64,000 nucleotides of DNA, from positions 64,001-128,000 of the forward strand of contig CAWJKT010000004.1 in assembly GCA_963843375.1 (NCBI GenBank), written 5' to 3'. This document shows positions 1 through 64,000 of this stretch, piece by piece. Every line of letters starts with the position of its first letter. Within the stretch, counting starts at the first letter, position 1. The stretch comes from an uncultured Pseudomonadota bacterium. GTDB lineage: Bacteria; Oederibacteriota; Muellerivitia; Muellerivitales; Muellerivitaceae. Position numbers and translations under genes: made by a program. The notes under the pieces were generated by a model. The model did not search any database, was not told where the DNA came from, and saw nothing but the letters and a program-made list of their open reading frames with translations.

Positions 1-1
1 C

Positions 2-529
2 CAGGACGCCACGGGATCGGGCAATGTGCTGTGGAGACTGGGTGAGGGTGGAGATTTCCAGCTGATGGGCGGCACGGATCCCACGGACTGGTTCTATGCT
101 CAGCACGGAATCAATTTCTTCAGTATCAACTCCAGCGGTGTTTTCGACCTGGGGGTGTTGGATGACGGGGACGATCGGCAGTATCTGGCCGGCGCATCGT
201 GTGCCGGGTCATCTCAGCCGCAATGTCTGTACTCGACGGGGGAGGTCTTGAGCATCGATGAATCGGCCATGACGGCAACTTTGGTCCATCAATATCTTGC
301 CCCCGCGAGCCTATACAGCTTTTTCGGAGGAGATGTCACAGCGCTGGCCAACAGTGATGCTGAAGTGGATTTTGCTTCGCCCGTTGCCGGCGCGCTCATT
401 CAAGAAATCCAGTTCGGCACATCCGTTCATGAAACTGCTCCGACCGTTGTCTGGCAAGCTACGACCCCAGGCGTGGACGTGTATCGCTCACAGCGTCTGC
501 CGAGCCTGTACCCGGGTGTCCAATGGTGA
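2..529 (+). CDS. Aryl-sulfate sulfotransferase (ASST)-like protein, C-terminal part (runs off left edge)
   Basis: Frame is open from position 2. Motifs WRLGEGGDF, WFYAQH, LDDGDDR, SFFGG and terminal YRSQRLPSLYPGVQW are typical of ASST-like beta-propeller proteins. Confidence 0.7.
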   Translation, partial: QDATGSGNVLWRLGEGGDFQLMGGTDPTDWFYAQHGINFFSINSSGVFDLGVLDDGDDRQYLAGASCAGSSQPQCLYSTGEVLSIDESAMTATLVHQYLAPASLYSFFGGDVTALANSDAEVDFASPVAGALIQEIQFGTSVHETAPTVVWQATTPGVDVYRSQRLPSLYPGVQW

Positions 530-872
530 GGGTGTCCATTCGTGTTCCAGCCCGCGCGTATAGACCGCGGCGTCCCTGAATTGATCGCATCAGTCCTGCG
601 CCGCGCGCCAACGTGATCCGGCGATTTTCAAGAAGCTGGAAGAATTTTGTTCGCCGCTACCGGTTGTTGGCGCACGGCTGGGCTGTGTACGACAATTCAG
701 GCGGCCGCCCGCGGTTGCTGCAGAGAAGTCCATGAAAGCGAAAGCGCGAGCTAAGACGAGTCGACCGTAGAGCTTCACCGCTGGTAATGGACGGCATTGC
801 GGCGTGCCGCGAAAGATGCGCGCAAGAATGCTCCTATGTGCGGCACAGCCCTTTTGCGTTTTGGCAGAACGG

Positions 873-2317
873 GCTGATGTCCCATTCCGTGGTGTACGAG
901 TGAGTGGCTAAGGAGCGCTGAACGAAGTGAGGGCCGGAGGCCCGAACGGAGTTCAGCGCCGGCGGCCAGCCGGCTGCCCCCCCGAAGGGGGCGGCCATCG
1001 TGATTTTCCGGTTAAGGTTGGGGTTACCACACCTTTCAACGTCGACCGAGGACACCACGATGACCACCAAGAGCAATATCGCACTCGCCGAGCTCACCGA
1101 AAAGGGTGCAGATGCGGATCTGCTGCGGGACATGATCCAGTTCGTCGCCCAGCGGATGATGGAGATGGACACGCAGAGCCTGTGCACCGCGGCGTACGGG
1201 GAACGCAGCCCGGAGCGGTCCAACAGCCGCAACGGCTACCGGGAGCGGCTGTGGGAGACACGCGCCGGATCTGTGGACCTGAAGATCCCTAAGCTGCGCA
1301 AAGGCAGCTATTTCCCCGGCTTTCTGGAGCCCCGCCGGACGGCTGAGAAGGCTCTGACCGCCGTCGTGCAGGAAGCCTACATCCAAGGCGTATCGACCCG
1401 CTCGGTGGACGAGCTGGTGAAGGCGATGGGCATGAGCGGGATCTCCAAGAGCCAGGTCTCGCGCCTGTGCGAGGAGATCGACGAGCGGGTGCATGCTTTC
1501 CTGGGCCGCCCGATCGAGGGGGACTGGCCGTACCTGTGGATCGATGCCACCTACATCAAGGTACGGGAGGCTGGGAGGATCGTCTCGGTGGCCGTAATAA
1601 TCGCCGTTGCCGTGAACACCGATGGGGTCCGCGAGGTGCTGGGCATGGCCATCGGTCCCTCGGAGGCGGAGCCGTTCTGGACCGCGTTCCTGCGCTCCCT
1701 CACGCGCCGGGGACTGCGCGGGGTGAAGCTGGTGATATCGGATGCCCACGAGGGCCTCAAAGCTGCCGCCGCCAAGGTGCTTAAGGCCACTTGGCAGCGC
1801 TGCAAGGTTCACTTCCTGCGAAACGCCCTGGCGCATGCCGGCAAGGGCCAGCGGCAGATGGTGCTGGCGATGATCAACACCGTCTTTGCCCAAGAAACCC
1901 ATGAGGCGGCAATCACCCAATGGCGTACCGTGGCCGATCAGCTGCGCGCGAAGTTCCCGAAACTCGCCAAGCTGATGGATGGCGCGGAGTCCGATGTCCT
2001 CGCCTATATGGGCTTCCCGAAGGCGCACACCAAGCAGATCCACTCGACCAATCCGCTGGAGAGGCTCAACGCCGAGATAAAACGGCGTACAGATGTCGTG
2101 GGCATCTTCCCCAACGAGGCCGCCATCACACGGCTCGTCGGCGCCTTGCTCCTGGAGCAGAGCGACGAGTGGGCGCTGCAGCGTCGCTACATGCAACTTG
2201 AAGGCTTGCAAACCTTGACCGACAATCAATCCGCTCGGCTGTCCGCAGTGGTCAGCTGAGCACGAGTCCAACCTGACCAGGAATCACGACTCGTACACCA
2301 CGTCCAGGGACACGATC
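873..2317 (+). mobile_element. IS256-family insertion sequence, complete
   Basis: Imperfect ~29-bp terminal inverted repeats: left GCTGATGTCCCATTCCGTGGTGTACGAGT, right (reverse complement) GATCGTGTCCCTGGACGTGGTGTACGAGT. Flanked by an 8-bp direct repeat CAGAACGG at 865-872 and 2318-2325. Confidence 0.95.
1060..2259 (+). CDS. IS256-family (Mutator-like DDE) transposase
   Basis: Motifs [59 protein letters not shown] at 1060 follows a GAGG RBS. Confidence 0.97.
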
Positions 2318-2378
2318 CAGAACGGTAAAGTGGCCGCCAAGAAACCACGAGGACGACCCCCATCTTTCACAGATAGAT

Positions 2379-2399
2379 CGCTGGGACAATCTGGGACAG
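2379..2399 (+). repeat. 21-bp sequence CGCTGGGACAATCTGGGACAG, copy 1 (copy 2 at 4905-4925)
   Basis: Exact match between two non-coding positions; contains an internal CTGGGACA tandem. Confidence 0.85.
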
Positions 2400-3138
2400 C
2401 CAGCCACACAACCCCAGGCGGCGCGAATCCATCACGGCAGCCGCAAAGGAAGATCACCGTGATTCGGACGCCAGTACCGGCATGGATCCGTAGCGAGTTG
2501 CGCCGAAACTTCGCGCGGGTTTCACTCGCTGGTCGCTGGGCTGCCAGCCAAGAACCCAGAGCGGGCAGCGCACGCTACCAGTCTCGAATACGCGCCCTTG
2601 AGGTCGGGCTCACGAGCGCAGTGACGCTGAAAATTCCAATCCAGCTCATTGCGGAACTCAAGCATGCTAGCCCCCGCGAAATCCGGGCCGTTGAGGTCCT
2701 TGGCCGCGCAGGCGGACTTCACCGGGAACGTTTGAATGTCGATTTGAGCGTCCCAGGGCTCGTTGCCAGTGTTCTGCAACTCGGACAGTTGACCGGCCAC
2801 GACTAGGGACCAATCGCTCAAGCGCTAAAAACACGACAATGAGCCGCGGTTGATCACCGCCGCCATCCCCGCCGGCCACGTTTCGCCGAACCAGCCAGGG
2901 CAATCTCGCGGCCAAAATACTACCGAGTTTTTCAACGAAATAGGTCAGGACCGCCATCTCAGGGGAGATCTTCCCGACTGGCGGCTTTCGGGAGCCGGAT
3001 CCGGCGCTTCCGGCCACTACCGGTCAGTGCCGGCCGGCGACTCTCCGTCATAGAGCGGTTATTCCCAATGAGGTCGCGGCATTCGCTATCATTTCATGTT
3101 GTTGTATCCGCCTGAGGAACTCCGCGCCGGAGGCGCAA

Positions 3139-4775
3139 GTGCACGGGAAACATCTCATCGCAGCTGTCCTATTGATGTTGACTGCGGCGCGTGGCGTGAC
3201 GCAAGAGCATGAGCATGGGAATGGCGAGAAGCTGGGGGAGGTTCATTTCGCCACATCGTGCATCGAACCGGCGCAGAACGATTTTAATCGCGCCGTAGGC
3301 CTGCTCCATTCTTTCCAGTTCAGCCGTGCCATCGACGGATTCAACGCCGTTCTCCGAAAAGATCCTACGTGCGCAATTGCGTACTGGGGAATCGCTCTAA
3401 GCGATTGGAGCAATCCATTCGCACCGGGACAAAAAGACAAGGGTCAGTTGCAACTCGGGCGGCAGAGCGCCGAACGAGGCAAGGAGTTGGGCGCAAAGAC
3501 AGACCGCGAACGCGCCTATCTCGCGGCAGTCGGCAAGCTGTACGGCAACTTTGAAAGCACACCGCAGCAAGCGCGCCTGCTCGCCTATCGCGATGCCATG
3601 GGAGACCTTGCCGGCAAAATATCCGCAAGACCCCGAAGCGCAGATTTTCTACGCATTGGCGCTCGCGGTCGCGGAGGATCCCGGCGACAAGACCTACGCA
3701 GACCGCCTCAAGGCGGGAGCAATTCTTGAGAAATTGTTTGCACAGCAGCCAACGCATCCCGGACTCGCGCATTACTTGATCCATGCCTACGACGTGCCGG
3801 CCTTGGCGGGGCGTGCGCTGGTTGCGGCGCAGCGCTACGCGGAAATTGCACCCGATGCGCCTCACGCGCTGCACATGCCCTCGCACACATTTACCCGCCT
3901 GGGTTACTGGCAGGAGTCGATTGACAGCAACGTGGCGGCGGCGGCGGCCGCGCGGCGCCAGGGACAAACGGCCGAAGAGCTGCATGCCAGCGACTACGAG
4001 ACTTATGCCTACTTGCAAACAGGGCAGGACGAGGCGGCAGCCCGGATTGTAAGTGGCCTGCCGGAAATGGCAGCACGCTTCGATCCAAAGGCGTTGCTGA
4101 TCGGCGCCGGCCCACCCTCGGCCGGCTATTTTGCGCTCGCGGCAATCCCGGCACGATACGCCTTGGAGCGCCAGCGACTGGCAGCAGGCTGAGCGGCTGG
4201 CGCTAGTCGCGAGACGCCGTTTCCGTACGCCGATGCGATCACATGGTTCGCCCGAGGATTGGGCGCGGCGCGATTGGGACACGCTGCGGCGGCAAACAAA
4301 GCAGCGGCAGCGCTGAAGCAGATCCAGGAGCGCCTTTCGAAGGCCAACGAGCGTTACTGGGCGCAGCAGGTGGAAATTCAGGCCACTGCGGTCTCGGCAT
4401 GGACTGCGCTGACGGCGGGCAAGAACGAGGAAGCCGTGCGGCAGATGGAACTGGCAGCGGCATATGGAAGATGGGACGGAAAAAAGTGTGTTGACACCGG
4501 GTCCACTGTCCCCAGCGCGGGAACTGCTCGGCGAGATGTTGTTGGAGATGAATGAACCTGCTGAGGCATTGGTGCAATTTGAAGCAACGCTTAAGAAGGA
4601 GCCACGGCGCTTCCGATCATTATATGGAGCGGCGCACGCTGCGCAGCTCAGCGGGAGCAGAGATCTGAGTCAAAGATATTTTGGCGAACTGCTGACGGTT
4701 TGTGCGCACTCCGACAAGCCTGGAAGACCCGAGATCAAGGAAGCGCGTGAGGCGTTGGCGAAACAGAAGAGCTGA
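3139..4775 (+). CDS. Secreted TPR-like hypothetical protein, split by several frameshifts
   Basis: Signal peptide and LGEVHFATSC...LLHSF (3139 frame) continue as HPGLAHYLIHAYD, APHALHMPSHTF (3551 frame), then the 4259 and 4464 frames (TPGPLSPARELLGEMLL, EPRRFRSLYGAA). Confidence 0.75.
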
Positions 4776-4904
4776 CTCGACTGCTCGAAAGCGGCCGTTC
4801 CCGACCGTCAGCAACGAGTCACGACCGCCATCTCGGCGGAGCTTTCTCCGACTGACGGGTTTCCGGAGGTGAATCCGGCTCTTCCGACCAGAGGCAGTCT
4901 GTAC

Positions 4905-4925
4905 CGCTGGGACAATCTGGGACAG
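4905..4925 (+). repeat. 21-bp sequence CGCTGGGACAATCTGGGACAG, copy 2
   Basis: Identical to 2379-2399; immediately upstream of the att-like repeat. Confidence 0.85.
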
Positions 4926-4933
4926 TGCGGCCA

Positions 4934-5077
4934 TGACGCCGAATGACAGCGAATTACATCGCGTGACGCTAAGTGACTGTTGCCCTTGGCCCTGCCCTCG
5001 CATATCGTTGATCTGTAAGGCGCTGACCACCGTTTCATACGGCAGGGCTCACAGGTTCAAGCCGTGTACGCCCACCA
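4934..5077 (+). repeat. att-like direct repeat copy 1, ending in a degenerate 3' half of tRNA-Val(CAC) (5034-5077)
   Basis: Aligns with 26404-26548. Ends TTCATACGGCAGGGCTCACAGGTTCAAGCCGTGTACGCCCACCA (anticodon-arm remnant, T-arm GGTTCAA, CCA). Confidence 0.8.
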
Positions 5078-5275
5078 TCGAATCCAAGACTTACGACAAA
5101 TCAGCTCCGGAAGTACGGCAAAAGTACGGCATGTTCGGTCCCAGACTGCCTTGGACAAGCATGGACGGGCCTCGACACGAGGTGGTTCGGCGTTATCGCA
5201 CGCTCAAGGCCTGGTCGGAAAAGAATCCGGACCTTGCCGGTCGCTGACGGACGGAAGCTAGCCCCGATTGCGGAT

Positions 5276-5968
5276 TCACGGCGTGTAGTAGGACATCGCG
5301 TAGCCGCGTTCCTGCGCGCGGTTCACGGTGACGATTCCGGCCGCCACCATGCGGCCGTTCGGAACCAGATGCGACTCGAATTCCTGGCGGACCCCCTCCG
5401 CGTCGTCCTTAGTCTGCGCGGCCACCATCGCAGCGATTCGCTGCGTCGCCGCCCCGCACACCGCGAAGTGCACGCCCTGGCCGGCCAGATCGGTCAGCGT
5501 GGCGTCGGCATTCGCGAGGCCGGGCCCGTAACCCTTCACGTCGTAAAGATTTCGAGTCGGGGCTTCCTGCGTCTTCGGGTCCGTGAACTTTGACATGTTC
5601 GACAGGATCTTGCCGTACTTCGACCAGATCGCGTCGTCGTATCCGAAAACCGTCGCCATGTGGCGCAGGATGATGATGATTGCGAGCTGCGATGATTCGA
5701 TTCCATAGGCGCTCTTGTTGACGCCGATGTAGTTCCGCGCAAAGAACAGCGCGTGCGCAGTACCGTCCGCGGACGTCGCATCGAACACCAGGCGGTGGCG
5801 ACTCGGCAGCTCCATCCAGTCGTCGTCCTTTTCGAACACCGGCTGCCAGCGCGCAGGCTTCGCGGACGCCTGTGTTGGCAGAACAGCCGCGCCGAGCACG
5901 ACGGCCCCGGTGCTAAGGGCAGCGACCACCCTGCGACGCCCGATCGCGCGCCGATCCACTTCCGTCAT
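5276..5968 (-). CDS. Tat-exported DsrE-like sulfur-related protein
   Basis: ATG 5968 after a GGAGG RBS; twin-Arg leader GRRRVVAAL...ASA; HRLVFDA, GVHFAVC and C-terminal VAAGIVTVNRAQERGY resemble the DsrE fold. Confidence 0.65.
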   Translation of the reverse strand: MTEVDRRAIGRRRVVAALSTGAVVLGAAVLPTQASAKPARWQPVFEKDDDWMELPSRHRLVFDATSADGTAHALFFARNYIGVNKSAYGIESSQLAIIIILRHMATVFGYDDAIWSKYGKILSNMSKFTDPKTQEAPTRNLYDVKGYGPGLANADATLTDLAGQGVHFAVCGAATQRIAAMVAAQTKDDAEGVRQEFESHLVPNGRMVAAGIVTVNRAQERGYAMSYYTP

Positions 5969-6023
5969 ATTCCTTCCTCCGTGCGGGGTGTTATGCGCAG
6001 TGTGTGCGAGCGGCGCGCGGAGA

Positions 6024-6464
6024 TCAATGCGCGGCACCGGGGCTCGCCGGGGACCGGACGCTCGCGAGGAGCCCCTGTACATACGCCCCGGCGAACATCC
6101 CCAGAATCGCGATCAGCAACGGCCAATTACCGACGCCCAGGCCCGCGATCGCCGGTCCCGGGCAGACGCCGCTCAGACCCCAGCCCACGCCGAACAGCGC
6201 CGCGCCACCCATCGTGCGTCTGGTCATCTCGGACGGATGCGTGCCGAATGCGCCGCCGAGCACGGGCCCCGCCAGGATTCGCGGCAGCACCCGATACGCG
6301 ATGGCGGTCACGACCACGGCGCCGCCGAGAACGAGGAGCAGGCCGAAGTCCTGAAACCGCAGGAACGAAAGCACGACCTCGGGCTTCACCATCGCCGAAT
6401 ACGCCAACCCGAAGCCGAACAGCACGCCGGTGAACAGCGCGACAATCACCGTGGAGGCCTTCAT
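6024..6464 (-). CDS. YeeE/YedE-family sulfur-transport membrane protein (second half-type)
   Basis: FGFGLAYSAM, GAALFGVGWGLSGVCPGP motif; TGATG overlap with the upstream partner. Confidence 0.9.
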   Translation of the reverse strand: MKASTVIVALFTGVLFGFGLAYSAMVKPEVVLSFLRFQDFGLLLVLGGAVVVTAIAYRVLPRILAGPVLGGAFGTHPSEMTRRTMGGAALFGVGWGLSGVCPGPAIAGLGVGNWPLLIAILGMFAGAYVQGLLASVRSPASPGAAH

Positions 6465-6937
6465 CACGCACCCCCGAAAGCGGCGACGAGCTGCGCCGTG
6501 ACGATCGCGGTCACGAGGAAGATCACGACCGCGAGAATCGACGGCATCTGGAACGAGCCGACACCGCAGATGCCGTGCCCCGACGTGCAGCCGTTGCTCA
6601 TCCGTGCACCGAAGCCCGCGATGAACCCGCCAACTGCCAGTCGCCACCAGGGTACCTGCGTCTGGAACGTCGTGCCATGGGCGGCCGTAAGCAGGAACAG
6701 TGCACCGCCGAGCACGAGGCCGATGGAGAGCGCGAGCCGCCAGCCGCGGCTCGACACGAATCGATCCTGCCGGAAGAATGCAAGCCGTGATACGAACGAC
6801 CAGGTCGAACTGAAAACCGTACTCATGCCGGGCACGAGCCCGGACATCGCGAACGCGAAGCTCACGGCCACACCCATCAGAAGCCCACCGACGAGGTAGG
6901 TCTCGATACCGTTCGGGAAGAACTGCTGCATGGTCAT
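6464..6937 (-). CDS. YeeE/YedE-family sulfur-transport membrane protein
   Basis: GGLLMG, GFGARMSNGCTSGHGICG motif. Confidence 0.92.
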   Translation of the reverse strand: MTMQQFFPNGIETYLVGGLLMGVAVSFAFAMSGLVPGMSTVFSSTWSFVSRLAFFRQDRFVSSRGWRLALSIGLVLGGALFLLTAAHGTTFQTQVPWWRLAVGGFIAGFGARMSNGCTSGHGICGVGSFQMPSILAVVIFLVTAIVTAQLVAAFGGA

Positions 6938-7222
6938 TTACCCCGTGAGCGGAGTCGTCGCTCGCCGTCTTCAGTGGACTGTAACATCTAACCCGGGAGT
7001 ATGATTGTGCGCATGAGCAGCACGATCAAACTGTCTGAGGTGGAGCGCGCGGAGCTATTAATTCAGTCATTTGCGTGGGCCGTGATGGGGCGATTGATGC
7101 CGACCTGCGGCAGCATGTGAGCCCTCAGTGTGTCACTGGACGGGCTACGGCTATGCAAACCCTGGGTCGGCTTGCATACACTGCGAAGTTCAGAACCTCT
7201 ATTCCGCACAGGAGCGATACGA

Positions 7223-8086
7223 ATGGTGCAGCGACCGACGACCGACAGCCTTCCGGCCGAGGAGTGGGCCGGTGAAATGGGCGAACGATGGCTAGCGCAC
7301 CTGCAACAGTTCGAGGGCATGATCGCTCCGATCGGGCGGGCACTGATCACCCGTGCCGGTTTTCGCCACGGCGAGCGGGTCGTCGACCTGGGATGCGGAG
7401 CCGGTGGCACGAGCCTCGATATTGCGCGTGAGATCGGCGCGCAGGGCGAGGTTCTGGGCATCGATATCTCATTGCGGCTGGTTGCAGCCGCGCAACAGCG
7501 GGCGCGGGCTGCACACGCTGGGAATGTGAGGTTCCAATGTGCCGATGCTGCGACCGTGCGGCTGGGGCCGCCCCTATTTGATCGACTGTTCTCGCGCTTC
7601 GGTCTGATGTTCTTTCCGGATCCAGCTACAGCCTTCAGGAATCTGCGCACGCTGGTTCGCCAAGGCGGACGCATGGATTTTTGCGTGTGGGCACCCGCGC
7701 GGGAGAATGGTTGGGTCGCGCAGATGATGGAGATCGTCGGGCGCTGTGTGCAGCTTCCAGCACCCGTCCCTCGGGCGCCCGGCCCGTTTGCGCTCGATGA
7801 TCCGACCTACGTCCGCGAGCTGCTGGAGCATGCCGGATTTGCGGCGATGACATTTGATACGTGGACGGGGGACCAGTTGGTCGCCGGTGCGGGCGCAAGC
7901 CCTCGAGAGGCAACGGATTTCGTGTTCAACGCAATGTCCTTTGGAAGGCTGCTCGAGGCATCGTCGCCGACGGTTCGGGAAGGTGTGCAAACCGAGCTAA
8001 CAGAGCTGTTCGAAAGGCGGCACGGAGTTGACGGCGTACGGATGCCGGGTAAGGCCTACCTGGTGAGCGCGATGGCAGGAGGATGA
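7223..8086 (+). CDS. Class I SAM-dependent methyltransferase
   Basis: VVDLGCGAG, GIDIS, SRFGLMFFPDP, PGPFAL; AGGAG RBS before ATG 7223. Confidence 0.9.
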   Translation: MVQRPTTDSLPAEEWAGEMGERWLAHLQQFEGMIAPIGRALITRAGFRHGERVVDLGCGAGGTSLDIAREIGAQGEVLGIDISLRLVAAAQQRARAAHAGNVRFQCADAATVRLGPPLFDRLFSRFGLMFFPDPATAFRNLRTLVRQGGRMDFCVWAPARENGWVAQMMEIVGRCVQLPAPVPRAPGPFALDDPTYVRELLEHAGFAAMTFDTWTGDQLVAGAGASPREATDFVFNAMSFGRLLEASSPTVREGVQTELTELFERRHGVDGVRMPGKAYLVSAMAGG

Positions 8087-8123
8087 TCCGCATCGCCGGT
8101 GCGGGTCCAGTCCACTGACCCCG

Positions 8124-8594
8124 ATGCTCGGACCGCAGCAAGCACCGCGCGTGCTGGCCGTGTATTTCGAGTATCACTGTCCGTACTGCCGCGCGACAGA
8201 CAAACTGCTACGGCCGCTCGCCGAGCGCAACGCTGACCTGCAGATCCTGTACCGGGAATATCCGATACTCCGCGAGGATTCGCAGCTCGCGGCGCGCATT
8301 GCACTTTCTGCGCAGATACACGGGCGCTTCTTCGAGACACACGATCGGCTCACGCATCTCTCCGGAGAGTTCACGGGAGCCGTGGCGACACAAATCGCAC
8401 GGTCGCTTGGCATTGAGGCATCGACTTCTTGACATGACATGGGAAACGAGCGAGTCAGTGCCGAACTGCGCAAGAATCTCGCGGACGGGGCCGCTTTGGG
8501 ACTTGATGCCACGCCGGCGTATGTTACGGCGCAGGGCGTGCATCAGGGCGAGATCGGCATGAAGCGGCTTCAATCGATGGTGGACGCCGCCTGA
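8124..8594 (+). pseudogene. DsbA-family thioredoxin-fold protein, N-terminally truncated and frameshifted near 8425
   Basis: FEYHCPYC and YREYPIL; another frame continues ...ALGLDATPAYV...MVDAA* (TGA 8592-8594). Confidence 0.7.
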
Positions 8595-8783
8595 GGATCA
8601 AACGCGATAGGCAAGTCCCCCCGCTTCGGCTACTCGGCGAGCGAGAGCTCGTGAGTCATTCGTCTCTCGAGCGGGCCATATCAAGGAAATTACCGCATCG
8701 CCCGTTGCCAGTGTGTCGACTCAATTCGACGCTCGCTGGCGGACGCAACGCCGTCGGCGCTGTTTTCGTGCGACACCTCATGC

Positions 8784-9566
8784 TCAATGCGGAATTCCGG
8801 TCCGCAATAGCATGTAGAGGGCAACACTGACTATGAGGGTGGCAAAGACGTACGTAAGCATTCGCCGCTGGCGTGCCAGCCGGAGCGCACAACGCAGCCC
8901 GAGCATGCCACCCAGCACACCTCCGAGGATGAACGGCAGGGCGATGCGCCACTCGATCAAGCCTGACAGCGCGTAATTGATACCTGCCGTCAGACCAAAG
9001 GCGCCGACAGAAAGCAATGAGGAGCCGATGGCGTTGAGAATCGGCATGCCGCTGCCGAACATCAGTCCCGGCACAATGAGAAATCCACCGCCGATGCCGA
9101 AGAACCCGGATAACAGACCCACCAGGAGGCCGATACCGCTGAGCCGTGCCGCGACCCGCGCGGTCAGCCTGACCTGCGGATCACCGGTCCCGGTGCGCGG
9201 CCAGAGCATGGCGGCGGCGACGCCGACCATGACCCAGGCGAACAGGAACAGCAGACTTTGGCCGTTGAGGAGCTTGCCGAGCGAGGATCCGACCGCCGCG
9301 CCGACGATGCCGGCGGTGGCAAAGACGCTGGCGCAGGGCCATTTGACGGTGCCGGCACGCCAATGGCCGGTAAGATTTGCGAGGGCATTGGTGCCAACCG
9401 CAAGCGCGCTGGTACCGATGGCAACGTGCGGATCGCGCACTCCGACCACGTACAACAGCAGCGGTACCGCAAGAATCGAACCGCCCCCACCGACCAGGCC
9501 AAGGGAGAATCCCACGCAACCGCCGCACAGGCTGGCCAGTGCGGCCTGTATCCCAAAGGTCGTCAC
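8784..9566 (-). CDS. TauE/SafE (TSUP) sulfite exporter family protein
   Basis: GLVGGGGSILAVPLL, AIGTSA, SGFFGIGGGFLIVPGL, AIGSSL; likely GTG start at 9566. Confidence 0.92.
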   Translation of the reverse strand: MTTFGIQAALASLCGGCVGFSLGLVGGGGSILAVPLLLYVVGVRDPHVAIGTSALAVGTNALANLTGHWRAGTVKWPCASVFATAGIVGAAVGSSLGKLLNGQSLLFLFAWVMVGVAAAMLWPRTGTGDPQVRLTARVAARLSGIGLLVGLLSGFFGIGGGFLIVPGLMFGSGMPILNAIGSSLLSVGAFGLTAGINYALSGLIEWRIALPFILGGVLGGMLGLRCALRLARQRRMLTYVFATLIVSVALYMLLRTGIPH

Positions 9567-9734
9567 GCTAGCCGCATCGAACGCGGTCCCACCGACCGTT
9601 ACGACCGGCAGCCGGCGCCCGACCAGGGAAGACTTCGGTCGGCGTATCCACGGCTGCAGCTCCTTCCTATACCGTTGGCGCGCCTCGTGCGCCGAGAGGC
9701 ATACTAACCGAATGACTCGCAAGGAGAACTGATC

Positions 9735-10280
9735 ATGCGCCATCTTGCATCCCTGCTCGCTGCAACGGTATTTCTGGCCTCCGCCGCCGCAGCGGCCGAA
9801 GCGGACTTCTGGACGACGCCGGCGATCCCTGGCTACGGTAAGATTCATGCACTGCCGGACGCGGCTTACAGGCCCGACCCGCACAGCAGCTACCGGATCG
9901 TCTTCTCAGTGACTGCCGCGGGCAAGAGCCCCTCCGATGTCAATCCGGGACTGGACCATGTGGCGCGTGCGGTCAATCTGTACGTGGCCTCTGGGGTGCC
10001 GCTGTCGCACCTGAAGTTCGTTGCAGTGGCATCCGGTGCGGCTACCGCCCTGGCGCTGGACGATGAGCACTATCGTGCGCAGTTCGCCACGACAAATCCC
10101 AACCTGCCCCTGATCGCCGAGCTGCGCAAGGCCGGCGTTGATATCGCCGTCTGCGGCCAGGCCGTTGCCGAGCATCAGTACGACTATGCGTGGTTGGACA
10201 AGTCGGTGACACTGAGTCTGTCGGCGCTGACGACGATCACGACGCTGGAACACGCCGGCTATGCGCTGGTGACTTTTTGA
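9735..10280 (+). CDS. Periplasmic DsrE-family protein
   Basis: Sec signal; RIVFSV, NPGLDHVARAVNLY, NPNLPLIAELRKAGVDIAVCGQA, SALTT; AGGAG RBS. Confidence 0.85.
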   Translation: MRHLASLLAATVFLASAAAAAEADFWTTPAIPGYGKIHALPDAAYRPDPHSSYRIVFSVTAAGKSPSDVNPGLDHVARAVNLYVASGVPLSHLKFVAVASGAATALALDDEHYRAQFATTNPNLPLIAELRKAGVDIAVCGQAVAEHQYDYAWLDKSVTLSLSALTTITTLEHAGYALVTF

Positions 10281-10302
10281 TCCGCCGCGCGGTTTGAAGC
10301 AC

Positions 10303-11316
10303 ATGCGATTGAGATCTGCAGCTGCTGGTGCGGGCCTGCGCCTGATATGCATGATCGGCGCGCTTGCGCTGGGCCTGGGAGATTTTGCGGCACCGGCACT
10401 GGCGGCGGAGGTTTCGGGCTCACCCGACGATGGAGTCTCACCGCCGTGGCAGCACGGTAGCAATAATGATGTGACCTCGCGCGGCGTCGAGTTCACCGTG
10501 CCGGATGCGGACAATCTGGCCGACTTCCATGGCGACCCGCAGCATCCGCTGCTGGTGCTGTATGTCGGAGGCAATTACTTTTTTGCCATAGCACCGCTGG
10601 TGCACGAGTTTGAGCGCCTGCACCACGAATACCTTGGCCATCTGTATTGGGAGACGCTTCCACCCGGGGTGCTGCTGGAGCAGCTGAAGGCAGGCGGCAC
10701 CATTACCGTCGGAAATATGAGCTGGACGATCAAACCTGACGTGTATCTGGCGGGCATGGAGGCGGTTCAGGGGTCAGTGGCCGAGGGAACGCTCGAGGCA
10801 CCGGCAATGCCATATGTCACCAATACGCTCACCATTATGGTCGCCCGTGGCAACCCTGCCCACATCCAGCGGCTGGCAGATCTGGCCAGCCCCGGCCTCA
10901 AGCTGGCCATGCCCAATCCGCAGTTCGAGGGCATCGCGCGACAGATCAAGCAGGCTCTGACGAAGGCTGGTGGGGTGAAGTTGGTGCAGGCGGTGTATGA
11001 GGACAAGGTTCGGGATGGCAGTACGCTTTTGACCCGGATCCATCACCGGCAGACGCCGCTTTGGATCATGCAGGGGCGTGTGCAGGCCGGCGTCACCTGG
11101 CAATCCGAGGCGCTGTTCCAGGCGCAGGCCGGATACCCTATCGACCAAGTCGAGATCCCGGCCTCCGATAACAGCACCGGTGTCTATGCCGGCGCACTCG
11201 TCAAAGGCGCTGCGCATCCGCGCGCCGCGCTGCTGTGGCTACAATTCCTGCAGTCGGCACCAGCCTTGGCAATCTTCGAGCGATATGGCTTCAAACCCTA
11301 TGCGAGCTCCCGCTAA
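10303..11316 (+). CDS. ModA-like periplasmic oxyanion-binding protein
   Basis: Signal peptide; DFHGDP, GGNYFFA, ETLPPG, GNPAHI, MPNPQFEGI, IHHRQTP, GVTWQSE, YGF. No ABC permease or ATPase adjacent. Confidence 0.8.
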   Translation: MRLRSAAAGAGLRLICMIGALALGLGDFAAPALAAEVSGSPDDGVSPPWQHGSNNDVTSRGVEFTVPDADNLADFHGDPQHPLLVLYVGGNYFFAIAPLVHEFERLHHEYLGHLYWETLPPGVLLEQLKAGGTITVGNMSWTIKPDVYLAGMEAVQGSVAEGTLEAPAMPYVTNTLTIMVARGNPAHIQRLADLASPGLKLAMPNPQFEGIARQIKQALTKAGGVKLVQAVYEDKVRDGSTLLTRIHHRQTPLWIMQGRVQAGVTWQSEALFQAQAGYPIDQVEIPASDNSTGVYAGALVKGAAHPRAALLWLQFLQSAPALAIFERYGFKPYASSR

Positions 11317-12886
11317 CTGCCTGCGCTCAAGGTTTCGGTGCCGAGCCACACTGATCGGGGCATGGGCGACCGCGCTGCTGGGTGTGGCGGCGGGTCATGC
11401 GGCTACCCCAAGCGGCGCTCGAATCGCTGCTATCGGAAATGGCCGCACGGTGCCGGCCTGTGCAACCTGTCACGGCCCCTCCGGCGCTGGCAATGCCGTA
11501 TTGGCATCCCCCCGACTGGCGGGATTGCCAGCGACCTACCTGGAGGCGCAACTGCAGGCATTTGCCCGCGGCCGGCGCACGAACCCGGTGATGCAGCCGA
11601 TCGCCCGGGCGCTTTCCGCCCGGGAAGCGCAGGCGGTATCAACATTTTATTCGCGTGAACCCGATACGGCAGCGGCTGCGAACGTCGGCATAGAAGCGAC
11701 GACAATGAATCGCGGCGAGCAGCTGGCGAATCGCGGCCGCTGGGCGCAGGAACTTCCGGCCTGCTTTCAATGTCACGGCCCCGGCGGCCTTGGGGTCGGC
11801 GCCGCCTTTCCACCCCTGGGACGACAGCCCGCCAGCTATCTTCAGGCGCAGCTGCATGCATGGCAGCGCGGCCTGCGGGATCCGGGACCCATGGGTTTGA
11901 TGGCGGCGATTGCCAGGCGGCTGTCCGAGACCGACGTCCAGGCTGTAGCGGCCTATTTCAGTGTAGGTGCGCCAACGCGTGCGGACATGCCGTTGTCGCG
12001 GGGATCGAACCCGCCACCGGAGGTGGGCGCGGTGTCGCCGCCCGGCCCGCAGCGAATCTTCAGTCCCCCTCCGGAGTCGACGATTCCGCCCGATGAATTC
12101 GGCGAGGTGGTTCGACGCGGCCGAGGCATCTTCGATGACCCGGGGCGCAACGCCGCCGCGTACGTTGGCAATAGACTGCGCTGCAGCAACTGTCACCTGG
12201 ATTCCGGACGCAAGGCGAATTCCAGTCCAATGTGGGCGGCCTACGTGGCCTATCCGGCGTACCGCGCCAAGAACCGGCACGTGAACACCTTCGCCGAACG
12301 CCTGCAGGGTTGCTTTGCCTACAGCATGAACGGCAAGGCACCACCCCTAGGCGATCCGGTGCTGGTGGCTCTGGAGTCGTACGCATACTGGCTTGCAACG
12401 GGGGCGCCTATTGGTCCGAATCTCACCGGTCGCGGCTATCCAAAACCGTTGCGACCCGCTGTGCCGGCGGATTACATCCGCGGCCAACGGGTCTACGGCC
12501 AATACTGCGCGCTGTGCCACGGTGCCGAAGGCGGTGGGCAGGACGCAGCGGATGGCAGCATGGTCTTTCCGGCACTTTGGGGTGATGGTTCATTTAACTG
12601 GGGTGCGGGCATGGGCGACATCGGCACCGCAGCCGCTTTCATCCAGGCCAACATGCCGCTCAGCCAGGCCGGCTCCCTCAGCGACCAGAACGCTTGGGAT
12701 GTGGCCACATTCATGGACAGTCACGATCGTCCACAGGATCCGCGCTTCAACGGTTCCGTCGAGTCGACACGCGCACAGTTTCACGACTCACCGGATTCGA
12801 TGTACGGCCACCAGGTGGCCGGAAAGGTACTAGGGGAATCCTCGCCCGCATCGGGCAGCCGCTTGTCGCCAAAACCTGCTGAATGA
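11300..12886 (+). CDS. tsdBA: Tetraheme TsdB-TsdA fusion (thiosulfate dehydrogenase/tetrathionate reductase)
   Basis: N-terminal c4-type diheme (CATCH, CFQCH), Pro-rich linker, then TsdA domain with CSNCH, active-site ERLQGCFAYSMNG, CALCH, SFNWGAGM, ANMP, RPQDPRF. Start uncertain (11285 or 11300). Confidence 0.88.
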   Translation: MRAPANCLRSRFRCRATLIGAWATALLGVAAGHAATPSGARIAAIGNGRTVPACATCHGPSGAGNAVLASPRLAGLPATYLEAQLQAFARGRRTNPVMQPIARALSAREAQAVSTFYSREPDTAAAANVGIEATTMNRGEQLANRGRWAQELPACFQCHGPGGLGVGAAFPPLGRQPASYLQAQLHAWQRGLRDPGPMGLMAAIARRLSETDVQAVAAYFSVGAPTRADMPLSRGSNPPPEVGAVSPPGPQRIFSPPPESTIPPDEFGEVVRRGRGIFDDPGRNAAAYVGNRLRCSNCHLDSGRKANSSPMWAAYVAYPAYRAKNRHVNTFAERLQGCFAYSMNGKAPPLGDPVLVALESYAYWLATGAPIGPNLTGRGYPKPLRPAVPADYIRGQRVYGQYCALCHGAEGGGQDAADGSMVFPALWGDGSFNWGAGMGDIGTAAAFIQANMPLSQAGSLSDQNAWDVATFMDSHDRPQDPRFNGSVESTRAQFHDSPDSMYGHQVAGKVLGESSPASGSRLSPKPAE

Positions 12887-12916
12887 ACGACTCGCCCGCA
12901 GCAGCACGCGCGCCAC

Positions 12917-13210
12917 TCAACCTGCAAGTTGCTTGCGGACAGACAACAACTCCCGGCGACGGCTGGCGGTCGACTTCGGGTAGCTCATATTCAGCGCGTC
13001 GAACGCATCGAGTACGATTCTCGATACATTGAGCCTCGCGTTCCTTTTGTCATCCGCTGGCACGATGTACCAGGGCGCGTCCCGCGTACTCGTGGCACTC
13101 AGGCGCGCCTCGTACGCCTTCATGTAGTGCTCCCAATAGCTCCTCTCCTTGATGTCCGCAAGGCTGAATTTCCAATTCTTCTCCGGTTCATCGACACGGC
13201 TTTGTAAGCA
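12917..13210 (-). pseudogene. Polyphosphate kinase 2 C-terminal remnant
   Basis: [22 protein letters not shown]...[16 protein letters not shown] matches a PPK2 C-terminus; no N-terminal part or start present. Confidence 0.85.
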
Positions 13211-13241
13211 GCGTGGATCAGCCGCGGACTGTACCAGCGCA

Positions 13242-13598
13242 TTAGCGCTTCGAGCGCGACGCGGGCGCAGCCGCTCCGAGCATCTGCGCTTGGTAAGCAA
13301 AGTGCTGGGCCATCTGACCGCAGACCAGGTCACACAGCTGATAGACCCGCGGATCCGCGATCCGATAATAAGCATTAGTGCCTATCGCCGTACGCTCCAC
13401 AAAGCCGTAACGTGCAAGAGTCGCCAAGTGCTTGGAAACATTGGCCTGACTGCATTCCAGCAGCTCGGTGAGTTCCCCGACATTGTGTGCCTTATCACGC
13501 AACGCGTTCAGGATCTTCAGTCGCAAAGGTTCTGAGAGCGCCCGAAAGTATTCAGCGACGTGGCCCAAAGCTTGATCATCCAGCACTTTCAATGGCAT
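13242..13598 (-). CDS. ArsR/SmtB-family transcriptional regulator, probably sulfur-responsive
   Basis: [40 protein letters not shown]; divergent from the RND-SQR operon. Confidence 0.9.
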
Positions 13599-13654
13599 GC
13601 ACCCCCGCTTGCGAGCATCGACCATAGGTTACCTTTGATTTCTGTTTGCGTCCA

Positions 13655-13685
13655 TCACTATATAGCGATATATTAATCAATAAAT
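13655..13685. promoter_or_regulatory. AT-rich divergent promoter with ATAT-N6-ATAT palindrome, candidate ArsR operator
   Basis: ATATAGCGATATAT at 13660-13673 between arsR and the RND adaptor gene. Confidence 0.35.
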
Positions 13686-13697
13686 GGAGCGGGTGCA

Positions 13698-14702
13698 ATG
13701 AAAGCTGCGTTAGCATTCCTTATTGCGGGAATCCTAGGATCCATGGCGGCGGCAGCGGAAGGGTTCGCAACCTATCCCGTGAGCTCCCGGTCGGAAGGTG
13801 CCTCCTTTACCGCGACTGGTACCGTGGAGGCCGTTCGCCAGGGGACTCTCGCCTCCCAAGTGTCGGGCCGTATCACTGAGGTGCGGGTCCGAAATGGGGA
13901 TGAGGTTGAAGCCGGCCAACCACTCATCCAGATCGAGGTGGGTGACTCTGCGGATACCGTCGCTGCGAGCGCAGCGGCCGCGAGTGGCGCCGCCGCGCGG
14001 CTCGTCAGTGCGCGTGCGGACTTTGAACGGGCACAGCGTCTTCAAGCGCAGGATTACCTGAGCGTGGCTGCGCTGCAGCGCGCGCACGCCGTACTGCGTT
14101 CGGCCGAGGCGGAGGCAGCAGCCGCCGAGGCGCAGGCGAGGGCCGCGCGGACCCGTGCCGCCTGGCACTCGGTGCAGGCCCCGTATGCGGGCCGAGTGAC
14201 GGATCTGTGGGTGAGCGCCGGGGATCTGGCCACACCCGGCAAGCCACTGCTCGGTCTTTACAATCCGACGGCGCTGCGAGTCGTTGCACAGGTACCGGAA
14301 TCAATGGCCACGCAGGTGCAGACCAGCATGCCGGCGCAACTGCGGGTCGGTGAATCCGCGCTCATCACGATTGCCACGTGGCGGCTGATTCCCGCCGTGG
14401 ATCCCGTGACGCACAGCGTGGAGGTCCGGGCGGAATTGCCGCCCGGCAGCGGCCTCGAACCCGGCCAATTCGTCAATCTTCTGCTCCCGCTACACGGCGC
14501 CACCGCGGAGATTCGAATCCCACTGAGCGCGGTCCTGCGGCGCAGCGAACTTGTCGGGGTCTATGTCATTGATGCCCAGGGTGTAGCACACCTGCGGCAA
14601 GTGCGCCTCGGCCCGGTGACGGGAAATGCCGTGACCGTCCTTTCAGGTCTAAAAAGCGGGGAGCGGGTGGCGCTCGATCCCGTGACGGCCGGGAGGCAGT
14701 AG
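13698..14702 (+). CDS. RND efflux periplasmic adaptor subunit
   Basis: GTVEA, SQVSGRI, GDEVEAGQPL, APYAGRV, GDLATPGKPL, VRLG, VLSGL. Confidence 0.92.
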   Translation: MKAALAFLIAGILGSMAAAAEGFATYPVSSRSEGASFTATGTVEAVRQGTLASQVSGRITEVRVRNGDEVEAGQPLIQIEVGDSADTVAASAAAASGAAARLVSARADFERAQRLQAQDYLSVAALQRAHAVLRSAEAEAAAAEAQARAARTRAAWHSVQAPYAGRVTDLWVSAGDLATPGKPLLGLYNPTALRVVAQVPESMATQVQTSMPAQLRVGESALITIATWRLIPAVDPVTHSVEVRAELPPGSGLEPGQFVNLLLPLHGATAEIRIPLSAVLRRSELVGVYVIDAQGVAHLRQVRLGPVTGNAVTVLSGLKSGERVALDPVTAGRQ

Positions 14703-14710
14703 GTCACATC

Positions 14711-17923
<3,213 letters not shown>

Positions 17924-17927
<4 letters not shown>

Positions 17928-18136
17928 CATCGTGGCAACTGACTCGAGTTATGGCCGGATCCTTTATCTTGCTTTCGCTCGCTTTGGGCGTGCGCGGGAG
18001 TCCGATTTATCAAAGCACCTATTGGCTGTGGTTCACTGCGTTTGTTGGCGTGAACCTCCTGCAAAGCGGTCTGACGCGCTGGTGTCTGATGGAGCGGATT
18101 CTGCGCGGCTTTGGACTCAAAGCCAGCACCGAATGA
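17924..18136 (+). CDS. DUF2892/YgaP-like small membrane protein
   Basis: AGSFILLSL, WFTAFVGVNLLQSGLTRWCLME. Confidence 0.88.
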
Positions 18137-18260
18137 TCGAGGCACAGAGTACTCCAGCATGAAACTCCTCTGTCCCGTCATCCTTGATCTCCCATTGCGC
18201 AGCGGCGGCGCGGTCTGCGGGCGTATTCGCATGCCCCGGGAGTCGCGCGGATCGCGCAGA

Positions 18261-20957
<2,697 letters not shown>

Positions 20958-21028
20958 GGCGGGTGGCCTGTCATGCGATGGCTGCAAATAATTCGCGCGA
21001 CCTTGATCAAGGGCGTACAGGTCAGGCA

Positions 21029-21232
21029 ATGAAAGTAGTTCAGGAAAAGGGTGGGCGAGCTTTGAAAAGCCGGTACGCGCGCGACATCACGCTGGCTTTG
21101 GGCATCAAGCTTGCGCTGCTCACGGCTTTGGTGGCGCTGTTTTCCCGCGCTGCTTCTCATCCGGCCAGTGATGCTGCAGCGACGGCCGCAGCGGTGGCGG
21201 GCGTTGCCCGGGATGGAGGGTCGAGCCCATGA
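21029..21232 (+). CDS. Putative cytochrome bd small subunit, CydP-like
   Basis: Short single-TM ORF (RDITLALGIKLALL) whose stop overlaps the cydA ATG (ATGA). Confidence 0.6.
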   Translation: MKVVQEKGGRALKSRYARDITLALGIKLALLTALVALFSRAASHPASDAAATAAAVAGVARDGGSSP

Positions 21233-22773
21233 CTGACACCACGCTGCTCGAGCTGTCGCGCTGGCAATTCGGCGTGACGGCAATGTATCACTTCCTGTTT
21301 GTTCCCTTGACCCTCGGACTGTCGATCCTGATCGCAATCATGGAGAGCGTGTTTGTCATGACCGGCCGCCCTATCTGGCGGGACATGACGAAATTCTGGG
21401 GCACGCTGTTTGGCATCAACTTTGCGATGGGCGTGGCCACCGGCATCACGATGGAGTTTCAGTTTGGCACCAACTGGGCGTATTACTCGCACTACGTGGG
21501 GGATATCTTCGGCGTGCCGCTGGCCATTGAAGGTTTGATGGCATTCTTCCTGGAAGCGACGTTTATCGGTCTGTTCTTCTTCGGGTGGGATCGGCTCTCG
21601 CGTCTGCAACACCTGGTAGTCACCTGGCTGGTCGCCATAGGCAGCAATTTGTCGGCGTTGTGGATATTGATCGCCAACGCCTGGATGCAAAACCCCGTAG
21701 GCGCGAAGTTCAACCCGGATTCGATGCGCATGGAATTGCAGTCCATCTCCGCGGTCATTTTCAACCCGGTGGCTCAGTCGAAGTTTGTGCATACCGTGAG
21801 TGCCGGCTACGTCACCGGTGCGATGTTCGTGCTCGCGATCAGCGCCTGGTTTCTGCTGAAGGGGCGCCATAAGGAGCTGGCCCGCCGATCCGCGACTGTG
21901 GCCTTGAGCTTTGGTCTCGCCTCGGCGCTGTCGGTGGTCGTGCTCGGGGATGAGAGCGGGTATACCGCCAACCAGCACCAGAAAATGAAGATCGCGGCCA
22001 TGGAGAGTATGTGGCACACGGAGGCGGCCCCCGCGCCCTTCGTGTTGTTTGGGCTGCCCGATGAGCGCAACCGGACCACGAGCGCCGAGCTCAAGGTGCC
22101 GTGGATGTTGGGGTTGATTGCCACCCGGTCAGTCGACAAGGAAGTGTCGGGTATCTACGAGTTGGTGGCCATTGCCCGCCAGCGCATCGAGAATGGCATT
22201 CCAGCGTATACCGCCTTGCGCACCTTGCGCGCCGATCCAGGCAATGCCGCGGCACGGACCCTGTTGGAGGCCCATGCCGCGGATCTGGGCTACGCCCTAT
22301 TGCTGCGTCGATATGTGGCGGACCCCGCACAGGCAACCTCGGCGCAGAAAGACCAGGCGGCCTGGGATACTGTCCCGTCGGTGGGCTTGCTGTTCTGGTC
22401 CTTCCGAATCATGGTGGGCCTGGGGTTCTTCTTCATTGCACTCTTTGCCTTTGGCTTCTATCAGGCCTCCCGCCGCCGCTGCGAGCAGCATAGGTGGTTC
22501 CTGAAGCTCGCGTTGTGGAGTCTGCCTCTGCCGTGGGTCGCCGCGGAAGTCGGCTGGTTCGTGGCCGAACACGGGCGGCAGCCGTGGGCCATCGAGGGTG
22601 TGCTGCCGACCTTCCTGGCCGTCTCCCCCATCGCGACATCCAATGTCGTACTGAGTCTGTGCGGTTTCGTGCTCTTCTACTCGGTGCTCGCGGTCATCGA
22701 TGTGTTTCTGATCGTCAAGTACATCCGACGGGGTCCCGCCGAGGAGTTGCAGGGGGTGCGTCATGGGACTTGA
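21229..22773 (+). CDS. cydA: Cytochrome bd ubiquinol oxidase subunit I (long Q-loop)
   Basis: [59 protein letters not shown]. Confidence 0.98.
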
Positions 22774-23905
22774 GTTCGCGACCCTCAAGGTCATCTGGTG
22801 GTTGCTGCTGGGGGTGCTGCTCATCGGCTTCGCCGTGATGGATGGATTTGATCTCGGAGTGGGCATGCTGCTGCCATTCCTCGGGCGTAACGATTCTGAA
22901 CGACGGGTCATCATCAATACCGTGGGGCCTGTGTGGGAAGGCAACCAGGTCTGGTTGATACTGGGCGGGGGAGCGATCTTTGCGGCCTGGCCCGCCCTTT
23001 ATGCGGCGAGTTTCTCAGGTTTTTATCTGGCAATGCTGCTGGTGCTCGCGGCGCTCATCCTGAGGCCGGTGGGCTTCAAGTTCCGCAGCAAGATGCCGCA
23101 GGCCCGCTGGCGCAGTATTTGGGATTGGGCGCTGTTTGTCAGTGGGCTGGTCCCAAGCCTCGTCTTTGGAGTCGCGATGGGAAATCTCCTGGAAGGCGTC
23201 CCGTTCACCTTCGATTCCGAACTGCGTGCCACCTATGCCTTTGGGCTCTTTGACCTGCTCAACCCATTTGCGGTGCTGTGCGGCCTCGTCAGCGTCGTCA
23301 TGTTGGCGAGTCACGGTGCGACCTACCTTGCGATCAAAACGCAAGGGGACATTGCTGCGAGGGCCAAGGCGGCCTCCCGCCTCTTGGCGCTGTTGTGGAC
23401 GGGTTTGTTTGCTCTCGCCGGGCTCTGGCTATGGAAGAGCGGCTTCGGATTCGCCATTACGGCTGGAGCACTGCCGCAGGGTATCCCCAATCCCCTGGGC
23501 AAGACGGCGGTTCAGGCCGTCGGCGCGTGGCTGATGAACTATCAGCGCTGGCCCCTCACTCGGCTGCTGCCCGCGATCGGTCTCGCGGCTCCCCTGCTGG
23601 TCGCTGCGCTGGCCGGTATGCGCCAGCGACTCATCGTCTTCGTCGTGAGTGGTCTGGGCATCGCCGGCGTGATTGGGACGATGGGCGTGAGTCTGTTTCC
23701 ATTCCTGCTCCCGTCGTCCACATATCCTGGCAGCAGTTTGACGGTCTGGGACGCGTCGAGCAGTCAGCGCACGTTGGGCATCATGCTGATCGCCGTGATC
23801 ATCCTTCTGCCAATCGTGCTCGCCTATACGTCGTGGGTGTATCACGTGCTGCGCGGGCCCGTCACGGCGGCGCAAATTCACTCCAATCCGGACGGCAACT
23901 ATTAA
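22763..23905 (+). CDS. cydB: Cytochrome bd ubiquinol oxidase subunit II
   Basis: [40 protein letters not shown]. Confidence 0.98.
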
Positions 23906-23914
23906 GGAGGCAAG

Positions 23915-24046
23915 ATGTGGTATTTCACTTGGATATTGGGACTCGGATTGGCATGTACCTTTGCGATCCTGAATGCCATGTGGTTCGAGTTGGATGCGGA
24001 TCAGCGTGCCCTTGAACGACCCGCCGATGCGAAGAACGTTTCCTAG
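23915..24046 (+). CDS. cydX: Cytochrome bd small subunit CydX (43 aa, not in the ORF track)
   Basis: Translated by hand: MWYFTWILGLGLACTFAILNAMWFELD...; AAGGAGG RBS directly after the cydB stop. Confidence 0.95.
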   Translation: MWYFTWILGLGLACTFAILNAMWFELDADQRALERPADAKNVS

Positions 24047-24202
24047 CTCTGTGCGACTGCGCTTAACCGAGCTCGTGACTATGAGTCACCACCCAAGCCC
24101 CGTGAAAACACTCGCAGCGGGTCAAAGTCATCCCGCACATAGGGAAGGAGGTATCGCGGCCTGGAAGACCGCGGACCTGCCCCTCATTGTGCACGGTACA
24201 GC

Positions 24203-24643
24203 ATGAAACCTTATCCGCACACGTACCGCGTCAGCGCACGCGGAGCAACCGCCGGCTCGGTTGTTGTGGCGTCCCAGGCAGTGCCCGATATTCAATCCGC
24301 GCCACCCCCGGACTTTGACGGACCCGGTGATGTGTGGCCGCCGGAAACACTGCTCGTTGCAGCCGTCGCGGACTGCTTCATTCTCACATTTCGAGGTGTG
24401 GCGCGGGCAGCCCATCTCGACTGGGAGCAACTCGAGTGCCACGTGGAGGGCATTCTTGAGCGGGTATCAGGTGTGACGCAGTTTTCCAACTTCTCAACGC
24501 GCGCTAAACTCACAGTCAAGGCAGGCTCGGATAGTGCGAAGGCGCAGGAAGTCTTGCAGCGCGCGGAAAAGGGTTGCCTGATCGTCAATTCGCTGCGCGG
24601 CGAGCGACACCTGCAGGCCGAGCTCATCGAGTCGGCGACTTGA
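24203..24643 (+). CDS. OsmC/Ohr-family protein
   Basis: PPPDFDGPGDVWPPETLLVAAVADCF and AEKGCLIVNSL (two conserved Cys). Confidence 0.9.
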   Translation: MKPYPHTYRVSARGATAGSVVVASQAVPDIQSAPPPDFDGPGDVWPPETLLVAAVADCFILTFRGVARAAHLDWEQLECHVEGILERVSGVTQFSNFSTRAKLTVKAGSDSAKAQEVLQRAEKGCLIVNSLRGERHLQAELIESAT

Positions 24644-24907
24644 GTGGACCAGGGGCGTGCACAAAATTGCGAGGCGCTAAGTACTGAATCGCGAAAAACA
24701 GCATTCCGCCGTGGAATCGACAGAATATGGACGCATCAATTCAGGTGGAAGTCTTTGGTGTTGCCGCGATTGTGGGGTGGATTCTCGGCGGTTAGGCACC
24801 CCAAAGTGGTTAATTCCGGATTCCTGGCGCTTAACAATCGCGACGGTCTTGGTGGCACTGGGCATTGCACTGGTGCTGATGTAGCCAGCCCGGGCTTAGG
24901 AAAGTAC

Positions 24908-25603
24908 GTGAAAATTATAGGCCTCATCGGCGGCATGAGTTGGGAATCGACCGCTCTGTACTACCGTCAAATCAACGAGACGATCAAGGAACGCTTGGGC
25001 GGCCTGCATTCGGCCAAGATCATCTTGTACAGCGTGGACTTCCACGACATCGAGCGACTTCAGCATGCGGGTGATTGGGAGGCTGCGGGAGCCATATTGG
25101 CACAAGCGGCTCGTGCGCTAGAAGCTGCAGGCGCCGCTTTCTTGGTTCTGTGCACTAATACGATGCACAAAGTAGCCGCTCGTATCGAGGCTGCAGTCGC
25201 GATCCCGCTTTTGCACATAGTCGACGCAACCGCCGTTGAGATCAAGCAGTCCGGGTACTCAACCGTCGGCTTACTCGGTACGCGAATCACTATGGAGCAA
25301 GATTTCTATCGCGCCCGACTCACACAACGTCACGGCCTTCGAGTCATCGTTCCGGGGCCGGAAGACCGTGAGTCCATTCACCGCATCATCTTCGAAGAAC
25401 TGTGCCTCGGCATCGTCACGGCTGAGTCGCGCGCAGCCTATCGAAAAATCATCGGGACTGTAGCCTCACAAGGCGCGCAGGCGATCATTCTTGGGTGCAC
25501 AGAGATATCGCTTCTGGTTGATCAACAGGACTGTGAAGTTCCGCTGCTTGACACTACTTCGATACACGCTCGCGCCGCCGCCGAAGCTGCGCTCATGAAG
25601 TGA
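24908..25603 (+). CDS. Aspartate/glutamate racemase family protein (YgeA-like)
   Basis: IGLIGGMSWEST, GGLHSAK, LCTNTMH, ILGCTEI, DTTSIHA; GTG start 24908. Confidence 0.93.
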   Translation: MKIIGLIGGMSWESTALYYRQINETIKERLGGLHSAKIILYSVDFHDIERLQHAGDWEAAGAILAQAARALEAAGAAFLVLCTNTMHKVAARIEAAVAIPLLHIVDATAVEIKQSGYSTVGLLGTRITMEQDFYRARLTQRHGLRVIVPGPEDRESIHRIIFEELCLGIVTAESRAAYRKIIGTVASQGAQAIILGCTEISLLVDQQDCEVPLLDTTSIHARAAAEAALMK

Positions 25604-25773
25604 CCCAAAACCCTTCGATCCAGCCTGAGATCATCGGGTCCGAAAATGAGCTCCCTGCTTGAACGCCGAACACGTGCCGCCGCCGTGCACCCCACCACCC
25701 TCGACCCAAACCGCAGCGCCCGAAGCTGCTGAGGGCAGTTGGGAATCTAGTATTAATCCTATTATTATAAATG

Positions 25774-25801
25774 TTGAAAAGGATAATGGATTTGGTATCA
25801 T
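25774..25801 (+). promoter_or_regulatory. Candidate sigma70 promoter of ccdAB
   Basis: TTGAAA (25774), 16-bp spacer, TATCAT (25796) preceded by TG, with an AT-rich tract upstream. Confidence 0.5.
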
Positions 25802-25826
25802 CCCTTCCGATCCGTAGAACGGACAA

Positions 25827-26078
25827 ATGACCCGCCACATGAGCCACTACGCCCCGGCACCGAAAAAGACCACCAGCGTATCGGTGGCTGAGCCCCTTTT
25901 GGCTGAGGCTAAGGCTCTGGGCATCAATGTTTCGCAGGCGGCCGAAGAAGGCCTCGCGAAGGCCGTCTCCACGAAGCGCGCCGAGCAGTGGATCCAGGAC
26001 AACTGGGACGCAATCCAAAGCTCGAATGAGTACGCGGAGAAGCACGGACTACCGCTCGCCAAGTACCGGATGTTCTAA
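25827..26078 (+). CDS. ccdA: CcdA-family antitoxin
   Basis: KKTTSVSV..LLAEAKALGINVS..AEEGL, WIQDN..AI..NEY.EKHGLPL..YRMF. Confidence 0.9.
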   Translation: MTRHMSHYAPAPKKTTSVSVAEPLLAEAKALGINVSQAAEEGLAKAVSTKRAEQWIQDNWDAIQSSNEYAEKHGLPLAKYRMF

Positions 26079-26378
26079 ATGGCGAGATTCAGTGTCTACC
26101 CTAATCCTGAGGGCGACGGCTACCTGCTTGATGTTCAGGCAGACATTGTGAGGCATCTCAACACGCGAGCAGTTGTGCCCCTGATGCCCCTGGGGAAGGC
26201 ACCGAAGCCGGCCACACGTCTCAACCCGCTGCTCGTAATCGACGACATCGAGCATACGATGCTCACGCAGTACCTGGCAGCAGTTCCAATCAGTGTTCTC
26301 AAGCGCGAGACCCTGAATGTGGCGGATCGCAGGGACGACATCGCCAACGCGATCGATTTGCTACTGCAAGGCTCCTAA
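26079..26378 (+). CDS. ccdB: CcdB-like toxin
   Basis: MARFSVYPNP, YLLDVQAD, TRAVVPL, RLNP, AIDLLLQG; immediately follows ccdA. Confidence 0.9.
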   Translation: MARFSVYPNPEGDGYLLDVQADIVRHLNTRAVVPLMPLGKAPKPATRLNPLLVIDDIEHTMLTQYLAAVPISVLKRETLNVADRRDDIANAIDLLLQGS

Positions 26379-26403
26379 GTCCATGCCGTAGAACTTCGCT
26401 CTG

Positions 26404-26548
26404 TGACGCGAAGTGCCATCGAATGACACTACCTGATGCCAATGGACTGTTGTGCATGGCCCTCCCCTCGCATAGCGTTGATCTGTAATGCCCTGACCAC
26501 CGTTTCACACGGCAGGGGTCACAGGTTCAAGCCCTGTACCGCTCCCCA
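26404..26548 (+). repeat. att-like direct repeat copy 2, ending in the 3' half of tRNA-Val(CAC) (26504-26548)
   Basis: TTCACACGGCAGGGGTCACAGGTTCAAGCCCTGTACCGCTCCCCA: anticodon CAC, T-stem ACAGG/CCTGT, no 5' half. Upstream ~100 bp aligns with 4934-5033. Confidence 0.85.
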
Positions 26549-26558
26549 AAGGTCCTCA

Positions 26559-27396
26559 CTACGACGCCTTCGCGGCAGTCAGATATACGGTTCGACCCAC
26601 CGAGAGCGCCTGACCGGATTCCACCAAAGGCCGCATGACCTTTTCGAAGGTCTGGCGCTCCTCTGGGGTGAATCTTTCGGCCAGGATGGCGCTCAGCGTC
26701 GGTGCCCACGGATGCGGTGAGCTTTCGATAAATACCTGCCACGACGGAATGATGGATGGCCGCAGGTCCATGTGAAGTTCCATGTGTAGGTTTGTGAAGC
26801 CGCAGGCCCGAATCGACTCAAACAGCGTGCGCTCTGAGAAGTTGGTTATCGGACTGGCGGCAAGCTTCTCCAAGGTGTCGGGGAACTGCGCCGCCTTCCA
26901 GCGATACAGCAGCGGCAGAAAGGGATCTTGAGGCCCGGTACTGGGTTTTTCGACCATGCTTTTCAGCATACATGTCACATAGGCCTCCTCCTGAAGTATC
27001 GGCTCGGCTACCGAGATGCGGCCACCGGGTTTCAGTACGCGATGGAATTCCGCCAATGCGGCCTTCTTGTCTGCCACGTAGGTCAGAGCAGCCCGAGTCG
27101 TGATGGCATCGAGGCTGGTGTCGGCAACTCCGGAGAGTTTTCGGCAGCACTCGTGGAAGGAGCATTGCGGCAGGACCCCTCGTTCGGTCGCCTGAACTTG
27201 AGCACCCTGCAGGAGCGGTGCCGATGTCACCGAGAGTCATTCCCGGTTGCAGTTTCGCGCCCTCCAGTACCCGGTCCGCGATTGCTTCAACTTCGGCGCG
27301 CAGTGTCGCCTGAAAGATCGGGTCGCCGCCGTTGCGCAATTGAAGAAGCCATGTGGACCAGGTATCGGTGAGACGCGGATCTTGGTGGGCAGTCAT
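26559..27396 (-). pseudogene. Class I SAM methyltransferase with an internal deletion through motif I
   Basis: N-terminus ...GMTLGDIGT joins, out of frame, SAPLL...ALAEFHRVLKPGGRISVAEPI; the GxG loop and following strand are missing. Confidence 0.8.
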
Positions 27397-27501
27397 GCAA
27401 ATACTCTACACTTTAGCCCGGCAATGTATCGCTACTGAGCCGATGGTTTTAAAGCCAGAGTCCGGATATTCTCGCTCAAAGCAGATCGAAGGTTTCCTGT
27501 C

Positions 27502-28032
27502 ATGCGCTGCTGCGGTTTGCAAATTTGCCTATTGCTGTTGTGCTTCGGCGGTGCGCACGCCGGAGAAGTGCCGCTCGGACAACAGCTGCCAAGCATGACG
27601 CTGCACGGCCTGAACGGGCCGGCCCAGACCCTCGGGACCTTTCGTGGCCGGCCGTTGCTCATCAATGTCTGGGCCAGCTGGTGCGGGCCATGCCGGCAGG
27701 AAATGGCCTCCCTGGAGCGACTCGCCTGGCGCGACTCGGACCCGCACCTGGCCATCATCGGGATATCCACTGACGATGATCCGCAGGCGGCTGTGGCGCT
27801 CCTTCGCAGCACCGGCGCGACGATCAGTCAATTCATTGATGCGCGCCGGCAAATGGAAACCCTGCTGGGCGCCTCCAGCATACCCTTGACGGTGCTGGTG
27901 GATGCCCAGGGTCGGGTGCGGGCGCGCTACTACGGCTCGCGTGAATGGGACAGCCCGGCGGCGCTGCAGCTACTTCGCACTGCCTTGGGCGCGCACGAAT
28001 TGGGCGAGACTCGCGCGCCCGTCCGCCCATAG
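27502..28032 (+). CDS. TlpA/ResA-like periplasmic thioredoxin
   Basis: Signal peptide, LINVWASWCGPCRQEM, IPLTVLVD, GSREWDS. Confidence 0.92.
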   Translation: MRCCGLQICLLLLCFGGAHAGEVPLGQQLPSMTLHGLNGPAQTLGTFRGRPLLINVWASWCGPCRQEMASLERLAWRDSDPHLAIIGISTDDDPQAAVALLRSTGATISQFIDARRQMETLLGASSIPLTVLVDAQGRVRARYYGSREWDSPAALQLLRTALGAHELGETRAPVRP

Positions 28033-28548
28033 ACCAAAAGGCGTCGCGAGCGCGTCCTGCGGCAGTCGCAGCAGGATGTGGTGGCTCAGGGCGATGAAGC
28101 GCAGCGTCGCCAGGTCGATGGGATAGGCGTAAGTCACCACATCGGCATGCGGCGGATAGTGCAGCGCGCCCCGATCCGCCACGACAACCGGCAGCTGCTC
28201 GAGAGCCTGCAGCACGATCGCGCGGTCGTCGGCTTCGATCTGCAGCGTTCCACTGCTCGCCGGCGGTGGCGTCGACATGCGCTTATCGACGGTTGACCAG
28301 CGGTACAGCAGCAGATAGTCATGGTAATGGCCGGCCTCGTCCAACTCCAGCGCCACCATGGTCGCGTAGTCGCGGGCATAGGCGGCCACGTCGGTGCGCT
28401 CACGCGCAAACACCAGTGGGTGTGTGACCAGCAGCAGCGTGTTACCGCTTTGCGGATCCAGGATGGCGCGCGAGTCGGGGGACGGCGCATGAACGCAGCC
28501 TGAGCCCAGCAGCAGTGCGGTAAGCAGCAAGGTCCAGCGGCTGTTCAT
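27970..28548 (-). CDS. Hypothetical lipoprotein, last gene of the cytochrome operon
   Basis: MNSRWTLLLTALLLGSGC lipobox; starts 8 bp after the barrel gene stop. Confidence 0.75.
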   Translation of the reverse strand: MNSRWTLLLTALLLGSGCVHAPSPDSRAILDPQSGNTLLLVTHPLVFARERTDVAAYARDYATMVALELDEAGHYHDYLLLYRWSTVDKRMSTPPPASSGTLQIEADDRAIVLQALEQLPVVVADRGALHYPPHADVVTYAYPIDLATLRFIALSHHILLRLPQDALATPFGLWADGRASLAQFVRAQGSAK

Positions 28549-28555
28549 GGGTCTC

Positions 28556-31021
28556 TTAGAAGCGCAGCCGGTAGGATGCGGACAGGTACAGGGAGCGCTG
28601 CTGCAGCGTGCTGGGCTCGATGGCGCCGTTCAGGCTCTGCGGCTGCAGGGATTGCTGTTGCTGCTGCATCTGGTAGCCCGCCGTCAGCTCGAAAATGGAA
28701 CGCCGGCCGGTCCAGTCGGCGCGCAGCTGCGGCAGGTACAGAAGTTGCCGCCCGCCGAGCATGGGATCGGTCAGTTCCTCGACGCTCAGTCGGGGCCCCA
28801 AGCGCCAGGCACCATACACCACAAAGCGGGCGTCCCAGGAGAGCGTGGCGCTGCGCGCCTGAGGTGAATCATCCACCCGCACGCCGAAGATGTGCAGGTC
28901 GCTGGCCTGCAGCAGGCTGGCGCCGGATAACTGGAGCGAGATGTTCTTGTCCAGCCCCATGGAGCCGATGGCCTCGACACCGCCGGAGGCCGGCGTGCCG
29001 CCCAGCTGCAGGGCCGACAGGCTGGCCATGAATTGCCAGCGCGCCCCCAGCGAGCGGCTCGCCGACAGCACGAAGGTTTCGCTGGTGGCGGCCCGATCCA
29101 GCGCGAGCTGCTTGAGCTGCGAGGGGGTGTACTCGCTCGCCAATGCATTCAGATCCGCTGCGGCCTGGCCAATCAGGGCGTCGTTGAGTTCCAACAGCGG
29201 GCTGCGACGATAGTCCGCATCAAATCCCAGTACCCAGGATTGCCCGACGCGGGCATTGCCGATGAGAGTGGCCGAGTTGAGCTCCTGGAAGTCGACATCG
29301 TAGTCCACGAGCACCACTGCGGTACGGCCGGACTGGGTGTAGCGGGTTTGCAGGCCGACCGAGCGCCGATCGGTGAAGCCCTCGATGGTCTCGTTGAACA
29401 GGTAGCCGTCCAGGGACCACGCGGCACTGGGATCCCATTCCGCGCTCACGGTCGCGAAATTCTGCTGGGTGGAAAAATCGGAATACGAGGAATAGGCCGG
29501 CAGCCCGGCCGCGGCGCTGATCAGCAGATGCGGATTGAGCTGGTAGCCCAGGTACACCCCATCGAACAGACCGATGTTACCCTGCACCGCCAATGACTGG
29601 CGACCGATGCGGCCGGTCCAGCCCAGGATACGATCGGTCAGTTCGACGTAGGCGGCGGTGGTGCGATCCTGGCTGCCACCAAAGGTGGTCACGAGGTTCT
29701 GGGTGTAGCCCGCGTCCACCCGTGCCGTAAAGTCATAGCGATCGCCGCGATCACGCAGCAGCAGGTCGGTATACACCAGCGCCGCGTTGGCCGAGGTGGT
29801 GGTGGTGGTGACGCCTGCCGCCACGCTCTGATCCGTCCCGTACTGATAGGTGATCGAGGCGCTCCCGGCCATGCTCCAGTGGCTCGGGGTCGCGCGTGCG
29901 AATTCACCCGTGGAATTGGGTGCCAGGGAGGCGGCCAGCAGACTTTGCAGGCGCGCGCGCACCCGCACCGCCCCCGGCCGGTCCGGATAGCGGCGCAGGT
30001 ACTCCTCGCACTCCGCTTTGGCCTGCGCCAGCTGCCCGGCGCGCTCGCGCACCAGCCCGAGCAGTTCCTGGGCATCGGCGCGGGCCGGATATTCGGGCTG
30101 GCGCAGCAATCGGGTGAGCAGCTCCACGGCTTCCGGAAAGCGTTGCCCCGCCAATGCCGTGCGCGCATCGCGCAGCAGCTGCGCGCGCGTCTCATCGGGC
30201 AACGGCGCATCGGTCGTGACGGGCGCGGCCGCGGCCGGCACGCCGGCGCGCTCCACCACCGTCAGATCAGTCTGCTCATCGTTGATGGCCAGCCAGGCGC
30301 GCGGATAGACGGACAGTGCCGCCTGCAGCACGCGTTGCGCCTCCTGCTCGCCCGCAAAAGGCCCGACCCGCAACCGATACCAGTGCTGGTCTTCGAGGTT
30401 GATCTCGGACACGTAGGCCTGGGTTTGCAGGGCCTTGGCGGCGGCTTCCACCGCGGCTGGCGCGAAGGGCTGCTGCGAGGAGTCGAGGTTGACCGCGTAG
30501 CCCGCCGCCGCATCCGGCTGCGTCAGTAACACCCCGGGCTGGTGGTGCCGGGTGCCGATGAGGCGCACGCGCAGGCCCAGCCCGGAGGCCATGGGCGCCA
30601 TGACGAAGTCCAGCTCCCCGGTCCAGTTCAGCGTCAGGGTGACCTCGCCGGGAACCACGCCATCCACGCGCGCCCCGGTCACCAGCTCCCCGCCACCGCC
30701 GACCAGCGGCAGCTCGGGCACAAAGGCATTGAGCAGGTTGCCGCAATCCGGTCCGAGCCGCAGCGTGATGCTCGTGCTGCTGCCGTGATCGGCGGGGGAA
30801 CTGGAGATGTAGTGCACGCTGCAGGCGAACTGCACCGTCACGTCCGCATAGTCATCATGCTCGGTGGTGTCCACGAACTGCACCAGCGTGCCCGGCGTAC
30901 GCACCGGCGGTGCCGCCGCCGCGCTGGGCGCGGCGCTGAGCAGCCCGGCAAGACCCAGCGCACACCCCCACCACCACAGCGCCCGCCCCGGCCCTGCACG
31001 GCGCCTACTCGGGGCACTCAC
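28556..31021 (-). CDS. Outer-membrane beta-barrel (putative porin) with N-terminal periplasmic SPOR and TPR domains
   Basis: GTG 31021 overlaps the cytochrome stop (GTGA); signal peptide; SPOR-like WYRLRVGPF...AW; TPR-like AQELLGLVRERAGQLAQAKAECEEYLRRYP; amphipathic strands ending LYLSASYRLRF (terminal Phe). Confidence 0.82.
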   Translation of the reverse strand: MSAPSRRRAGPGRALWWWGCALGLAGLLSAAPSAAAAPPVRTPGTLVQFVDTTEHDDYADVTVQFACSVHYISSSPADHGSSTSITLRLGPDCGNLLNAFVPELPLVGGGGELVTGARVDGVVPGEVTLTLNWTGELDFVMAPMASGLGLRVRLIGTRHHQPGVLLTQPDAAAGYAVNLDSSQQPFAPAAVEAAAKALQTQAYVSEINLEDQHWYRLRVGPFAGEQEAQRVLQAALSVYPRAWLAINDEQTDLTVVERAGVPAAAAPVTTDAPLPDETRAQLLRDARTALAGQRFPEAVELLTRLLRQPEYPARADAQELLGLVRERAGQLAQAKAECEEYLRRYPDRPGAVRVRARLQSLLAASLAPNSTGEFARATPSHWSMAGSASITYQYGTDQSVAAGVTTTTTSANAALVYTDLLLRDRGDRYDFTARVDAGYTQNLVTTFGGSQDRTTAAYVELTDRILGWTGRIGRQSLAVQGNIGLFDGVYLGYQLNPHLLISAAAGLPAYSSYSDFSTQQNFATVSAEWDPSAAWSLDGYLFNETIEGFTDRRSVGLQTRYTQSGRTAVVLVDYDVDFQELNSATLIGNARVGQSWVLGFDADYRRSPLLELNDALIGQAAADLNALASEYTPSQLKQLALDRAATSETFVLSASRSLGARWQFMASLSALQLGGTPASGGVEAIGSMGLDKNISLQLSGASLLQASDLHIFGVRVDDSPQARSATLSWDARFVVYGAWRLGPRLSVEELTDPMLGGRQLLYLPQLRADWTGRRSIFELTAGYQMQQQQQSLQPQSLNGAIEPSTLQQRSLYLSASYRLRF

Positions 31022-34000
31022 TGTCGTGGACCACCGCTGGTGACCGGCCGGCGCAGCAGCGGCCGCAGCGGCTTGACCGCCGGTGCGATCGTCCAGGTCA
31101 AAGTGTTGTGGCAGGTACCGCAGTCGGCGCTGGTCAGCGGGTGCGGCACCTGCTTGCCGGTGGCGAGGCTGCCGTTGTGGCAGCTGGCGCAGGTTGCCGT
31201 CAGCTCCAGGTGGCTGAACCTCACGGGCAGCCAGCCAATCGTGCCGTGGCAGCTGTCGCATTCAGCGTGCGTCGCGACATGCTGGGCGGGCAGGCCTGCT
31301 GCGATCACGGCGTTGTGGCAGCTGCTGCAGCGGGCCGTGATGCTGCGGTGATCAAAGCGCGCCGGCAGCCAGGCGAGCGTCGTGTGGCAGTCCTGACACA
31401 GACCCGTGGTGCGGATATGGCCCGGGACCATGCCGGTGGCCAGCACGCCATTGTGGCAGCCGGCACAGTTGCTGGTCACACCCGCGTGGGACATCGGTTG
31501 CATGCGCCCCAGGGGCCTCATGCCGGCTTGGGTCGTTCTCGGCGCGGCCACGACCGCGCTCACCACACTGGGCGACTTGGCCTTCACGACCACATTGCGC
31601 ACCAGGTTGCCCCCGTCCCAGTTGTTGGTGTTGTGGCAGCTGCTGCAGTCTGAAGTGAGCTTGCTGCCGGAGTTGTGATCGCTCGGCCGCGTCGTCAGAC
31701 CGGTGACACCATAGAAGCTCAAGGCCGGGGTGACCTTGTTGTGACAGGCGTCGCAGGTCTTGCCGATGACCGCGAACATCAAGGTGTGCTTCGCCGAGGT
31801 CATGGTGGTGCCACTGAAGGAGGTGAATACCGTGCTCGTATGGCAGTCCTCACAGGGGGTGGTGCTGGTGGGGATGTGCACCGGGGACAGCACGGCGTCC
31901 TTGGGCGTGTAGTTGTTGTAGAACACCGGCGGCGTCGCATTCGGCGCCCCATGACAGCTAATGCAGCCGCTGGTGATGCCGGTATGCAGCACTGGATTGG
32001 CGGCCAGCGTGGTCGTGGAATAGTCCGCCGGTGCCGTCGTGTGGCAGACGGTGCAGGCCTGATTGCCGGGATTGGGCATGTGCCCCGCCGGCAGGGCCGT
32101 GGAATTCCAGTTGGCGGTCGTATGGCAGATGCTGCAGTCATTCGGTGCCACCATCTGGCCCGCGTTGTGGTCGGCGGGTCGGCCCTGCAGTGCAGGACTC
32201 GCTGCGCCCAGGTAGAAGCTCAGCCCGGCTTCATGGCAGGTATCGCAGGTGGTGGCCACGAAGGCATGCGTGGCTTGGGTCATGTTCATGGGCCCGAAAC
32301 TGCCCACCGCATAACTCGTGGTGGTATGGCAGGAGCCACAGCTGGTGCCGCCCAGATACGGGATGTGCGCAGGCGTCAGTACCGCATCCTTGGGGGTGAA
32401 GTTGTTGTACCAGGTCAGCGCCGTGGTGCCCCCGTGGCACTGCGCACACTCACTGCTGGTGATGCCGGTGTGCAGCACCGAGTTCGCGGCCAGCGTCGCC
32501 GTCGAATAATCCGCCGGAGCCGTGGTGTGGCAGAGGGTGCAGGCTTGATTGGCCGGATTGGGCATGTGGCCGGCCGGCAATGCGGTGCTGTTCCAGTTGG
32601 CGGTGGTGTGGCACAGGCTACAGTCGTTGGGCGCCACCATCTGCCCGGTGGTGTGATCGGCCGGCCGTCCCTGCAGGCCCGGGCTCGCCGCGCCCATGTA
32701 GAAAGTCAGACCCGCTTCGTGACAGCCATTGCAGGTGCTGCCAAGTCCCGCATGCGTCGCCTGCGTCATGTTCATCGGGTCCGAAGGTGCCGGCCGCAAA
32801 GGTGCTGGTCACATGGCAGTTGCTGCAGTCCGTGCCGGTGAATGCCGGAATGTGCGCCGGGGATCAGCACGGCCGATTTCGGATTGTCGTTGTTGTTGTA
32901 GAAGGTCAACGCGGTGGACCCGCCGTGACATTGCGCGCAACCGGTGCTGATACCGGTGTGCAGCACGGCATTGCTGGCCAAGGTGGCGTAGCTGGCGGTC
33001 GTACCGTTGATGGCGATATGGCACACCGCGCAGGCCTGGTTGCCGGGGTTGGGCATGTGGCCGGCCGGCAGCGCCGTGGTGTTCCAGTCCGTGGTCTCAT
33101 GGCACCCGGAGCAGTCGCCGGTGGCCTGCTGCGGCGTACCGCCCGAGAGGTGATCGGCCGGGCGACCCTGCAAGGCCGGGGTCGAGGCGCCCAGGTAGAA
33201 GCTCAGGCCCGCCTCATGGCAGGTGTCGCAGGTGGTGGCAACGAAGGCATGCTTGGCCGCACTCATGCCGGTCGGACCGAAGCCGCCGACGAGATAGTTG
33301 GCCGCATGGCAGGCACTGCAGTCCGTCCCGGACAGGAACGGGATGTGTGAGGGTGTGAGGACGTCCGATAAGGGGTTGTCGTTGTTGTTGTAGAAGGTCA
33401 GTGGCGCGCCGGCGCCGTGGCACTGGGCACACCCGGCGCTGATCCCGGTGTGCAGCACCGCGACGCTGGCCAGCGTGGCGTAGCTGGCCGCGGTGCTGCC
33501 GATGGCAATGTGGCAGACGGCGCAGGACTGATTGCCAGGATTGGGCATGTGTCCGGCCGGCAGCAGGTTGGTATTCCAGTCGGTGGTCTCATGGCACAGC
33601 GAGCAGTCGCCGGTCGCCTGCTGCGGCGTACCGCCCGAGAGGTGATCGGCCGGCCGGCCCTGCAAGGCCGGGGTCGAGGCGCCCATATAGAAGCTCAGGC
33701 CCGCCTCGTGACAGGTATCGCAGGTGCCGGACACGAAAACGTGCTTGGCCGCACTCATGGCGGTGGGACCGAAGCCCCCGGTGGTGTAATTGGCGCTATG
33801 ACAGGCGGCGCAGTCGGTGCCGGACAGATACGGAATGTGCGACGGCGTGAGCACGCCATCGACGGGCGTGTAATTGTTGAACCAGGTGAGTGGCGTGGTG
33901 CTGCCATGGCACAGGCCGCAGTTGCTGCTGATGCCGGTGTGCAGCGTGGCAATGGCCGCCAGCGTCGCCGGCGTGTAGTCGCTGGGCGCCGAGGCGTGGC

Positions 34001-35443
34001 ATTGTGCGCAACTGAGATTGCTCGGATTGGGCATGTGACCGAGCGGCAACGCGGTGCTGGTCCAGTCCGTGGTCTCGTGGCACACCGAACAGTCACTGCT
34101 GGCCATGCGCGTATCGGTACTGGCCAGGTGGTCCGCGGGCCGCAGCTGCAGCGGCGTGCCACTGCCCACGTAGAAGCTCTTCCCGGTGTCATGGCAGGTG
34201 TCACAGGTGCCGGAGACAAAGGCGTGCTTCGCGGCACTCATGGCGGTTGACGGGCCGAAGCCCCCGGCTTGATAGGCAGCGCCATGACAGGCACTGCAGT
34301 CCGTGCCGGCCAGCACCGGAATGTGCGGCGGCGCCAGCGGTGTGGCATGCGTCGGCGACACGCCCGAAACGGACATGGGGATATACGGGGCCGGTACCCC
34401 GGCGAAGGTCTGGCCGGCATGGCACATGAGGCAGTTGCTCACGGACAGGCCTGCATGCAGGGTCGGAATGCTGGCCACGAGCATCGTCCAGGTCTCAGCA
34501 CTGGGCACATTGCCGTGGCAGATGCCGCAGTCCACCAGCGAGGGAATCGGCGGCACGTGGTTGGTGGGCTGCCCCGACACAAAACCGCTGGAGATCTTCA
34601 CCGTGCCGCTGTGACAGGTCTGGCAGGTCTGCACCGTCATCTGGGTGTGATCGAAAGCCGAGGGCACCCAGCTGGGGGTCGCGGTGCCGATACCGGTCGT
34701 GTGGCAGTTCTCGCACAAGTTGCTGGTCGGCATGTGCGTACCCTGTTTGCCCACCGCCTTGGTGCCGTTGTGGCAGCTGTAGCAGCCGCTGGTAATGCCC
34801 GTATGGTCGAAGGTCGCGTTTGCCCAGGTGCTGGTCAGGTGGCAGTCGCCGCACTCCAGGCTGGTGGCGATGTGATTGGCGGGCTTGCCCGAAGCCTGCA
34901 CGCCGTTGTGGCAGATGATGCAGAACCCGGCCGCCGCCAGCGGAATCTGGCTGTGATCAACGATGGTGGGCGGATTCCAGCTGACGACACTGTGGCAGCT
35001 CGCACAGTTCTGGGTGGTGGCAGGATGGGTCGGGCCTTCGCCCTGGGCGGTGGTGCCGTTGTGGCAGCTGACGCAGCTGCCCAGCACCTCGACATGATCG
35101 AAGTGCACCTGCGGACGAAAGGAATTGGTGTCATGGCAGGCGACGCAGTTGTTGGAACTGGCGATGTGACTGCGGCTCTTCGGTGTGGCGTTGAACTGCG
35201 AGCCGCTCGTGTGGCAGGTGAGCGCAGTCCCGTGGCGTGCCCTTGAAAATGGCATTGAGGTGGCAGGATTCGCACGGCAGGTCGCGATGCACACCGTCGA
35301 GTTCGAAACCGGTCGTCAGATGATCGAAGGGCACCGTGATGGGTGGCGCGCCGCCCGCCGCCCGCAGCGGCGGTGCCGCCAGCAGCGCCACCACCAGCAG
35401 CACCGTCGCGATCCATCCGCTCCTGATGGTGCGATGTCATCAT
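31018..35443 (-). CDS. Giant multiheme c-type cytochrome, ~1470 aa, ~46 CxxCH (several frameshifts)
   Basis: Joined frames 35131-35403, 32772-35294, 32618-32812 (extended upstream: HIPAFTGTDCSNCH) and 31018-32799. Hand count 46 CxxCH, one of which spans a frameshift; Sec-type signal LLVVALLAAPPLRA. Confidence 0.9.
31620..34330 (-). repeat. Intragenic tandem repeat: five full and one partial ~160-aa five-heme modules
   Basis: Recurring HIP..CxxCH-..FGP..HxF..CDTCH-..RPADH..DCSxCH-..W..LPxGHMPNP.N..CxxCH-..LHTGI..CxxCH-..NN. Confidence 0.9.
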
Positions 35444-35449
35444 CTGGGC

Positions 35450-37030
35450 CTACTGGATCCGCGCGCCCTTCCAGGAATCGCGTCGAATGGCAGCGCTCGC
35501 AGTGCACACCGTACTGTCCGAGATGCCGGTCATCCTTCTGATGGCAGGCGTCGCACTGCTGCGACATCTTGACCGTGCCCGGCGGGTCGCGGTGGCAGTC
35601 CGCGCATTGCAGCTTGGCGTGCGCTCCGAGCAGCGGGAAATGTGCCTCCCTGGCGTGATCGAAGCTCCACAGCGCCCAGCCGTTCGCCGAATGGCAGCCT
35701 TCGCACTTGTTGCCCAGGCCGCCCTTGTGCACGTCATCGTGTGCGTGGCAGGCGACGCAGGCGGAGGCCGCGGCGCTGAAGGCCAGCGTGGCATGGCACT
35801 GCGCACAGCTGACGATGCGGTGCAGACCCAGCAACGGGAAGCTGGTCACATCGTGATCGAATACCACATCGGCTCGCCAGCCGTTCTGCCCGTGACAGTC
35901 ACCGCAGCCGCCCTTGAGCTTGGCGCCGTGCGGATCCTCGCTGCGATGGCAGTCGGCGCAGTCCTGGCCGAGCTTCTGGGTCGCGACGGCCGCGGTATGG
36001 CAGGCTGTCGCAGGCGAGGTGCGCGTGCGCGCCCAGCAACGCAAATTGGTGCCGCCCGGTGTGATCGTAGTTGTCCACCTGCCAGTGACTGTTGTCGTGG
36101 CAGGTCCTCGCACTGGCTGCCGAAGCGCAGCGCATGCGCATCGTCGGCGCGATGGCAGCCCGCGCAGTCCTTCGGGATCTTGTCCTTGTAGTTGCCGCTG
36201 CGGTGACAGGCCAGGCAGTCGATCTGCGCAGTGCGCACCCAGCAGCGCATAGCCGGTCTCCTTCAGGTGATCGAACTTCGCCGCTCTTCCACTGCTTGGT
36301 CACATGACAGCGTCCGCAATCCGAGCCGCGGCTGCCACGATGCACATCATCGGTGGCGTGGCAGCCGACGCAGCTCGCTCGGTGTCGGCTTGTAGCGTCC
36401 GCCGATATGGCAGGCATCGCACGTCAGGGCCGTGTGGGCGCCGGTCAGTGCGAAGCGGGTCTTGCCGTGATCAAATGTGCCGCCGCTCCAGTCATTGCTC
36501 GAATGGCACTCGCTGCAGGACTGGGTGAACTGTCCACGATGCGACATCGTCCGCCTTGTGGCAGCCGGCGCAGGTGTCGGCCACGGCGCGCCAGGCCGCC
36601 TGCGGCTTGTGGCAGCTCTCGCAGGGCAGCGCGGCATGCGCACCTTGCAGGCGAAAAGTCAGTCAGCTGGTGATCGAAGTGCGCACGATCCAGCTGCACG
36701 ATGTCGGCGGTGCGCCCCTTGTGCTCGGTGTGGCAGGCGCGGCATTCGCCGGCGCCGGCATTCGCCATGCGGCCATGGTAGCCGCGGTGCGTACGCAACA
36801 TCGGCGGCAATCTGCTTGTGGCAGTCCAGGCACAGGGAGGTCTGAGTGCGCGCGTTGGTGCGGTCATGGCAAGCTGGCGCAGGTGGTCTCCAGCTTTGCG
36901 TGAGCGCTTGCGCACCTTCCCCGGCATCAGCAAGGTCTCCACCGATGCCGCACCCGCAGCGCCCGCACCCAGGCACAACAGCAGTAATCCACCCGGCTCC
37001 CAGCATCTTGAGAATCGAGCCGCGCCGCAT
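35450..37030 (-). CDS. Periplasmic multiheme c-type cytochrome, ~21 CxxCH in 3-heme repeats (many frameshifts)
   Basis: Signal ...AGAASVETLLMPG; repeated FDH..F.L.GAH..CxxCH..CxxCH..D.H.G..CxxCH across frames 36445, 36347, 35899, 35846 and 35316; ends WKGARIQ* at 35450. Confidence 0.88.
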
Positions 37031-37039
37031 GTTTGGCCG

Positions 37040-37923
37040 TCAGTAGATGTTGACCGCGACCACATGCACGATTCCTGCAACCAGGAGCATGAAGAACAGC
37101 GGGATGTGAAGGACGTGCCAGAAGGAGAACAGGCGCGCATAGAGACGGTACTCGGCGGTGCGGCGCCCCGCCTCCAGGCGCCGGTCGGCATAGCGGCGCG
37201 CCAGGGCCGCCAGGCGGTCCGCATGGCGCACGACGATGCGCCCCTCCTGGGCTTTGCGCCACCCGCAACGCCCGGGCGATCTCCCGGTACACCAGCCAGC
37301 GGGCAATGAGGATCCGCAAGGCGCCGGTGAACAGGTGCGGCACGCGCGCCAGCGGCGCCCGCGGTGGCTCGATGTACCGCTTGCTCGACGCGCGCGATGA
37401 CATCCAGCACCCCGGGCAGGAAGGCGATGGAGGTGCTTTGCGCGCGCAGCCGTTCGCCCACCGATCTGAGCTGCTCCAGGGTGCTCTCATGGCCGTCCAT
37501 GTGGGCGTGCAGGCGGGTATAGATGTAGCGGCCCACCACGCCGCTGCCGGCGACCAGTAACATGCAAATCAGGGCGACATTGCTGTTGGTGGCGCCGAAA
37601 CTGAAGTTGGCGTGAAACAGCACCAGCAGCGGACCGGTCACGCCGAGCACCATGTGGATCTGGAACCAGCGCCGGAATGGTTCCGATCCAGCGCAGCCAG
37701 GCAGCCCGCTTGCGGGCCGAATAGATCAGCAGCGCCAGCATCATGCAGCCACCGGCGATGCCAAGCGCATAGCCCACACCGTGCTGCGGGGAGATGTAGC
37801 GCTCCAGGTGGGCATGCCACCCCAAGTAGACCAGCCCGGCGACCACCGCACACCAGATCAACGGCCAGTGCAGCCGCAGGCGCGACGGCTGAGGCCCGCC
37901 AGGCTGGCGGCTTCGACGCTCAC
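37040..37923 (-). CDS. Conserved inner-membrane protein with TM histidines (cytochrome b-like), frameshifted
   Basis: GYALGIAGGCMM..LIYSARKR, (H)MVLGVTGPLLVLFHANF, SGVVGRYIY, RLFSFWHVLHIPLFFML..GIVHVVAV; GTG overlaps the upstream stop. Confidence 0.78.
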
Positions 37924-38780
37924 GGGATCACCTTGTCGATCACGATCTTCACACGGCGGCGATCGTGCGGATTGATGACGGCACTCGTGCCCTGCAGGTC
38001 CCCTGCGGTGGCCAGCGGCTGGCCGCTCGGCGAGATGCGCGCCTCGATCGTGACCCGTCCGGCGTTCGAGAGCGTGCGTCCCGGCAGCATCGACTCGCTG
38101 TCGTCCAGAGCAAAGCTCAAAGGCCAGGTGCCGACACTGCCGCGGTACACGGCGACCGGTGCCCCCGGGCTGTCCACTGACTTCGCCACGATGAATATCG
38201 TCGTGCCGGCGGGGGCACGCGACGCCAGGGCCGGAGCCAGCGCCACCTCGCCCGTGACACCGGTTGCCGCAGGCGCACTCGAGTCACCCGGCGCGCCGGC
38301 CGGCGGCGCCTTCAGCGCGGGCAGCTGATGCGCCCGCGCCTGCGCGGCCTGCTGCGGCCGGCCCAGAAAATCATAGGACTTGGCGAGCAGCTCCCAGTCA
38401 TCGTCGCTGCCGCCGCTTTTGGCCAGCCGGGCTTGCAGCGCCGCAATCGCCGCGTCCATGGAACCAGCACGCCCCGCATCCTTGGCGCTGCCCGCGGCGG
38501 CAGGCGCCGCAACACCGCGGCCCATGGCATCAGCCAAGTCGGCCCAGGAGTCACCCGTCGCTGCGCTGCTGACCGCGGCCGCAGCGGACGGCGGCGGCGC
38601 GGGTGTGCCGCCGTAGTTGAGACCCAAGTCTATGGCCATGACGATGAGCGCCGCCGCCCCGGCGGGCCACGGCAGCGCCGGAAGGGTCGCCAGTCGCGGA
38701 ATCGTCCGTAGCCAGGGCAGCAGCAAAATGACGGCCGCCAGCGTGAATACCCCGCCGGATATGAAGGACAGTACCGACAC
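37920..38780 (-). CDS. CcmI/CycH-like cytochrome c maturation chaperone (TM, TPR, C-terminal Ig-like domain)
   Basis: Two N-terminal TMs, WELLAKSYDFLGR TPR, IFIVAK..GAPVAV..WPLSFALDDSESMLPGRTLS..VTIEARISPSG..GDLQG. Confidence 0.85.
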   Translation of the reverse strand: MSVLSFISGGVFTLAAVILLLPWLRTIPRLATLPALPWPAGAAALIVMAIDLGLNYGGTPAPPPSAAAAVSSAATGDSWADLADAMGRGVAAPAAAGSAKDAGRAGSMDAAIAALQARLAKSGGSDDDWELLAKSYDFLGRPQQAAQARAHQLPALKAPPAGAPGDSSAPAATGVTGEVALAPALASRAPAGTTIFIVAKSVDSPGAPVAVYRGSVGTWPLSFALDDSESMLPGRTLSNAGRVTIEARISPSGQPLATAGDLQGTSAVINPHDRRRVKIVIDKVIP

Positions 38781-38948
38781 TCGATGCGCTCCTCAGCAGA
38801 CCGTGCGCCACGGTCCCGATTCCAGGATCCGGATGCAAACAACGCGCTCGTGCGCTTTGCTAAGTAAAGTTGATTCTAATGATCGCCCAACAATTTGACA
38901 CATGTATGTGAATCACGACACTGATCCTGGATGCAGCGGCCGGCGGTA

Positions 38949-38964
38949 TGTGATTTGATTCGCA
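38949..38964. promoter_or_regulatory. CRP/FNR-superfamily-like box in the divergent promoter
   Basis: TGTGA-TTTGAT-TCGCA, one mismatch to TGTGA-N6-TCACA, in an AT-rich intergenic gap. Confidence 0.45.
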
Positions 38965-39015
38965 GTATCCTGGCGACCCGGTTTTTACTCTAATAGGCCC
39001 GCCCTCACGGTCCGA

Positions 39016-40335
39016 ATGAGCCCGCACATGGACTTCTGGTCATTGGTCCTTTACGGACTACCCCTGGCGGCCATCCTGGCTGTCTACATTTGGCGACAGC
39101 AGCGCACGCATCACCAGAATCGGCGTGTGCACGAAGAAACGGTAGCGGCCGGCTTGACCGAGCCTGCCTCCTTGCATCCAAGCATTGATCCGAGCAAATG
39201 TCTGGGCTGCGGCGCCTGCGTGAAGGCGTGCCCCGAGCAGCCGCATCACACGGTGCTCGGGCTGATCGATGGCAAGGCGGTGTTGGTAGGCCCGACCGAT
39301 TGCATCGGTCACGGCGCCTGCAAGACCGTGTGCCCCTTCGATGCCATCACCCTGGTGCTGGGCACCGAGCGGCGCGGCGTGGATATTCCCGTTCTCAAGC
39401 CCAACTTTGAATCCAATGTGCCGGGGATTTATGTCGCCGGTGAACTCGGCGGCATGGGTCTGATCAAGAACGCGCTGACGCAGGGCCGTCAGGCGCTGGA
39501 GTCGATCGCCAAGGAGCTGAAGCCCCAGCCCGGGGTGCTGGACGTACTCATCGTGGGCGCCGGCCCCGCGGGCCTGGCTGCGTCCCTGGCTGCCAAGCAA
39601 CTGGGACTGAATTATCGGACCGTTGAGCAGGAAGCCCTGGGCGGCGCGGTCTTCCAGTATCCGCGCGGCAAGCTGGTGATGACCGCGCCGGTGGAGCTGC
39701 CGATCATCGGCAAGATTCAGTTCCGCAATACGACCAAGGAGGAACTGCTGAAGTTCTGGACCCAGGCCTGCCAGGGCAATGGCCTGAACATCCGCTACAA
39801 GGAGCGCGTGGAGACCGTCCAGCAGCGCGATGGGTGTTCCAGGTGAAGACCACGCGGCGAGCGTACCAGGCTTCACGCGTCCTGCTGGCCATCGGCCGGC
39901 GCGGCACACCGCGCAAGCTGGGCGTACCCGGCGAGGAGCTGCCCAAAGTGGTGTACCGGCTTGATTGACCCGGAGCAGTACCAGGGACGACGTGTCGTGG
40001 TGGTCGGTGGCGGTGACAGTGCGCTGGAGGCCGCGGCCAGCATCGCCGAGCTGGGCACCTGTGCGGTGATCCTGTCGTATCGTGGCGAAGCCTTCCAGCG
40101 CGCCAAGCAGCGCAATCGCCAGCGCGTGCAGGAGGCCAGCGCCCTGGGCCGACCTCAAGGTACTGATGGGTTCGGCCATCCAGGAGATCCAGCCGCAGGC
40201 CGTGGTACTCAAACAGGCCGAAAAGTCATGGCCGTCGCCAACGATGCCGTGATCGTGAGCGCCGGGGGAGTATTGCCGAACGACTTCCTGCGCGCCATCG
40301 GCATCGAAGTGGAAACCAAGTACGGCACGGCATGA
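39016..40335 (+). CDS. Membrane-anchored 2x[4Fe-4S] ferredoxin fused to a thioredoxin-reductase-like FAD/NAD(P) oxidoreductase (frameshifts ~39840, ~40150)
   Basis: N-terminal TM; CLGCGACVKACP and CIGHGACKTVCP; ESNVPGIYVAGELGG; IVGAGPAG; AIGRRGTPRKL; VVGGGDSALE. Confidence 0.88.
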
Positions 40336-42331
40336 TGAACCCGCGCCTGCACCGGACCGTCCGTGATGCCCGCCTCGGCCTGCTGCTGGGCCTCATCATG
40401 GGGCTGGGAAACCCGGGCGCCCGCGCAGCGACACCGCGCGCGCGTGGATCCGCTGGAGCCGGCGCGCAGCGCCCTGCGCACCCTGCAGTTCAGCCGCGCC
40501 ATGCAGCTGCTGAGGCCGCCGGCACGGCGGGCAATCCCGAGGCGCAATACCTGCTCGGTCTCATGTATCTGAATGGCGTGGGCATCGCGGCCGATCCCGC
40601 GCGATCACGCGCGCTGCTGCAGTCCGCCGCCGAACACGGTCAGGGCGCGGCCGCCTACGTGCTGGCCAGTGAACTGGCGCGCGATCCCGCGCGCACCGCC
40701 CGAGGCGGCGCGGCGCTGGCTGGAACACTCGGCGCAGCTGGGCTACGGGCGTGCCGTAGAGGTGTTGAAGGCAGGCGGCGTACTGCTCGCCCGTGAAGAC
40801 CTGGGTGTCTCGGATCCGGCGCTGCGCCCGGCGTGGGTGATCGCCTGCATCCGCCGCAATGACACGGCGGAGCTCAAGCGCCTGGGCACCGACAGCCTCT
40901 CGGCGCGGGATGCGTTCGGACGCGGATCGCTCGATTACGCCGTCCAAGCCGACGCAGTGGCCGCGGCGACCATGCTGCTGCAGCTGGGTGCGGACGTTCA
41001 CGCAGCGGACAGCTTCGGCACGACGGCGCTGATGCTCGCCGCCGAACGCTCCGACACGCCCTGCTGGACCTGCTGCTGCAGCATGGTGCGGACCTGCAGG
41101 CCGTGGATGCCGAACATCGCACCGCGCTGTTCTATGCCGCGCGCGCCAATCAGCCCCAGGCGATCACGGCGCTGCATGCGGCCGGCGCGGCGCTGGACGC
41201 CCGCGACGAACGTGGCTACAACGCACTGGATGCCGCACTGGCGGTCGGGCGCCACGGGCGCCGCCCAGGCCCTGCGCGATGACGGCCTGCAGGCGCATGT
41301 GGCCGCGACGGCGCCCGCGCGCAGCGGCAAATTTGATCCTACCCGTCCGGGTGACATCTATCCGAATTGGCCCGTGCTGGCCCTCGCCGTTGCCCGCAAC
41401 GACACCAGCGCCATCCGGCAGCTGCTGGATACCGGCGCCCTGCCAACCTGCGACTGCCGGCAGGGCGAGTCGCTGCTGCAGATCGCCGTGGATGCACGCG
41501 CCTTGAACGCCCTGCCGTTGCTGGGCACACGGGGCTCCATCACGGCTACCGATCACGCCGGGCACACCGCGCTGTGGCTGGCGGCCGCCCGTGGCGATCT
41601 CGCCGTGATTCGGGCCCTGCTCGCCTCAGGCGTGGCCGCCGACACGCACGGTGCCGAGGAAACCACCCCGTTGCTCGCGGCGTTGCACAGCTCCCACGCC
41701 GAGGCGGCGCAGGCCTTGCTGGAGGCCGGTGCCAATCAGGAGGCCATCGATTCGCAAGGCCGCCGGCCGCTGATGATCGCCTGCGCAACCCGGCAGCTGG
41801 CGCTGGTGCAGTGGCTGCTGGCCCATCACGTCCAGGTGGATGCGCAGGATGCCCAGCGTCGCACCGCGCTGTGGCATTCCGTCATCTTCGGCTCCGCGGC
41901 CGAGGTGAATGCACTGCTGACGGCCGGTGCGCGGGAGGACGTCGGCGGACGCACAGGGCCTGACGGTGCTGCACGCTGCCGCCGCTCAAAGTGACGCCGC
42001 GGTCGTACAAGCGCTGCTGGCCCCCAACACCAGCCTGAATCAGCGCAGCGTCAGCGGCGATACGCCGCTGCTGATCGCCGCGGCCAGGGGCCACGCCGAA
42101 CTGGTGCAAGAACTGCTGAAAATGCGTCCGGACCTGGATGTCCAGAACCGCGCCGGTGATACCGCGCTGATCGCCGCTGCGCGCGGGGGCTATGCAGCCG
42201 TGTGCCAGCTGTTGCTCGCGGCGGGAACCAATACTGCCCTGCGAAACGCTGCTGGCGTCACCGCCGCCGAGGTGGCTCAGGGCCGAGGCTTCACGTCGCT
42301 GGCCCGCGATCTCACCAGCAAGACTCTCTAA
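40332..42331 (+). CDS. Exported Sel1-repeat plus ankyrin-repeat protein (frameshifted)
   Basis: Signal-like N-terminus, GNPEAQYLLGLMYLNG (Sel1), many G.T.L..A ankyrin motifs (GTTALMLAA, GHTALWLAA, GDTPLLIAA, GDTALIAAA); start overlaps the upstream stop. Confidence 0.85.
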
Positions 42332-42346
42332 CGCTGCGCCCGCGAC

Positions 42347-43579
42347 TCAATAGGCCAAGAACGGTCCGGTATAAAGGCCGGCCGTGCGCTGTTCGAAGCC
42401 AACGTAGACAGGCCGGCCGTAGAAGAAGGGCATGCCCCAGGTGAAGTTGGTCGAACCACCTCCGCCGGCGAGGTCGATGAAGGCGGCGGCACCGGCGACA
42501 AAGGTATTCGGGTCGGCGATGGCAAAGTTCACGGTGCTGGAGGCATTGTTGACGCCAACTCCGGTGTTCACGGCAAAGACGCTCTGCGGCGCCACGGCCG
42601 GACAGTAGTAGCCCACGAACGGGCCAGTGCCGCACACGCCCAGCGTGGGATCATCAAACAGATAGGAGTCGGCCCCGGAATCAATCAGTGACGGAAGGGC
42701 CGTCGCGCCGCCATTATAGGTGGCGGTGAAGTCGCCATTGGCATTGGTGCCCAACACGGCCAGCCCGGTGGCGGGCAGCGCATTGTCGCTCTGGGTTCCC
42801 AGGCCGAAGATCACCTCGCCCGCCACGCTGGCATCGCCGTTGGCATTCTGCAGATTGGGCAGGTTCACGATCAACCCATTGTTATCCGCCGCGAACAGCG
42901 TCGCCGGATTGGTCACCTGGGTGCCAAGCGCAGCATTTTCTGCCGTGCAGACGCCGGCGGCGCTGCAGCCGTAGTAGACCGGAAGCGGTGACGCAGCGCC
43001 CGCACAGGCATTGCCGCAATCCTGTGCAAAGACACCGATGCCCAGTACACCGTTGGCACCGAAGCCGGAAATGCCATTGATCAGCGTCCCGTTGGCGCCG
43101 CACGTTGCTGGCGGCGGTGCGCTGCTGCCCGTATCATCCATGATCTGGATGGGAACCTTCGATGCGGCCTCCCCGGCCAAGGTGACGTCAGTGAGGGCCA
43201 CGGGCCCCCACGTCTGTCCGCCACCGAACGTGACGCACTCCTCCAGCGTCTGCCCCTGGGCATCGGTTTCGGGGCTGAGTTTGACACTCGCCGAGAGCAC
43301 CGAACCGACCAGTCGCAGGCCGGACGATCCGGTATCCAGCAGCACATGGTCGATATTCAGGCACTGAGTCTGGCTGCCCGGTACGCACACCGTCACAGTC
43401 ACGTAGGCATGGTTGATTTGACCGCTGGCGCCCGCTGGCCCGGAATCCACGATGACCGTCAGGCGGTTTTGCACCGGCGGCGGCGATTTCGCGCCGGCGC
43501 CCGTGCTGCTGTTGCCCACACAGGCGCCCAGCAATGTCGGAAGCATGACGCTTGCAATGAAGGCTACAGCACATCGCAT
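42347..43579 (-). CDS. DUF3443-family lipoprotein (pepsin-like DTG/DSG motifs)
   Basis: Lipobox LGAC, VTVCVPG, VLLDTGSSGLR, ANGVLGIG, LIDSG, WGMPFFYGR. Confidence 0.85.
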   Translation of the reverse strand: MRCAVAFIASVMLPTLLGACVGNSSTGAGAKSPPPVQNRLTVIVDSGPAGASGQINHAYVTVTVCVPGSQTQCLNIDHVLLDTGSSGLRLVGSVLSASVKLSPETDAQGQTLEECVTFGGGQTWGPVALTDVTLAGEAASKVPIQIMDDTGSSAPPPATCGANGTLINGISGFGANGVLGIGVFAQDCGNACAGAASPLPVYYGCSAAGVCTAENAALGTQVTNPATLFAADNNGLIVNLPNLQNANGDASVAGEVIFGLGTQSDNALPATGLAVLGTNANGDFTATYNGGATALPSLIDSGADSYLFDDPTLGVCGTGPFVGYYCPAVAPQSVFAVNTGVGVNNASSTVNFAIADPNTFVAGAAAFIDLAGGGGSTNFTWGMPFFYGRPVYVGFEQRTAGLYTGPFLAY

Positions 43580-43602
43580 GCGTTCCTCCTGCCTCCGCGC
43601 CG

Positions 43603-44073
43603 TCAGCGCAGGGTATCCAGTGCTACGCCGGCCGGGACGGCCGCGGGCAGATACGCCCGCCCAGAGTAGGCGCGCAGGTGCCCACCGGTATCCACCACCA
43701 GGTCTGCCGTCACAACATGAATGGCGCGCTGACGGCCCGCATTCTGCAGTAACCAAAGGGCACTGGCGTACTGCCCGAAGTACGCACCCAGCACGGCCGC
43801 CAGATCCGGTACTGCAGGTCCACTCCAGCTCACCGCAAACACGGTGCCGCCAGAATCCAGGAACTCGCGCACGGTCATGCCGTTGTCAGTCCGGATGCTC
43901 ACCGTATCGCCCGGCGCTGGCTGCACCGGTTGCACCTGGCCGTGCAGTTGCGTTGCATCCGCGAGAATACTGGCCGAATCCCCACCCAAGGTAGCCTGCG
44001 CACTGATCGACCAGGCGCACAGCGCGCTCGATATGACAATCCGCGGGACAACGCGAGCAACTGAACGATGCAT
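43603..44073 (-). CDS. DUF2844-family exported protein
   Basis: AQATLGG, VREF, VFAVSWSGP..PDL..VLGAYF, GGHLRAYSGRAYLP; usual partner of DUF3443. Confidence 0.85.
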   Translation of the reverse strand: MHRSVARVVPRIVISSALCAWSISAQATLGGDSASILADATQLHGQVQPVQPAPGDTVSIRTDNGMTVREFLDSGGTVFAVSWSGPAVPDLAAVLGAYFGQYASALWLLQNAGRQRAIHVVTADLVVDTGGHLRAYSGRAYLPAAVPAGVALDTLR

Positions 44074-44286
44074 TCGAGTATTGTGCAGCATCAGCAGCGG
44101 CGCTGGCACCGTCTCAGAATGCCGACAGGTCCACGCGTCCGACCGCGCTGCGGCTGAACTGTGGCGAGACAAAAATCCCTTTGACAGTGAAGTGCGCCGA
44201 TTCGCAAATCGTATTGTCTCAAAAATCATAGCGCAGCTGCCGGGTGGCGCCTCCGGGCACAGGAACGACAACAATGGAAGCCCGAG

Positions 44287-44510
44287 TCCACGCGCGCCCA
44301 GGTCGATGCCTTGCGGTCCCAGCCATCAATCTGGAAGATGGCCGCGGCCGCAGGCGGCCCCCAGAAACGCGGACTTTGCACCGCCTTGAGCGCTGAGGCA
44401 CCCACTCGCGACCAGCCCGGCGCAACTGTCACATCCTCGCCCCAAGGGCGGCCCTCCTGAACGGTCGCGCAGTCGCTTAACGCCAGGCCAAGCAACCCCA
44501 ACCACACCCT
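44287..44510 (-). pseudogene. N-terminal fragment of a lipoprotein, possibly PAP2-type
   Basis: LALSDCAT..GRPWGEDVTVAPGWSRV..AAAIFQIDGWDRKASTWAR, then the protein-like signal breaks off. Confidence 0.4.
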
Positions 44511-44802
44511 TCCAGGCACTGCCCGAAAGGCCAAAGTCCGCCGTCGTCTCGCTGCGTGCACTGTACTTTGCCACACGAACTCGGTACTTTGCAGCGTAAA
44601 GTGATTGCCGGCTCGGTGCAACTTCCGACGCGGCGCGGCGCTCAGCCGCATCAGCGCACCGGGGCGGTTGATTCTCACAGTCGAGTACGTCCAAGCATAG
44701 TTGCACCCCGAAAAGCGAACGCCACCCGGTAATCCCGTGATTTCCTTGCGCACACTCGAACGAAGTGTCAAACGTTGGCTGAACCTCCGGCTCTCGGCTT
44801 GC

Positions 44803-45435
44803 ATGACGCCGCGGCAGCAGCGGATGATGCCCCTCGCGCTGCTCGTGGCGCTCATCACGACTCCAGATATCGCCCGCGCTGGCGGCGGTCCGCTGGGAAT
44901 CGATTCGCGTCTGACGTACGACAACCGCGGCATCTGGGCCCGGGGCAATCAGGAGGCCTTGATCGACAGCATGATCGGTGTCGTGGCAGCGGGCGCGTTG
45001 TGGGAAGGCGGCGAAGACCGTTTGGGCAAGACCTTCTGGCAATCCGTGGACGCGGGGGCAATCAGCGGACTGGCCTCCACCGCGCTCAAATACGCGTTTT
45101 CGCGCGAGCGCCCGTCCCAGACCTCCAACCCAAATGAGTGGTTCACGGGGCACGGTCAGAGCTTTCCGAGCGGGGAGGTCACCACGACGAGCTCACTGGT
45201 CACGCCTTTCGTTCTTGAATACGGCAGGGACCACCCGGCCGTGTATGCGCTGGAGCTGCTACCGATCTATGATGCCATTGCCCGCATGAAGACTTGGGGG
45301 CATTGGCAAAGCGATGTGCTCGCCGGCTACGCATTAGGGACCGCGAGCGGCTACTTCCTGCACCGCAGCGGTTCCCCGCTCGTTTTCAGTGTCATGCCAC
45401 ACGGGGTTCAAGTCGGGTTCAAAATGCAATTCTGA
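44803..45435 (+). CDS. PAP2-family phosphatase-like protein
   Basis: KYAFSRERP, SFPSGE (His replaced by Glu), ARMKTWGHWQSDVLAG. Confidence 0.82.
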   Translation: MTPRQQRMMPLALLVALITTPDIARAGGGPLGIDSRLTYDNRGIWARGNQEALIDSMIGVVAAGALWEGGEDRLGKTFWQSVDAGAISGLASTALKYAFSRERPSQTSNPNEWFTGHGQSFPSGEVTTTSSLVTPFVLEYGRDHPAVYALELLPIYDAIARMKTWGHWQSDVLAGYALGTASGYFLHRSGSPLVFSVMPHGVQVGFKMQF

Positions 45436-45613
45436 CGCCTTACATTGGCTACAAGACAGGTCCGCCAGGCTCGGTTGCAGGCTGCCCACGTTCAATCATG
45501 GTTAGACTTCGGGCCGCCCGGCATTCTCGCATCGACAATGCTTTCGACGCTCGAGGGCCTCTCATGGGAGCATCAAGTGTTACACGCCCAACTGAACGCA
45601 ACATAGGTAAGCG

Positions 45614-46198
45614 ATGACCATCGATGCAGCAGACGCGGCGCTTGCGCAGAATCCCCCCGGGCGCTATGGACCGGGCGCGATCGGGTTTCACTGGGCCACG
45701 GTGCTGCTCGTGGTGTGGGTGGGGGTACTGGGCCTGCTGCATGATTCCTGGCCTCGAGCAACGCAAGCGTTCTGGATAAACGTTCACGCGCTTTGCGGAC
45801 TTTTCCTTTGGGCGGTGGTCATTGCGCGGTTGTGGTGGCGGACGCGCCATCCACCGCCGGGCTTGCCTGCCGGCGTCAGCGAACTTTCGCGTCGACTCTC
45901 CGGGCCTGTCCACCTGTTGCTTTATGCATTACTGCTGATCATTCCCATTATTGGCATAGTGACATTCATCTGGCACGGCCGCGTCTTCGACTTCGGCCTA
46001 TTCCGGATCAATCCGGGCGTTCGGTCGAACCGCGCAATATTTCATCCCACCGAAAATATTCATGGCTATCTGGCCTACGCCCTGTTCGCGCTCGCCGGCC
46101 TTCATGCCGCTGCGGCGCTCTACCACCATCTGATCAGAGGTGACGACATCTTGAGACGCATGTGGCCGCGCTCTGGCAGTAACCACTCAACTCGCTGA
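45614..46198 (+). CDS. Cytochrome b561 (CybB/YceJ-like)
   Basis: RY..AIGFHW, INVHALCG, RLWWR, VHLLLY, IHGYLA, LHAAAALYHH..RGDDILRRMWP. Confidence 0.92.
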   Translation: MTIDAADAALAQNPPGRYGPGAIGFHWATVLLVVWVGVLGLLHDSWPRATQAFWINVHALCGLFLWAVVIARLWWRTRHPPPGLPAGVSELSRRLSGPVHLLLYALLLIIPIIGIVTFIWHGRVFDFGLFRINPGVRSNRAIFHPTENIHGYLAYALFALAGLHAAAALYHHLIRGDDILRRMWPRSGSNHSTR

Positions 46199-46311
46199 TC
46201 CTTAGTGCCAGACAGCGACCCTCGCAACGCGCAATATTGCCATGAGAACGATTAGCGGCGATGCGGCCCCGAGATCATGGAGCCGCGCGCGCCCGCCGCC
46301 TGGCACCAAGC

Positions 46312-47187
46312 TCATCGGACACACCAGGCCCGTACCTTCTCCTGGCGCAGGAAGTCTTCCGCGTCGGCGCCGCGCAGGAGCGCTAGCTTCGCCAGCAATC
46401 CCGCCTCGGTGCATGTGGGAGCGTGAACTGTCACGGACCGTGGTGCGTCGGGTATTGGCCAGCCGGTTCGAGGATCCAGAACATGACCATATCGCGTACC
46501 TCGGTCATTCACATAGCGGTACGTATCGCCGCTGGTGGCGAGGGCGCCGTGGGTGAGGTCCAGCAGGCCCGAAGTAACGCCCGCCTGATCCACGTCCTCT
46601 ATTGCCACATGCCAGTGGCCACCGTCCCGCCTTGGCCCAGAGACCCTAAGATCTCCTCCAAAATTGACCAGCACGGGCGCATCAGTGGCGTCTTGGGCCA
46701 GGAGCAGTGCCCGATCGACGGCATACTCCTTACCGATGCCACCTAAATCGATCTCCATTCCCGCAGGCAGCTGCAGCACCGGGCGACGCCAGGAGACGCG
46801 GTGCCAGCCTACAAAGGGGAGGATCTGCAACACTGCTGAGGCGTCCGGAACCGTGCCCGTACCATCAAAGCGCCATACCCGCCGCAACACCCCGGAAGTG
46901 ATGTCGAAGCGACCTTCACTCAATTGATAGCACGTTTCCGCATAGTCAATGAGATCGGCGGATTCGGCGTCCAATAAGACTTCATGGCCGGCGCTCTGAT
47001 TGATCGTTGTGACCACACTGGGACGGTAGCGCGAAAACTTCGCCTCGACGCGCAGCGCTTCCTGTTTGACTGCCTCTCCCACTCCAGCCCCGATCTCAGC
47101 GTCGGCGGTGTCAACCAGGACAATGCAGGGGCTGCCCATGGCCAGGAACTGAGTGACGTGGTGCTGATTTTGTGTGCCCTGCGCCAT
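46312..47187 (-). CDS. apbE: FAD:protein FMN transferase (ApbE)
   Basis: AMGS, KFSRYR, SEGRFDITSG, IDLGGIGKEYAVD, VNFGGD, ALATSGD, HVLDPRTGWP; no signal peptide seen. Confidence 0.93.
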   Translation of the reverse strand: MAQGTQNQHHVTQFLAMGSPCIVLVDTADAEIGAGVGEAVKQEALRVEAKFSRYRPSVVTTINQSAGHEVLLDAESADLIDYAETCYQLSEGRFDITSGVLRRVWRFDGTGTVPDASAVLQILPFVGWHRVSWRRPVLQLPAGMEIDLGGIGKEYAVDRALLLAQDATDAPVLVNFGGDLRVSGPRRDGGHWHVAIEDVDQAGVTSGLLDLTHGALATSGDTYRYVNDRGTRYGHVLDPRTGWPIPDAPRSVTVHAPTCTEAGLLAKLALLRGADAEDFLRQEKVRAWCVR

Positions 47188-47190
47188 GAC

Positions 47191-48568
47191 TTAGAAAGCA
47201 TAGCTGTATCCGAGGAGGACTGTTACGGCGGTGAGGGCCGGAAACAGATTCTGTTGTCGCAATTGACCGATGGCGAAGCCCGGGGAGCCGTCACCGCGCT
47301 GATCATAGTATTCGATCCGGACGCTGAACTCGGAACCTTCATCCACGGGCAAGCCGAATTTCAAGCCGTAAGTCGCAGCGTGGAACTTGGCCAAACGAGT
47401 GTCCGCCGAGGCGAATTCCGGCAATGGCTGGCCGCCCACCAGGTAGTAGTCGAAGAAATTGGCTGCACCTTGCTGGTAGTAGCGTGCATGCGGTTCAAGA
47501 TACGCGCTGCCGGGGAGCATGTATCGATAGCGCAGATCCGCAGTGACAGATTTGATACCCCAATCGTCCTTGTAGCCGCGCACGTCAAATTCGACGATAT
47601 CTTGGGATAAGTGGACCTTGTTTTCCAGGAACAGACTCTGCTTGTGCCGCGAATCCGGACGGCTCTCATACAGCTGCGAAACGGGCTGCCCACTCACAGG
47701 GTCGACCACTGAGATGATCTTGTAGGGATCGTTTTGGTAACCGTGGCTCGTTGAGTAGGAGTAGCTCAGGGATGAGAGCCACCGCCGGGTCATGACCTGA
47801 GTCAGTCCGAGGACGGCATCGACCTCACTGCGGCGGGCATCCGGACCCTTCCAGTCCCCACTCATGACACTCAGGGGCGTCGGGGTGCCTCCGATCGGAA
47901 ACGAGAGATCCGACTCGTAGTTCACCCCGGCGTTGAGCGTGGTGTTGTGCTGGTTGAGATCCTTGGAGACGCCGAAATTGACGCTCTCTGCACGATAGTC
48001 GTGTTCCTTCGAATAGGCCAGACCGCCATTGACAGTCACCCCCGCACCCAGGATCTGCTGCCAACCCGCGTTCGCAGCGTAGCGCAGATCCTTGAAGCTG
48101 GTGTCCAGAGGATAGGTATCCGCCGGTACAGTTCGGGTCGCCGAGAGCGTCTGTGTTGTCGCCCCGGTTGCCGGAGGCACCAGGGTCACGACGGAGCCAC
48201 CCGATGCCGTTGTGACCGTCACGGGCGTCCCAAGCGGAATGATCTTGTAGGGGCGCACATAGTTCTGGGGCAGCGTCGATGGCACCGCGCCAAGTGGCGT
48301 CGGCCCCGTCACCGAGTCCACGGTGAAGCCGAGCGTCAGTATGCTGTTTTCATCGATCTGTTGCGTCAGATTCAGGTCCGGCTCAATCGCGTGCACCCGA
48401 CCATTCTCATGGTAATAGAGAAGCCCGGTGTCAATCGTGGTTGTCGGCACGATCGGCCGGCGCTTCCTGCGCATTCGCATGAACTCCCGCAAGCAGGCCT
48501 GTTGCGGCCGTTGCGAGCATGCGCCGCAATGCGGACCTGGTCGGCGACACCTTCGGCTTCAATTGCAT
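47191..48568 (-). CDS. DUF3570-family outer-membrane beta-barrel (frameshift near 48445)
   Basis: ATG 48568 (MQLKPK...AGVHANAQ signal) overlaps the upstream gene end; DSVTGPT, SKEHDY, GYQNDPY, ESRPDSR, DDWGIKS, SADTRLAKF, terminal YAF. Confidence 0.85.
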
Positions 48569-48813
48569 CCGCAGCCACCACCCGCGTAACTGCGGCCGCC
48601 ACTGGATCCTTCCTTGCTGAAGTAGATGTGGTCATCAACTGCCGCCTGGAGCGGATCGGAATTCAGGCGCATCGCGGGCTCTGCCATCAGATCGTGCTGC
48701 CAGGGCTTTGGGCCCAGGGACGCACAGCCACTCAAGCATGTGAGCGCACACGAGAGCACCGCCAGCATCAACAACTCAGTGCGCTGTTTCCGCGAGCAGT
48801 TGGCGAACGTCAT
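48559..48813 (-). CDS. DUF4266-family small lipoprotein
   Basis: LSGC lipobox, KPWQ, HIYFSKEGSSGG, terminal GGGCGCN. Confidence 0.9.
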   Translation of the reverse strand: MTFANCSRKQRTELLMLAVLSCALTCLSGCASLGPKPWQHDLMAEPAMRLNSDPLQAAVDDHIYFSKEGSSGGRSYAGGGCGCN

Positions 48814-49231
48814 TTTCATATTCATCCTTTGTGATGTCGGAAAAACCGACATGTTGGAAGCGGACCTGCCCAGTGCGGTCGATGAGCACGGCGCTGGGCA
48901 TGCCGATGATCTTGTACGTTGTGGCAATGGTGCCTTGGGGGTCGTAGACGATTGGGAAATCAGCGGGCGTGTCGTCAAGGAACTTCCTGGCGAGCTCGTT
49001 GCTCTGGTCCACGTTGACACCGATGACCACCAGGTTGTACTTCCCGAACTGCCTTACAAGCTCGTCCAGCCACGGGAAGGAGCGTCTGCAGGGAGTACAC
49101 CAGGAGGCCCAGAAGTCCAGATAGACGACCTTGCCACGGTAGGCGCTCAAATCCAGCCCATCTGCGAGCGCCGGAGTGCCGCTCACGATGGCCACGGCAA
49201 TGCCAAGTACGCCCCACGAAGTCTTCTTCAT
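48776..49231 (-). CDS. TlpA-family thioredoxin
   Basis: YRGKVVYLDFWASWCTPCRRSFPW, GMPS, HVGF. Confidence 0.93.
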   Translation of the reverse strand: MKKTSWGVLGIAVAIVSGTPALADGLDLSAYRGKVVYLDFWASWCTPCRRSFPWLDELVRQFGKYNLVVIGVNVDQSNELARKFLDDTPADFPIVYDPQGTIATTYKIIGMPSAVLIDRTGQVRFQHVGFSDITKDEYENDVRQLLAETAH

Positions 49232-49770
49232 CGGTTGCTCCTGCGTTGGTTCTGTGTACCGCTCTTAGCGCGCGGTAGGTTTATAAGAGAACCCCATGCC
49301 TTGAGGTGCAAGGCTCCCAGCGAAATGATCAAGCGAACTTTCCCGCGCAAAGTAAACCATTACGACCGGAGGCTATTGAAGAAGTTCGATTGGACAAGCA
49401 ATTTATTGCCCTCAGCGATCGCGCCGATGATCCATACTTGTCGTAAGTTGATTCCATAGGCCGCGATTTGTTGTTCCGGAAAGCAAACGCCATGACGGCT
49501 GGAGTCTCGAGGCCTTCGTTGTAGCGCACCTTGCCGCCTGTACCATTCATGTCCCCACGGCAAATCCGGTCCGGTCCGCCACGACCTCGGACCTCTGGAC
49601 GACAATTGGCTTCCCTCGCGCCGTTACTACGGCGCACTGCTCCTGCATGGCCTTGAGACGTCAGGCAGGCGAGAAATCAATCGCACTGAGCCGTTAAGTC
49701 GGACTACTCATGATCCTGCGGTCATGGAGACGGTGACCGCGAGGGATGCCCGTATAGGGGAAAGGACTGC

Positions 49771-52098
49771 TTATTGACTGCTCTGTAGCCGCCAGGAGAA
49801 TCCAAGGGTGACGCTGCGTCTGGGCCAGGAATCTGTTGACCAGGAAGGCGTTGCGCCAACAATGGGGGAAAGCTCCGCGCAACAATTGTTACTGCGATTG
49901 GCAGCATTCGTGATCTCCAGCCACACTGAGACCTCTCCAAGGCGAGTGAAGAGGCTGCGCGAGAGATGCGCGTCGAGGCTGAGATATCCTCCCCAGCGCA
50001 AACTGTTCTCTGGGCCCAGCAGTAAATAGGGGGCACTGCCAGGTGTTGCGGCGACAAGGTCGATCGGCGTGCCTGGCCAGCCACTGTGCCAGCCGACCAG
50101 GAGCGATGCCATCGTACGCGGGGTCTTCCAGGCTACGCCTAGATTGAGCGCGTGGCGCTGATCCCAACTGCGCGGCACATCGCCACCCGGCAGTTCATCC
50201 AAGGCCTGCGACAGGGTATACGTGCCCCATAAGGTCAGGTGAGAGCCGATGGACTGCCTCGCGCTCAGCTCAATTCCGTCGCTTTCGGCGCCCAGTGGTG
50301 CGATCAGCATCCGATCAGGTTGCAACTCAGGCAGCAGCGTCACAACCCCGAGCGCGTTGTCATAGTAGGGACTGATACTCGACCAATGATCGCGGTAGAT
50401 CTCGACCCGCCATCGCAAGGCGTCGTCCGGTTCGTGCGCGAGCCCGACTACTGAGTGGACGGCCCGGTTGGCGGAATCCGGAGTGGACTGATTTTCTGCT
50501 GCGCGATATTCATCAACGCGCTGAGCTTGGCTGAACTCGCCCCAGGAACCATACACATGCCAATCCGGTGCCGGGTCATAGCGCACATTCAGCCGCGGCG
50601 TGAGCTGCGTGCGCTCACCGAAACCCCGGTAGTCCTGGCTGTCCACGCGAGCACCGATCTCCGCCTCGAAGTCTCGCCACTGTCGGCGCGCCGAGGCGAA
50701 CAGGCCGAAGCTCGATGCGTGCGGGGACTGGTCCGAGTTGACACTGACGAGCGGCTGCAGGCTAAAACCGGGCCCCAGCACGCTCGTGAAGGTTTCATTT
50801 TGGCGGTAGTGCGATGTGGCGCCCTCCGTCGCGAACTCCGCGCCCGCATTCCAGAGCAGCCCGGAGTTCGAAAGGTATGTCCATTCACTCTGGCCGGCAT
50901 AGGTGGCGAAGTCGTGCTGCTCATCGAGTGCTCCGTCCACGACACCGGTCAGATCGAGATTGCCAGAATGCCTGCTCTGGGACTGTGTATAGGAGAATGA
51001 TGTATGGGATTGCAACGCGGAGGTCGGTGCCCAGTCCCAGGCGAGCCAGACGTACTCGTCACGCGAATGTGCGTTCGCCAACTCATCGCGTGATCCTTCG
51101 CTCGCGCTCGCCTGGTCATCGAGCAGGAGCCATCCCACCGTAGCGCTCGAGCCCGGGCTGATGATCCAGCGGGCTCGTGTGAGCGCATCGAAGAACACAG
51201 GATTGATAGGGTTGGCGTCGATAGGTTGCAACGCGTTGGTTTCATCGGGACTGCGTCGGACCGAGGCCAGCCACTCAATGGGCCATCGATCCAGGCGTCC
51301 CGCGCCGGAAAAGTCGACACCCAGGCGGCTCGCATCGGCCTGCAAGTCGTAGCCCGAGGGAACGGTTTTGGGTGCGACATCGATCACGCCGGCTGTGCTG
51401 CCTCCAAATCGCACAGGGAAGCCGCCAGAATATATGTCGATACGCTCCACGTCGGCAGGGAGGAATGGGCTCAGCAAACTTTCAAATGCACGGAAATGAT
51501 ACGGATTGGTCAACGTCACATCATCGAAGCGAAACAACACTTCGTCTGCCTTGCCACCGCGGATGTACGGGCGGGTGGAATAGGTGCTCGCCACGCCTGG
51601 TGCCGCGCGCGCCGCGCGCAAGGCGTCATTCTGCGTGCCCGGCACCTGCTCAATAGCGCGCTGGTCCAGGGCATTTGGTTCGCCATCGCCGGCACTTTCA
51701 AAGGCGTAGTGGCTGGCGAATACGACTACCTCTTCGGTTGCGGATGGCCCAGCGGCCGTTGACGCAACACCGCTATTTGTGGTCGCTACCGGATTGTGAA
51801 CAGGCGCTGCGCGAGTTACCACAAAATGGTGATCGTCGGTCTTCTTCAGCTGCAAGTCATTGGCAGCAAGTGCCGCTTCAACCTGGGTAATCAGGGGCTC
51901 AGCTTGGGTTGCTGCCGGCGCGATCAATGTGGGTGGCACCAGGTCCGAGCTGAAGAGCACGCTCACACCGGTGGCACTCAGGGCGCGAAGCAATTCGGCG
52001 ACGGCGACGTGCGGCGTTGGCGCACCGGCCGCCACCGCCGCATAGGCGGCCAGCACGAGTACGAGCGGCCTAAGGCGCCGACCCGTCAGCGGCGGCAC
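49771..52098 (-). CDS. TonB-dependent receptor with N-terminal signalling extension
   Basis: Signal, STN-like N-terminal domain, EEVVV, YIRGG, IDIYSGGFPVRFG plug, PRSWDQRH, C-terminal LGFSWRL. Confidence 0.88.
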   Translation of the reverse strand: MPPLTGRRLRPLVLVLAAYAAVAAGAPTPHVAVAELLRALSATGVSVLFSSDLVPPTLIAPAATQAEPLITQVEAALAANDLQLKKTDDHHFVVTRAAPVHNPVATTNSGVASTAAGPSATEEVVVFASHYAFESAGDGEPNALDQRAIEQVPGTQNDALRAARAAPGVASTYSTRPYIRGGKADEVLFRFDDVTLTNPYHFRAFESLLSPFLPADVERIDIYSGGFPVRFGGSTAGVIDVAPKTVPSGYDLQADASRLGVDFSGAGRLDRWPIEWLASVRRSPDETNALQPIDANPINPVFFDALTRARWIISPGSSATVGWLLLDDQASASEGSRDELANAHSRDEYVWLAWDWAPTSALQSHTSFSYTQSQSRHSGNLDLTGVVDGALDEQHDFATYAGQSEWTYLSNSGLLWNAGAEFATEGATSHYRQNETFTSVLGPGFSLQPLVSVNSDQSPHASSFGLFASARRQWRDFEAEIGARVDSQDYRGFGERTQLTPRLNVRYDPAPDWHVYGSWGEFSQAQRVDEYRAAENQSTPDSANRAVHSVVGLAHEPDDALRWRVEIYRDHWSSISPYYDNALGVVTLLPELQPDRMLIAPLGAESDGIELSARQSIGSHLTLWGTYTLSQALDELPGGDVPRSWDQRHALNLGVAWKTPRTMASLLVGWHSGWPGTPIDLVAATPGSAPYLLLGPENSLRWGGYLSLDAHLSRSLFTRLGEVSVWLEITNAANRSNNCCAELSPIVGATPSWSTDSWPRRSVTLGFSWRLQSSQ

Positions 52099-52131
52099 TG
52101 CTCAGGTGCGCACTCGGAAAACCCCTCCGAT

Positions 52132-53154
52132 TCATTGGCTAGAGTGTACCCGAATGACCCCATCCGCCAACTCATAAGTCAGCGAGGTGCTGGAGAGGAT
52201 CTCTGCCAGCCCATCCAGTGTGGCGGCGCTGCGCATAGATCCGTGCAAGATCGTGCGCTGCGCACTCTCCCGGGCCCGCGCGTCGGCGAACACCACCTGT
52301 CGCCCCAATTCACGGCTGATCCACTGCAAGTATTCATCGAGTGAGCGACCTTCAACGGCAAATTCGGGCGCTAGCGCCATCGTCCATTGCCAGTCACTTC
52401 CATAGGTGGGTACCGACTGCCGCGTGACTTGGCCATCCGAGGTGGCCAGCAATTCCGTACCGGCGGCGGCGAACTGTACGCCGATGGGGCCAGAAAAGCG
52501 CACTTGGCCTTCCCGGACCCGAATGCGTACGACACGATCGTCGCTGAAGACCTCAAATTCGGTGCCGACGTGTTCGACAAGCCCCGCGCGGGTTGCCACG
52601 CGCAGCTTGCTGGAATTGGCCAAACCAGCGGGTTTGTCCACATAGATGGCACCACGCTCGAGCTGCAGTTGCGAAGCAGTTGCCACCTCAATCACACTGC
52701 CTTCAGCGATACGCAGCGTACCACCTTGTGCCAGTAGGATCAGGGCCGAACCGCGTGCCGTGAAGGCATCCCCCACACGCACAGCTTCGCCCATCGAGAG
52801 GGTATGGTGCCGAAGGAACCGTTCTCCAACCTCGATGCTCCCGTCGCGGGTGCGAGCCAGTGAACCGATCATTTCCCTATCATCTGACGGCTTCCCGACC
52901 ACAAACAGGCCGACCACTATCGCGAGCGCACACGCCGCGGTAGCGACCCCCGCCCACCACACCCCATGACGGACCAACCGTCGTGTCCGGGCCGCCCGCG
53001 CGGGCTTGGCTGTTTCCTCCCAAGCGTCCCGCACGGCAGCGCGCACCCGCCTGACTGCTTCGGCATCCAGAGGTTGGGTCGCAAGGCGTCTCACCAACAG
53101 TTGCTCCAGGGCGCCATCACCAGCGTCGGAGTTCGATTCTCGGGTATCGCTCAT
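52132..53154 (-). CDS. FecR-family anti-sigma/transmembrane sensor
   Basis: Single TM, LERGAIYVD, HVGTEFEV, VREGQV, C-terminal domain; ATGA overlap with the sigma gene. Confidence 0.88.
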   Translation of the reverse strand: MSDTRESNSDAGDGALEQLLVRRLATQPLDAEAVRRVRAAVRDAWEETAKPARAARTRRLVRHGVWWAGVATAACALAIVVGLFVVGKPSDDREMIGSLARTRDGSIEVGERFLRHHTLSMGEAVRVGDAFTARGSALILLAQGGTLRIAEGSVIEVATASQLQLERGAIYVDKPAGLANSSKLRVATRAGLVEHVGTEFEVFSDDRVVRIRVREGQVRFSGPIGVQFAAAGTELLATSDGQVTRQSVPTYGSDWQWTMALAPEFAVEGRSLDEYLQWISRELGRQVVFADARARESAQRTILHGSMRSAATLDGLAEILSSTSLTYELADGVIRVHSSQ

Positions 53155-53756
53155 AGCGGTATGACTCCGCTTGAGGCACCGACGTTGGCGGTTTCCTCGG
53201 TCCATCGCTCACGAAAGGCCTTGCGCGCGCGCGCCAACAATGACTGCGTAGCTATGATCGAAAGCCCGAGCAGGCGCGCAATCTCCTCAACCGAGAGACC
53301 GTCGGCGTACTTGGCTTCCAGTGCCTGTGCATAACTCTTTGGCAAGGCGTCCAGCAATCGGATTACCTCGGCACGGCGCTGCGTAGACTCCAGTTGCGCC
53401 AACGGTTCCAAGTGTCCGGGCGCGGGCAACTCCGCCACCGCCGCCCGCGCGCCGGCTTCGAACAGACTCACATGTGCCGGTCGGCGCGTCGACTTGCGAC
53501 TGACGTCGGCCAGCTCATGGCGGCAGATCTCGCATAGCCAGGTGAATAGGGCTGATTCGCCGCGGTAGCTGGCCAAATGGCGAACCGCTTTAATCAAGGA
53601 GTTCTGCACAACATCTTCCAGGCTTGCCCCGTCGAGTCCAGAGCGGCGCGAAGCGAACGCCGCCAGACGCTGCGCGCAAGCGTCAAAAAAGGCGTCGAAG
53701 GCACGCTGATCTCCGGCAAGCATACGAGATACCAAATCTAGATCCGCCTCGTACAC
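53151..53756 (-). CDS. ECF sigma-70 factor
   Basis: GDQRAF, EDVVQ, YRGESALFTWL, LP..Y..AL..KY.DGLSVEEIA, SLLARAR. Confidence 0.92.
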   Translation of the reverse strand: MYEADLDLVSRMLAGDQRAFDAFFDACAQRLAAFASRRSGLDGASLEDVVQNSLIKAVRHLASYRGESALFTWLCEICRHELADVSRKSTRRPAHVSLFEAGARAAVAELPAPGHLEPLAQLESTQRRAEVIRLLDALPKSYAQALEAKYADGLSVEEIARLLGLSIIATQSLLARARKAFRERWTEETANVGASSGVIPL

Positions 53757-54053
53757 CCTGCCTTCTCCCGACCCAGCCGCGGCCTGACAAGGTCTGGAGG
53801 TTAGACGCCCGGCGGGCCGCAAATCAATTGCCAAAAGACCCAAGCACATCGGATTTCTCGTGCCGAGTGAGCGATTGATTCAACCGGCTGCCAACGTCTA
53901 ACGACGTTAAGACTGAGCAAAGACCGCTTGATCTACCGTCCTACATATGCGGGCAAGCCGATGAATCCACTTGTACTTATGGGCTGCAAGATGCTGGGGA
54001 TGTCCATGCCTCTCAAGCCCGTTTTTCAGTCTCCCCTTGATTGAGGATTGCGA

Positions 54054-54473
54054 ATGAGCATGCAAGCCGGCACTTTCAAACCAGCGTTCACGGTCTTCAT
54101 GCTGGTTAAAGCCGCTCCAGACTGGCTGATTTTCACGGTTGCCCATCGTCGCCAACTCACCCAGGCACAGCTCACACCAATCCTCGAGAAGCACCATCTC
54201 CATGCGTCACTCCACTTTCTCGATCTGGAACTTTACTCGACCCGCGTGACCGACATCTGGATATGGCGCACCCGAGATGTCCCTGGTTACCAGCACCTGA
54301 TGCAGGATCTTCGGAAATCTCCGTTCTGGAACCGTTTTTTCAACGTGGTCGAAATTTTGGCGGGCGTGGATGAGGCCCGTGGCCGACAATACTATCGCGA
54401 GCTCGTCCCCACGTGGGGTGATCCCAGCTGCGTTGGCGCCAAGCTGGCCCCGCTGATGCAGAATGTCGCCTGA
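54054..54473 (+). CDS. Darcynin-family-like protein
   Basis: TVFMLVK..PDWL, PILEKH, DLELYSTRVTDIWIW, YQHLMQDLRKSPFWNRFFNVVEIL.G matches the recalled darcynin pattern. Confidence 0.65.
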   Translation: MSMQAGTFKPAFTVFMLVKAAPDWLIFTVAHRRQLTQAQLTPILEKHHLHASLHFLDLELYSTRVTDIWIWRTRDVPGYQHLMQDLRKSPFWNRFFNVVEILAGVDEARGRQYYRELVPTWGDPSCVGAKLAPLMQNVA

Positions 54474-54737
54474 GCTTAGGCACGGGACACGCCGCCAGTG
54501 TCCCGGGCGACTTGCGCCGCCGCGCGCTAGTTTTGACCCATGAACAAGATATTTAACCCGTGATCGCCTTCCGAAGTCGGCGATGCGTAGAATCGGCAGA
54601 GCATTAGTCGACCGGACTCTGAAGCTCGAGCCCCCGCCACGCCGGGACATTTCCTTAACGAGCAAAATGTCAATGCACTTCATCGTTGATCACTGTCCAG
54701 GAAGTCCATCTGAAGAAGACGCTACAAGCCCCAATAT

Positions 54738-54870
54738 ATGACGACTCACCAAGACTCACCTCTCTCCGATAATTGGTCCAGATGGCTCCTTCAGCTACGC
54801 AATGGCGGCGATCCAACGTTCGAGACGACGCTGCGCACCGAGGTAGAGGCCTATGCGGATCGGGTACGAG
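54738..54870 (+). pseudogene. 5' fragment of a methyltransferase paralogous to 26559-27396, cut after ~44 codons
   Basis: MTTHQDSPLSDNWSRWLLQLRNGGDPTFETTLRTEVEAYADRV versus MTAHQDPRLTDTWSTWLLQLRNGGDPIFQATLRAEVEAIADRV. Confidence 0.85.
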
Positions 54871-54953
54871 TAACGACCCCCCACAGCCAGGAATCATTCC
54901 AGTATGAGTCACGAGGGTTAGATAAAAATGCTTGAAAGGGTTATATTTCTTCC

Positions 54954-55361
54954 ATGAAAAAGCTAGCGAAGACGAAAGTCACGATTGAGATGGCAATTAT
55001 GTCCTTCGAGACGGACTTCCAGGGCATCGTGAACAATACGGAATTCATACGGTTCGTGGAACGAGTGCGCTACGCCCTTTCGAAAAAGCTGGGATTTTCC
55101 TTTAAGCAGGTCCGAAACGCCAAGCTTTGGACCGTGATGGCCCACGTGGAAATCAACTACCACACTCCAGGACGCTTTGAGGACATCATGTTGGGCACGG
55201 GGTGGGTCGAGAGGGTCGGTAATACCTCCCTGACGCTGGGCTATGAGTTCAGGCTCAAGGGCGTGAAGAGGTTGATCGCGGACGCAAAACAAGTGGTAGT
55301 TTTCGTCAACTCCGACTTAAAACCAACCCCTATTCCCGCTCACCTTCGCAAAAAATTATAA
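54954..55361 (+). CDS. Acyl-CoA thioesterase (4HBT/YbgC hot-dog family)
   Basis: FETDFQGIVNNTEFIRFVE..R, EINYHTP.RFED, VGNTS, KPTPIP. Confidence 0.88.
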   Translation: MKKLAKTKVTIEMAIMSFETDFQGIVNNTEFIRFVERVRYALSKKLGFSFKQVRNAKLWTVMAHVEINYHTPGRFEDIMLGTGWVERVGNTSLTLGYEFRLKGVKRLIADAKQVVVFVNSDLKPTPIPAHLRKKL

Positions 55362-55465
55362 CGGGCCCCAAAAGAGGCCTGTAGAATGGGCTTATAGGCC
55401 CTTGTATTGAAACTGGTTCAAGGGTAATTTAACTATCTGCTTCAAAGTGTTTTTAAGGATCATTT

Positions 55466-56671
55466 ATGCCGACCCAAATGAACGCGCGCGGCCTTCAAGA
55501 ACAATTGCTAACCCTGAATAAAATCGGGATTGCCCTTTCCAAAGAACAAGATCTCAACCAGCTTTTGACCCTTATCCTCACCGAAAGCCGCCAATTCACC
55601 AATGCTGAAGCGGGAAGCCTATACGTGCGTGAAGGCCAGCAATTGCGTTTCTCCGTTTCCCAAAACAAAGTTCTGGAAGCCCGTAAAAAGGCGGAGCTGA
55701 AGGCCCACAAGAAGCTGTTGGAAGTTGTGCCTTCCACCTTCACTGGTTTTTACGTCTCCCTTGATAAAGCCTCTTTAGCCGGTTACGTGGGCGTGACCGG
55801 TAAGGTTCTCAATCTCCCCGACGCCTATAAAATTGCCCCGGGTAAGGAGTACAAGTTCAACCGTTCCTTCGACGAAAAGAACAACTACCGAACCAAGAGC
55901 ATGCTCATTGTTCCCATGAAGGACGCCTCGGGCAATGTGGTGGGAGTCATCCAGCTCATTAACGCCCATAGGGGAAAAAGCATCGTTCCCTTCGACAAAC
56001 ATTTCGAGAACCTGGTTTCGTCCCTGGCCAGCCAGGCGGCCATTGCCATCAAGAACACCATGCTCACCCAAGAACTGAAGGAAGCCTACCTCGATACGAT
56101 TTTCCGCCTATCGATCGCGGCGGAATATAAGGATGACGACACTGCAGTCCACATCCATCGCATGAGCCGTTACTCGGCTATCCTCGCGGAAGGATTGGGG
56201 CTTTCGGCGGAGGAAGTGGAAAGCATCCGTTACGCCTCGCCCATGCATGACATCGGCAAGTTGGGAGTGCCCGACTCCATTCTTATGAAACCCGGCAAGC
56301 TTACGCCAGCGGAATTCAAGGAGATGCAGAACCACACGGTCTTCGGTGCGAAAATTTTGGAAAACGCGAAGGCGGAACTTTTGAGGGTTTCCGAAATTAT
56401 CGCCCTGACCCACCATGAGAAATGGGACGGATCAGGTTACCCCCGCGGGCTCAAAGGCGAGAATATCCCCCTCTCTGGCCGCGTGGTAGCCTTGGCCGAT
56501 GTGTTCGATGCCCTTACCACCAAGCGCTGCTACAAACCGGCATTCTCCTTGGAAGAATCGATGAAAATTATTAAGGAAGGCACCGGCCGCCACTTTGATC
56601 CCAAAGTAGTTCAGGCTTTTGACAACAGCATCGAGAAGATCCTTGCCGTTAAGTCCCAATTCAGCGCTTAA
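55466..56671 (+). CDS. GAF plus HD-GYP cyclic di-nucleotide phosphodiesterase
   Basis: GAF (SLAGYVG, YRTKSMLIVPM, QLIN); PMHDIGK, HHEKWDGSGYP.GLKGENIP, ADVFDALT. Confidence 0.95.
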   Translation: MPTQMNARGLQEQLLTLNKIGIALSKEQDLNQLLTLILTESRQFTNAEAGSLYVREGQQLRFSVSQNKVLEARKKAELKAHKKLLEVVPSTFTGFYVSLDKASLAGYVGVTGKVLNLPDAYKIAPGKEYKFNRSFDEKNNYRTKSMLIVPMKDASGNVVGVIQLINAHRGKSIVPFDKHFENLVSSLASQAAIAIKNTMLTQELKEAYLDTIFRLSIAAEYKDDDTAVHIHRMSRYSAILAEGLGLSAEEVESIRYASPMHDIGKLGVPDSILMKPGKLTPAEFKEMQNHTVFGAKILENAKAELLRVSEIIALTHHEKWDGSGYPRGLKGENIPLSGRVVALADVFDALTTKRCYKPAFSLEESMKIIKEGTGRHFDPKVVQAFDNSIEKILAVKSQFSA

Positions 56672-56875
56672 CCTTGCATTAAAATGTTTTGCGGCCCCAT
56701 CGATTACCGGGAATAAAGTGATTCGCGGGAATGAAAAGTCGACATAAGTCTTTCCAACAACCCGTAAATGAAGCTTTATTCTCTCCTTTTACGACCTTCG
56801 TCATGTTTCCAGTATTTTTACCCCTTAAAATGATGTAATTTCAATATCAGTTCTTTTTTGATGAGGACATGCCCG

Positions 56876-58491
56876 ATGTTCGTTCCTAAATCCATTGTTT
56901 GCTTGCGCGATTATTCCTGGAAACAACTTCCAAGCCGACTCCGTGGCCGGTCTGGTGGTGGGCTTGGTCGCCCTTCCCTTGGCGATGGCTTTTTCCATTG
57001 CGTGCGGATTGGGGCCGGAGAGAGGCCTTTATACGGCGGTAGTGGCGGGATTCCTCATTTCCGCGCTCGGAGGCAGCCGGGTTTCGATCGGGGGGCCCAC
57101 AGGGGCTTTCGTGGTGATCGTGGCTGGTATCGTGGCGAAGTTTGGTTACGACGGTCTGGCGGTAGCCACCGGCTTGGCGGGTCTGATCCTCATCGTTATG
57201 GGCCTCACCCGAATGGGGACTCTGGTGAAATATATCCCTTATCCCGTCACCACCGGGTTTACCAGTGGTATCGCGGTAATCATTTTCTCAGGCCAAGTGA
57301 AGGACTATTTGGGACTATCCATGAAGGCGGTTCCCTCGGATTTTCTCGAAAAATGGGGGGCTTATTTCCAGAATCTTTCCACTTGGAATCCCTATGCCCT
57401 GGGGATCGGTTTATTCACCATGGTGGTCATCGGCGCATGGCCAAAGAATTGGAAAGTACCCGGGACCATCGTCGCCCTCATTCTCGTTTCCTTCGCGGCC
57501 ACTTGGGGCAATTGGCCCGTGGAAACCATCGGAACCCGTTTCGGGGGTATCCCCACGTCTATTGCCCCACCCTCAATTCTTCCTCCAATCTTGGCCCCAA
57601 ATTAAACTTCTCCTGCCTTCGGCTCTGACCATCGCCATGCTGGCTTCCATCGAGTCTCTTCTTTGCGCGGTAGTGGCGGATGGGATGATCGGGGGAAGAC
57701 ACAAGTCCAACATGGAACTGGTAGCCCAGGGCGTGGCCAATTGTTTCTCGCCTATATTTGGTGGCATCCCCGCCACCGGGGCCATCGCCCGGACAGCGGT
57801 CAACGTAAAAAATGGCGGCCGGACTCCCGTGGCCGGTATGGTCCACGCCTTGGTGCTTTTCATCATTCTCATCGTGGCGGGTCCCTTGGCCGCCCATATT
57901 CCTTTAGCGGCGCTGTCAGGCGTTCTGGTGGTGGTGGCCTATCACATGTCCGAATGGCGTTCATTCCGATCCATTTTCGCGGGACCCCGCAGCGACATCG
58001 CCGTGCTGATGACCACGTTCCTCCTCACGGTTCTGGTGGACCTGACGATGGCCGTAGGCGTGGGTTTGGTGCTGGCTTCCTTCCTTTTTATGCGCAAGAT
58101 GGCGGACCTGACGCAAGTGCGCACCTTGACCCACGAACGCGACGGGGGGCTGTTGAACGGCTTGACGGTTCCCAAGGATGTGGAGGTTTACGCCATCAAC
58201 GGAAGTTTCTTTTTCGGTGCCGCCAACAAAGTAATGGAAGTAGAGAGGTCTTTCTTCAAAAAGCCCCGGGCGCTGGTATTGGAAATGAAAGGGGTTTTGC
58301 ACCTGGATTCATCGGGAATTAGGGTGCTTGAGCAAATTTACCACCAATGCCAAAACCGCGGAACCCGGCTGGTCCTTGTGGGAATCCACGCCCAGCCCAT
58401 GATGGCCATGCAGATGGCGAATAAATATGAAGAATTCGGCGAGGACAATTTTAAGGGCGACTTGGCCGAGGCTTTTAAAGAGTTTCAATAA
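56876..58491 (+). CDS. SulP/SLC26 anion transporter with STAS domain (frameshifts ~56930, ~57570)
   Basis: VALPLAMAFSIA, GGPTGAF, GFTSGIA, IESLLCAVVAD, GGIPATGAIART, STAS FFFGAA, LDSSG. Confidence 0.93.
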
Positions 58492-58577
58492 GCTTTAGGG
58501 GGATCGATTTTTTGAACAAATCCCGTCTAAAGTTTCCCAATCCAAGGAAGTGGAGCGGACAAGCGGGGGAGTGTCGG

Positions 58578-59411
58578 ATGAAAGAGTTCTTTCCTGTGAT
58601 CATTGCGGTCTTGCTTTGGACGCCGGCTTGGGTCCAGGCGCAGGAAGGTTCGGTGGTACCCCTTTCCCAAATTGAAGGGGCTCTTTCGAAGGATTGGTGG
58701 CTGAAAGTTTACGCGGGCTATGATTATTCCATGATGGGTGACGTTATTAACGGGGTGAAAGCCTGGGAAGCATACCTCGAACCGGCTGTCACCCCCACGC
58801 TTTCCCTCGGCCACGGCGGTTTCGTGGATGGGACGGAAATTGGCTTTACCTTGGACCCGAACCATTCTATTTCGATTGAAGCTGAAAATATTGCCACTCA
58901 AAACGAAAATTTAAACTACACCAACGGAGGTACGACTACCTGGAAAACGATCGGGCCTAGTCTGGAGGACATCAACCTGAATTATTACCGGACCCTCTTC
59001 CGGTCGAAGGGGAACGGAACCTATTTGATGATCGGCGCCGGTTATTATCACACCAACGTGAATTACTATGATGGCTCCGGACCGTCCACGAGCCAGTCGG
59101 CCACCTTTACGGGGGATGTCATCGGGGGGGTATTGGGTGTAACGCAGAAATGGGAAATTGCCAAAAACTTCACTTGTGGTCTGTCGGTCAAGGGCCGTCT
59201 GGCTGCCTTCAGCGAAGTGAAATCCTCAAGCATCTTCGGGAATGGTACCACTCAAACGGTTAACGCTCCTTACGCTCTGATGATTTACAATCAGGGCCTG
59301 ACGGGAGCCATCACTGCGGATTCCCCCAATTATGCGGGGAGCAGCGCCCATTACGCAGTCGTGGATTATTCCGGGTTTCTAGGAGATTTCTTTTTAGCAT
59401 TTCACTTTTGA
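58578..59411 (+). CDS. Exported hypothetical protein, probable small outer-membrane beta-barrel
   Basis: Signal ending VQA, alternating strands, IGAGYY, terminal AFHF. Confidence 0.6.
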   Translation: MKEFFPVIIAVLLWTPAWVQAQEGSVVPLSQIEGALSKDWWLKVYAGYDYSMMGDVINGVKAWEAYLEPAVTPTLSLGHGGFVDGTEIGFTLDPNHSISIEAENIATQNENLNYTNGGTTTWKTIGPSLEDINLNYYRTLFRSKGNGTYLMIGAGYYHTNVNYYDGSGPSTSQSATFTGDVIGGVLGVTQKWEIAKNFTCGLSVKGRLAAFSEVKSSSIFGNGTTQTVNAPYALMIYNQGLTGAITADSPNYAGSSAHYAVVDYSGFLGDFFLAFHF

Positions 59412-59427
59412 TTTTGACGAGGAAAAG

Positions 59428-59712
59428 ATGAAGATTAAGAACATCAACGGTTCTGGCGAAGTGCCCTGCAACTGTGATAGCTGGCTGGATCATTGGGACC
59501 GCTTTAGCGACCAATCGCCCACCTATTGCCCCGTCGAGGAATGTATGAATCGCATCGAAATAGGCGCCCGCGTCCAAAAGGACAATCCCGCAGACGGCGG
59601 CTGGTACATTGTTCCGCTTTGCCAAAAACACAACGCCCAGACGGGGAAAACCCTCCGGGTGAACGACCACGTGAATATGGTTTCGGCCGACGCGAGGGAA
59701 ACCTGCGGCTAA
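59428..59712 (+). CDS. Small Cys/His-rich hypothetical protein
   Basis: CNCDSWLDHW, CPVEEC, YIVPLCQKHN; GAGG RBS. Confidence 0.7.
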   Translation: MKIKNINGSGEVPCNCDSWLDHWDRFSDQSPTYCPVEECMNRIEIGARVQKDNPADGGWYIVPLCQKHNAQTGKTLRVNDHVNMVSADARETCG

Positions 59713-59892
59713 TGGCAGAGCTTGGGATCCTCCTCTGGCGCCGTCTTTTATCCCCTTAAAATAAGCCTTTTCTCCCTTTCCAAAAAAAAATTGGATTAAA
59801 CCAAACCTTTTCCGTCTAGAGGTTGGCGAATATGACGCTTGTCCTTTTTCCCTGAATGCCCATTGGAGATGATGTTTTCGACAGGAGAACGT

Positions 59893-60945
59893 ATGGAACG
59901 AAAATTTTATTTTGAGACGGTGGGATTTGGGATGATTTTGGCGGGGATGGTTCTCACCAGCTGTTCGAGCCACTCCATGTTTCCTACCGCTCCTCCCCCC
60001 CCTTCCATTACCACTCCCACGTTCAGCTCAACTTTCGTCGCATCATTGACACCCTCTGGAACCCCTTCGACAGCCACACCCGTGCCTTGCGTTACCAATA
60101 CGCCCACCGGCACGTCCACATTCACCGTGACGAACACACCCTTTAACACCCCGGCGGTTGACCCGACGCCAACCATTCCAACCGCTACACCGACGCCTTG
60201 TGTTACCAATACTCCGACCAGCACGGCCACATTCACCGTAACGAATACACCTATTAACACCCCCACGATTGACCCGACGCCAACCATTTCAACCGCTACG
60301 TCGACGCCCTGCGTCACCAACACGCCTTCCGAGACCAACACGTCAACTCCGACGAATACCATCTCTATTCAGACGTCCACCAACACACCCACCTGCACAA
60401 TCACGCCCTGCGTTACCGATACCCCTTCACGTACCAACACTGCCACCCCGACGAATACTATCTCTATTCAGACACCCACCAACACACCAACCTGTACAAT
60501 CACGCCCTGCGTCACTAACACGCCTTCCCGGACCAACACACTCACCCCGACAAATACCACTTCTATCCTGACCTTTACGCCTACCGTCACCTTCACGCCC
60601 ACGCTTCATTTCACTAACACTTTTACCGTGACACCAACTTTCAATCCACCCACCTCCACCGCCACCAACACCCCGACCAATAGCCCCTCACCCACTGGAA
60701 CCTGGTACACCTCTACCCCCACGAATTCTCCCACCCTGACCAGCACGGGGTCTCCCACCAACACTGCCACGGTCACCCCCACCCCCACCGTAACGAACAG
60801 CCCTTCCAACACGCCTACTTCCACCGCAACGGATACCGCTACCTCGACTCCGGTCGGGACTTGGTACACCAGCACCCCTACCAATACCCCCACTAACACG
60901 GCCACTCCAACGATCACTTATACGCCTACTCCAACACCCACTTGA
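59893..60945 (+). CDS. Thr/Pro-rich repetitive lipoprotein
   Basis: AGGAG RBS, lipobox LTSC, then TPTNTP-type repeats with 5x PCVT[ND]TP and 2x [10 protein letters not shown]. Confidence 0.8.
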
Positions 60946-61184
60946 TTCCGGGGTCACACCCTAAGGGTCAAGAATCGATTAAGCTTTAAGATTCGAGTTT
61001 CCCGCTTAGAATCATCTCGCAATCCCGCTAGAAGTCGTTTATCCAAAAACTTCATTTTATTTGTGAGCCGTTGATTCTAAATCACTTAATCGGCTTTATA
61101 CTTACCGGAGTAAAAAGAGAAAAAAATTTCTCCCCTCCGGGAAGTTTTTTGAAGGAGCCGAAATTGCCGGACGCCAACTTATTT

Positions 61185-61535
61185 ATGGAAAAACGCGTTT
61201 CCCCCCGAATCAAGGTCAATATTCCTGTCAAGTACCGCTTGGTCGAGGATACGAAGGAAATCGAAGCGGTCTTGCAGCAAAGAAAAGCGGACCGGAATGC
61301 CCATGCCATGGACCTCAGTCTGGGCGGCATGCATATCTTTGCGGACGAGGTTTTGAAAGAAGGGGATATTCTGAATTTCGAGATATCGCTTCCGGGACTC
61401 TCCGAGATTTTATCGGCCTTCGCCGAAGTGGTTTGGGTGAACAAAACCGAGGGAGGCCTCCACTTTTTGGAAATGAAAGAAGAAGATTTGATGGTCCTAA
61501 AGGCTTATTTAAGAAGAGCCTCTTCGACCCGGTAA
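61185..61535 (+). CDS. PilZ-domain c-di-GMP receptor
   Basis: EKRVSPR (RxxxR), DLSLGG (DxSxxG), AEVVWV, GLHF. Confidence 0.9.
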   Translation: MEKRVSPRIKVNIPVKYRLVEDTKEIEAVLQQRKADRNAHAMDLSLGGMHIFADEVLKEGDILNFEISLPGLSEILSAFAEVVWVNKTEGGLHFLEMKEEDLMVLKAYLRRASSTR

Positions 61536-61697
61536 TGTTTCTTTGGAACAAAGAAGCAAATTCAAACGGCAGGCCGAAGGCCTTGGCTTCCCGCGTGCCT
61601 TAAAATACTTTAACCCCTATGGGATTCCATAGGGAATTCGGGAATGGGAGTGGAATCTAAGTTGCGGTTTTTTCCAATCGGGTTCTATTGAAGAAAA

Positions 61698-62177
61698 ATG
61701 AAAAACACTCTTAAAAGATTTCGACCATTCATGGTTTTGGTTTTCCTTTTTTGTGCTGCGCTAGTGCTAGGCTCGGGCGGTTGTGTGAGCCTTTATGATT
61801 CCCCAGCGGTGGCCAAAAAATGGGATGACCAGTTTTCCTATCCCGCCCTGCGATCCAATGAGGTCTATTTCTTCCTTTCCAAGGATGCTTTCCCCGCCGA
61901 CCTTCAATCGACCCCGGTGGGAACGCTCTTTACTCCACAGTACAGCCAATGGACCGCACAAAAACTCGTGGGGAAATTTCAAATGAAAGCCGCTGAAATC
62001 GGAGCCAATGCGGTCGTGTTTGAGAGCCTCCAAAAGAACAAATTGCTTTTTGGCTTCCTGTATTACACGGGCTACGCCACCGCTTACCGGATTTATAAAG
62101 ACAACCCGGCGGAGGGCGCTGATTTGAGTAACACCCAGTACGGAACCCAAAACCCCGACTTGCAAAAGGTAAAATAA
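61698..62177 (+). CDS. Hypothetical lipoprotein
   Basis: Hydrophobic signal ending GSGGC; KAAEIGANAVV motif. Confidence 0.7.
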   Translation: MKNTLKRFRPFMVLVFLFCAALVLGSGGCVSLYDSPAVAKKWDDQFSYPALRSNEVYFFLSKDAFPADLQSTPVGTLFTPQYSQWTAQKLVGKFQMKAAEIGANAVVFESLQKNKLLFGFLYYTGYATAYRIYKDNPAEGADLSNTQYGTQNPDLQKVK

Positions 62178-62312
62178 GCGGATTCTTCCAACCTCAAAAG
62201 TGGAAATAAAAGTGGTTCACAACAAGAACCCAACGGACGGGAAAAAGTGGATAATCAAACCAATTTCTTATATTCTCTGCGTCTTTATGAATAATGGATC
62301 GTTAGGGATCGG

Positions 62313-62732
62313 ATGGAGATCGTAAAAGCCAAGCTCCAGGACAGCGCTAAACTCGCCCAAATGAACTATTGGCTCATCCGAGATGAAGGCCACCGGAACC
62401 CGATGAACCAGGCCCAACTTAACCGCCGGATGAGGAATTGGTTGAAAAGTGATTACCACGCCTGTCTTTTCAAGGAACAAAGTAAGATTATCGGCTATTG
62501 CCTTTACCGGAAGGAAGAAGGCGCCACCTACATCCGGCAGTTTTACATTGACCGGGTTTTCCGGAGGCAGGGATGGGGCCGAATGGCTTTTGACCTTTTG
62601 CTACAGGGCGTCTGGAAGAAAACATTTAGACTTCGTCTGGACGTGCTGACGGGAAATAAAAACGGCATCGGATTTTGGAGAAACGCGGGCTTTAAGGACT
62701 ATTGCTTGACGATGGAACGGAAAACAAATTAG
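62313..62732 (+). CDS. GNAT-family acetyltransferase
   Basis: YIRQFYIDRVFRRQGWGR, LDVLTGN..GIGFW...GF. Confidence 0.9.
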   Translation: MEIVKAKLQDSAKLAQMNYWLIRDEGHRNPMNQAQLNRRMRNWLKSDYHACLFKEQSKIIGYCLYRKEEGATYIRQFYIDRVFRRQGWGRMAFDLLLQGVWKKTFRLRLDVLTGNKNGIGFWRNAGFKDYCLTMERKTN

Positions 62733-62757
62733 GGCTTGTCCACAAAGGAAAGGGTTT

Positions 62758-64000
62758 ATGCGTCGGTGGAGAATAATGATTTTCGCGTTGGTGGCCATTG
62801 TGGTCGAGCCATTGGCGGCGTCAGAGAGGGTCCAGACGGACAAAGGCATCGTGGAGGGAACCATCAGCATGGATTCCAAGATTCTCATTTTCAAGGGCAT
62901 TCCCTATGCGGCGCCCCCAGTTGGGAATCTGCGGTGGAAGGCTCCCCAGCCTGTGCCAGCCTGGACTGGCCACCGGAAGGCGACAGAATTCGGGCCCCAT
63001 CCCATGCAAGGACGCATTTTCGACGACATCTACTTCCGCGATGAGGGCCCCAATGAGGACTGTTTGTACCTGAACGTATGGGCGCCCGCAGCTTCCGGTG
63101 CGAAGCTTCCGGTTATGGTATGGATCTATGGCGGCGGTTTCGAGGTCGGAGCCTCGTCCGAACCTCGCCAGGACGGGGAAAACTTGGCCCGGAGGGGCGT
63201 GGTGGTTGTCAGTTTCAACTACCGTCTGGGCATCTTCGGCTTTTTCGCTCATCCGGAACTCTCCAAGGAATCAGGCAGCGGCTCCTCGGGTAATTATGGC
63301 CTATTGGACCAGGTAGCGGCTTTGCGGTGGGTTCAAAAAAACATCGCCGCTTTTGGTGGCGACCCGGATAACGTGACTCTCTTCGGGGAGTCAGCTGGGT
63401 CACTCTCAGTGTCCGCGCTCATGGCGTCGCCGATGGCCCAAGGTCTGTTCCGGCGGGCTATAGGAGAAAGCGGATCCTTTTTCGGAAAATCGCTTGGTTT
63501 GAAGCCGCTCGCGATGGCGGAAGATGATGGCGCCAATTTCGCCGAATTCTTGGGCGCGCCCTCACTCGCTGAACTTCGATCCATGTCAGCGGACGATTTA
63601 CTGAAAGCCGCTTTGAAAACGGACGCGCCCCACTTCTGGCCGGTCATCGACGGGCGCTTCCTGCCTCAGGGAGTTGAAACGGTCTATGCGGAGGGAAAAC
63701 AAAGCCCTATTCCGCTCTTAGCCGGTTGGAACCGAGACGAAGGAAACTTCCAGAACTTTTTCAAGGACGACCCGCCAACTGCTGCGAATTTCACCAAGCG
63801 CGCACGAGAATTATTCGGGGACAAGGCTCAGATCTTTCTCAAACTCTATCCGGGGGGAACCGACGAGCAGGCCAAGCGCTCTGCCCAGGATCTGGCGGGG
63901 GATCAATTCATCGCCTACTCTACCTGGAAATGGATCGAGAGGCAGGCCACCAATTCCCCCGTCTATCGCTATCAGTTCGACCAAGCCCCGCCCGAACCGG
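62758..64000 (+). CDS. Type B carboxylesterase (runs off right edge; not in ORF track)
   Basis: Translated by hand from ATG 62758: FKGIPYAAPPVGNLRWKAPQP, EDCLYLNVW, WIYGGGF, NYRLGIFGF, GNYGLLDQ, FGGDPDNVTLFGESAG. Confidence 0.95.
   Translation, partial: MRRWRIMIFALVAIVVEPLAASERVQTDKGIVEGTISMDSKILIFKGIPYAAPPVGNLRWKAPQPVPAWTGHRKATEFGPHPMQGRIFDDIYFRDEGPNEDCLYLNVWAPAASGAKLPVMVWIYGGGFEVGASSEPRQDGENLARRGVVVVSFNYRLGIFGFFAHPELSKESGSGSSGNYGLLDQVAALRWVQKNIAAFGGDPDNVTLFGESAGSLSVSALMASPMAQGLFRRAIGESGSFFGKSLGLKPLAMAEDDGANFAEFLGAPSLAELRSMSADDLLKAALKTDAPHFWPVIDGRFLPQGVETVYAEGKQSPIPLLAGWNRDEGNFQNFFKDDPPTAANFTKRARELFGDKAQIFLKLYPGGTDEQAKRSAQDLAGDQFIAYSTWKWIERQATNSPVYRYQFDQAPPEP

Follow-up and report, generated by a model that had tools for sequence, protein, structure and literature searches.

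A PCC3-type porin–cytochrome cluster of a Steroidobacteraceae-like soil bacterium, probably fed with electrons from NAD(P)H

A cluster that encodes two multiheme cytochromes beside a barrel, an inner-membrane protein and an Fe-S flavoprotein raises the question of whether it specifies a working electron conduit across the cell envelope and, if so, what feeds it and in which direction it runs. This cluster occupies positions 27970..42331 of the 64,000-nucleotide stretch analysed here (the window) where Pfam searches and frameshift-aware mapping delineate six tightly packed minus-strand genes and two divergent plus-strand genes (Table 1). The junctions were read in the sequence: GTGA overlaps join the CycH-like gene to the membrane-protein gene and the cytochrome 2 gene to the barrel gene, while 9 nt separate the membrane-protein and cytochrome 1 genes, 6 nt the two cytochrome genes and 7 nt the barrel and lipoprotein genes. 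Junctions and Pfam matches agree with the packing and order of the six genes given in the initial annotation, as do the plus-strand positions with the divergence of the ferredoxin-flavoprotein and Sel1/ankyrin genes. CxxCH is matched 71 times in the minus-strand frames, nearly always within 31.1 to 36.8 kb, a density far above chance (the plus frames, all three counted over the full window, give 14 matches). The single sigma-70-like match on the minus strand of the intergenic region (38901-38873) is at the level of chance, as shuffled sequences average 1.8.

Table 1. Genes and intergenic region of the cluster, in window coordinates
Feature	Position	Strand	Size and basis
Lipoprotein, no known family	27970..28548	-	192 aa; ORF list
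Outer-membrane SPOR/TPR/barrel protein P0001	28556..31021	-	821 aa; Pfam and AlphaFold2 model
Large cytochrome (cytochrome 2)	31018..35443	-	~1474 aa, 46 CxxCH; alignment to L001
Periplasmic cytochrome (cytochrome 1)	35450..37030	-	~523 aa, 21 CxxCH; alignment to L002
PCC3-type inner-membrane protein	37040..37923	-	~293 aa, five TM helices; motifs
CcmI/CycH-like apocytochrome chaperone	37920..38780	-	286 aa; Pfam PF23892
Divergent intergenic region	38781..39015	.	presumed promoters of both transcription units
Membrane-anchored Fe-S flavoprotein	39016/39028..40335	+	~435 aa; Pfam, NCBIfam, PDB profile search
Sel1 + ankyrin-repeat protein	40332..42331	+	Pfam Sel1 and ankyrin; signal-peptide-like N-terminus

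As had been suspected, reading frames are broken in the window sequence as given. About 24 breaks were mapped by frameshift-aware mapping (12 in the cytochrome 1 gene, 4 each in the genes of cytochrome 2 and the flavoprotein, and 3 or 4 in the membrane-protein gene), and at least two further ones in the ankyrin gene bring the window total to at least 26. Those of cytochrome 1 are all single-base insertions, as are those of cytochrome 2 (~35425, 35223, 32864 and 32779), the latter four being absent from short-read contigs. The membrane-protein gene carries single-base insertions at 37672, 37383 and 37244, with a doubtful fourth call at 37877, and the flavoprotein gene four indels (39836, 39960, 40153 and 40221), short-read contigs correcting 39833 and 39958. 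The Sel1/ankyrin gene is spread over at least three frames (Sel1 at 40332-40793, ankyrin at 40573-41991 and 41927-42328). This number of breaks is what speaks for a decaying pseudogene array with genuine frameshifts, a reading that is nonetheless very improbable: single-base insertions make up 21 of the 24 mapped breaks, with no in-frame stop and no deletion; the CycH-like, barrel and lipoprotein genes are free of frameshifts; and an unrelated gene elsewhere in the window, in the other part of the contig, is likewise split. Moreover, in near-identical short-read contigs (one study, three soil runs) the change is absent at 10 mapped sites; a contig of 1141 bp is set apart only by one mismatch and by precisely the two extra bases. 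The proteins are 77-89% identical to those of intact relatives. The locus is almost certainly intact, its breaks being errors of the assembly consensus, and the fear of a dead locus voiced in the initial annotation is not borne out by the short-read contigs. Its DNA is that of a Steroidobacteraceae-like gammaproteobacterium from soil; the contig changes organism near 54 kb of the window and is therefore probably chimeric.

PCC3 is defined in He et al. 2017 (PMC5566968) by the order of its genes and by four products: a barrel encoded next to the cytochromes, a periplasmic cytochrome with 21 hemes, a large outer one built of repeats, and a membrane protein of ~300 aa with five helices, SGXXG on TM4 and WX3HX13H on TM3 and TM5. 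All of these features are found in the locus. Cytochrome 1 has a Sec signal peptide and, when aligned in a frameshift-aware manner to its intact relative L002 (402/522 residues identical; 21 CxxCH in 523 aa), 18 intact and 3 frameshift-cut CxxCH motifs, hence 21. Relatives have the same number at 19/20 family loci and either 21 or 24 at all 20 class-level loci; PCC3 periplasmic cytochromes have a median of 21 hemes, with 21, 24 or 27 in Gallionellaceae (PMC9900912 and PMC5566968). Cytochrome 2, predicted 'extracellular', contains 45 intact motifs and one cut motif, thus 46 (alignment to L001, 1313/1473 identical), as many as its counterparts in L001 and L002 each have. It matches Cytochrome_C7 and MtrC/MtrF domain II/IV above the Pfam cut-off and includes a 492-bp tandem repeat (32846-33855). 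Its composition (T 12.0, S 9.1, A 12.6 and G 8.9%, in sum 42.6%) and its 32.1 aa per heme fit the Thr/Ser/Ala/Gly-rich, heme-bearing repeats with 22-39 aa per heme that PMC5566968 reports. Its heme number is above the 10-35 of large PCC3 cytochromes from Gallionellaceae (PMC9900912) but inside the range of up to 85 given by He et al. (PMC5566968). The inner-membrane protein displays WX3HX13H on TM3 and TM5, SGVVG on TM4 and a basic TM4-TM5 loop of ~130 aa; the motifs lie at residues 86, 127 and 268 of the L002 protein, which has five hydrophobic segments, and are present in the read-through of the window gene. Among 35 sequences, H90, H104, H272, H286, W268, S127, G128 and G131 are invariant.

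The barrel gene, which overlaps that of cytochrome 2, encodes a signal peptide, an N-terminal beta domain (47-155), a SPOR domain (175-246), a TPR domain (276-365) of BamD-type likeness and, at 382-820, a beta-barrel of ~22 strands with a helix-bearing loop (612-642) and a terminal F; it has no frameshift relative to L001. The AlphaFold2 model has a mean pLDDT of 85.9 (mostly >90 in the barrel) and a pTM of 0.69, and the closest folds are 22-strand TonB-dependent transporters (FyuA, Z 15.2, rmsd 5.2, 392 aligned), so that the doubt initially raised about the barrel fold is answered by a confident model. The lumen of TonB-dependent barrels is normally occupied by a plug domain; this barrel has no plug of its own and its lumen is empty in the model. 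The signal peptide of the adjacent lipoprotein ends in a Cys (a clean LAGC lipobox in the L002 version); the protein has no match in Pfam or NCBIfam and only unnamed clusters as ESM Atlas neighbours; its gene adjoins the barrel gene in 18/20 family loci and 0/20 class-level loci (blastp 1e-5).

Gene order is conserved as well. The divergent flavoprotein gene and those of the membrane protein, 21-heme cytochrome, large cytochrome and barrel stand in this order in 20/20 family loci. At class level, 20 loci have the core genes; the barrel is seen in 16 of them, and the remaining four are truncated at a contig end or uncovered. The four core genes stand in the same order as Slit_1446-1449 (PMC11429942), one of the two PCC3 clusters of Sideroxydans ES-1 (the other is Slit_0867-0870). 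Taken as a whole, the feature list and gene order support the assignment of the locus to PCC3. It differs from described clusters in its Steroidobacteraceae-like soil host and in a barrel of ~22 modelled strands, compared with a 2017 prediction of as many as 42 transmembrane segments (PMC5566968). Most of what the initial annotation proposed is therefore upheld: ~21 and ~46 hemes once frameshift-cut motifs are counted, conserved synteny, the match to PCC3 on every sequence feature of PMC5566968 and its lack of biochemical characterisation, PCC3 function being still unverified in 2025 according to 10.1101/2025.02.27.639646. To call it a new system is an overstatement, as published accounts of PCC3 go back to 2017. 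The flavoprotein, CcmI-like, Sel1/ankyrin and lipoprotein genes and the SPOR/TPR part of the porin are not mentioned in the main texts of the published PCC3 descriptions searched.

The locus follows the logic of MtrCAB, MtoAB and PioAB, which combine a multiheme wire in the periplasm with a barrel in the outer membrane and a cytochrome at the surface, and it shares with MtrCAB the domain II/IV of MtrC/MtrF in the large cytochrome (PF22113, 116.3 bits in L002). In contrast, the barrel gives no MtrB_PioB Pfam match at E <= 0.01, the DmsE/MtrA family TIGR03508 (94.9 bits, cut-off 192.2) and the OmcA/MtrC NCBIfam family (59.3 bits, cut-off 209.3) stay below their cut-offs, the cytochromes carry 21 and 46 hemes where those systems have 10, and a five-helix bis-His protein takes the place of CymA in the inner membrane. 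Membership in MtrAB/MtoAB/PioAB was rejected on the missing MtrB_PioB match and the TIGR03508 score. The earlier claim of dissimilarity to these systems thus holds at family level and is qualified by the MtrC/MtrF modules of cytochrome 2.

The protein encoded divergently suggests how the conduit might be fed. Basic residues follow its N-terminal TM helix, and it has the motifs CxxCxxCxxxCP and CxxHxxCxxxCP (an invariant His replacing Cys in the second) as well as an FAD/NAD(P)H domain that resembles YpdA and thioredoxin reductase and contains GGGDSA; the motifs were recovered by reading through the window gene. Its PDB profile matches are YpdA/Bdr (7a7b, E 3e-40) and TrxR-like ferredoxin-NADP+ reductases (with 3ab1 and 3lzw, E 3e-40 and below); as in YpdA/Bdr, no redox-active Cys pair is conserved, but here a membrane anchor and a ferredoxin domain with two clusters are fused to the N-terminal side of the flavin domain. 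By the positive-inside rule, its basic residues and the TM4-TM5 loop of the membrane protein would both face the cytoplasm. The flavoprotein gene adjoins the cluster in 20/20 family loci and 15/20 class-level loci, and four of the other five class-level genomes have a full-length orthologue elsewhere; against the link, the full-length form was not found in one of the 20 class-level genomes and is non-adjacent in three. In 151 family genomes, 56 have both proteins, 3 only the membrane protein, 1 only the flavoprotein and 91 neither. Prediction of their complex scored 0.36 (best of three controls 0.00; at least 87% of contacts agreeing between runs, partner pLDDT at least 71), which lends weak support to the pairing: the mark was reached by 116/157 solved complexes and 2/215 mismatched pairs but at <=0.60 by just 18/157 solved complexes and both mismatched pairs, a band where most passes are false for guesses that were not likely beforehand.

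The ferric reductase domain of NOX, FRE and MsrQ has six helices and two bis-His heme sites, and NOX and MsrQ are di-heme proteins that work with a separate or fused cytoplasmic flavin reductase and pass electrons outward across the membrane. The membrane protein of the locus likewise has two His pairs, 13 residues apart, on two helices, and its four His are presumed to ligate two b hemes; it differs by its five helices and by a thioredoxin-reductase-like flavoenzyme with two Fe-S clusters instead of an FNR-like one. Its AlphaFold2 model (pLDDT 83.2) resembles the two-heme design 7ah0 (Z 9.5), SpNOX 8qq7 (Z 7.7, rmsd 2.9, 118 aligned) and cytochrome b561 (Z 7.3), all within helical-bundle noise, and its nearest ESM Atlas clusters are auto-named 'ferric reductase like' (0.97). 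Pfam gave no ferric-reductase match, just weak DUF3611 and DUF4405 hits, which counts against a NOX-like role. No fused membrane-protein/flavoprotein form was found, the three longer homologues having no Fer4 or Pyr_redox domain. The CycH-like protein carries a C-terminal Ig_CycH domain (100.7 bits, cut-off 27, E 4.7e-29) behind two anchoring TM helices; TPR_CcmH_CycH was undetected in this short form and detected in 4/5 longer relatives scanned, and the gene is present at 16/20 family loci. The Sel1/ankyrin gene starts within the end of the flavoprotein gene and has relatives beside the cluster in many loci.

From these data, the following model can be drawn, in which the PCC3 conduit is probably fed from NAD(P)H in the manner of a split NADPH oxidase. 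Electrons would pass from NAD(P)H through FAD to the Fe-S clusters of the cytoplasm-facing flavoprotein, then to the two b hemes of the five-helix protein and so across the inner membrane, and from there along the 21-heme wire spanning the periplasm to the large cytochrome. The N-terminal module of the latter would dock at or in the barrel and its repeat wire would reach the outside. Through its SPOR domain the barrel protein would be anchored to peptidoglycan, and through its TPR domain it would hold a cytochrome, while the CcmI-like protein would assist heme maturation and the Sel1/ankyrin protein would be periplasmic. We give a probability of about 0.6 to this reading as a whole, i.e. an intact PCC3 conduit in a Steroidobacteraceae-like host that is fed by NAD(P)H, bypasses quinones and most likely runs outward.

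The cytochromes might instead form a periplasmic electron store, with the SPOR/TPR barrel serving as an envelope tether or assembly factor and not as the sheath of a heme wire. The plain Sec signal peptide of cytochrome 2, devoid of a lipobox, the absence of secretion genes from the cluster, the BamD-like TPR segment and the capacitor role that Hoover et al. (PMC9900912) name for many hemes would suit such a store, which is nevertheless improbable. The barrel gene, besides its GTGA overlap with cytochrome 2, adjoins a cytochrome gene in every locus that is not cut short, and a 22-strand barrel without its own plug would have room in its lumen. In addition, the N-terminal ~200 aa of the large cytochromes are conserved whereas their length varies from 15 to 133 hemes, which suits a cytochrome that docks by a fixed end and is free at its outer one.

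A more serious rival, although still unlikely, is that PCC3 takes up electrons from the oxidation of minerals or Fe(II), with the membrane protein as a quinone-reducing cytochrome b and the flavoprotein as a bystander or engaged elsewhere, for example in redox repair. Uptake was proposed by He et al. from PCC3 in iron oxidisers (PMC5566968) and is in keeping with the complete clusters that Hoover et al. 2023 found in 26 Gallionellaceae genomes (PMC9900912). Expression of the membrane-protein gene of PCC3 copy 2 rose in iron-oxidising cells of Sideroxydans CL21 (10.1101/2025.02.27.639646), which fits uptake and goes against outward flow; by contrast, both clusters of strain ES-1 are down-regulated on Fe(II) (PMC8788666), which favours the outward direction. 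The five-helix bis-His design equally suits quinone-reactive b cytochromes. Uptake is harder to reconcile with the near-obligate pairing of membrane protein and flavoprotein, which can hardly be put down to chance, and flow from Fe(II) to NAD(P)+ would be uphill on established thermodynamics. A strong membrane-protein match in 59/151 family genomes makes the cluster common in a family that is not known as one of iron oxidisers.

Outward flow is judged most likely; the conduit would then pass electrons to Fe(III), Mn(IV), humics or the like outside the cell, or serve to dump excess reductant. The kind of cluster is itself known; the near-perfect pairing of an NAD(P)H-type enzyme with PCC3 is an addition to the published descriptions searched.

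By its features and gene order, the locus is assigned to PCC3, the porin-cytochrome cluster defined by He et al. 2017 (PMC5566968), which by definition has four components, a porin among them. According to these authors, the PCC3 membrane protein has about 300 aa and five helices, with WX3HX13H on helices 3 and 5 and SGXXG on helix 4; the periplasmic cytochrome carries a median of 21 hemes at 22-39 aa per heme; and the extracellular cytochrome is repeat-built, rich in small residues and carries a median of 34 hemes (up to 85). Both motifs of the membrane protein recur in the window read-through; in the intact relative L002 the motifs lie at residues 86, 127 and 268 of a protein with five hydrophobic segments, and 35 sequences share, without exception, the four His, W268 and S127/G128/G131. 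Each heme corresponds to 24.9 aa in the periplasmic and 32.1 aa in the large cytochrome; the latter consists of 42.6% T+S+A+G and is encoded by a gene containing a 492-bp tandem repeat. The order membrane protein, periplasmic cytochrome, outer cytochrome, porin is that of Slit_1446-1449 of Sideroxydans lithotrophicus ES-1 (table in PMC11429942). All four components being present, the PCC3 match proposed by the initial annotation is supported, and the locus adds a member to a kind that has been known since 2017 and whose function is predicted only.

The set of six minus-strand genes, filling 27970-38780, with a divergent flavoprotein gene and a Sel1/ankyrin gene, is confirmed by Pfam and by frameshift-aware mapping (see table, which also lists the intact genes of L002). 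The lipoprotein belongs to no family in Pfam or NCBIfam and falls in unnamed Atlas clusters only. A promoter scan returned one match, at chance level. The Sel1/ankyrin gene, which encodes a protein with a signal peptide and recurs next to the cluster in many loci, starts at the stop of the flavoprotein gene, and the two ends likewise touch in the homologous locus L006. The CycH-like protein, whose longer relatives additionally carry the CycH TPR domain, is plausibly a chaperone dedicated to very long apocytochromes. Immediately next to the cluster come two genes, DUF3443 and DUF2844, and the DUF3443 part of this DNA is also found close to PCC3 in G002 (the genome that holds L002) and in another genome, G048.

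Features of the cluster and of the window, with frame breaks, the genes of L002, and presence in 20 compared loci each from the family and the class of G002
Feature	Window position (cluster genes: frame with the Pfam match)	Strand	Pfam domains	Breaks	L002 protein	Family loci	Class-level loci
CycH-like	37920-38780	-	Ig_CycH	0	294 aa, whole	16/20	1/20
Membrane protein		-		3 + 1 doubtful	293 aa, whole	20/20	
Periplasmic (21-heme) cytochrome		-	cytochrome c7/c3 + MtrC/MtrF domain II/IV (cytochrome pieces)	12	523 aa, 21 CxxCH, whole	20/20; exactly 21 motifs in 19, one split	20/20; 21 motifs in 15, 24 in 5
Large (46-heme) cytochrome		-	as above (cytochrome pieces)	4	46 CxxCH, whole	20/20; 29-70 motifs where in one frame	20/20; 15-133 motifs
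Barrel	28556-31261	-	SPOR + TPR	0	829 aa, whole	20/20, one cut by contig end	16/20; other four cut or not covered
Lipoprotein		-		0	192 aa, whole	18/20	0/20
Flavoprotein	39016-39846	+	4Fe-4S + pyridine-nucleotide oxidoreductase	4	435 aa, divergent, whole	20/20	15/20
Sel1/ankyrin	40573-41994	+	ankyrin				
DUF3443 + DUF2844 pair	42350-44274						
Mutator-family transposase	1000-2256						
SoxA/TsdA-like c-type cytochrome	11078-12883						
Cytochrome bd oxidase subunits I + II	21229-23902						
Cytochrome b561, ApbE, DUF3570	45614-48492						
Sulfate permease, two pieces	56895-57602 and 57394-58488						

At least 365 homologues of the barrel protein exist; among the matches listed (120), identity is 63-100%, and three carry the name SPOR domain-containing protein and come from Steroidobacteraceae MAGs. 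A scan of the species genomes gave two true loci, L001, in a Steroidobacteraceae MAG (barrel 87% identical to that of the window), and L002 (74%). A third candidate, L003, proved to be a chance match of 19 residues to a Planctomycetaceae record and was rejected. The large cytochrome of L001 has 1478 aa and, as in L002, 46 CxxCH.

The heme motifs of the window are crowded into 31.1-36.8 kb and scattered across all three frames, which could reflect either real pseudogenes or, as had been suspected from the outset, errors in the record of a living locus. Window and L001 DNA are 84.6% identical across 8.67 kb, the window having a single extra base at seven places, none within a long homopolymer. 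Frameshift-aware protein-to-DNA alignment of the cluster genes mapped 24 breaks, 21 of which are +1 insertions, and no in-frame stop. When read through (x at each break), the genes show 77-89% identity to their relatives and yield 18+3 = 21 heme motifs for the periplasmic cytochrome and 45+1 = 46 for the large one. Parts of the stretch occur in nine public runs, of which the best four, belonging to a single study, were compared: contigs from three runs have one base fewer at 32776, 32859, 35223, 35426, 35480, 36003, 36106, 36229 and 39958, and one base more at 39833, so that the base changes are missing at 10 of the 24 mapped break sites among the rows listed. In one of these contigs (1141 bp), the only differences from the window are a single mismatch and exactly two of these extra bases, and another (1781 bp) is about 97% identical to it. 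The sample of origin may be among the compared runs, which would make the comparison more apt, not less. Elsewhere in the window, a sulfate permease is split into pieces in overlapping frames that match Pfam profile positions 1-210 and 225-380, likely another frameshift error, here in the contig part that belongs to the other organism. From the +1 bias, the lack of stops, the short-read contigs and this split gene, we conclude that the breaks are consensus errors of the assembly; real pseudogenes are rejected on the short-read contigs and the frameshift mapping. At 35223-37672 almost all errors are single-base insertions outside long homopolymers, and these may represent a systematic consensus error. 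Four of the 16 cytochrome-gene insertions lie inside a CxxCH-coding site, and several adjoin TGCCA(C/T).

The MAG (GCA_963843375.1) is 80% complete with a GC content of about 0.50, and a 16S search of it gave no match. Its contig CAWJKT010000004.1 is composed of blocks of about 0.61 GC (1-118 kb of the contig), 0.50 (120-460 kb) and 0.69 (460-564 kb). Of 30 genomes related to the MAG by taxonomy, 22 of which are at least 90% complete, none yielded the membrane protein. Between 42400 and 54000 the window matches the Steroidobacteraceae-like G002 at 72-83% and has no match in two relatives of the MAG, and 54500-64000 matches a same-genus relative of the MAG at up to 85%. The GC blocks and this change of nearest relatives indicate a switch of organism near window 54 kb (zone ~54000-54900, about 118 kb on the contig; a further GC change lies at about 460 kb). 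The contig is thus probably a chimeric join of at least two organisms, a very large foreign island being a less simple explanation of the same switch. Because the frames are broken by errors and the contig probably combines two or more organisms, an automatic annotation of the record would miss the system and name the wrong host. The high-GC block of the cluster also carries a transposase, a cytochrome bd oxidase and a SoxA/TsdA-like cytochrome. Another small redox-looking membrane set of the window (cytochrome b561, ApbE flavin transferase and DUF3570) is syntenic with contig C7 of G002.

Homologues of the membrane protein number 2972 at E <= 0.001 among 7291 candidates, and barrel homologues form 1577 clusters at 50% identity, of which 771 match at E <= 1e-30. 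Within the family of G002, a major one in soil, PCC3 is common, the membrane protein having a match in 70 of 151 sampled genomes (strong in 59); in the class, 67 of 400 genomes match, including a weak match in the unpublished genome G189, which enters into none of the other results. The expected synteny holds, the core order being conserved in all 20 family loci. In three of these (L010, L011 and L015), the ankyrin and CycH-like genes lie between the membrane-protein and 21-heme genes, which indicates that the eight genes stay together despite a change of order. In L025 (6722-18937, G452:C17), one uninterrupted frame coding for 4071 aa and 133 CxxCH takes the large-cytochrome position, well above the 85 hemes given as the largest number in one protein by He et al. 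2017, and in L035 (6457-13480, G194:C1) two consecutive large cytochrome genes with 23 and 69 CxxCH sit between the 21-heme and barrel genes. In the large cytochrome, an N-terminal stretch of ~200 aa is always conserved (34-81% identity) while the remainder varies, and we take this stretch as a putative docking end.

The model of the barrel protein (pLDDT 85.9) comprises a beta domain, SPOR, five TPR helices and, as anticipated, a barrel. Its 23 DSSP strand segments may be read as 22 strands, and a loop at 612-642 bears a helix. In the fold comparison, 22-strand TonB-dependent transporters score highest (FyuA at Z 15.2 with rmsd 5.2 over 392 aligned residues; Cir at Z 14.9). As barrels of this kind hold a plug domain, the predicted lumen would be wide enough for a heme-bearing chain. 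A polysaccharide-export or generic porin was considered and rejected: Foldseek gave generic barrels only (query-normalised TM-scores <=0.29), and the conserved coupling to cytochromes argues against an unrelated role. The model of the membrane protein (pLDDT 83.2) gave no decisive fold match, with nothing at E <= 0.001 in Foldseek and nothing meaningful for its profile among PDB sequences (best E 0.089).

The flavoprotein begins with an N-terminal helix followed by basic residues and contains one CxxCxxCxxxCP and one CxxHxxCxxxCP, the His of which is invariant. The flavin/NAD(P)H domain, which has no conserved Cys pair, most closely resembles YpdA/Bdr (7a7b, E 3e-40) and thioredoxin-reductase-like ferredoxin-NADP reductases. 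Among the 151 family genomes, 56 have both this protein and the membrane protein, three the membrane protein only, one the flavoprotein only and 91 neither, a pattern that is plain even though kinship inflates its statistics. Of the five class-level genomes without the gene in the fetched flank, one has it just beyond, one 11 kb past the barrel, two on other contigs, and one shows a partial, distant match only. In the main text of He et al., the terms ferredoxin, FAD, pyridine nucleotide, SPOR, tetratricopeptide and lipoprotein are absent in a PCC3 sense; that of Hoover et al. does not tie ferredoxin, pyridine nucleotide or flavoprotein to PCC3, and further full-text literature searches of papers found nothing on this link. 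Three longer homologues of the membrane protein contain neither Fer4 nor Pyr_redox, weak evidence against fused forms. A predicted complex of the two proteins, with two hemes and two clusters included, scores 0.36 against 0.00 for the best control, which lends weak support to their interaction.

Parts, conservation and predicted sidedness are established from sequence and support the PCC3-type electron conduit first proposed for the locus, for which the following path is putative. Cytoplasmic NAD(P)H would give electrons to the membrane-anchored Fe-S flavoprotein, one cluster of which would be His-ligated; through FAD and Fe-S they would reach the two b hemes of the membrane protein and from there enter a 67-heme wire (21, then 46 hemes) ending outside the cell. 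Tentatively, with a probability of roughly 0.4, PCC3 as a whole would be a quinone-independent, split NADPH-oxidase-like machine and not a quinone-linked iron-oxidation conduit. Outward electron flow is favoured, since the donor enzyme is of the NAD(P)H type and since electron uptake from Fe(II) to NAD(P)+ would be uphill. It is also favoured by the lower PCC3 expression reported for ES-1 on Fe(II) (PMC8788666). The published model, in which PCC3 takes up electrons as a quinone-linked Fe(II)-oxidation conduit, is kept alive by data reported for Sideroxydans strain CL21 (10.1101/2025.02.27.639646), which fit uptake; the flavoprotein partner offers a concrete, testable alternative to it.

The main value of this locus lies in added evidence for PCC3 as an eight-gene unit with an NAD(P)H-type entry module, together with a caution on this assembly. 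PCC3 is widespread, and among its proteins are several of the richest in heme that are known. Should NAD(P)H be where electrons enter, the use of PCC3 as an iron-oxidation marker would need rethinking, and in soils the cluster would act as a new route for extracellular respiration or redox balancing. Steroidobacteraceae are abundant soil heterotrophs, and heterotrophs of this type would, if the proposed path is true, gain a direct outlet from NAD(P)H to minerals or humics.

Follow-up and report, generated by a model that had tools for sequence, protein, structure and literature searches.

The window, meaning the whole stretch of 64,000 nucleotides analysed here, contains a giant multiheme cytochrome c gene on its minus strand (31021..35443), which starts with the ATG at 35443 and ends with a stop codon at 31018-31020. 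The assembled copy is broken four times and runs through three different frames. Reading through with one base skipped per break, so that four single extra bases are removed, gives a protein of 1473 aa with 46 CxxCH motifs, 92 Cys and 97 His, or 32 aa per heme; about 46 hemes had been claimed in the original prediction. All 92 Cys sit within CxxCH motifs and no other Cys is present. The gene belongs to a cluster in which a CcmI-like protein, a five-helix His-rich membrane protein, a 21-heme cytochrome, the giant cytochrome, a TPR/SPOR protein and a small lipoprotein follow one another, and these six genes are conserved in 37-43 of 47 related loci.

Motif spacing divides the giant cytochrome into 12 hemes, five five-heme modules, a three-heme partial sixth module, a gap of 60 residues and six final hemes, the layout originally described. 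The N-terminal 12-heme domain (34332..35355), delimited by motif spacing and repeats, consists largely of di-heme units of about 46 aa with a spacing of about 23 aa. The modules are 162-164 aa long and begin at aa 371, 533, 697, 861 and 1023. Module comparison places M1 (aa 371-532) at 33846..34331, M2 (aa 533-696) at 33354..33845, M3 (aa 697-860) at 32861..33353, M4 (aa 861-1022) at 32374..32860 and M5 (aa 1023-1185) at 31885..32373, and together with motif spacing it places the partial sixth module (aa 1186-1275) at 31615..31884. The third frame break falls in the last codons of M3 and the fourth lies within M4. The gap before the last six hemes contains a heme-free linker rich in Val, Ala and Pro, recognised by motif spacing (about aa 1276-1320; 31480..31614), and in the C-terminal domain (31021..31479) the six hemes are spaced by exactly 23 residues. 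Modules are 56-84% identical to one another, which supports the proposed modular expansion of a five-heme unit. The suggested resemblance between the terminal hemes is also seen, as the C-terminal domain and part of the N-terminal domain share 42% identity over 147 aa (E 9e-32). The same architecture appears again in hundreds of database proteins, so that the pattern is far above chance. A simple linear chain of hemes would be broken by the linker ahead of the six-heme domain, unless that domain folds back.

The assembled window has stops and three frames at this gene, and on that evidence the breaks might be real, leaving a decaying pseudogene or two or three smaller cytochromes. At each break the window was compared with contigs of other sequencing runs (X1-X4). 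Break 1, one extra base in the signal-peptide region at 35426, corresponds to one letter absent in the X1 contig. Break 2, one extra base within heme motif 2 at 35223 (corrected motif C-L-T-C-H), is absent in the X1, X2 and X3 contigs. Break 3, an extra C in a CCCC run at 32859 on the boundary of M3 and M4, is absent in X1 and X2, and in X4, from a more distant strain, the matching gap falls at 32863. Break 4 lies at 32776 within module 4 (GFGP/MNMTQ), and its one extra base is absent in X1, X2 and X3. A relative with 95% identity (P0061) is intact, with 1472 aa and 46 motifs. Since the other runs lack the four bases and this close relative is intact, the gene is whole and the breaks are assembly errors; the prediction of one chain, not two proteins, thus holds, in agreement with the intact orthologues. 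The original prediction had located stops near 32770-32860; two breaks do lie there, but those at 35223 and 35426 had not been flagged.

Several further results argue against real breaks. Three to four other runs yield contigs that lack exactly one base per break, and rpoB of the same assembly is likewise split across three frames. An intact 46-motif ORF is found in 16 related species genomes and a single long open frame in 26 related species assemblies, whereas several related long-read assemblies are broken at different places. GC3 is 0.84 in both large pieces of the giant gene. We consider a decaying or divided gene highly improbable. It had also been asked whether the number of modules could be an assembly artefact, and this is answered by the X1 contigs, which span every module boundary. 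One X2 contig, with a depth of 2.4, returns from 32913 to 31964, the two positions being separated by 27 other letters; we read this junction as a repeat or strain artefact and not as a differing module number. For genome annotation, these data are a warning that long-read indel errors split giant cytochrome genes.

The distribution of histidines follows that of the hemes. At least one His occurs in 45 of the 46 intervals preceding a CxxCH, exactly one in 41 of them, and these residues stand 7-13 positions ahead of the first Cys. In an alignment of 125 two-module rows, each module has five CxxCH and five invariant non-motif His, which bears out the claim of about one spare His per heme. Judged from this pattern, ligation of each heme by two His is the most likely arrangement; the conserved spare His fit bis-His ligation and are compatible with it, although they do not prove it. 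The same features bear on the idea that the protein works not as an electron carrier but as a catalytic multiheme enzyme, in the manner of a nitrite, sulfite or hydroxylamine oxidoreductase. Multiheme enzymes exist and share the generic Pfam families matched here, but the giant cytochrome has each of its Cys in a standard CxxCH, with no CxxCK or odd motif. Invariant spare His equal the hemes in each module, leaving no obvious open site, and family searches gave no catalytic domain or family match. An enzymatic role therefore seems very unlikely, and we continue to regard the protein as an electron carrier.

The N-terminus of the giant cytochrome is a Sec-type signal peptide of about 29 aa (35356..35443; PPLRA/AGGAPP), identified with the N-termini of relatives compared. 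It is free of Cys and hence has no lipobox, as had been predicted, and no Cys precedes the first motif in 89 of 120 relatives among the matches listed. MtrC is a 10-heme lipoprotein. MtrC and OmcA carry a lipoprotein signal with a lipobox Cys, unlike the 46-heme protein, so the statement that it is not lipid-anchored as MtrC is also agrees with the sequence. In the extracellular reading, the giant cytochrome would have no lipid anchor for attachment to the cell surface.

Upstream of the giant gene, on the same strand, lies a second multiheme cytochrome (35450..37087). It is badly frame-broken, and a count by eye gives about 21 CxxCH over three frames; contigs of other runs reveal another extra base at 35480. 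In 30 of the 47 related loci an intact 21-motif ORF stands immediately upstream of the giant gene. This cytochrome is the counterpart of the one predicted to be periplasmic in PCC3 clusters. The next gene on the minus strand (37043..37927) encodes an inner-membrane protein in which two WX3HX13H motifs and SGXXG are visible despite frame breaks. Its intact orthologue P0121 has 291 aa and five hydrophobic segments, with WX3HX13H at positions 84 and 266 and SGXXG at 125. The first gene of the cluster (37923..38792, minus strand; 38 of 47 loci) encodes a CcmI/CycH-like protein with an Ig_CycH domain. Divergent from it on the plus strand is a frame-broken gene for a flavoprotein with 4Fe-4S and pyridine-nucleotide-disulfide oxidoreductase domains (38959..40332); in 39 of 47 loci it is likewise encoded on the opposite strand.

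Downstream of the giant gene, the minus strand encodes a protein of 808 aa with SPOR and TPR regions (28559..30982; 41 of 47 loci), the presumed porin of the cluster. Its C-terminal half, about 450 aa without a family match, ends in YRLRF, and a crude alternation scan gave 17 amphipathic segments past residue 350, some of them overlapping. Family and PDB profile searches found no barrel family or solved relative, the PDB giving only weak TPR/SPOR rows. We presume that it forms the outer-membrane barrel. The cluster ends with a small conserved protein (27973..28629, minus strand; 37 of 47 loci), the orthologue of which, P0122, starts with a lipoprotein-like signal.

This gene set closely resembles the PCC3 clusters. 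In the part of He et al. 2017 (PMC5566968) that describes them, the large cytochrome has many heme sites, repeat units and few amino acids per heme and is predicted to be extracellular; its heme number has a median of 34 and reaches 63 and 85 in individual cases. The membrane protein is described there as about 300 aa with five helices, SGXXG in helix 4 and WX3HX13H in helices 3 and 5. According to the passages on the periplasmic cytochrome in PMC5566968 and in Hoover et al. 2023 (PMC10734462), it has a median of 21 hemes, and 21, 24 or 27 in Gallionellaceae. For Sideroxydans lithotrophicus ES-1, the relevant part of PMC12016527 gives the order IMP, periplasmic cytochrome, extracellular cytochrome and porin for Slit_1446-1449, and its proteome table has the large cytochrome Slit_1448 as undetected. 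P0121 fits the definition of the membrane protein in length, hydrophobic segments and both motifs. The upstream ORF has the median number of periplasmic hemes, and the giant cytochrome has the expected repeats and low ratio of residues to hemes. The minus strand of the window and the related loci share the order of Slit_1446 to Slit_1449. The host is also proteobacterial, and iron or humic redox cycling is plausible in its environment. As far as gene order, motifs and heme counts can tell, the giant gene encodes the large cytochrome of a cluster of PCC3 type, in keeping with the published description.

This assignment also overturns one claim, that the protein is larger than the PCC3 outer cytochromes: it fails because the large cytochromes in the cited part of PMC5566968 reach 85 hemes. 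The locus differs from the described PCC3 clusters in other respects. Here the large cytochrome is composed of 162-aa five-heme modules between two similar MtrA-like end domains, SPOR and TPR regions occur in the presumed outer-membrane protein, and the locus is constantly accompanied by genes for a CcmI-like protein, for a small lipoprotein and, in divergent orientation, for an Fe-S flavoprotein. In the literature searched, no description of a five-heme-module family with MtrA-like end domains was found. The kind of cluster is already described from genomes, and the giant cytochrome adds a new member. Clusters of the PCC3 kind are found widely, and bacteria of soil, peat and sediment may use them as a major route for exchanging electrons with minerals or humic matter.

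The cluster lies on Steroidobacteraceae-like DNA that is joined to an unrelated bin. When contigs were scanned with an alignment of the membrane protein, the best 80 of 285 relatives all came from Steroidobacter-like or unclassified MAGs, and a protein search with P0121 gave close relatives only, among the matches listed, and their names carry no information. At 50-60 kb of the window, where the composition breaks, neither a tRNA nor an integrase-like domain is present, which speaks for a chimeric join rather than an island but does not prove it. The contig is probably chimeric. Because it joins DNA of two unrelated organisms, the trait should not be assigned to the bin's taxon.

Comparison with other known families shows partial likenesses. 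The MtrCAB system of Shewanella shares the idea of a trans-envelope heme chain made of a periplasmic multiheme cytochrome, a barrel and a surface cytochrome. For PF22113, which covers the pentaheme domains II/IV of MtrC/MtrF, an 814-aa piece of the giant cytochrome sums to 68.4 bits, but single modules reach only 22-25.6 against a cut-off of 30, and the N-terminal domain on its own is not listed. Geobacter GSU1996 is an example of a modular 'nanowire' cytochrome with c7-type triheme domains. The corresponding family, TIGR04257, gives 45.7 bits on the first piece (cut-off 40), with no single stretch significant. These proteins and the giant cytochrome both have tandem repeats of a small multiheme unit in a single chain, whereas the unit here has five hemes in 162 aa instead of three hemes, and its copy number varies among close relatives. 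The AlphaFold2 model of two modules from the 125-row alignment (mean pLDDT 65.8, pTM 0.48) is mostly coil and too poor for heme spacing or fold. With this poor model, Foldseek against the PDB gave one row (E 4.8), with the solved Mtr complex 6r2q appearing as a non-significant row only, and VIA-align over 48,161 chains gave none with Z of at least 2. In a PDB sequence search the module profile had no hit with E below 0.4, and the ESM Atlas returned generic cytochrome c3/c7 clusters only.

Our data point with good confidence to a single intact gene whose product, a c-type cytochrome of 1473 aa, is exported by Sec, is not lipidated and binds 46 hemes covalently, and to this product as the large, predicted-extracellular cytochrome of a PCC3-type cluster in a Steroidobacteraceae-like soil gammaproteobacterium. 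We infer its extracellular location and wire role, and likewise its partners, substrate and direction of electron flow. In a model that follows the published PCC3 scheme, electrons would travel between the cytoplasmic membrane and the cell surface. The step at the cytoplasmic membrane would be carried out by the five-helix protein, which probably holds two b hemes and may receive electrons from the adjacent Fe-S flavoprotein. Electrons may then cross the envelope through the 21-heme cytochrome and the outer-membrane barrel. Outside the cell, the closely packed hemes of the giant cytochrome would form a chain that connects this route with an insoluble or polymeric electron donor or acceptor, for instance iron minerals or humic matter, and the number of five-heme modules would determine the reach or the capacity of the chain.

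The giant cytochrome might instead be periplasmic and act mainly as an electron store (capacitor) or as a relay spanning the periplasm. It has only a Sec signal without a lipobox, and a capacitor role is suggested for PCC3 cytochromes in a portion of PMC10734462. Both termini resemble periplasmic decahemes of the MtrA/DmsE type, although TIGR03508 gives 61 and 37.6 bits on the two pieces, below its cut-off of 192.2. However, a 21-heme cytochrome of the periplasmic type known from publications is already encoded separately in the cluster, and chains of 46 to 86 hemes, if extended, would far exceed the length of the periplasm. A type II secretin scored above the cut-off in all four carrier genomes tested; type II secretion in carriers permits export without demonstrating it. 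A periplasmic location is therefore unlikely in our judgement, and the extracellular wire remains our preferred reading.

The number of modules varies among relatives. Among the matches listed, 120 relatives have 5 (51 proteins), 6 (3), 7 (47), 8 (1), 9 (14), 11 (3) or 13 (1) full modules, and the count is odd in 116 of them. The search for homologous proteins covered lengths of at least 1426 aa, and forms with fewer than 3 modules fall outside this range. Two species genomes encode 3 modules, so that relatives range from 3 to 13 modules, or 36-86 hemes. The existence of relatives with 3, 5, 7, 9, 11 or 13 modules accords with the prediction that length is tuned by repeat number. The family forms a natural series in which end domains and partners are constant and 3 to 13 modules of the same type lie between them, and it would allow a direct test of heme-chain length against reach, rate or storage. 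More speculatively, and with a rather low probability, the protein may be a length-polymorphic heme 'ruler' in which a pair of modules is the structural unit or both end domains return to the same side, for example as a two-lane hairpin wire with its ends at the barrel. If this were true, reach from the cell surface would be readable from the genome and tuned via recombination between modules. On a tree of module types, 5-module proteins have the pattern m1+2+2 and two 7-module proteins the pattern m1+3+3. The hairpin was rejected as a general rule, since L042 (7 modules) and L036 (13 modules) show unequal numbers.

The giant cytochrome gene lies on the minus strand, with its ATG at 35443 and its stop codon at 31018–31020, and as assembled its coding sequence runs through three frames. 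All four frame shifts go in the same direction, which points to a surplus base at every break, and the gene was read through with a script that skipped one base per break. The corrected product has 1473 residues, 46 CxxCH motifs, 92 Cys (all within the motifs) and 97 His. DNA of the same gene was found in four public soil-metagenome runs from one study (X1 to X4). Relative to window 31000–35500, the sole indels in the contigs of these runs were six single letters that they lack. Those missing at 32776 (X1, X2 and X3), at 32859 (X1 and X2) or 32863 (X4), at 35223 (X1, X2 and X3) and at 35426 (X1) correspond to the frame breaks, and the one at 35480 (X1) falls within the upstream gene, at its 3′ end; that gene likewise appeared shifted. 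In this comparison X1 may derive from the same sample as the assembly of the window, and contig depths are only 3–6. Removal of the extra base at 35223 turns the second heme motif into C-L-T-C-H; near this position the script reading differs by two residues from the contig-based reading, and both give CxxCH.

The rpoB gene of the same assembly, GCA_963843375.1, is also split, into three pieces over three frames (contig C1:296987–299991). A relative with 95% identity (P0061; 1472 aa, 46 motifs) is intact, and 26 genomes of related species encode the giant cytochrome in a single open frame. In several other long-read assemblies the gene is broken at other places. Because the run contigs lack the extra bases, rpoB is split too and relatives are intact, we conclude that the breaks are not real. 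One chain, as originally predicted, is therefore encoded rather than two proteins, and this includes the region of the breaks at 32776 and 32859/32863. The assembly (32 contigs, 80% complete by marker genes) is dense in single-base indel errors, which probably also account for its low completeness estimate.

The layout of the protein was derived from motif spacing and alignment of the repeated units. A Sec-type signal peptide is followed by 12 N-terminal hemes, recognized by motif spacing, and then by five modules of 162–164 aa with five hemes each (56–84% identity among modules). The chain is completed by a sixth module that is only partial (three hemes), a stretch rich in Val, Ala and Pro that has no heme, and six C-terminal hemes at an exact 23-residue spacing. 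The C-terminal domain shares 42% identity over 147 aa with part of the N-terminal domain (E 9e-32). All countable features in the original prediction were correct, including the signal peptide without a lipobox, and there is no Cys beyond the 46 motifs. A Cys occurs in the signal-peptide region of 31 of the best 120 of 559 relatives, at varying positions, and that of P0096 (...LAAC...) resembles a standard lipobox. A minority of the family may thus be lipid-anchored.

The protein has 32 aa per heme. A His stands 7–13 residues ahead of the first Cys at 45 of the 46 motifs, and in 41 it is the sole His of that interval. Across 26 genomes, an alignment of 125 two-module rows showed five CxxCH motifs and five more His to be invariant in each module (in the first module, H3, H35, H68, H99 and H132), which confirms the predicted supply of about one spare His per heme; one Met is also invariant. 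No catalytic domain appeared among the domain and family matches. All hemes would then be low-spin, bis-His ligated and tightly packed, and a chain of this kind would transport or store electrons rather than carry out catalysis.

The neighborhood was counted in 47 related loci. Immediately upstream of the giant cytochrome lies a cytochrome gene whose CxxCH motifs number exactly 21 (intact in 30 loci, matched in 43). A 291-aa membrane protein is present in 39 loci, a CcmI/CycH-like gene in 38 and, in 37, a small protein whose signal resembles that of lipoproteins. A protein of about 810 aa (808 aa in the window) occurs in 41; it carries SPOR and TPR regions, and its C-terminal half has no family match. 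On the opposite strand, a flavoprotein with 4Fe-4S and pyridine-nucleotide-disulfide oxidoreductase domains is transcribed divergently in 39 loci (window 38959–40332 (+); 4086–5393 (-) in the related locus L021). In the eight loci without it, the upstream DNA is absent or the locus is the distant L057. The window copies of the flavoprotein, 21-heme and membrane-protein genes are all frame-broken, the latter two over three frames each (window 35450–37927 (-)). A protein with Sel1 and many ankyrin repeats follows the flavoprotein; its gene is frame-broken in the window (40167–42328 (+)) and encodes 658 aa in L021 (2110–4086 (-)).

The cluster membrane protein has five hydrophobic segments; the third and the fifth each carry WX3HX13H, and the fourth carries SGXXG. 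The same description is given for the conserved inner-membrane protein of the porin-cytochrome c cluster PCC3 in the consulted sections of He et al. 2017 (PMC5566968), where the periplasmic cytochrome has a median of 21 hemes. In Gallionellaceae, periplasmic PCC3 cytochromes with 21, 24 or 27 hemes are described in the portion consulted of a further paper (PMC10734462). In Sideroxydans lithotrophicus ES-1 the order is inner-membrane protein (Slit_1446), periplasmic cytochrome (1447), extracellular cytochrome (1448) and porin (1449), according to the consulted part of the ES-1 study (PMC12016527), and this is identical to the order here. Since membrane-protein motifs, 21-heme count and gene order agree, we assign the cluster as probably PCC3-type, with the 808-aa protein as the presumed barrel, an assignment by published description.

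The original prediction held that the giant cytochrome was larger than the PCC3 outer cytochromes. This is wrong; for repeat-built PCC3 cytochromes, the consulted text of He et al. 2017 gives 34 hemes as the median and names examples with 63 and 85 (PMC5566968), and the giant cytochrome is itself probably one of the PCC3 outer cytochromes. Its kind is already known and the gene itself is new. A search of Creative Commons PMC papers and bioRxiv found no paper on the Steroidobacteraceae giant-cytochrome family or its five-heme module. Membership of the MtrC/OmcA family is unlikely given the missing lipobox and a Pfam match that exists only as a sum and is below threshold per module, and membership of the DmsE/MtrA family was ruled out by scores of 61 and 37.6 bits (cut-off 192.2).

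As in the PCC3 proposal, the giant cytochrome, the 21-heme protein and the presumed barrel would form a conduit across the envelope, and the giant cytochrome would be exported. A type II secretin scored above the cut-off in all four carrier genomes tested, which permits export without demonstrating it for this protein. In the consulted part of the ES-1 study, the large cytochrome of ES-1 is undetected in the proteome table (PMC12016527). The main rival of the conduit reading, that the giant cytochrome is a periplasmic store or relay, appears to us improbable. Hemes packed as in MtrA could give the chain a reach of some 45 nm, based on about 100 Å per ten hemes (figure quoted in the consulted sections of PMC5566968). 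A simple linear chain does not accord with the heme-free linker that precedes the six C-terminal hemes. A structure model of two modules was poor (pLDDT 65.8), and this poor model matched no solved structure. Overall, the original interpretation is partly supported.

The giant cytochrome is absent from all 30 other genomes of the bin's GTDB family, Muellerivitaceae, one of which belongs to the same genus and is 99% complete. Contig C4 (CAWJKT010000004.1) has 60–66% GC at 1–118 kb, about 50% at 120–460 kb, as in most other contigs, and about 70% at 460–564 kb. The first junction (window about 54–55 kb, C4 about 118–119 kb) is a sharp drop from about 61–66% to about 50% GC, and no tRNA or integrase was found there. 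The genes flanking it come from unrelated lineages. To its left, cydA has 67–79% identity to the carriers and 42% to the same-genus genome, and a TonB receptor has 76% identity to the carriers. To its right, one gene has 94% identity to the same-genus genome. On contig C1, rpoB has 97% identity to that genome and 56–62% to the carriers. From the family without the gene, the GC mosaic and the gene identities on the two sides, and judging by what related records are called, the cluster belongs to a gammaproteobacterium of Steroidobacteraceae type, and it most likely came onto C4 by a chimeric join. If C4 is chimeric, the taxonomy assigned to the bin is not that of the cytochrome cluster. Among 301 genomes sampled from the family of the carriers, module matches at E ≤ 1e-20 occur in 27, a count that includes the unpublished genome G334.

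The number of modules is not an assembly artefact, a doubt raised in the original prediction, because every boundary between modules is spanned by contigs of X1 and the nearest relatives also have five (locus L012, 90% identical). Protein search found 559 relatives of at least 1426 aa. In the best 120 of them, CxxCH counts cluster at 46, 56, 66, 76 and 86, and the module profile found 5 full modules in 51 proteins, 6 in 3, 7 in 47, 8 in 1, 9 in 14, 11 in 3 and 13 in 1. The 26 intact genes of species genomes comprise 16 with 5 modules (46 motifs), six with 7 (55–56 motifs), two with 3 (36 motifs), one with 13 (86 motifs) and one with a cut N-terminus. Length is thus set by repeat number, as predicted, over a range of 3–13 modules. 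The number of full modules is odd in 116 of the 120 proteins (P0001–P0120) and in 25 of the 26 species-genome genes (loci L011–L056), and this odd-number series is the one feature of the gene that deserves follow-up. A tree of 70 modules resolved positional types (first, second/third-like, fourth-like and last), which predate the species, with lineage-specific expansions on top. A hairpin, which would need equal numbers of two module types, is not generally borne out by the same tree, as equality holds in some proteins and not in all.

In a library of 1.84 billion proteins clustered at 50% identity, the module profile matched 322 clusters, and for 90 of these E was ≤ 1e-30. One of the matches, the metagenome protein P0176 (3949 aa), has 120 CxxCH motifs, and the profile aligns to 40 stretches of it. 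The 85 hemes of the 2017 PCC3 record, as given in the consulted sections (PMC5566968), are far below this count, and a 2025 preprint cites proteins with >100 motifs.
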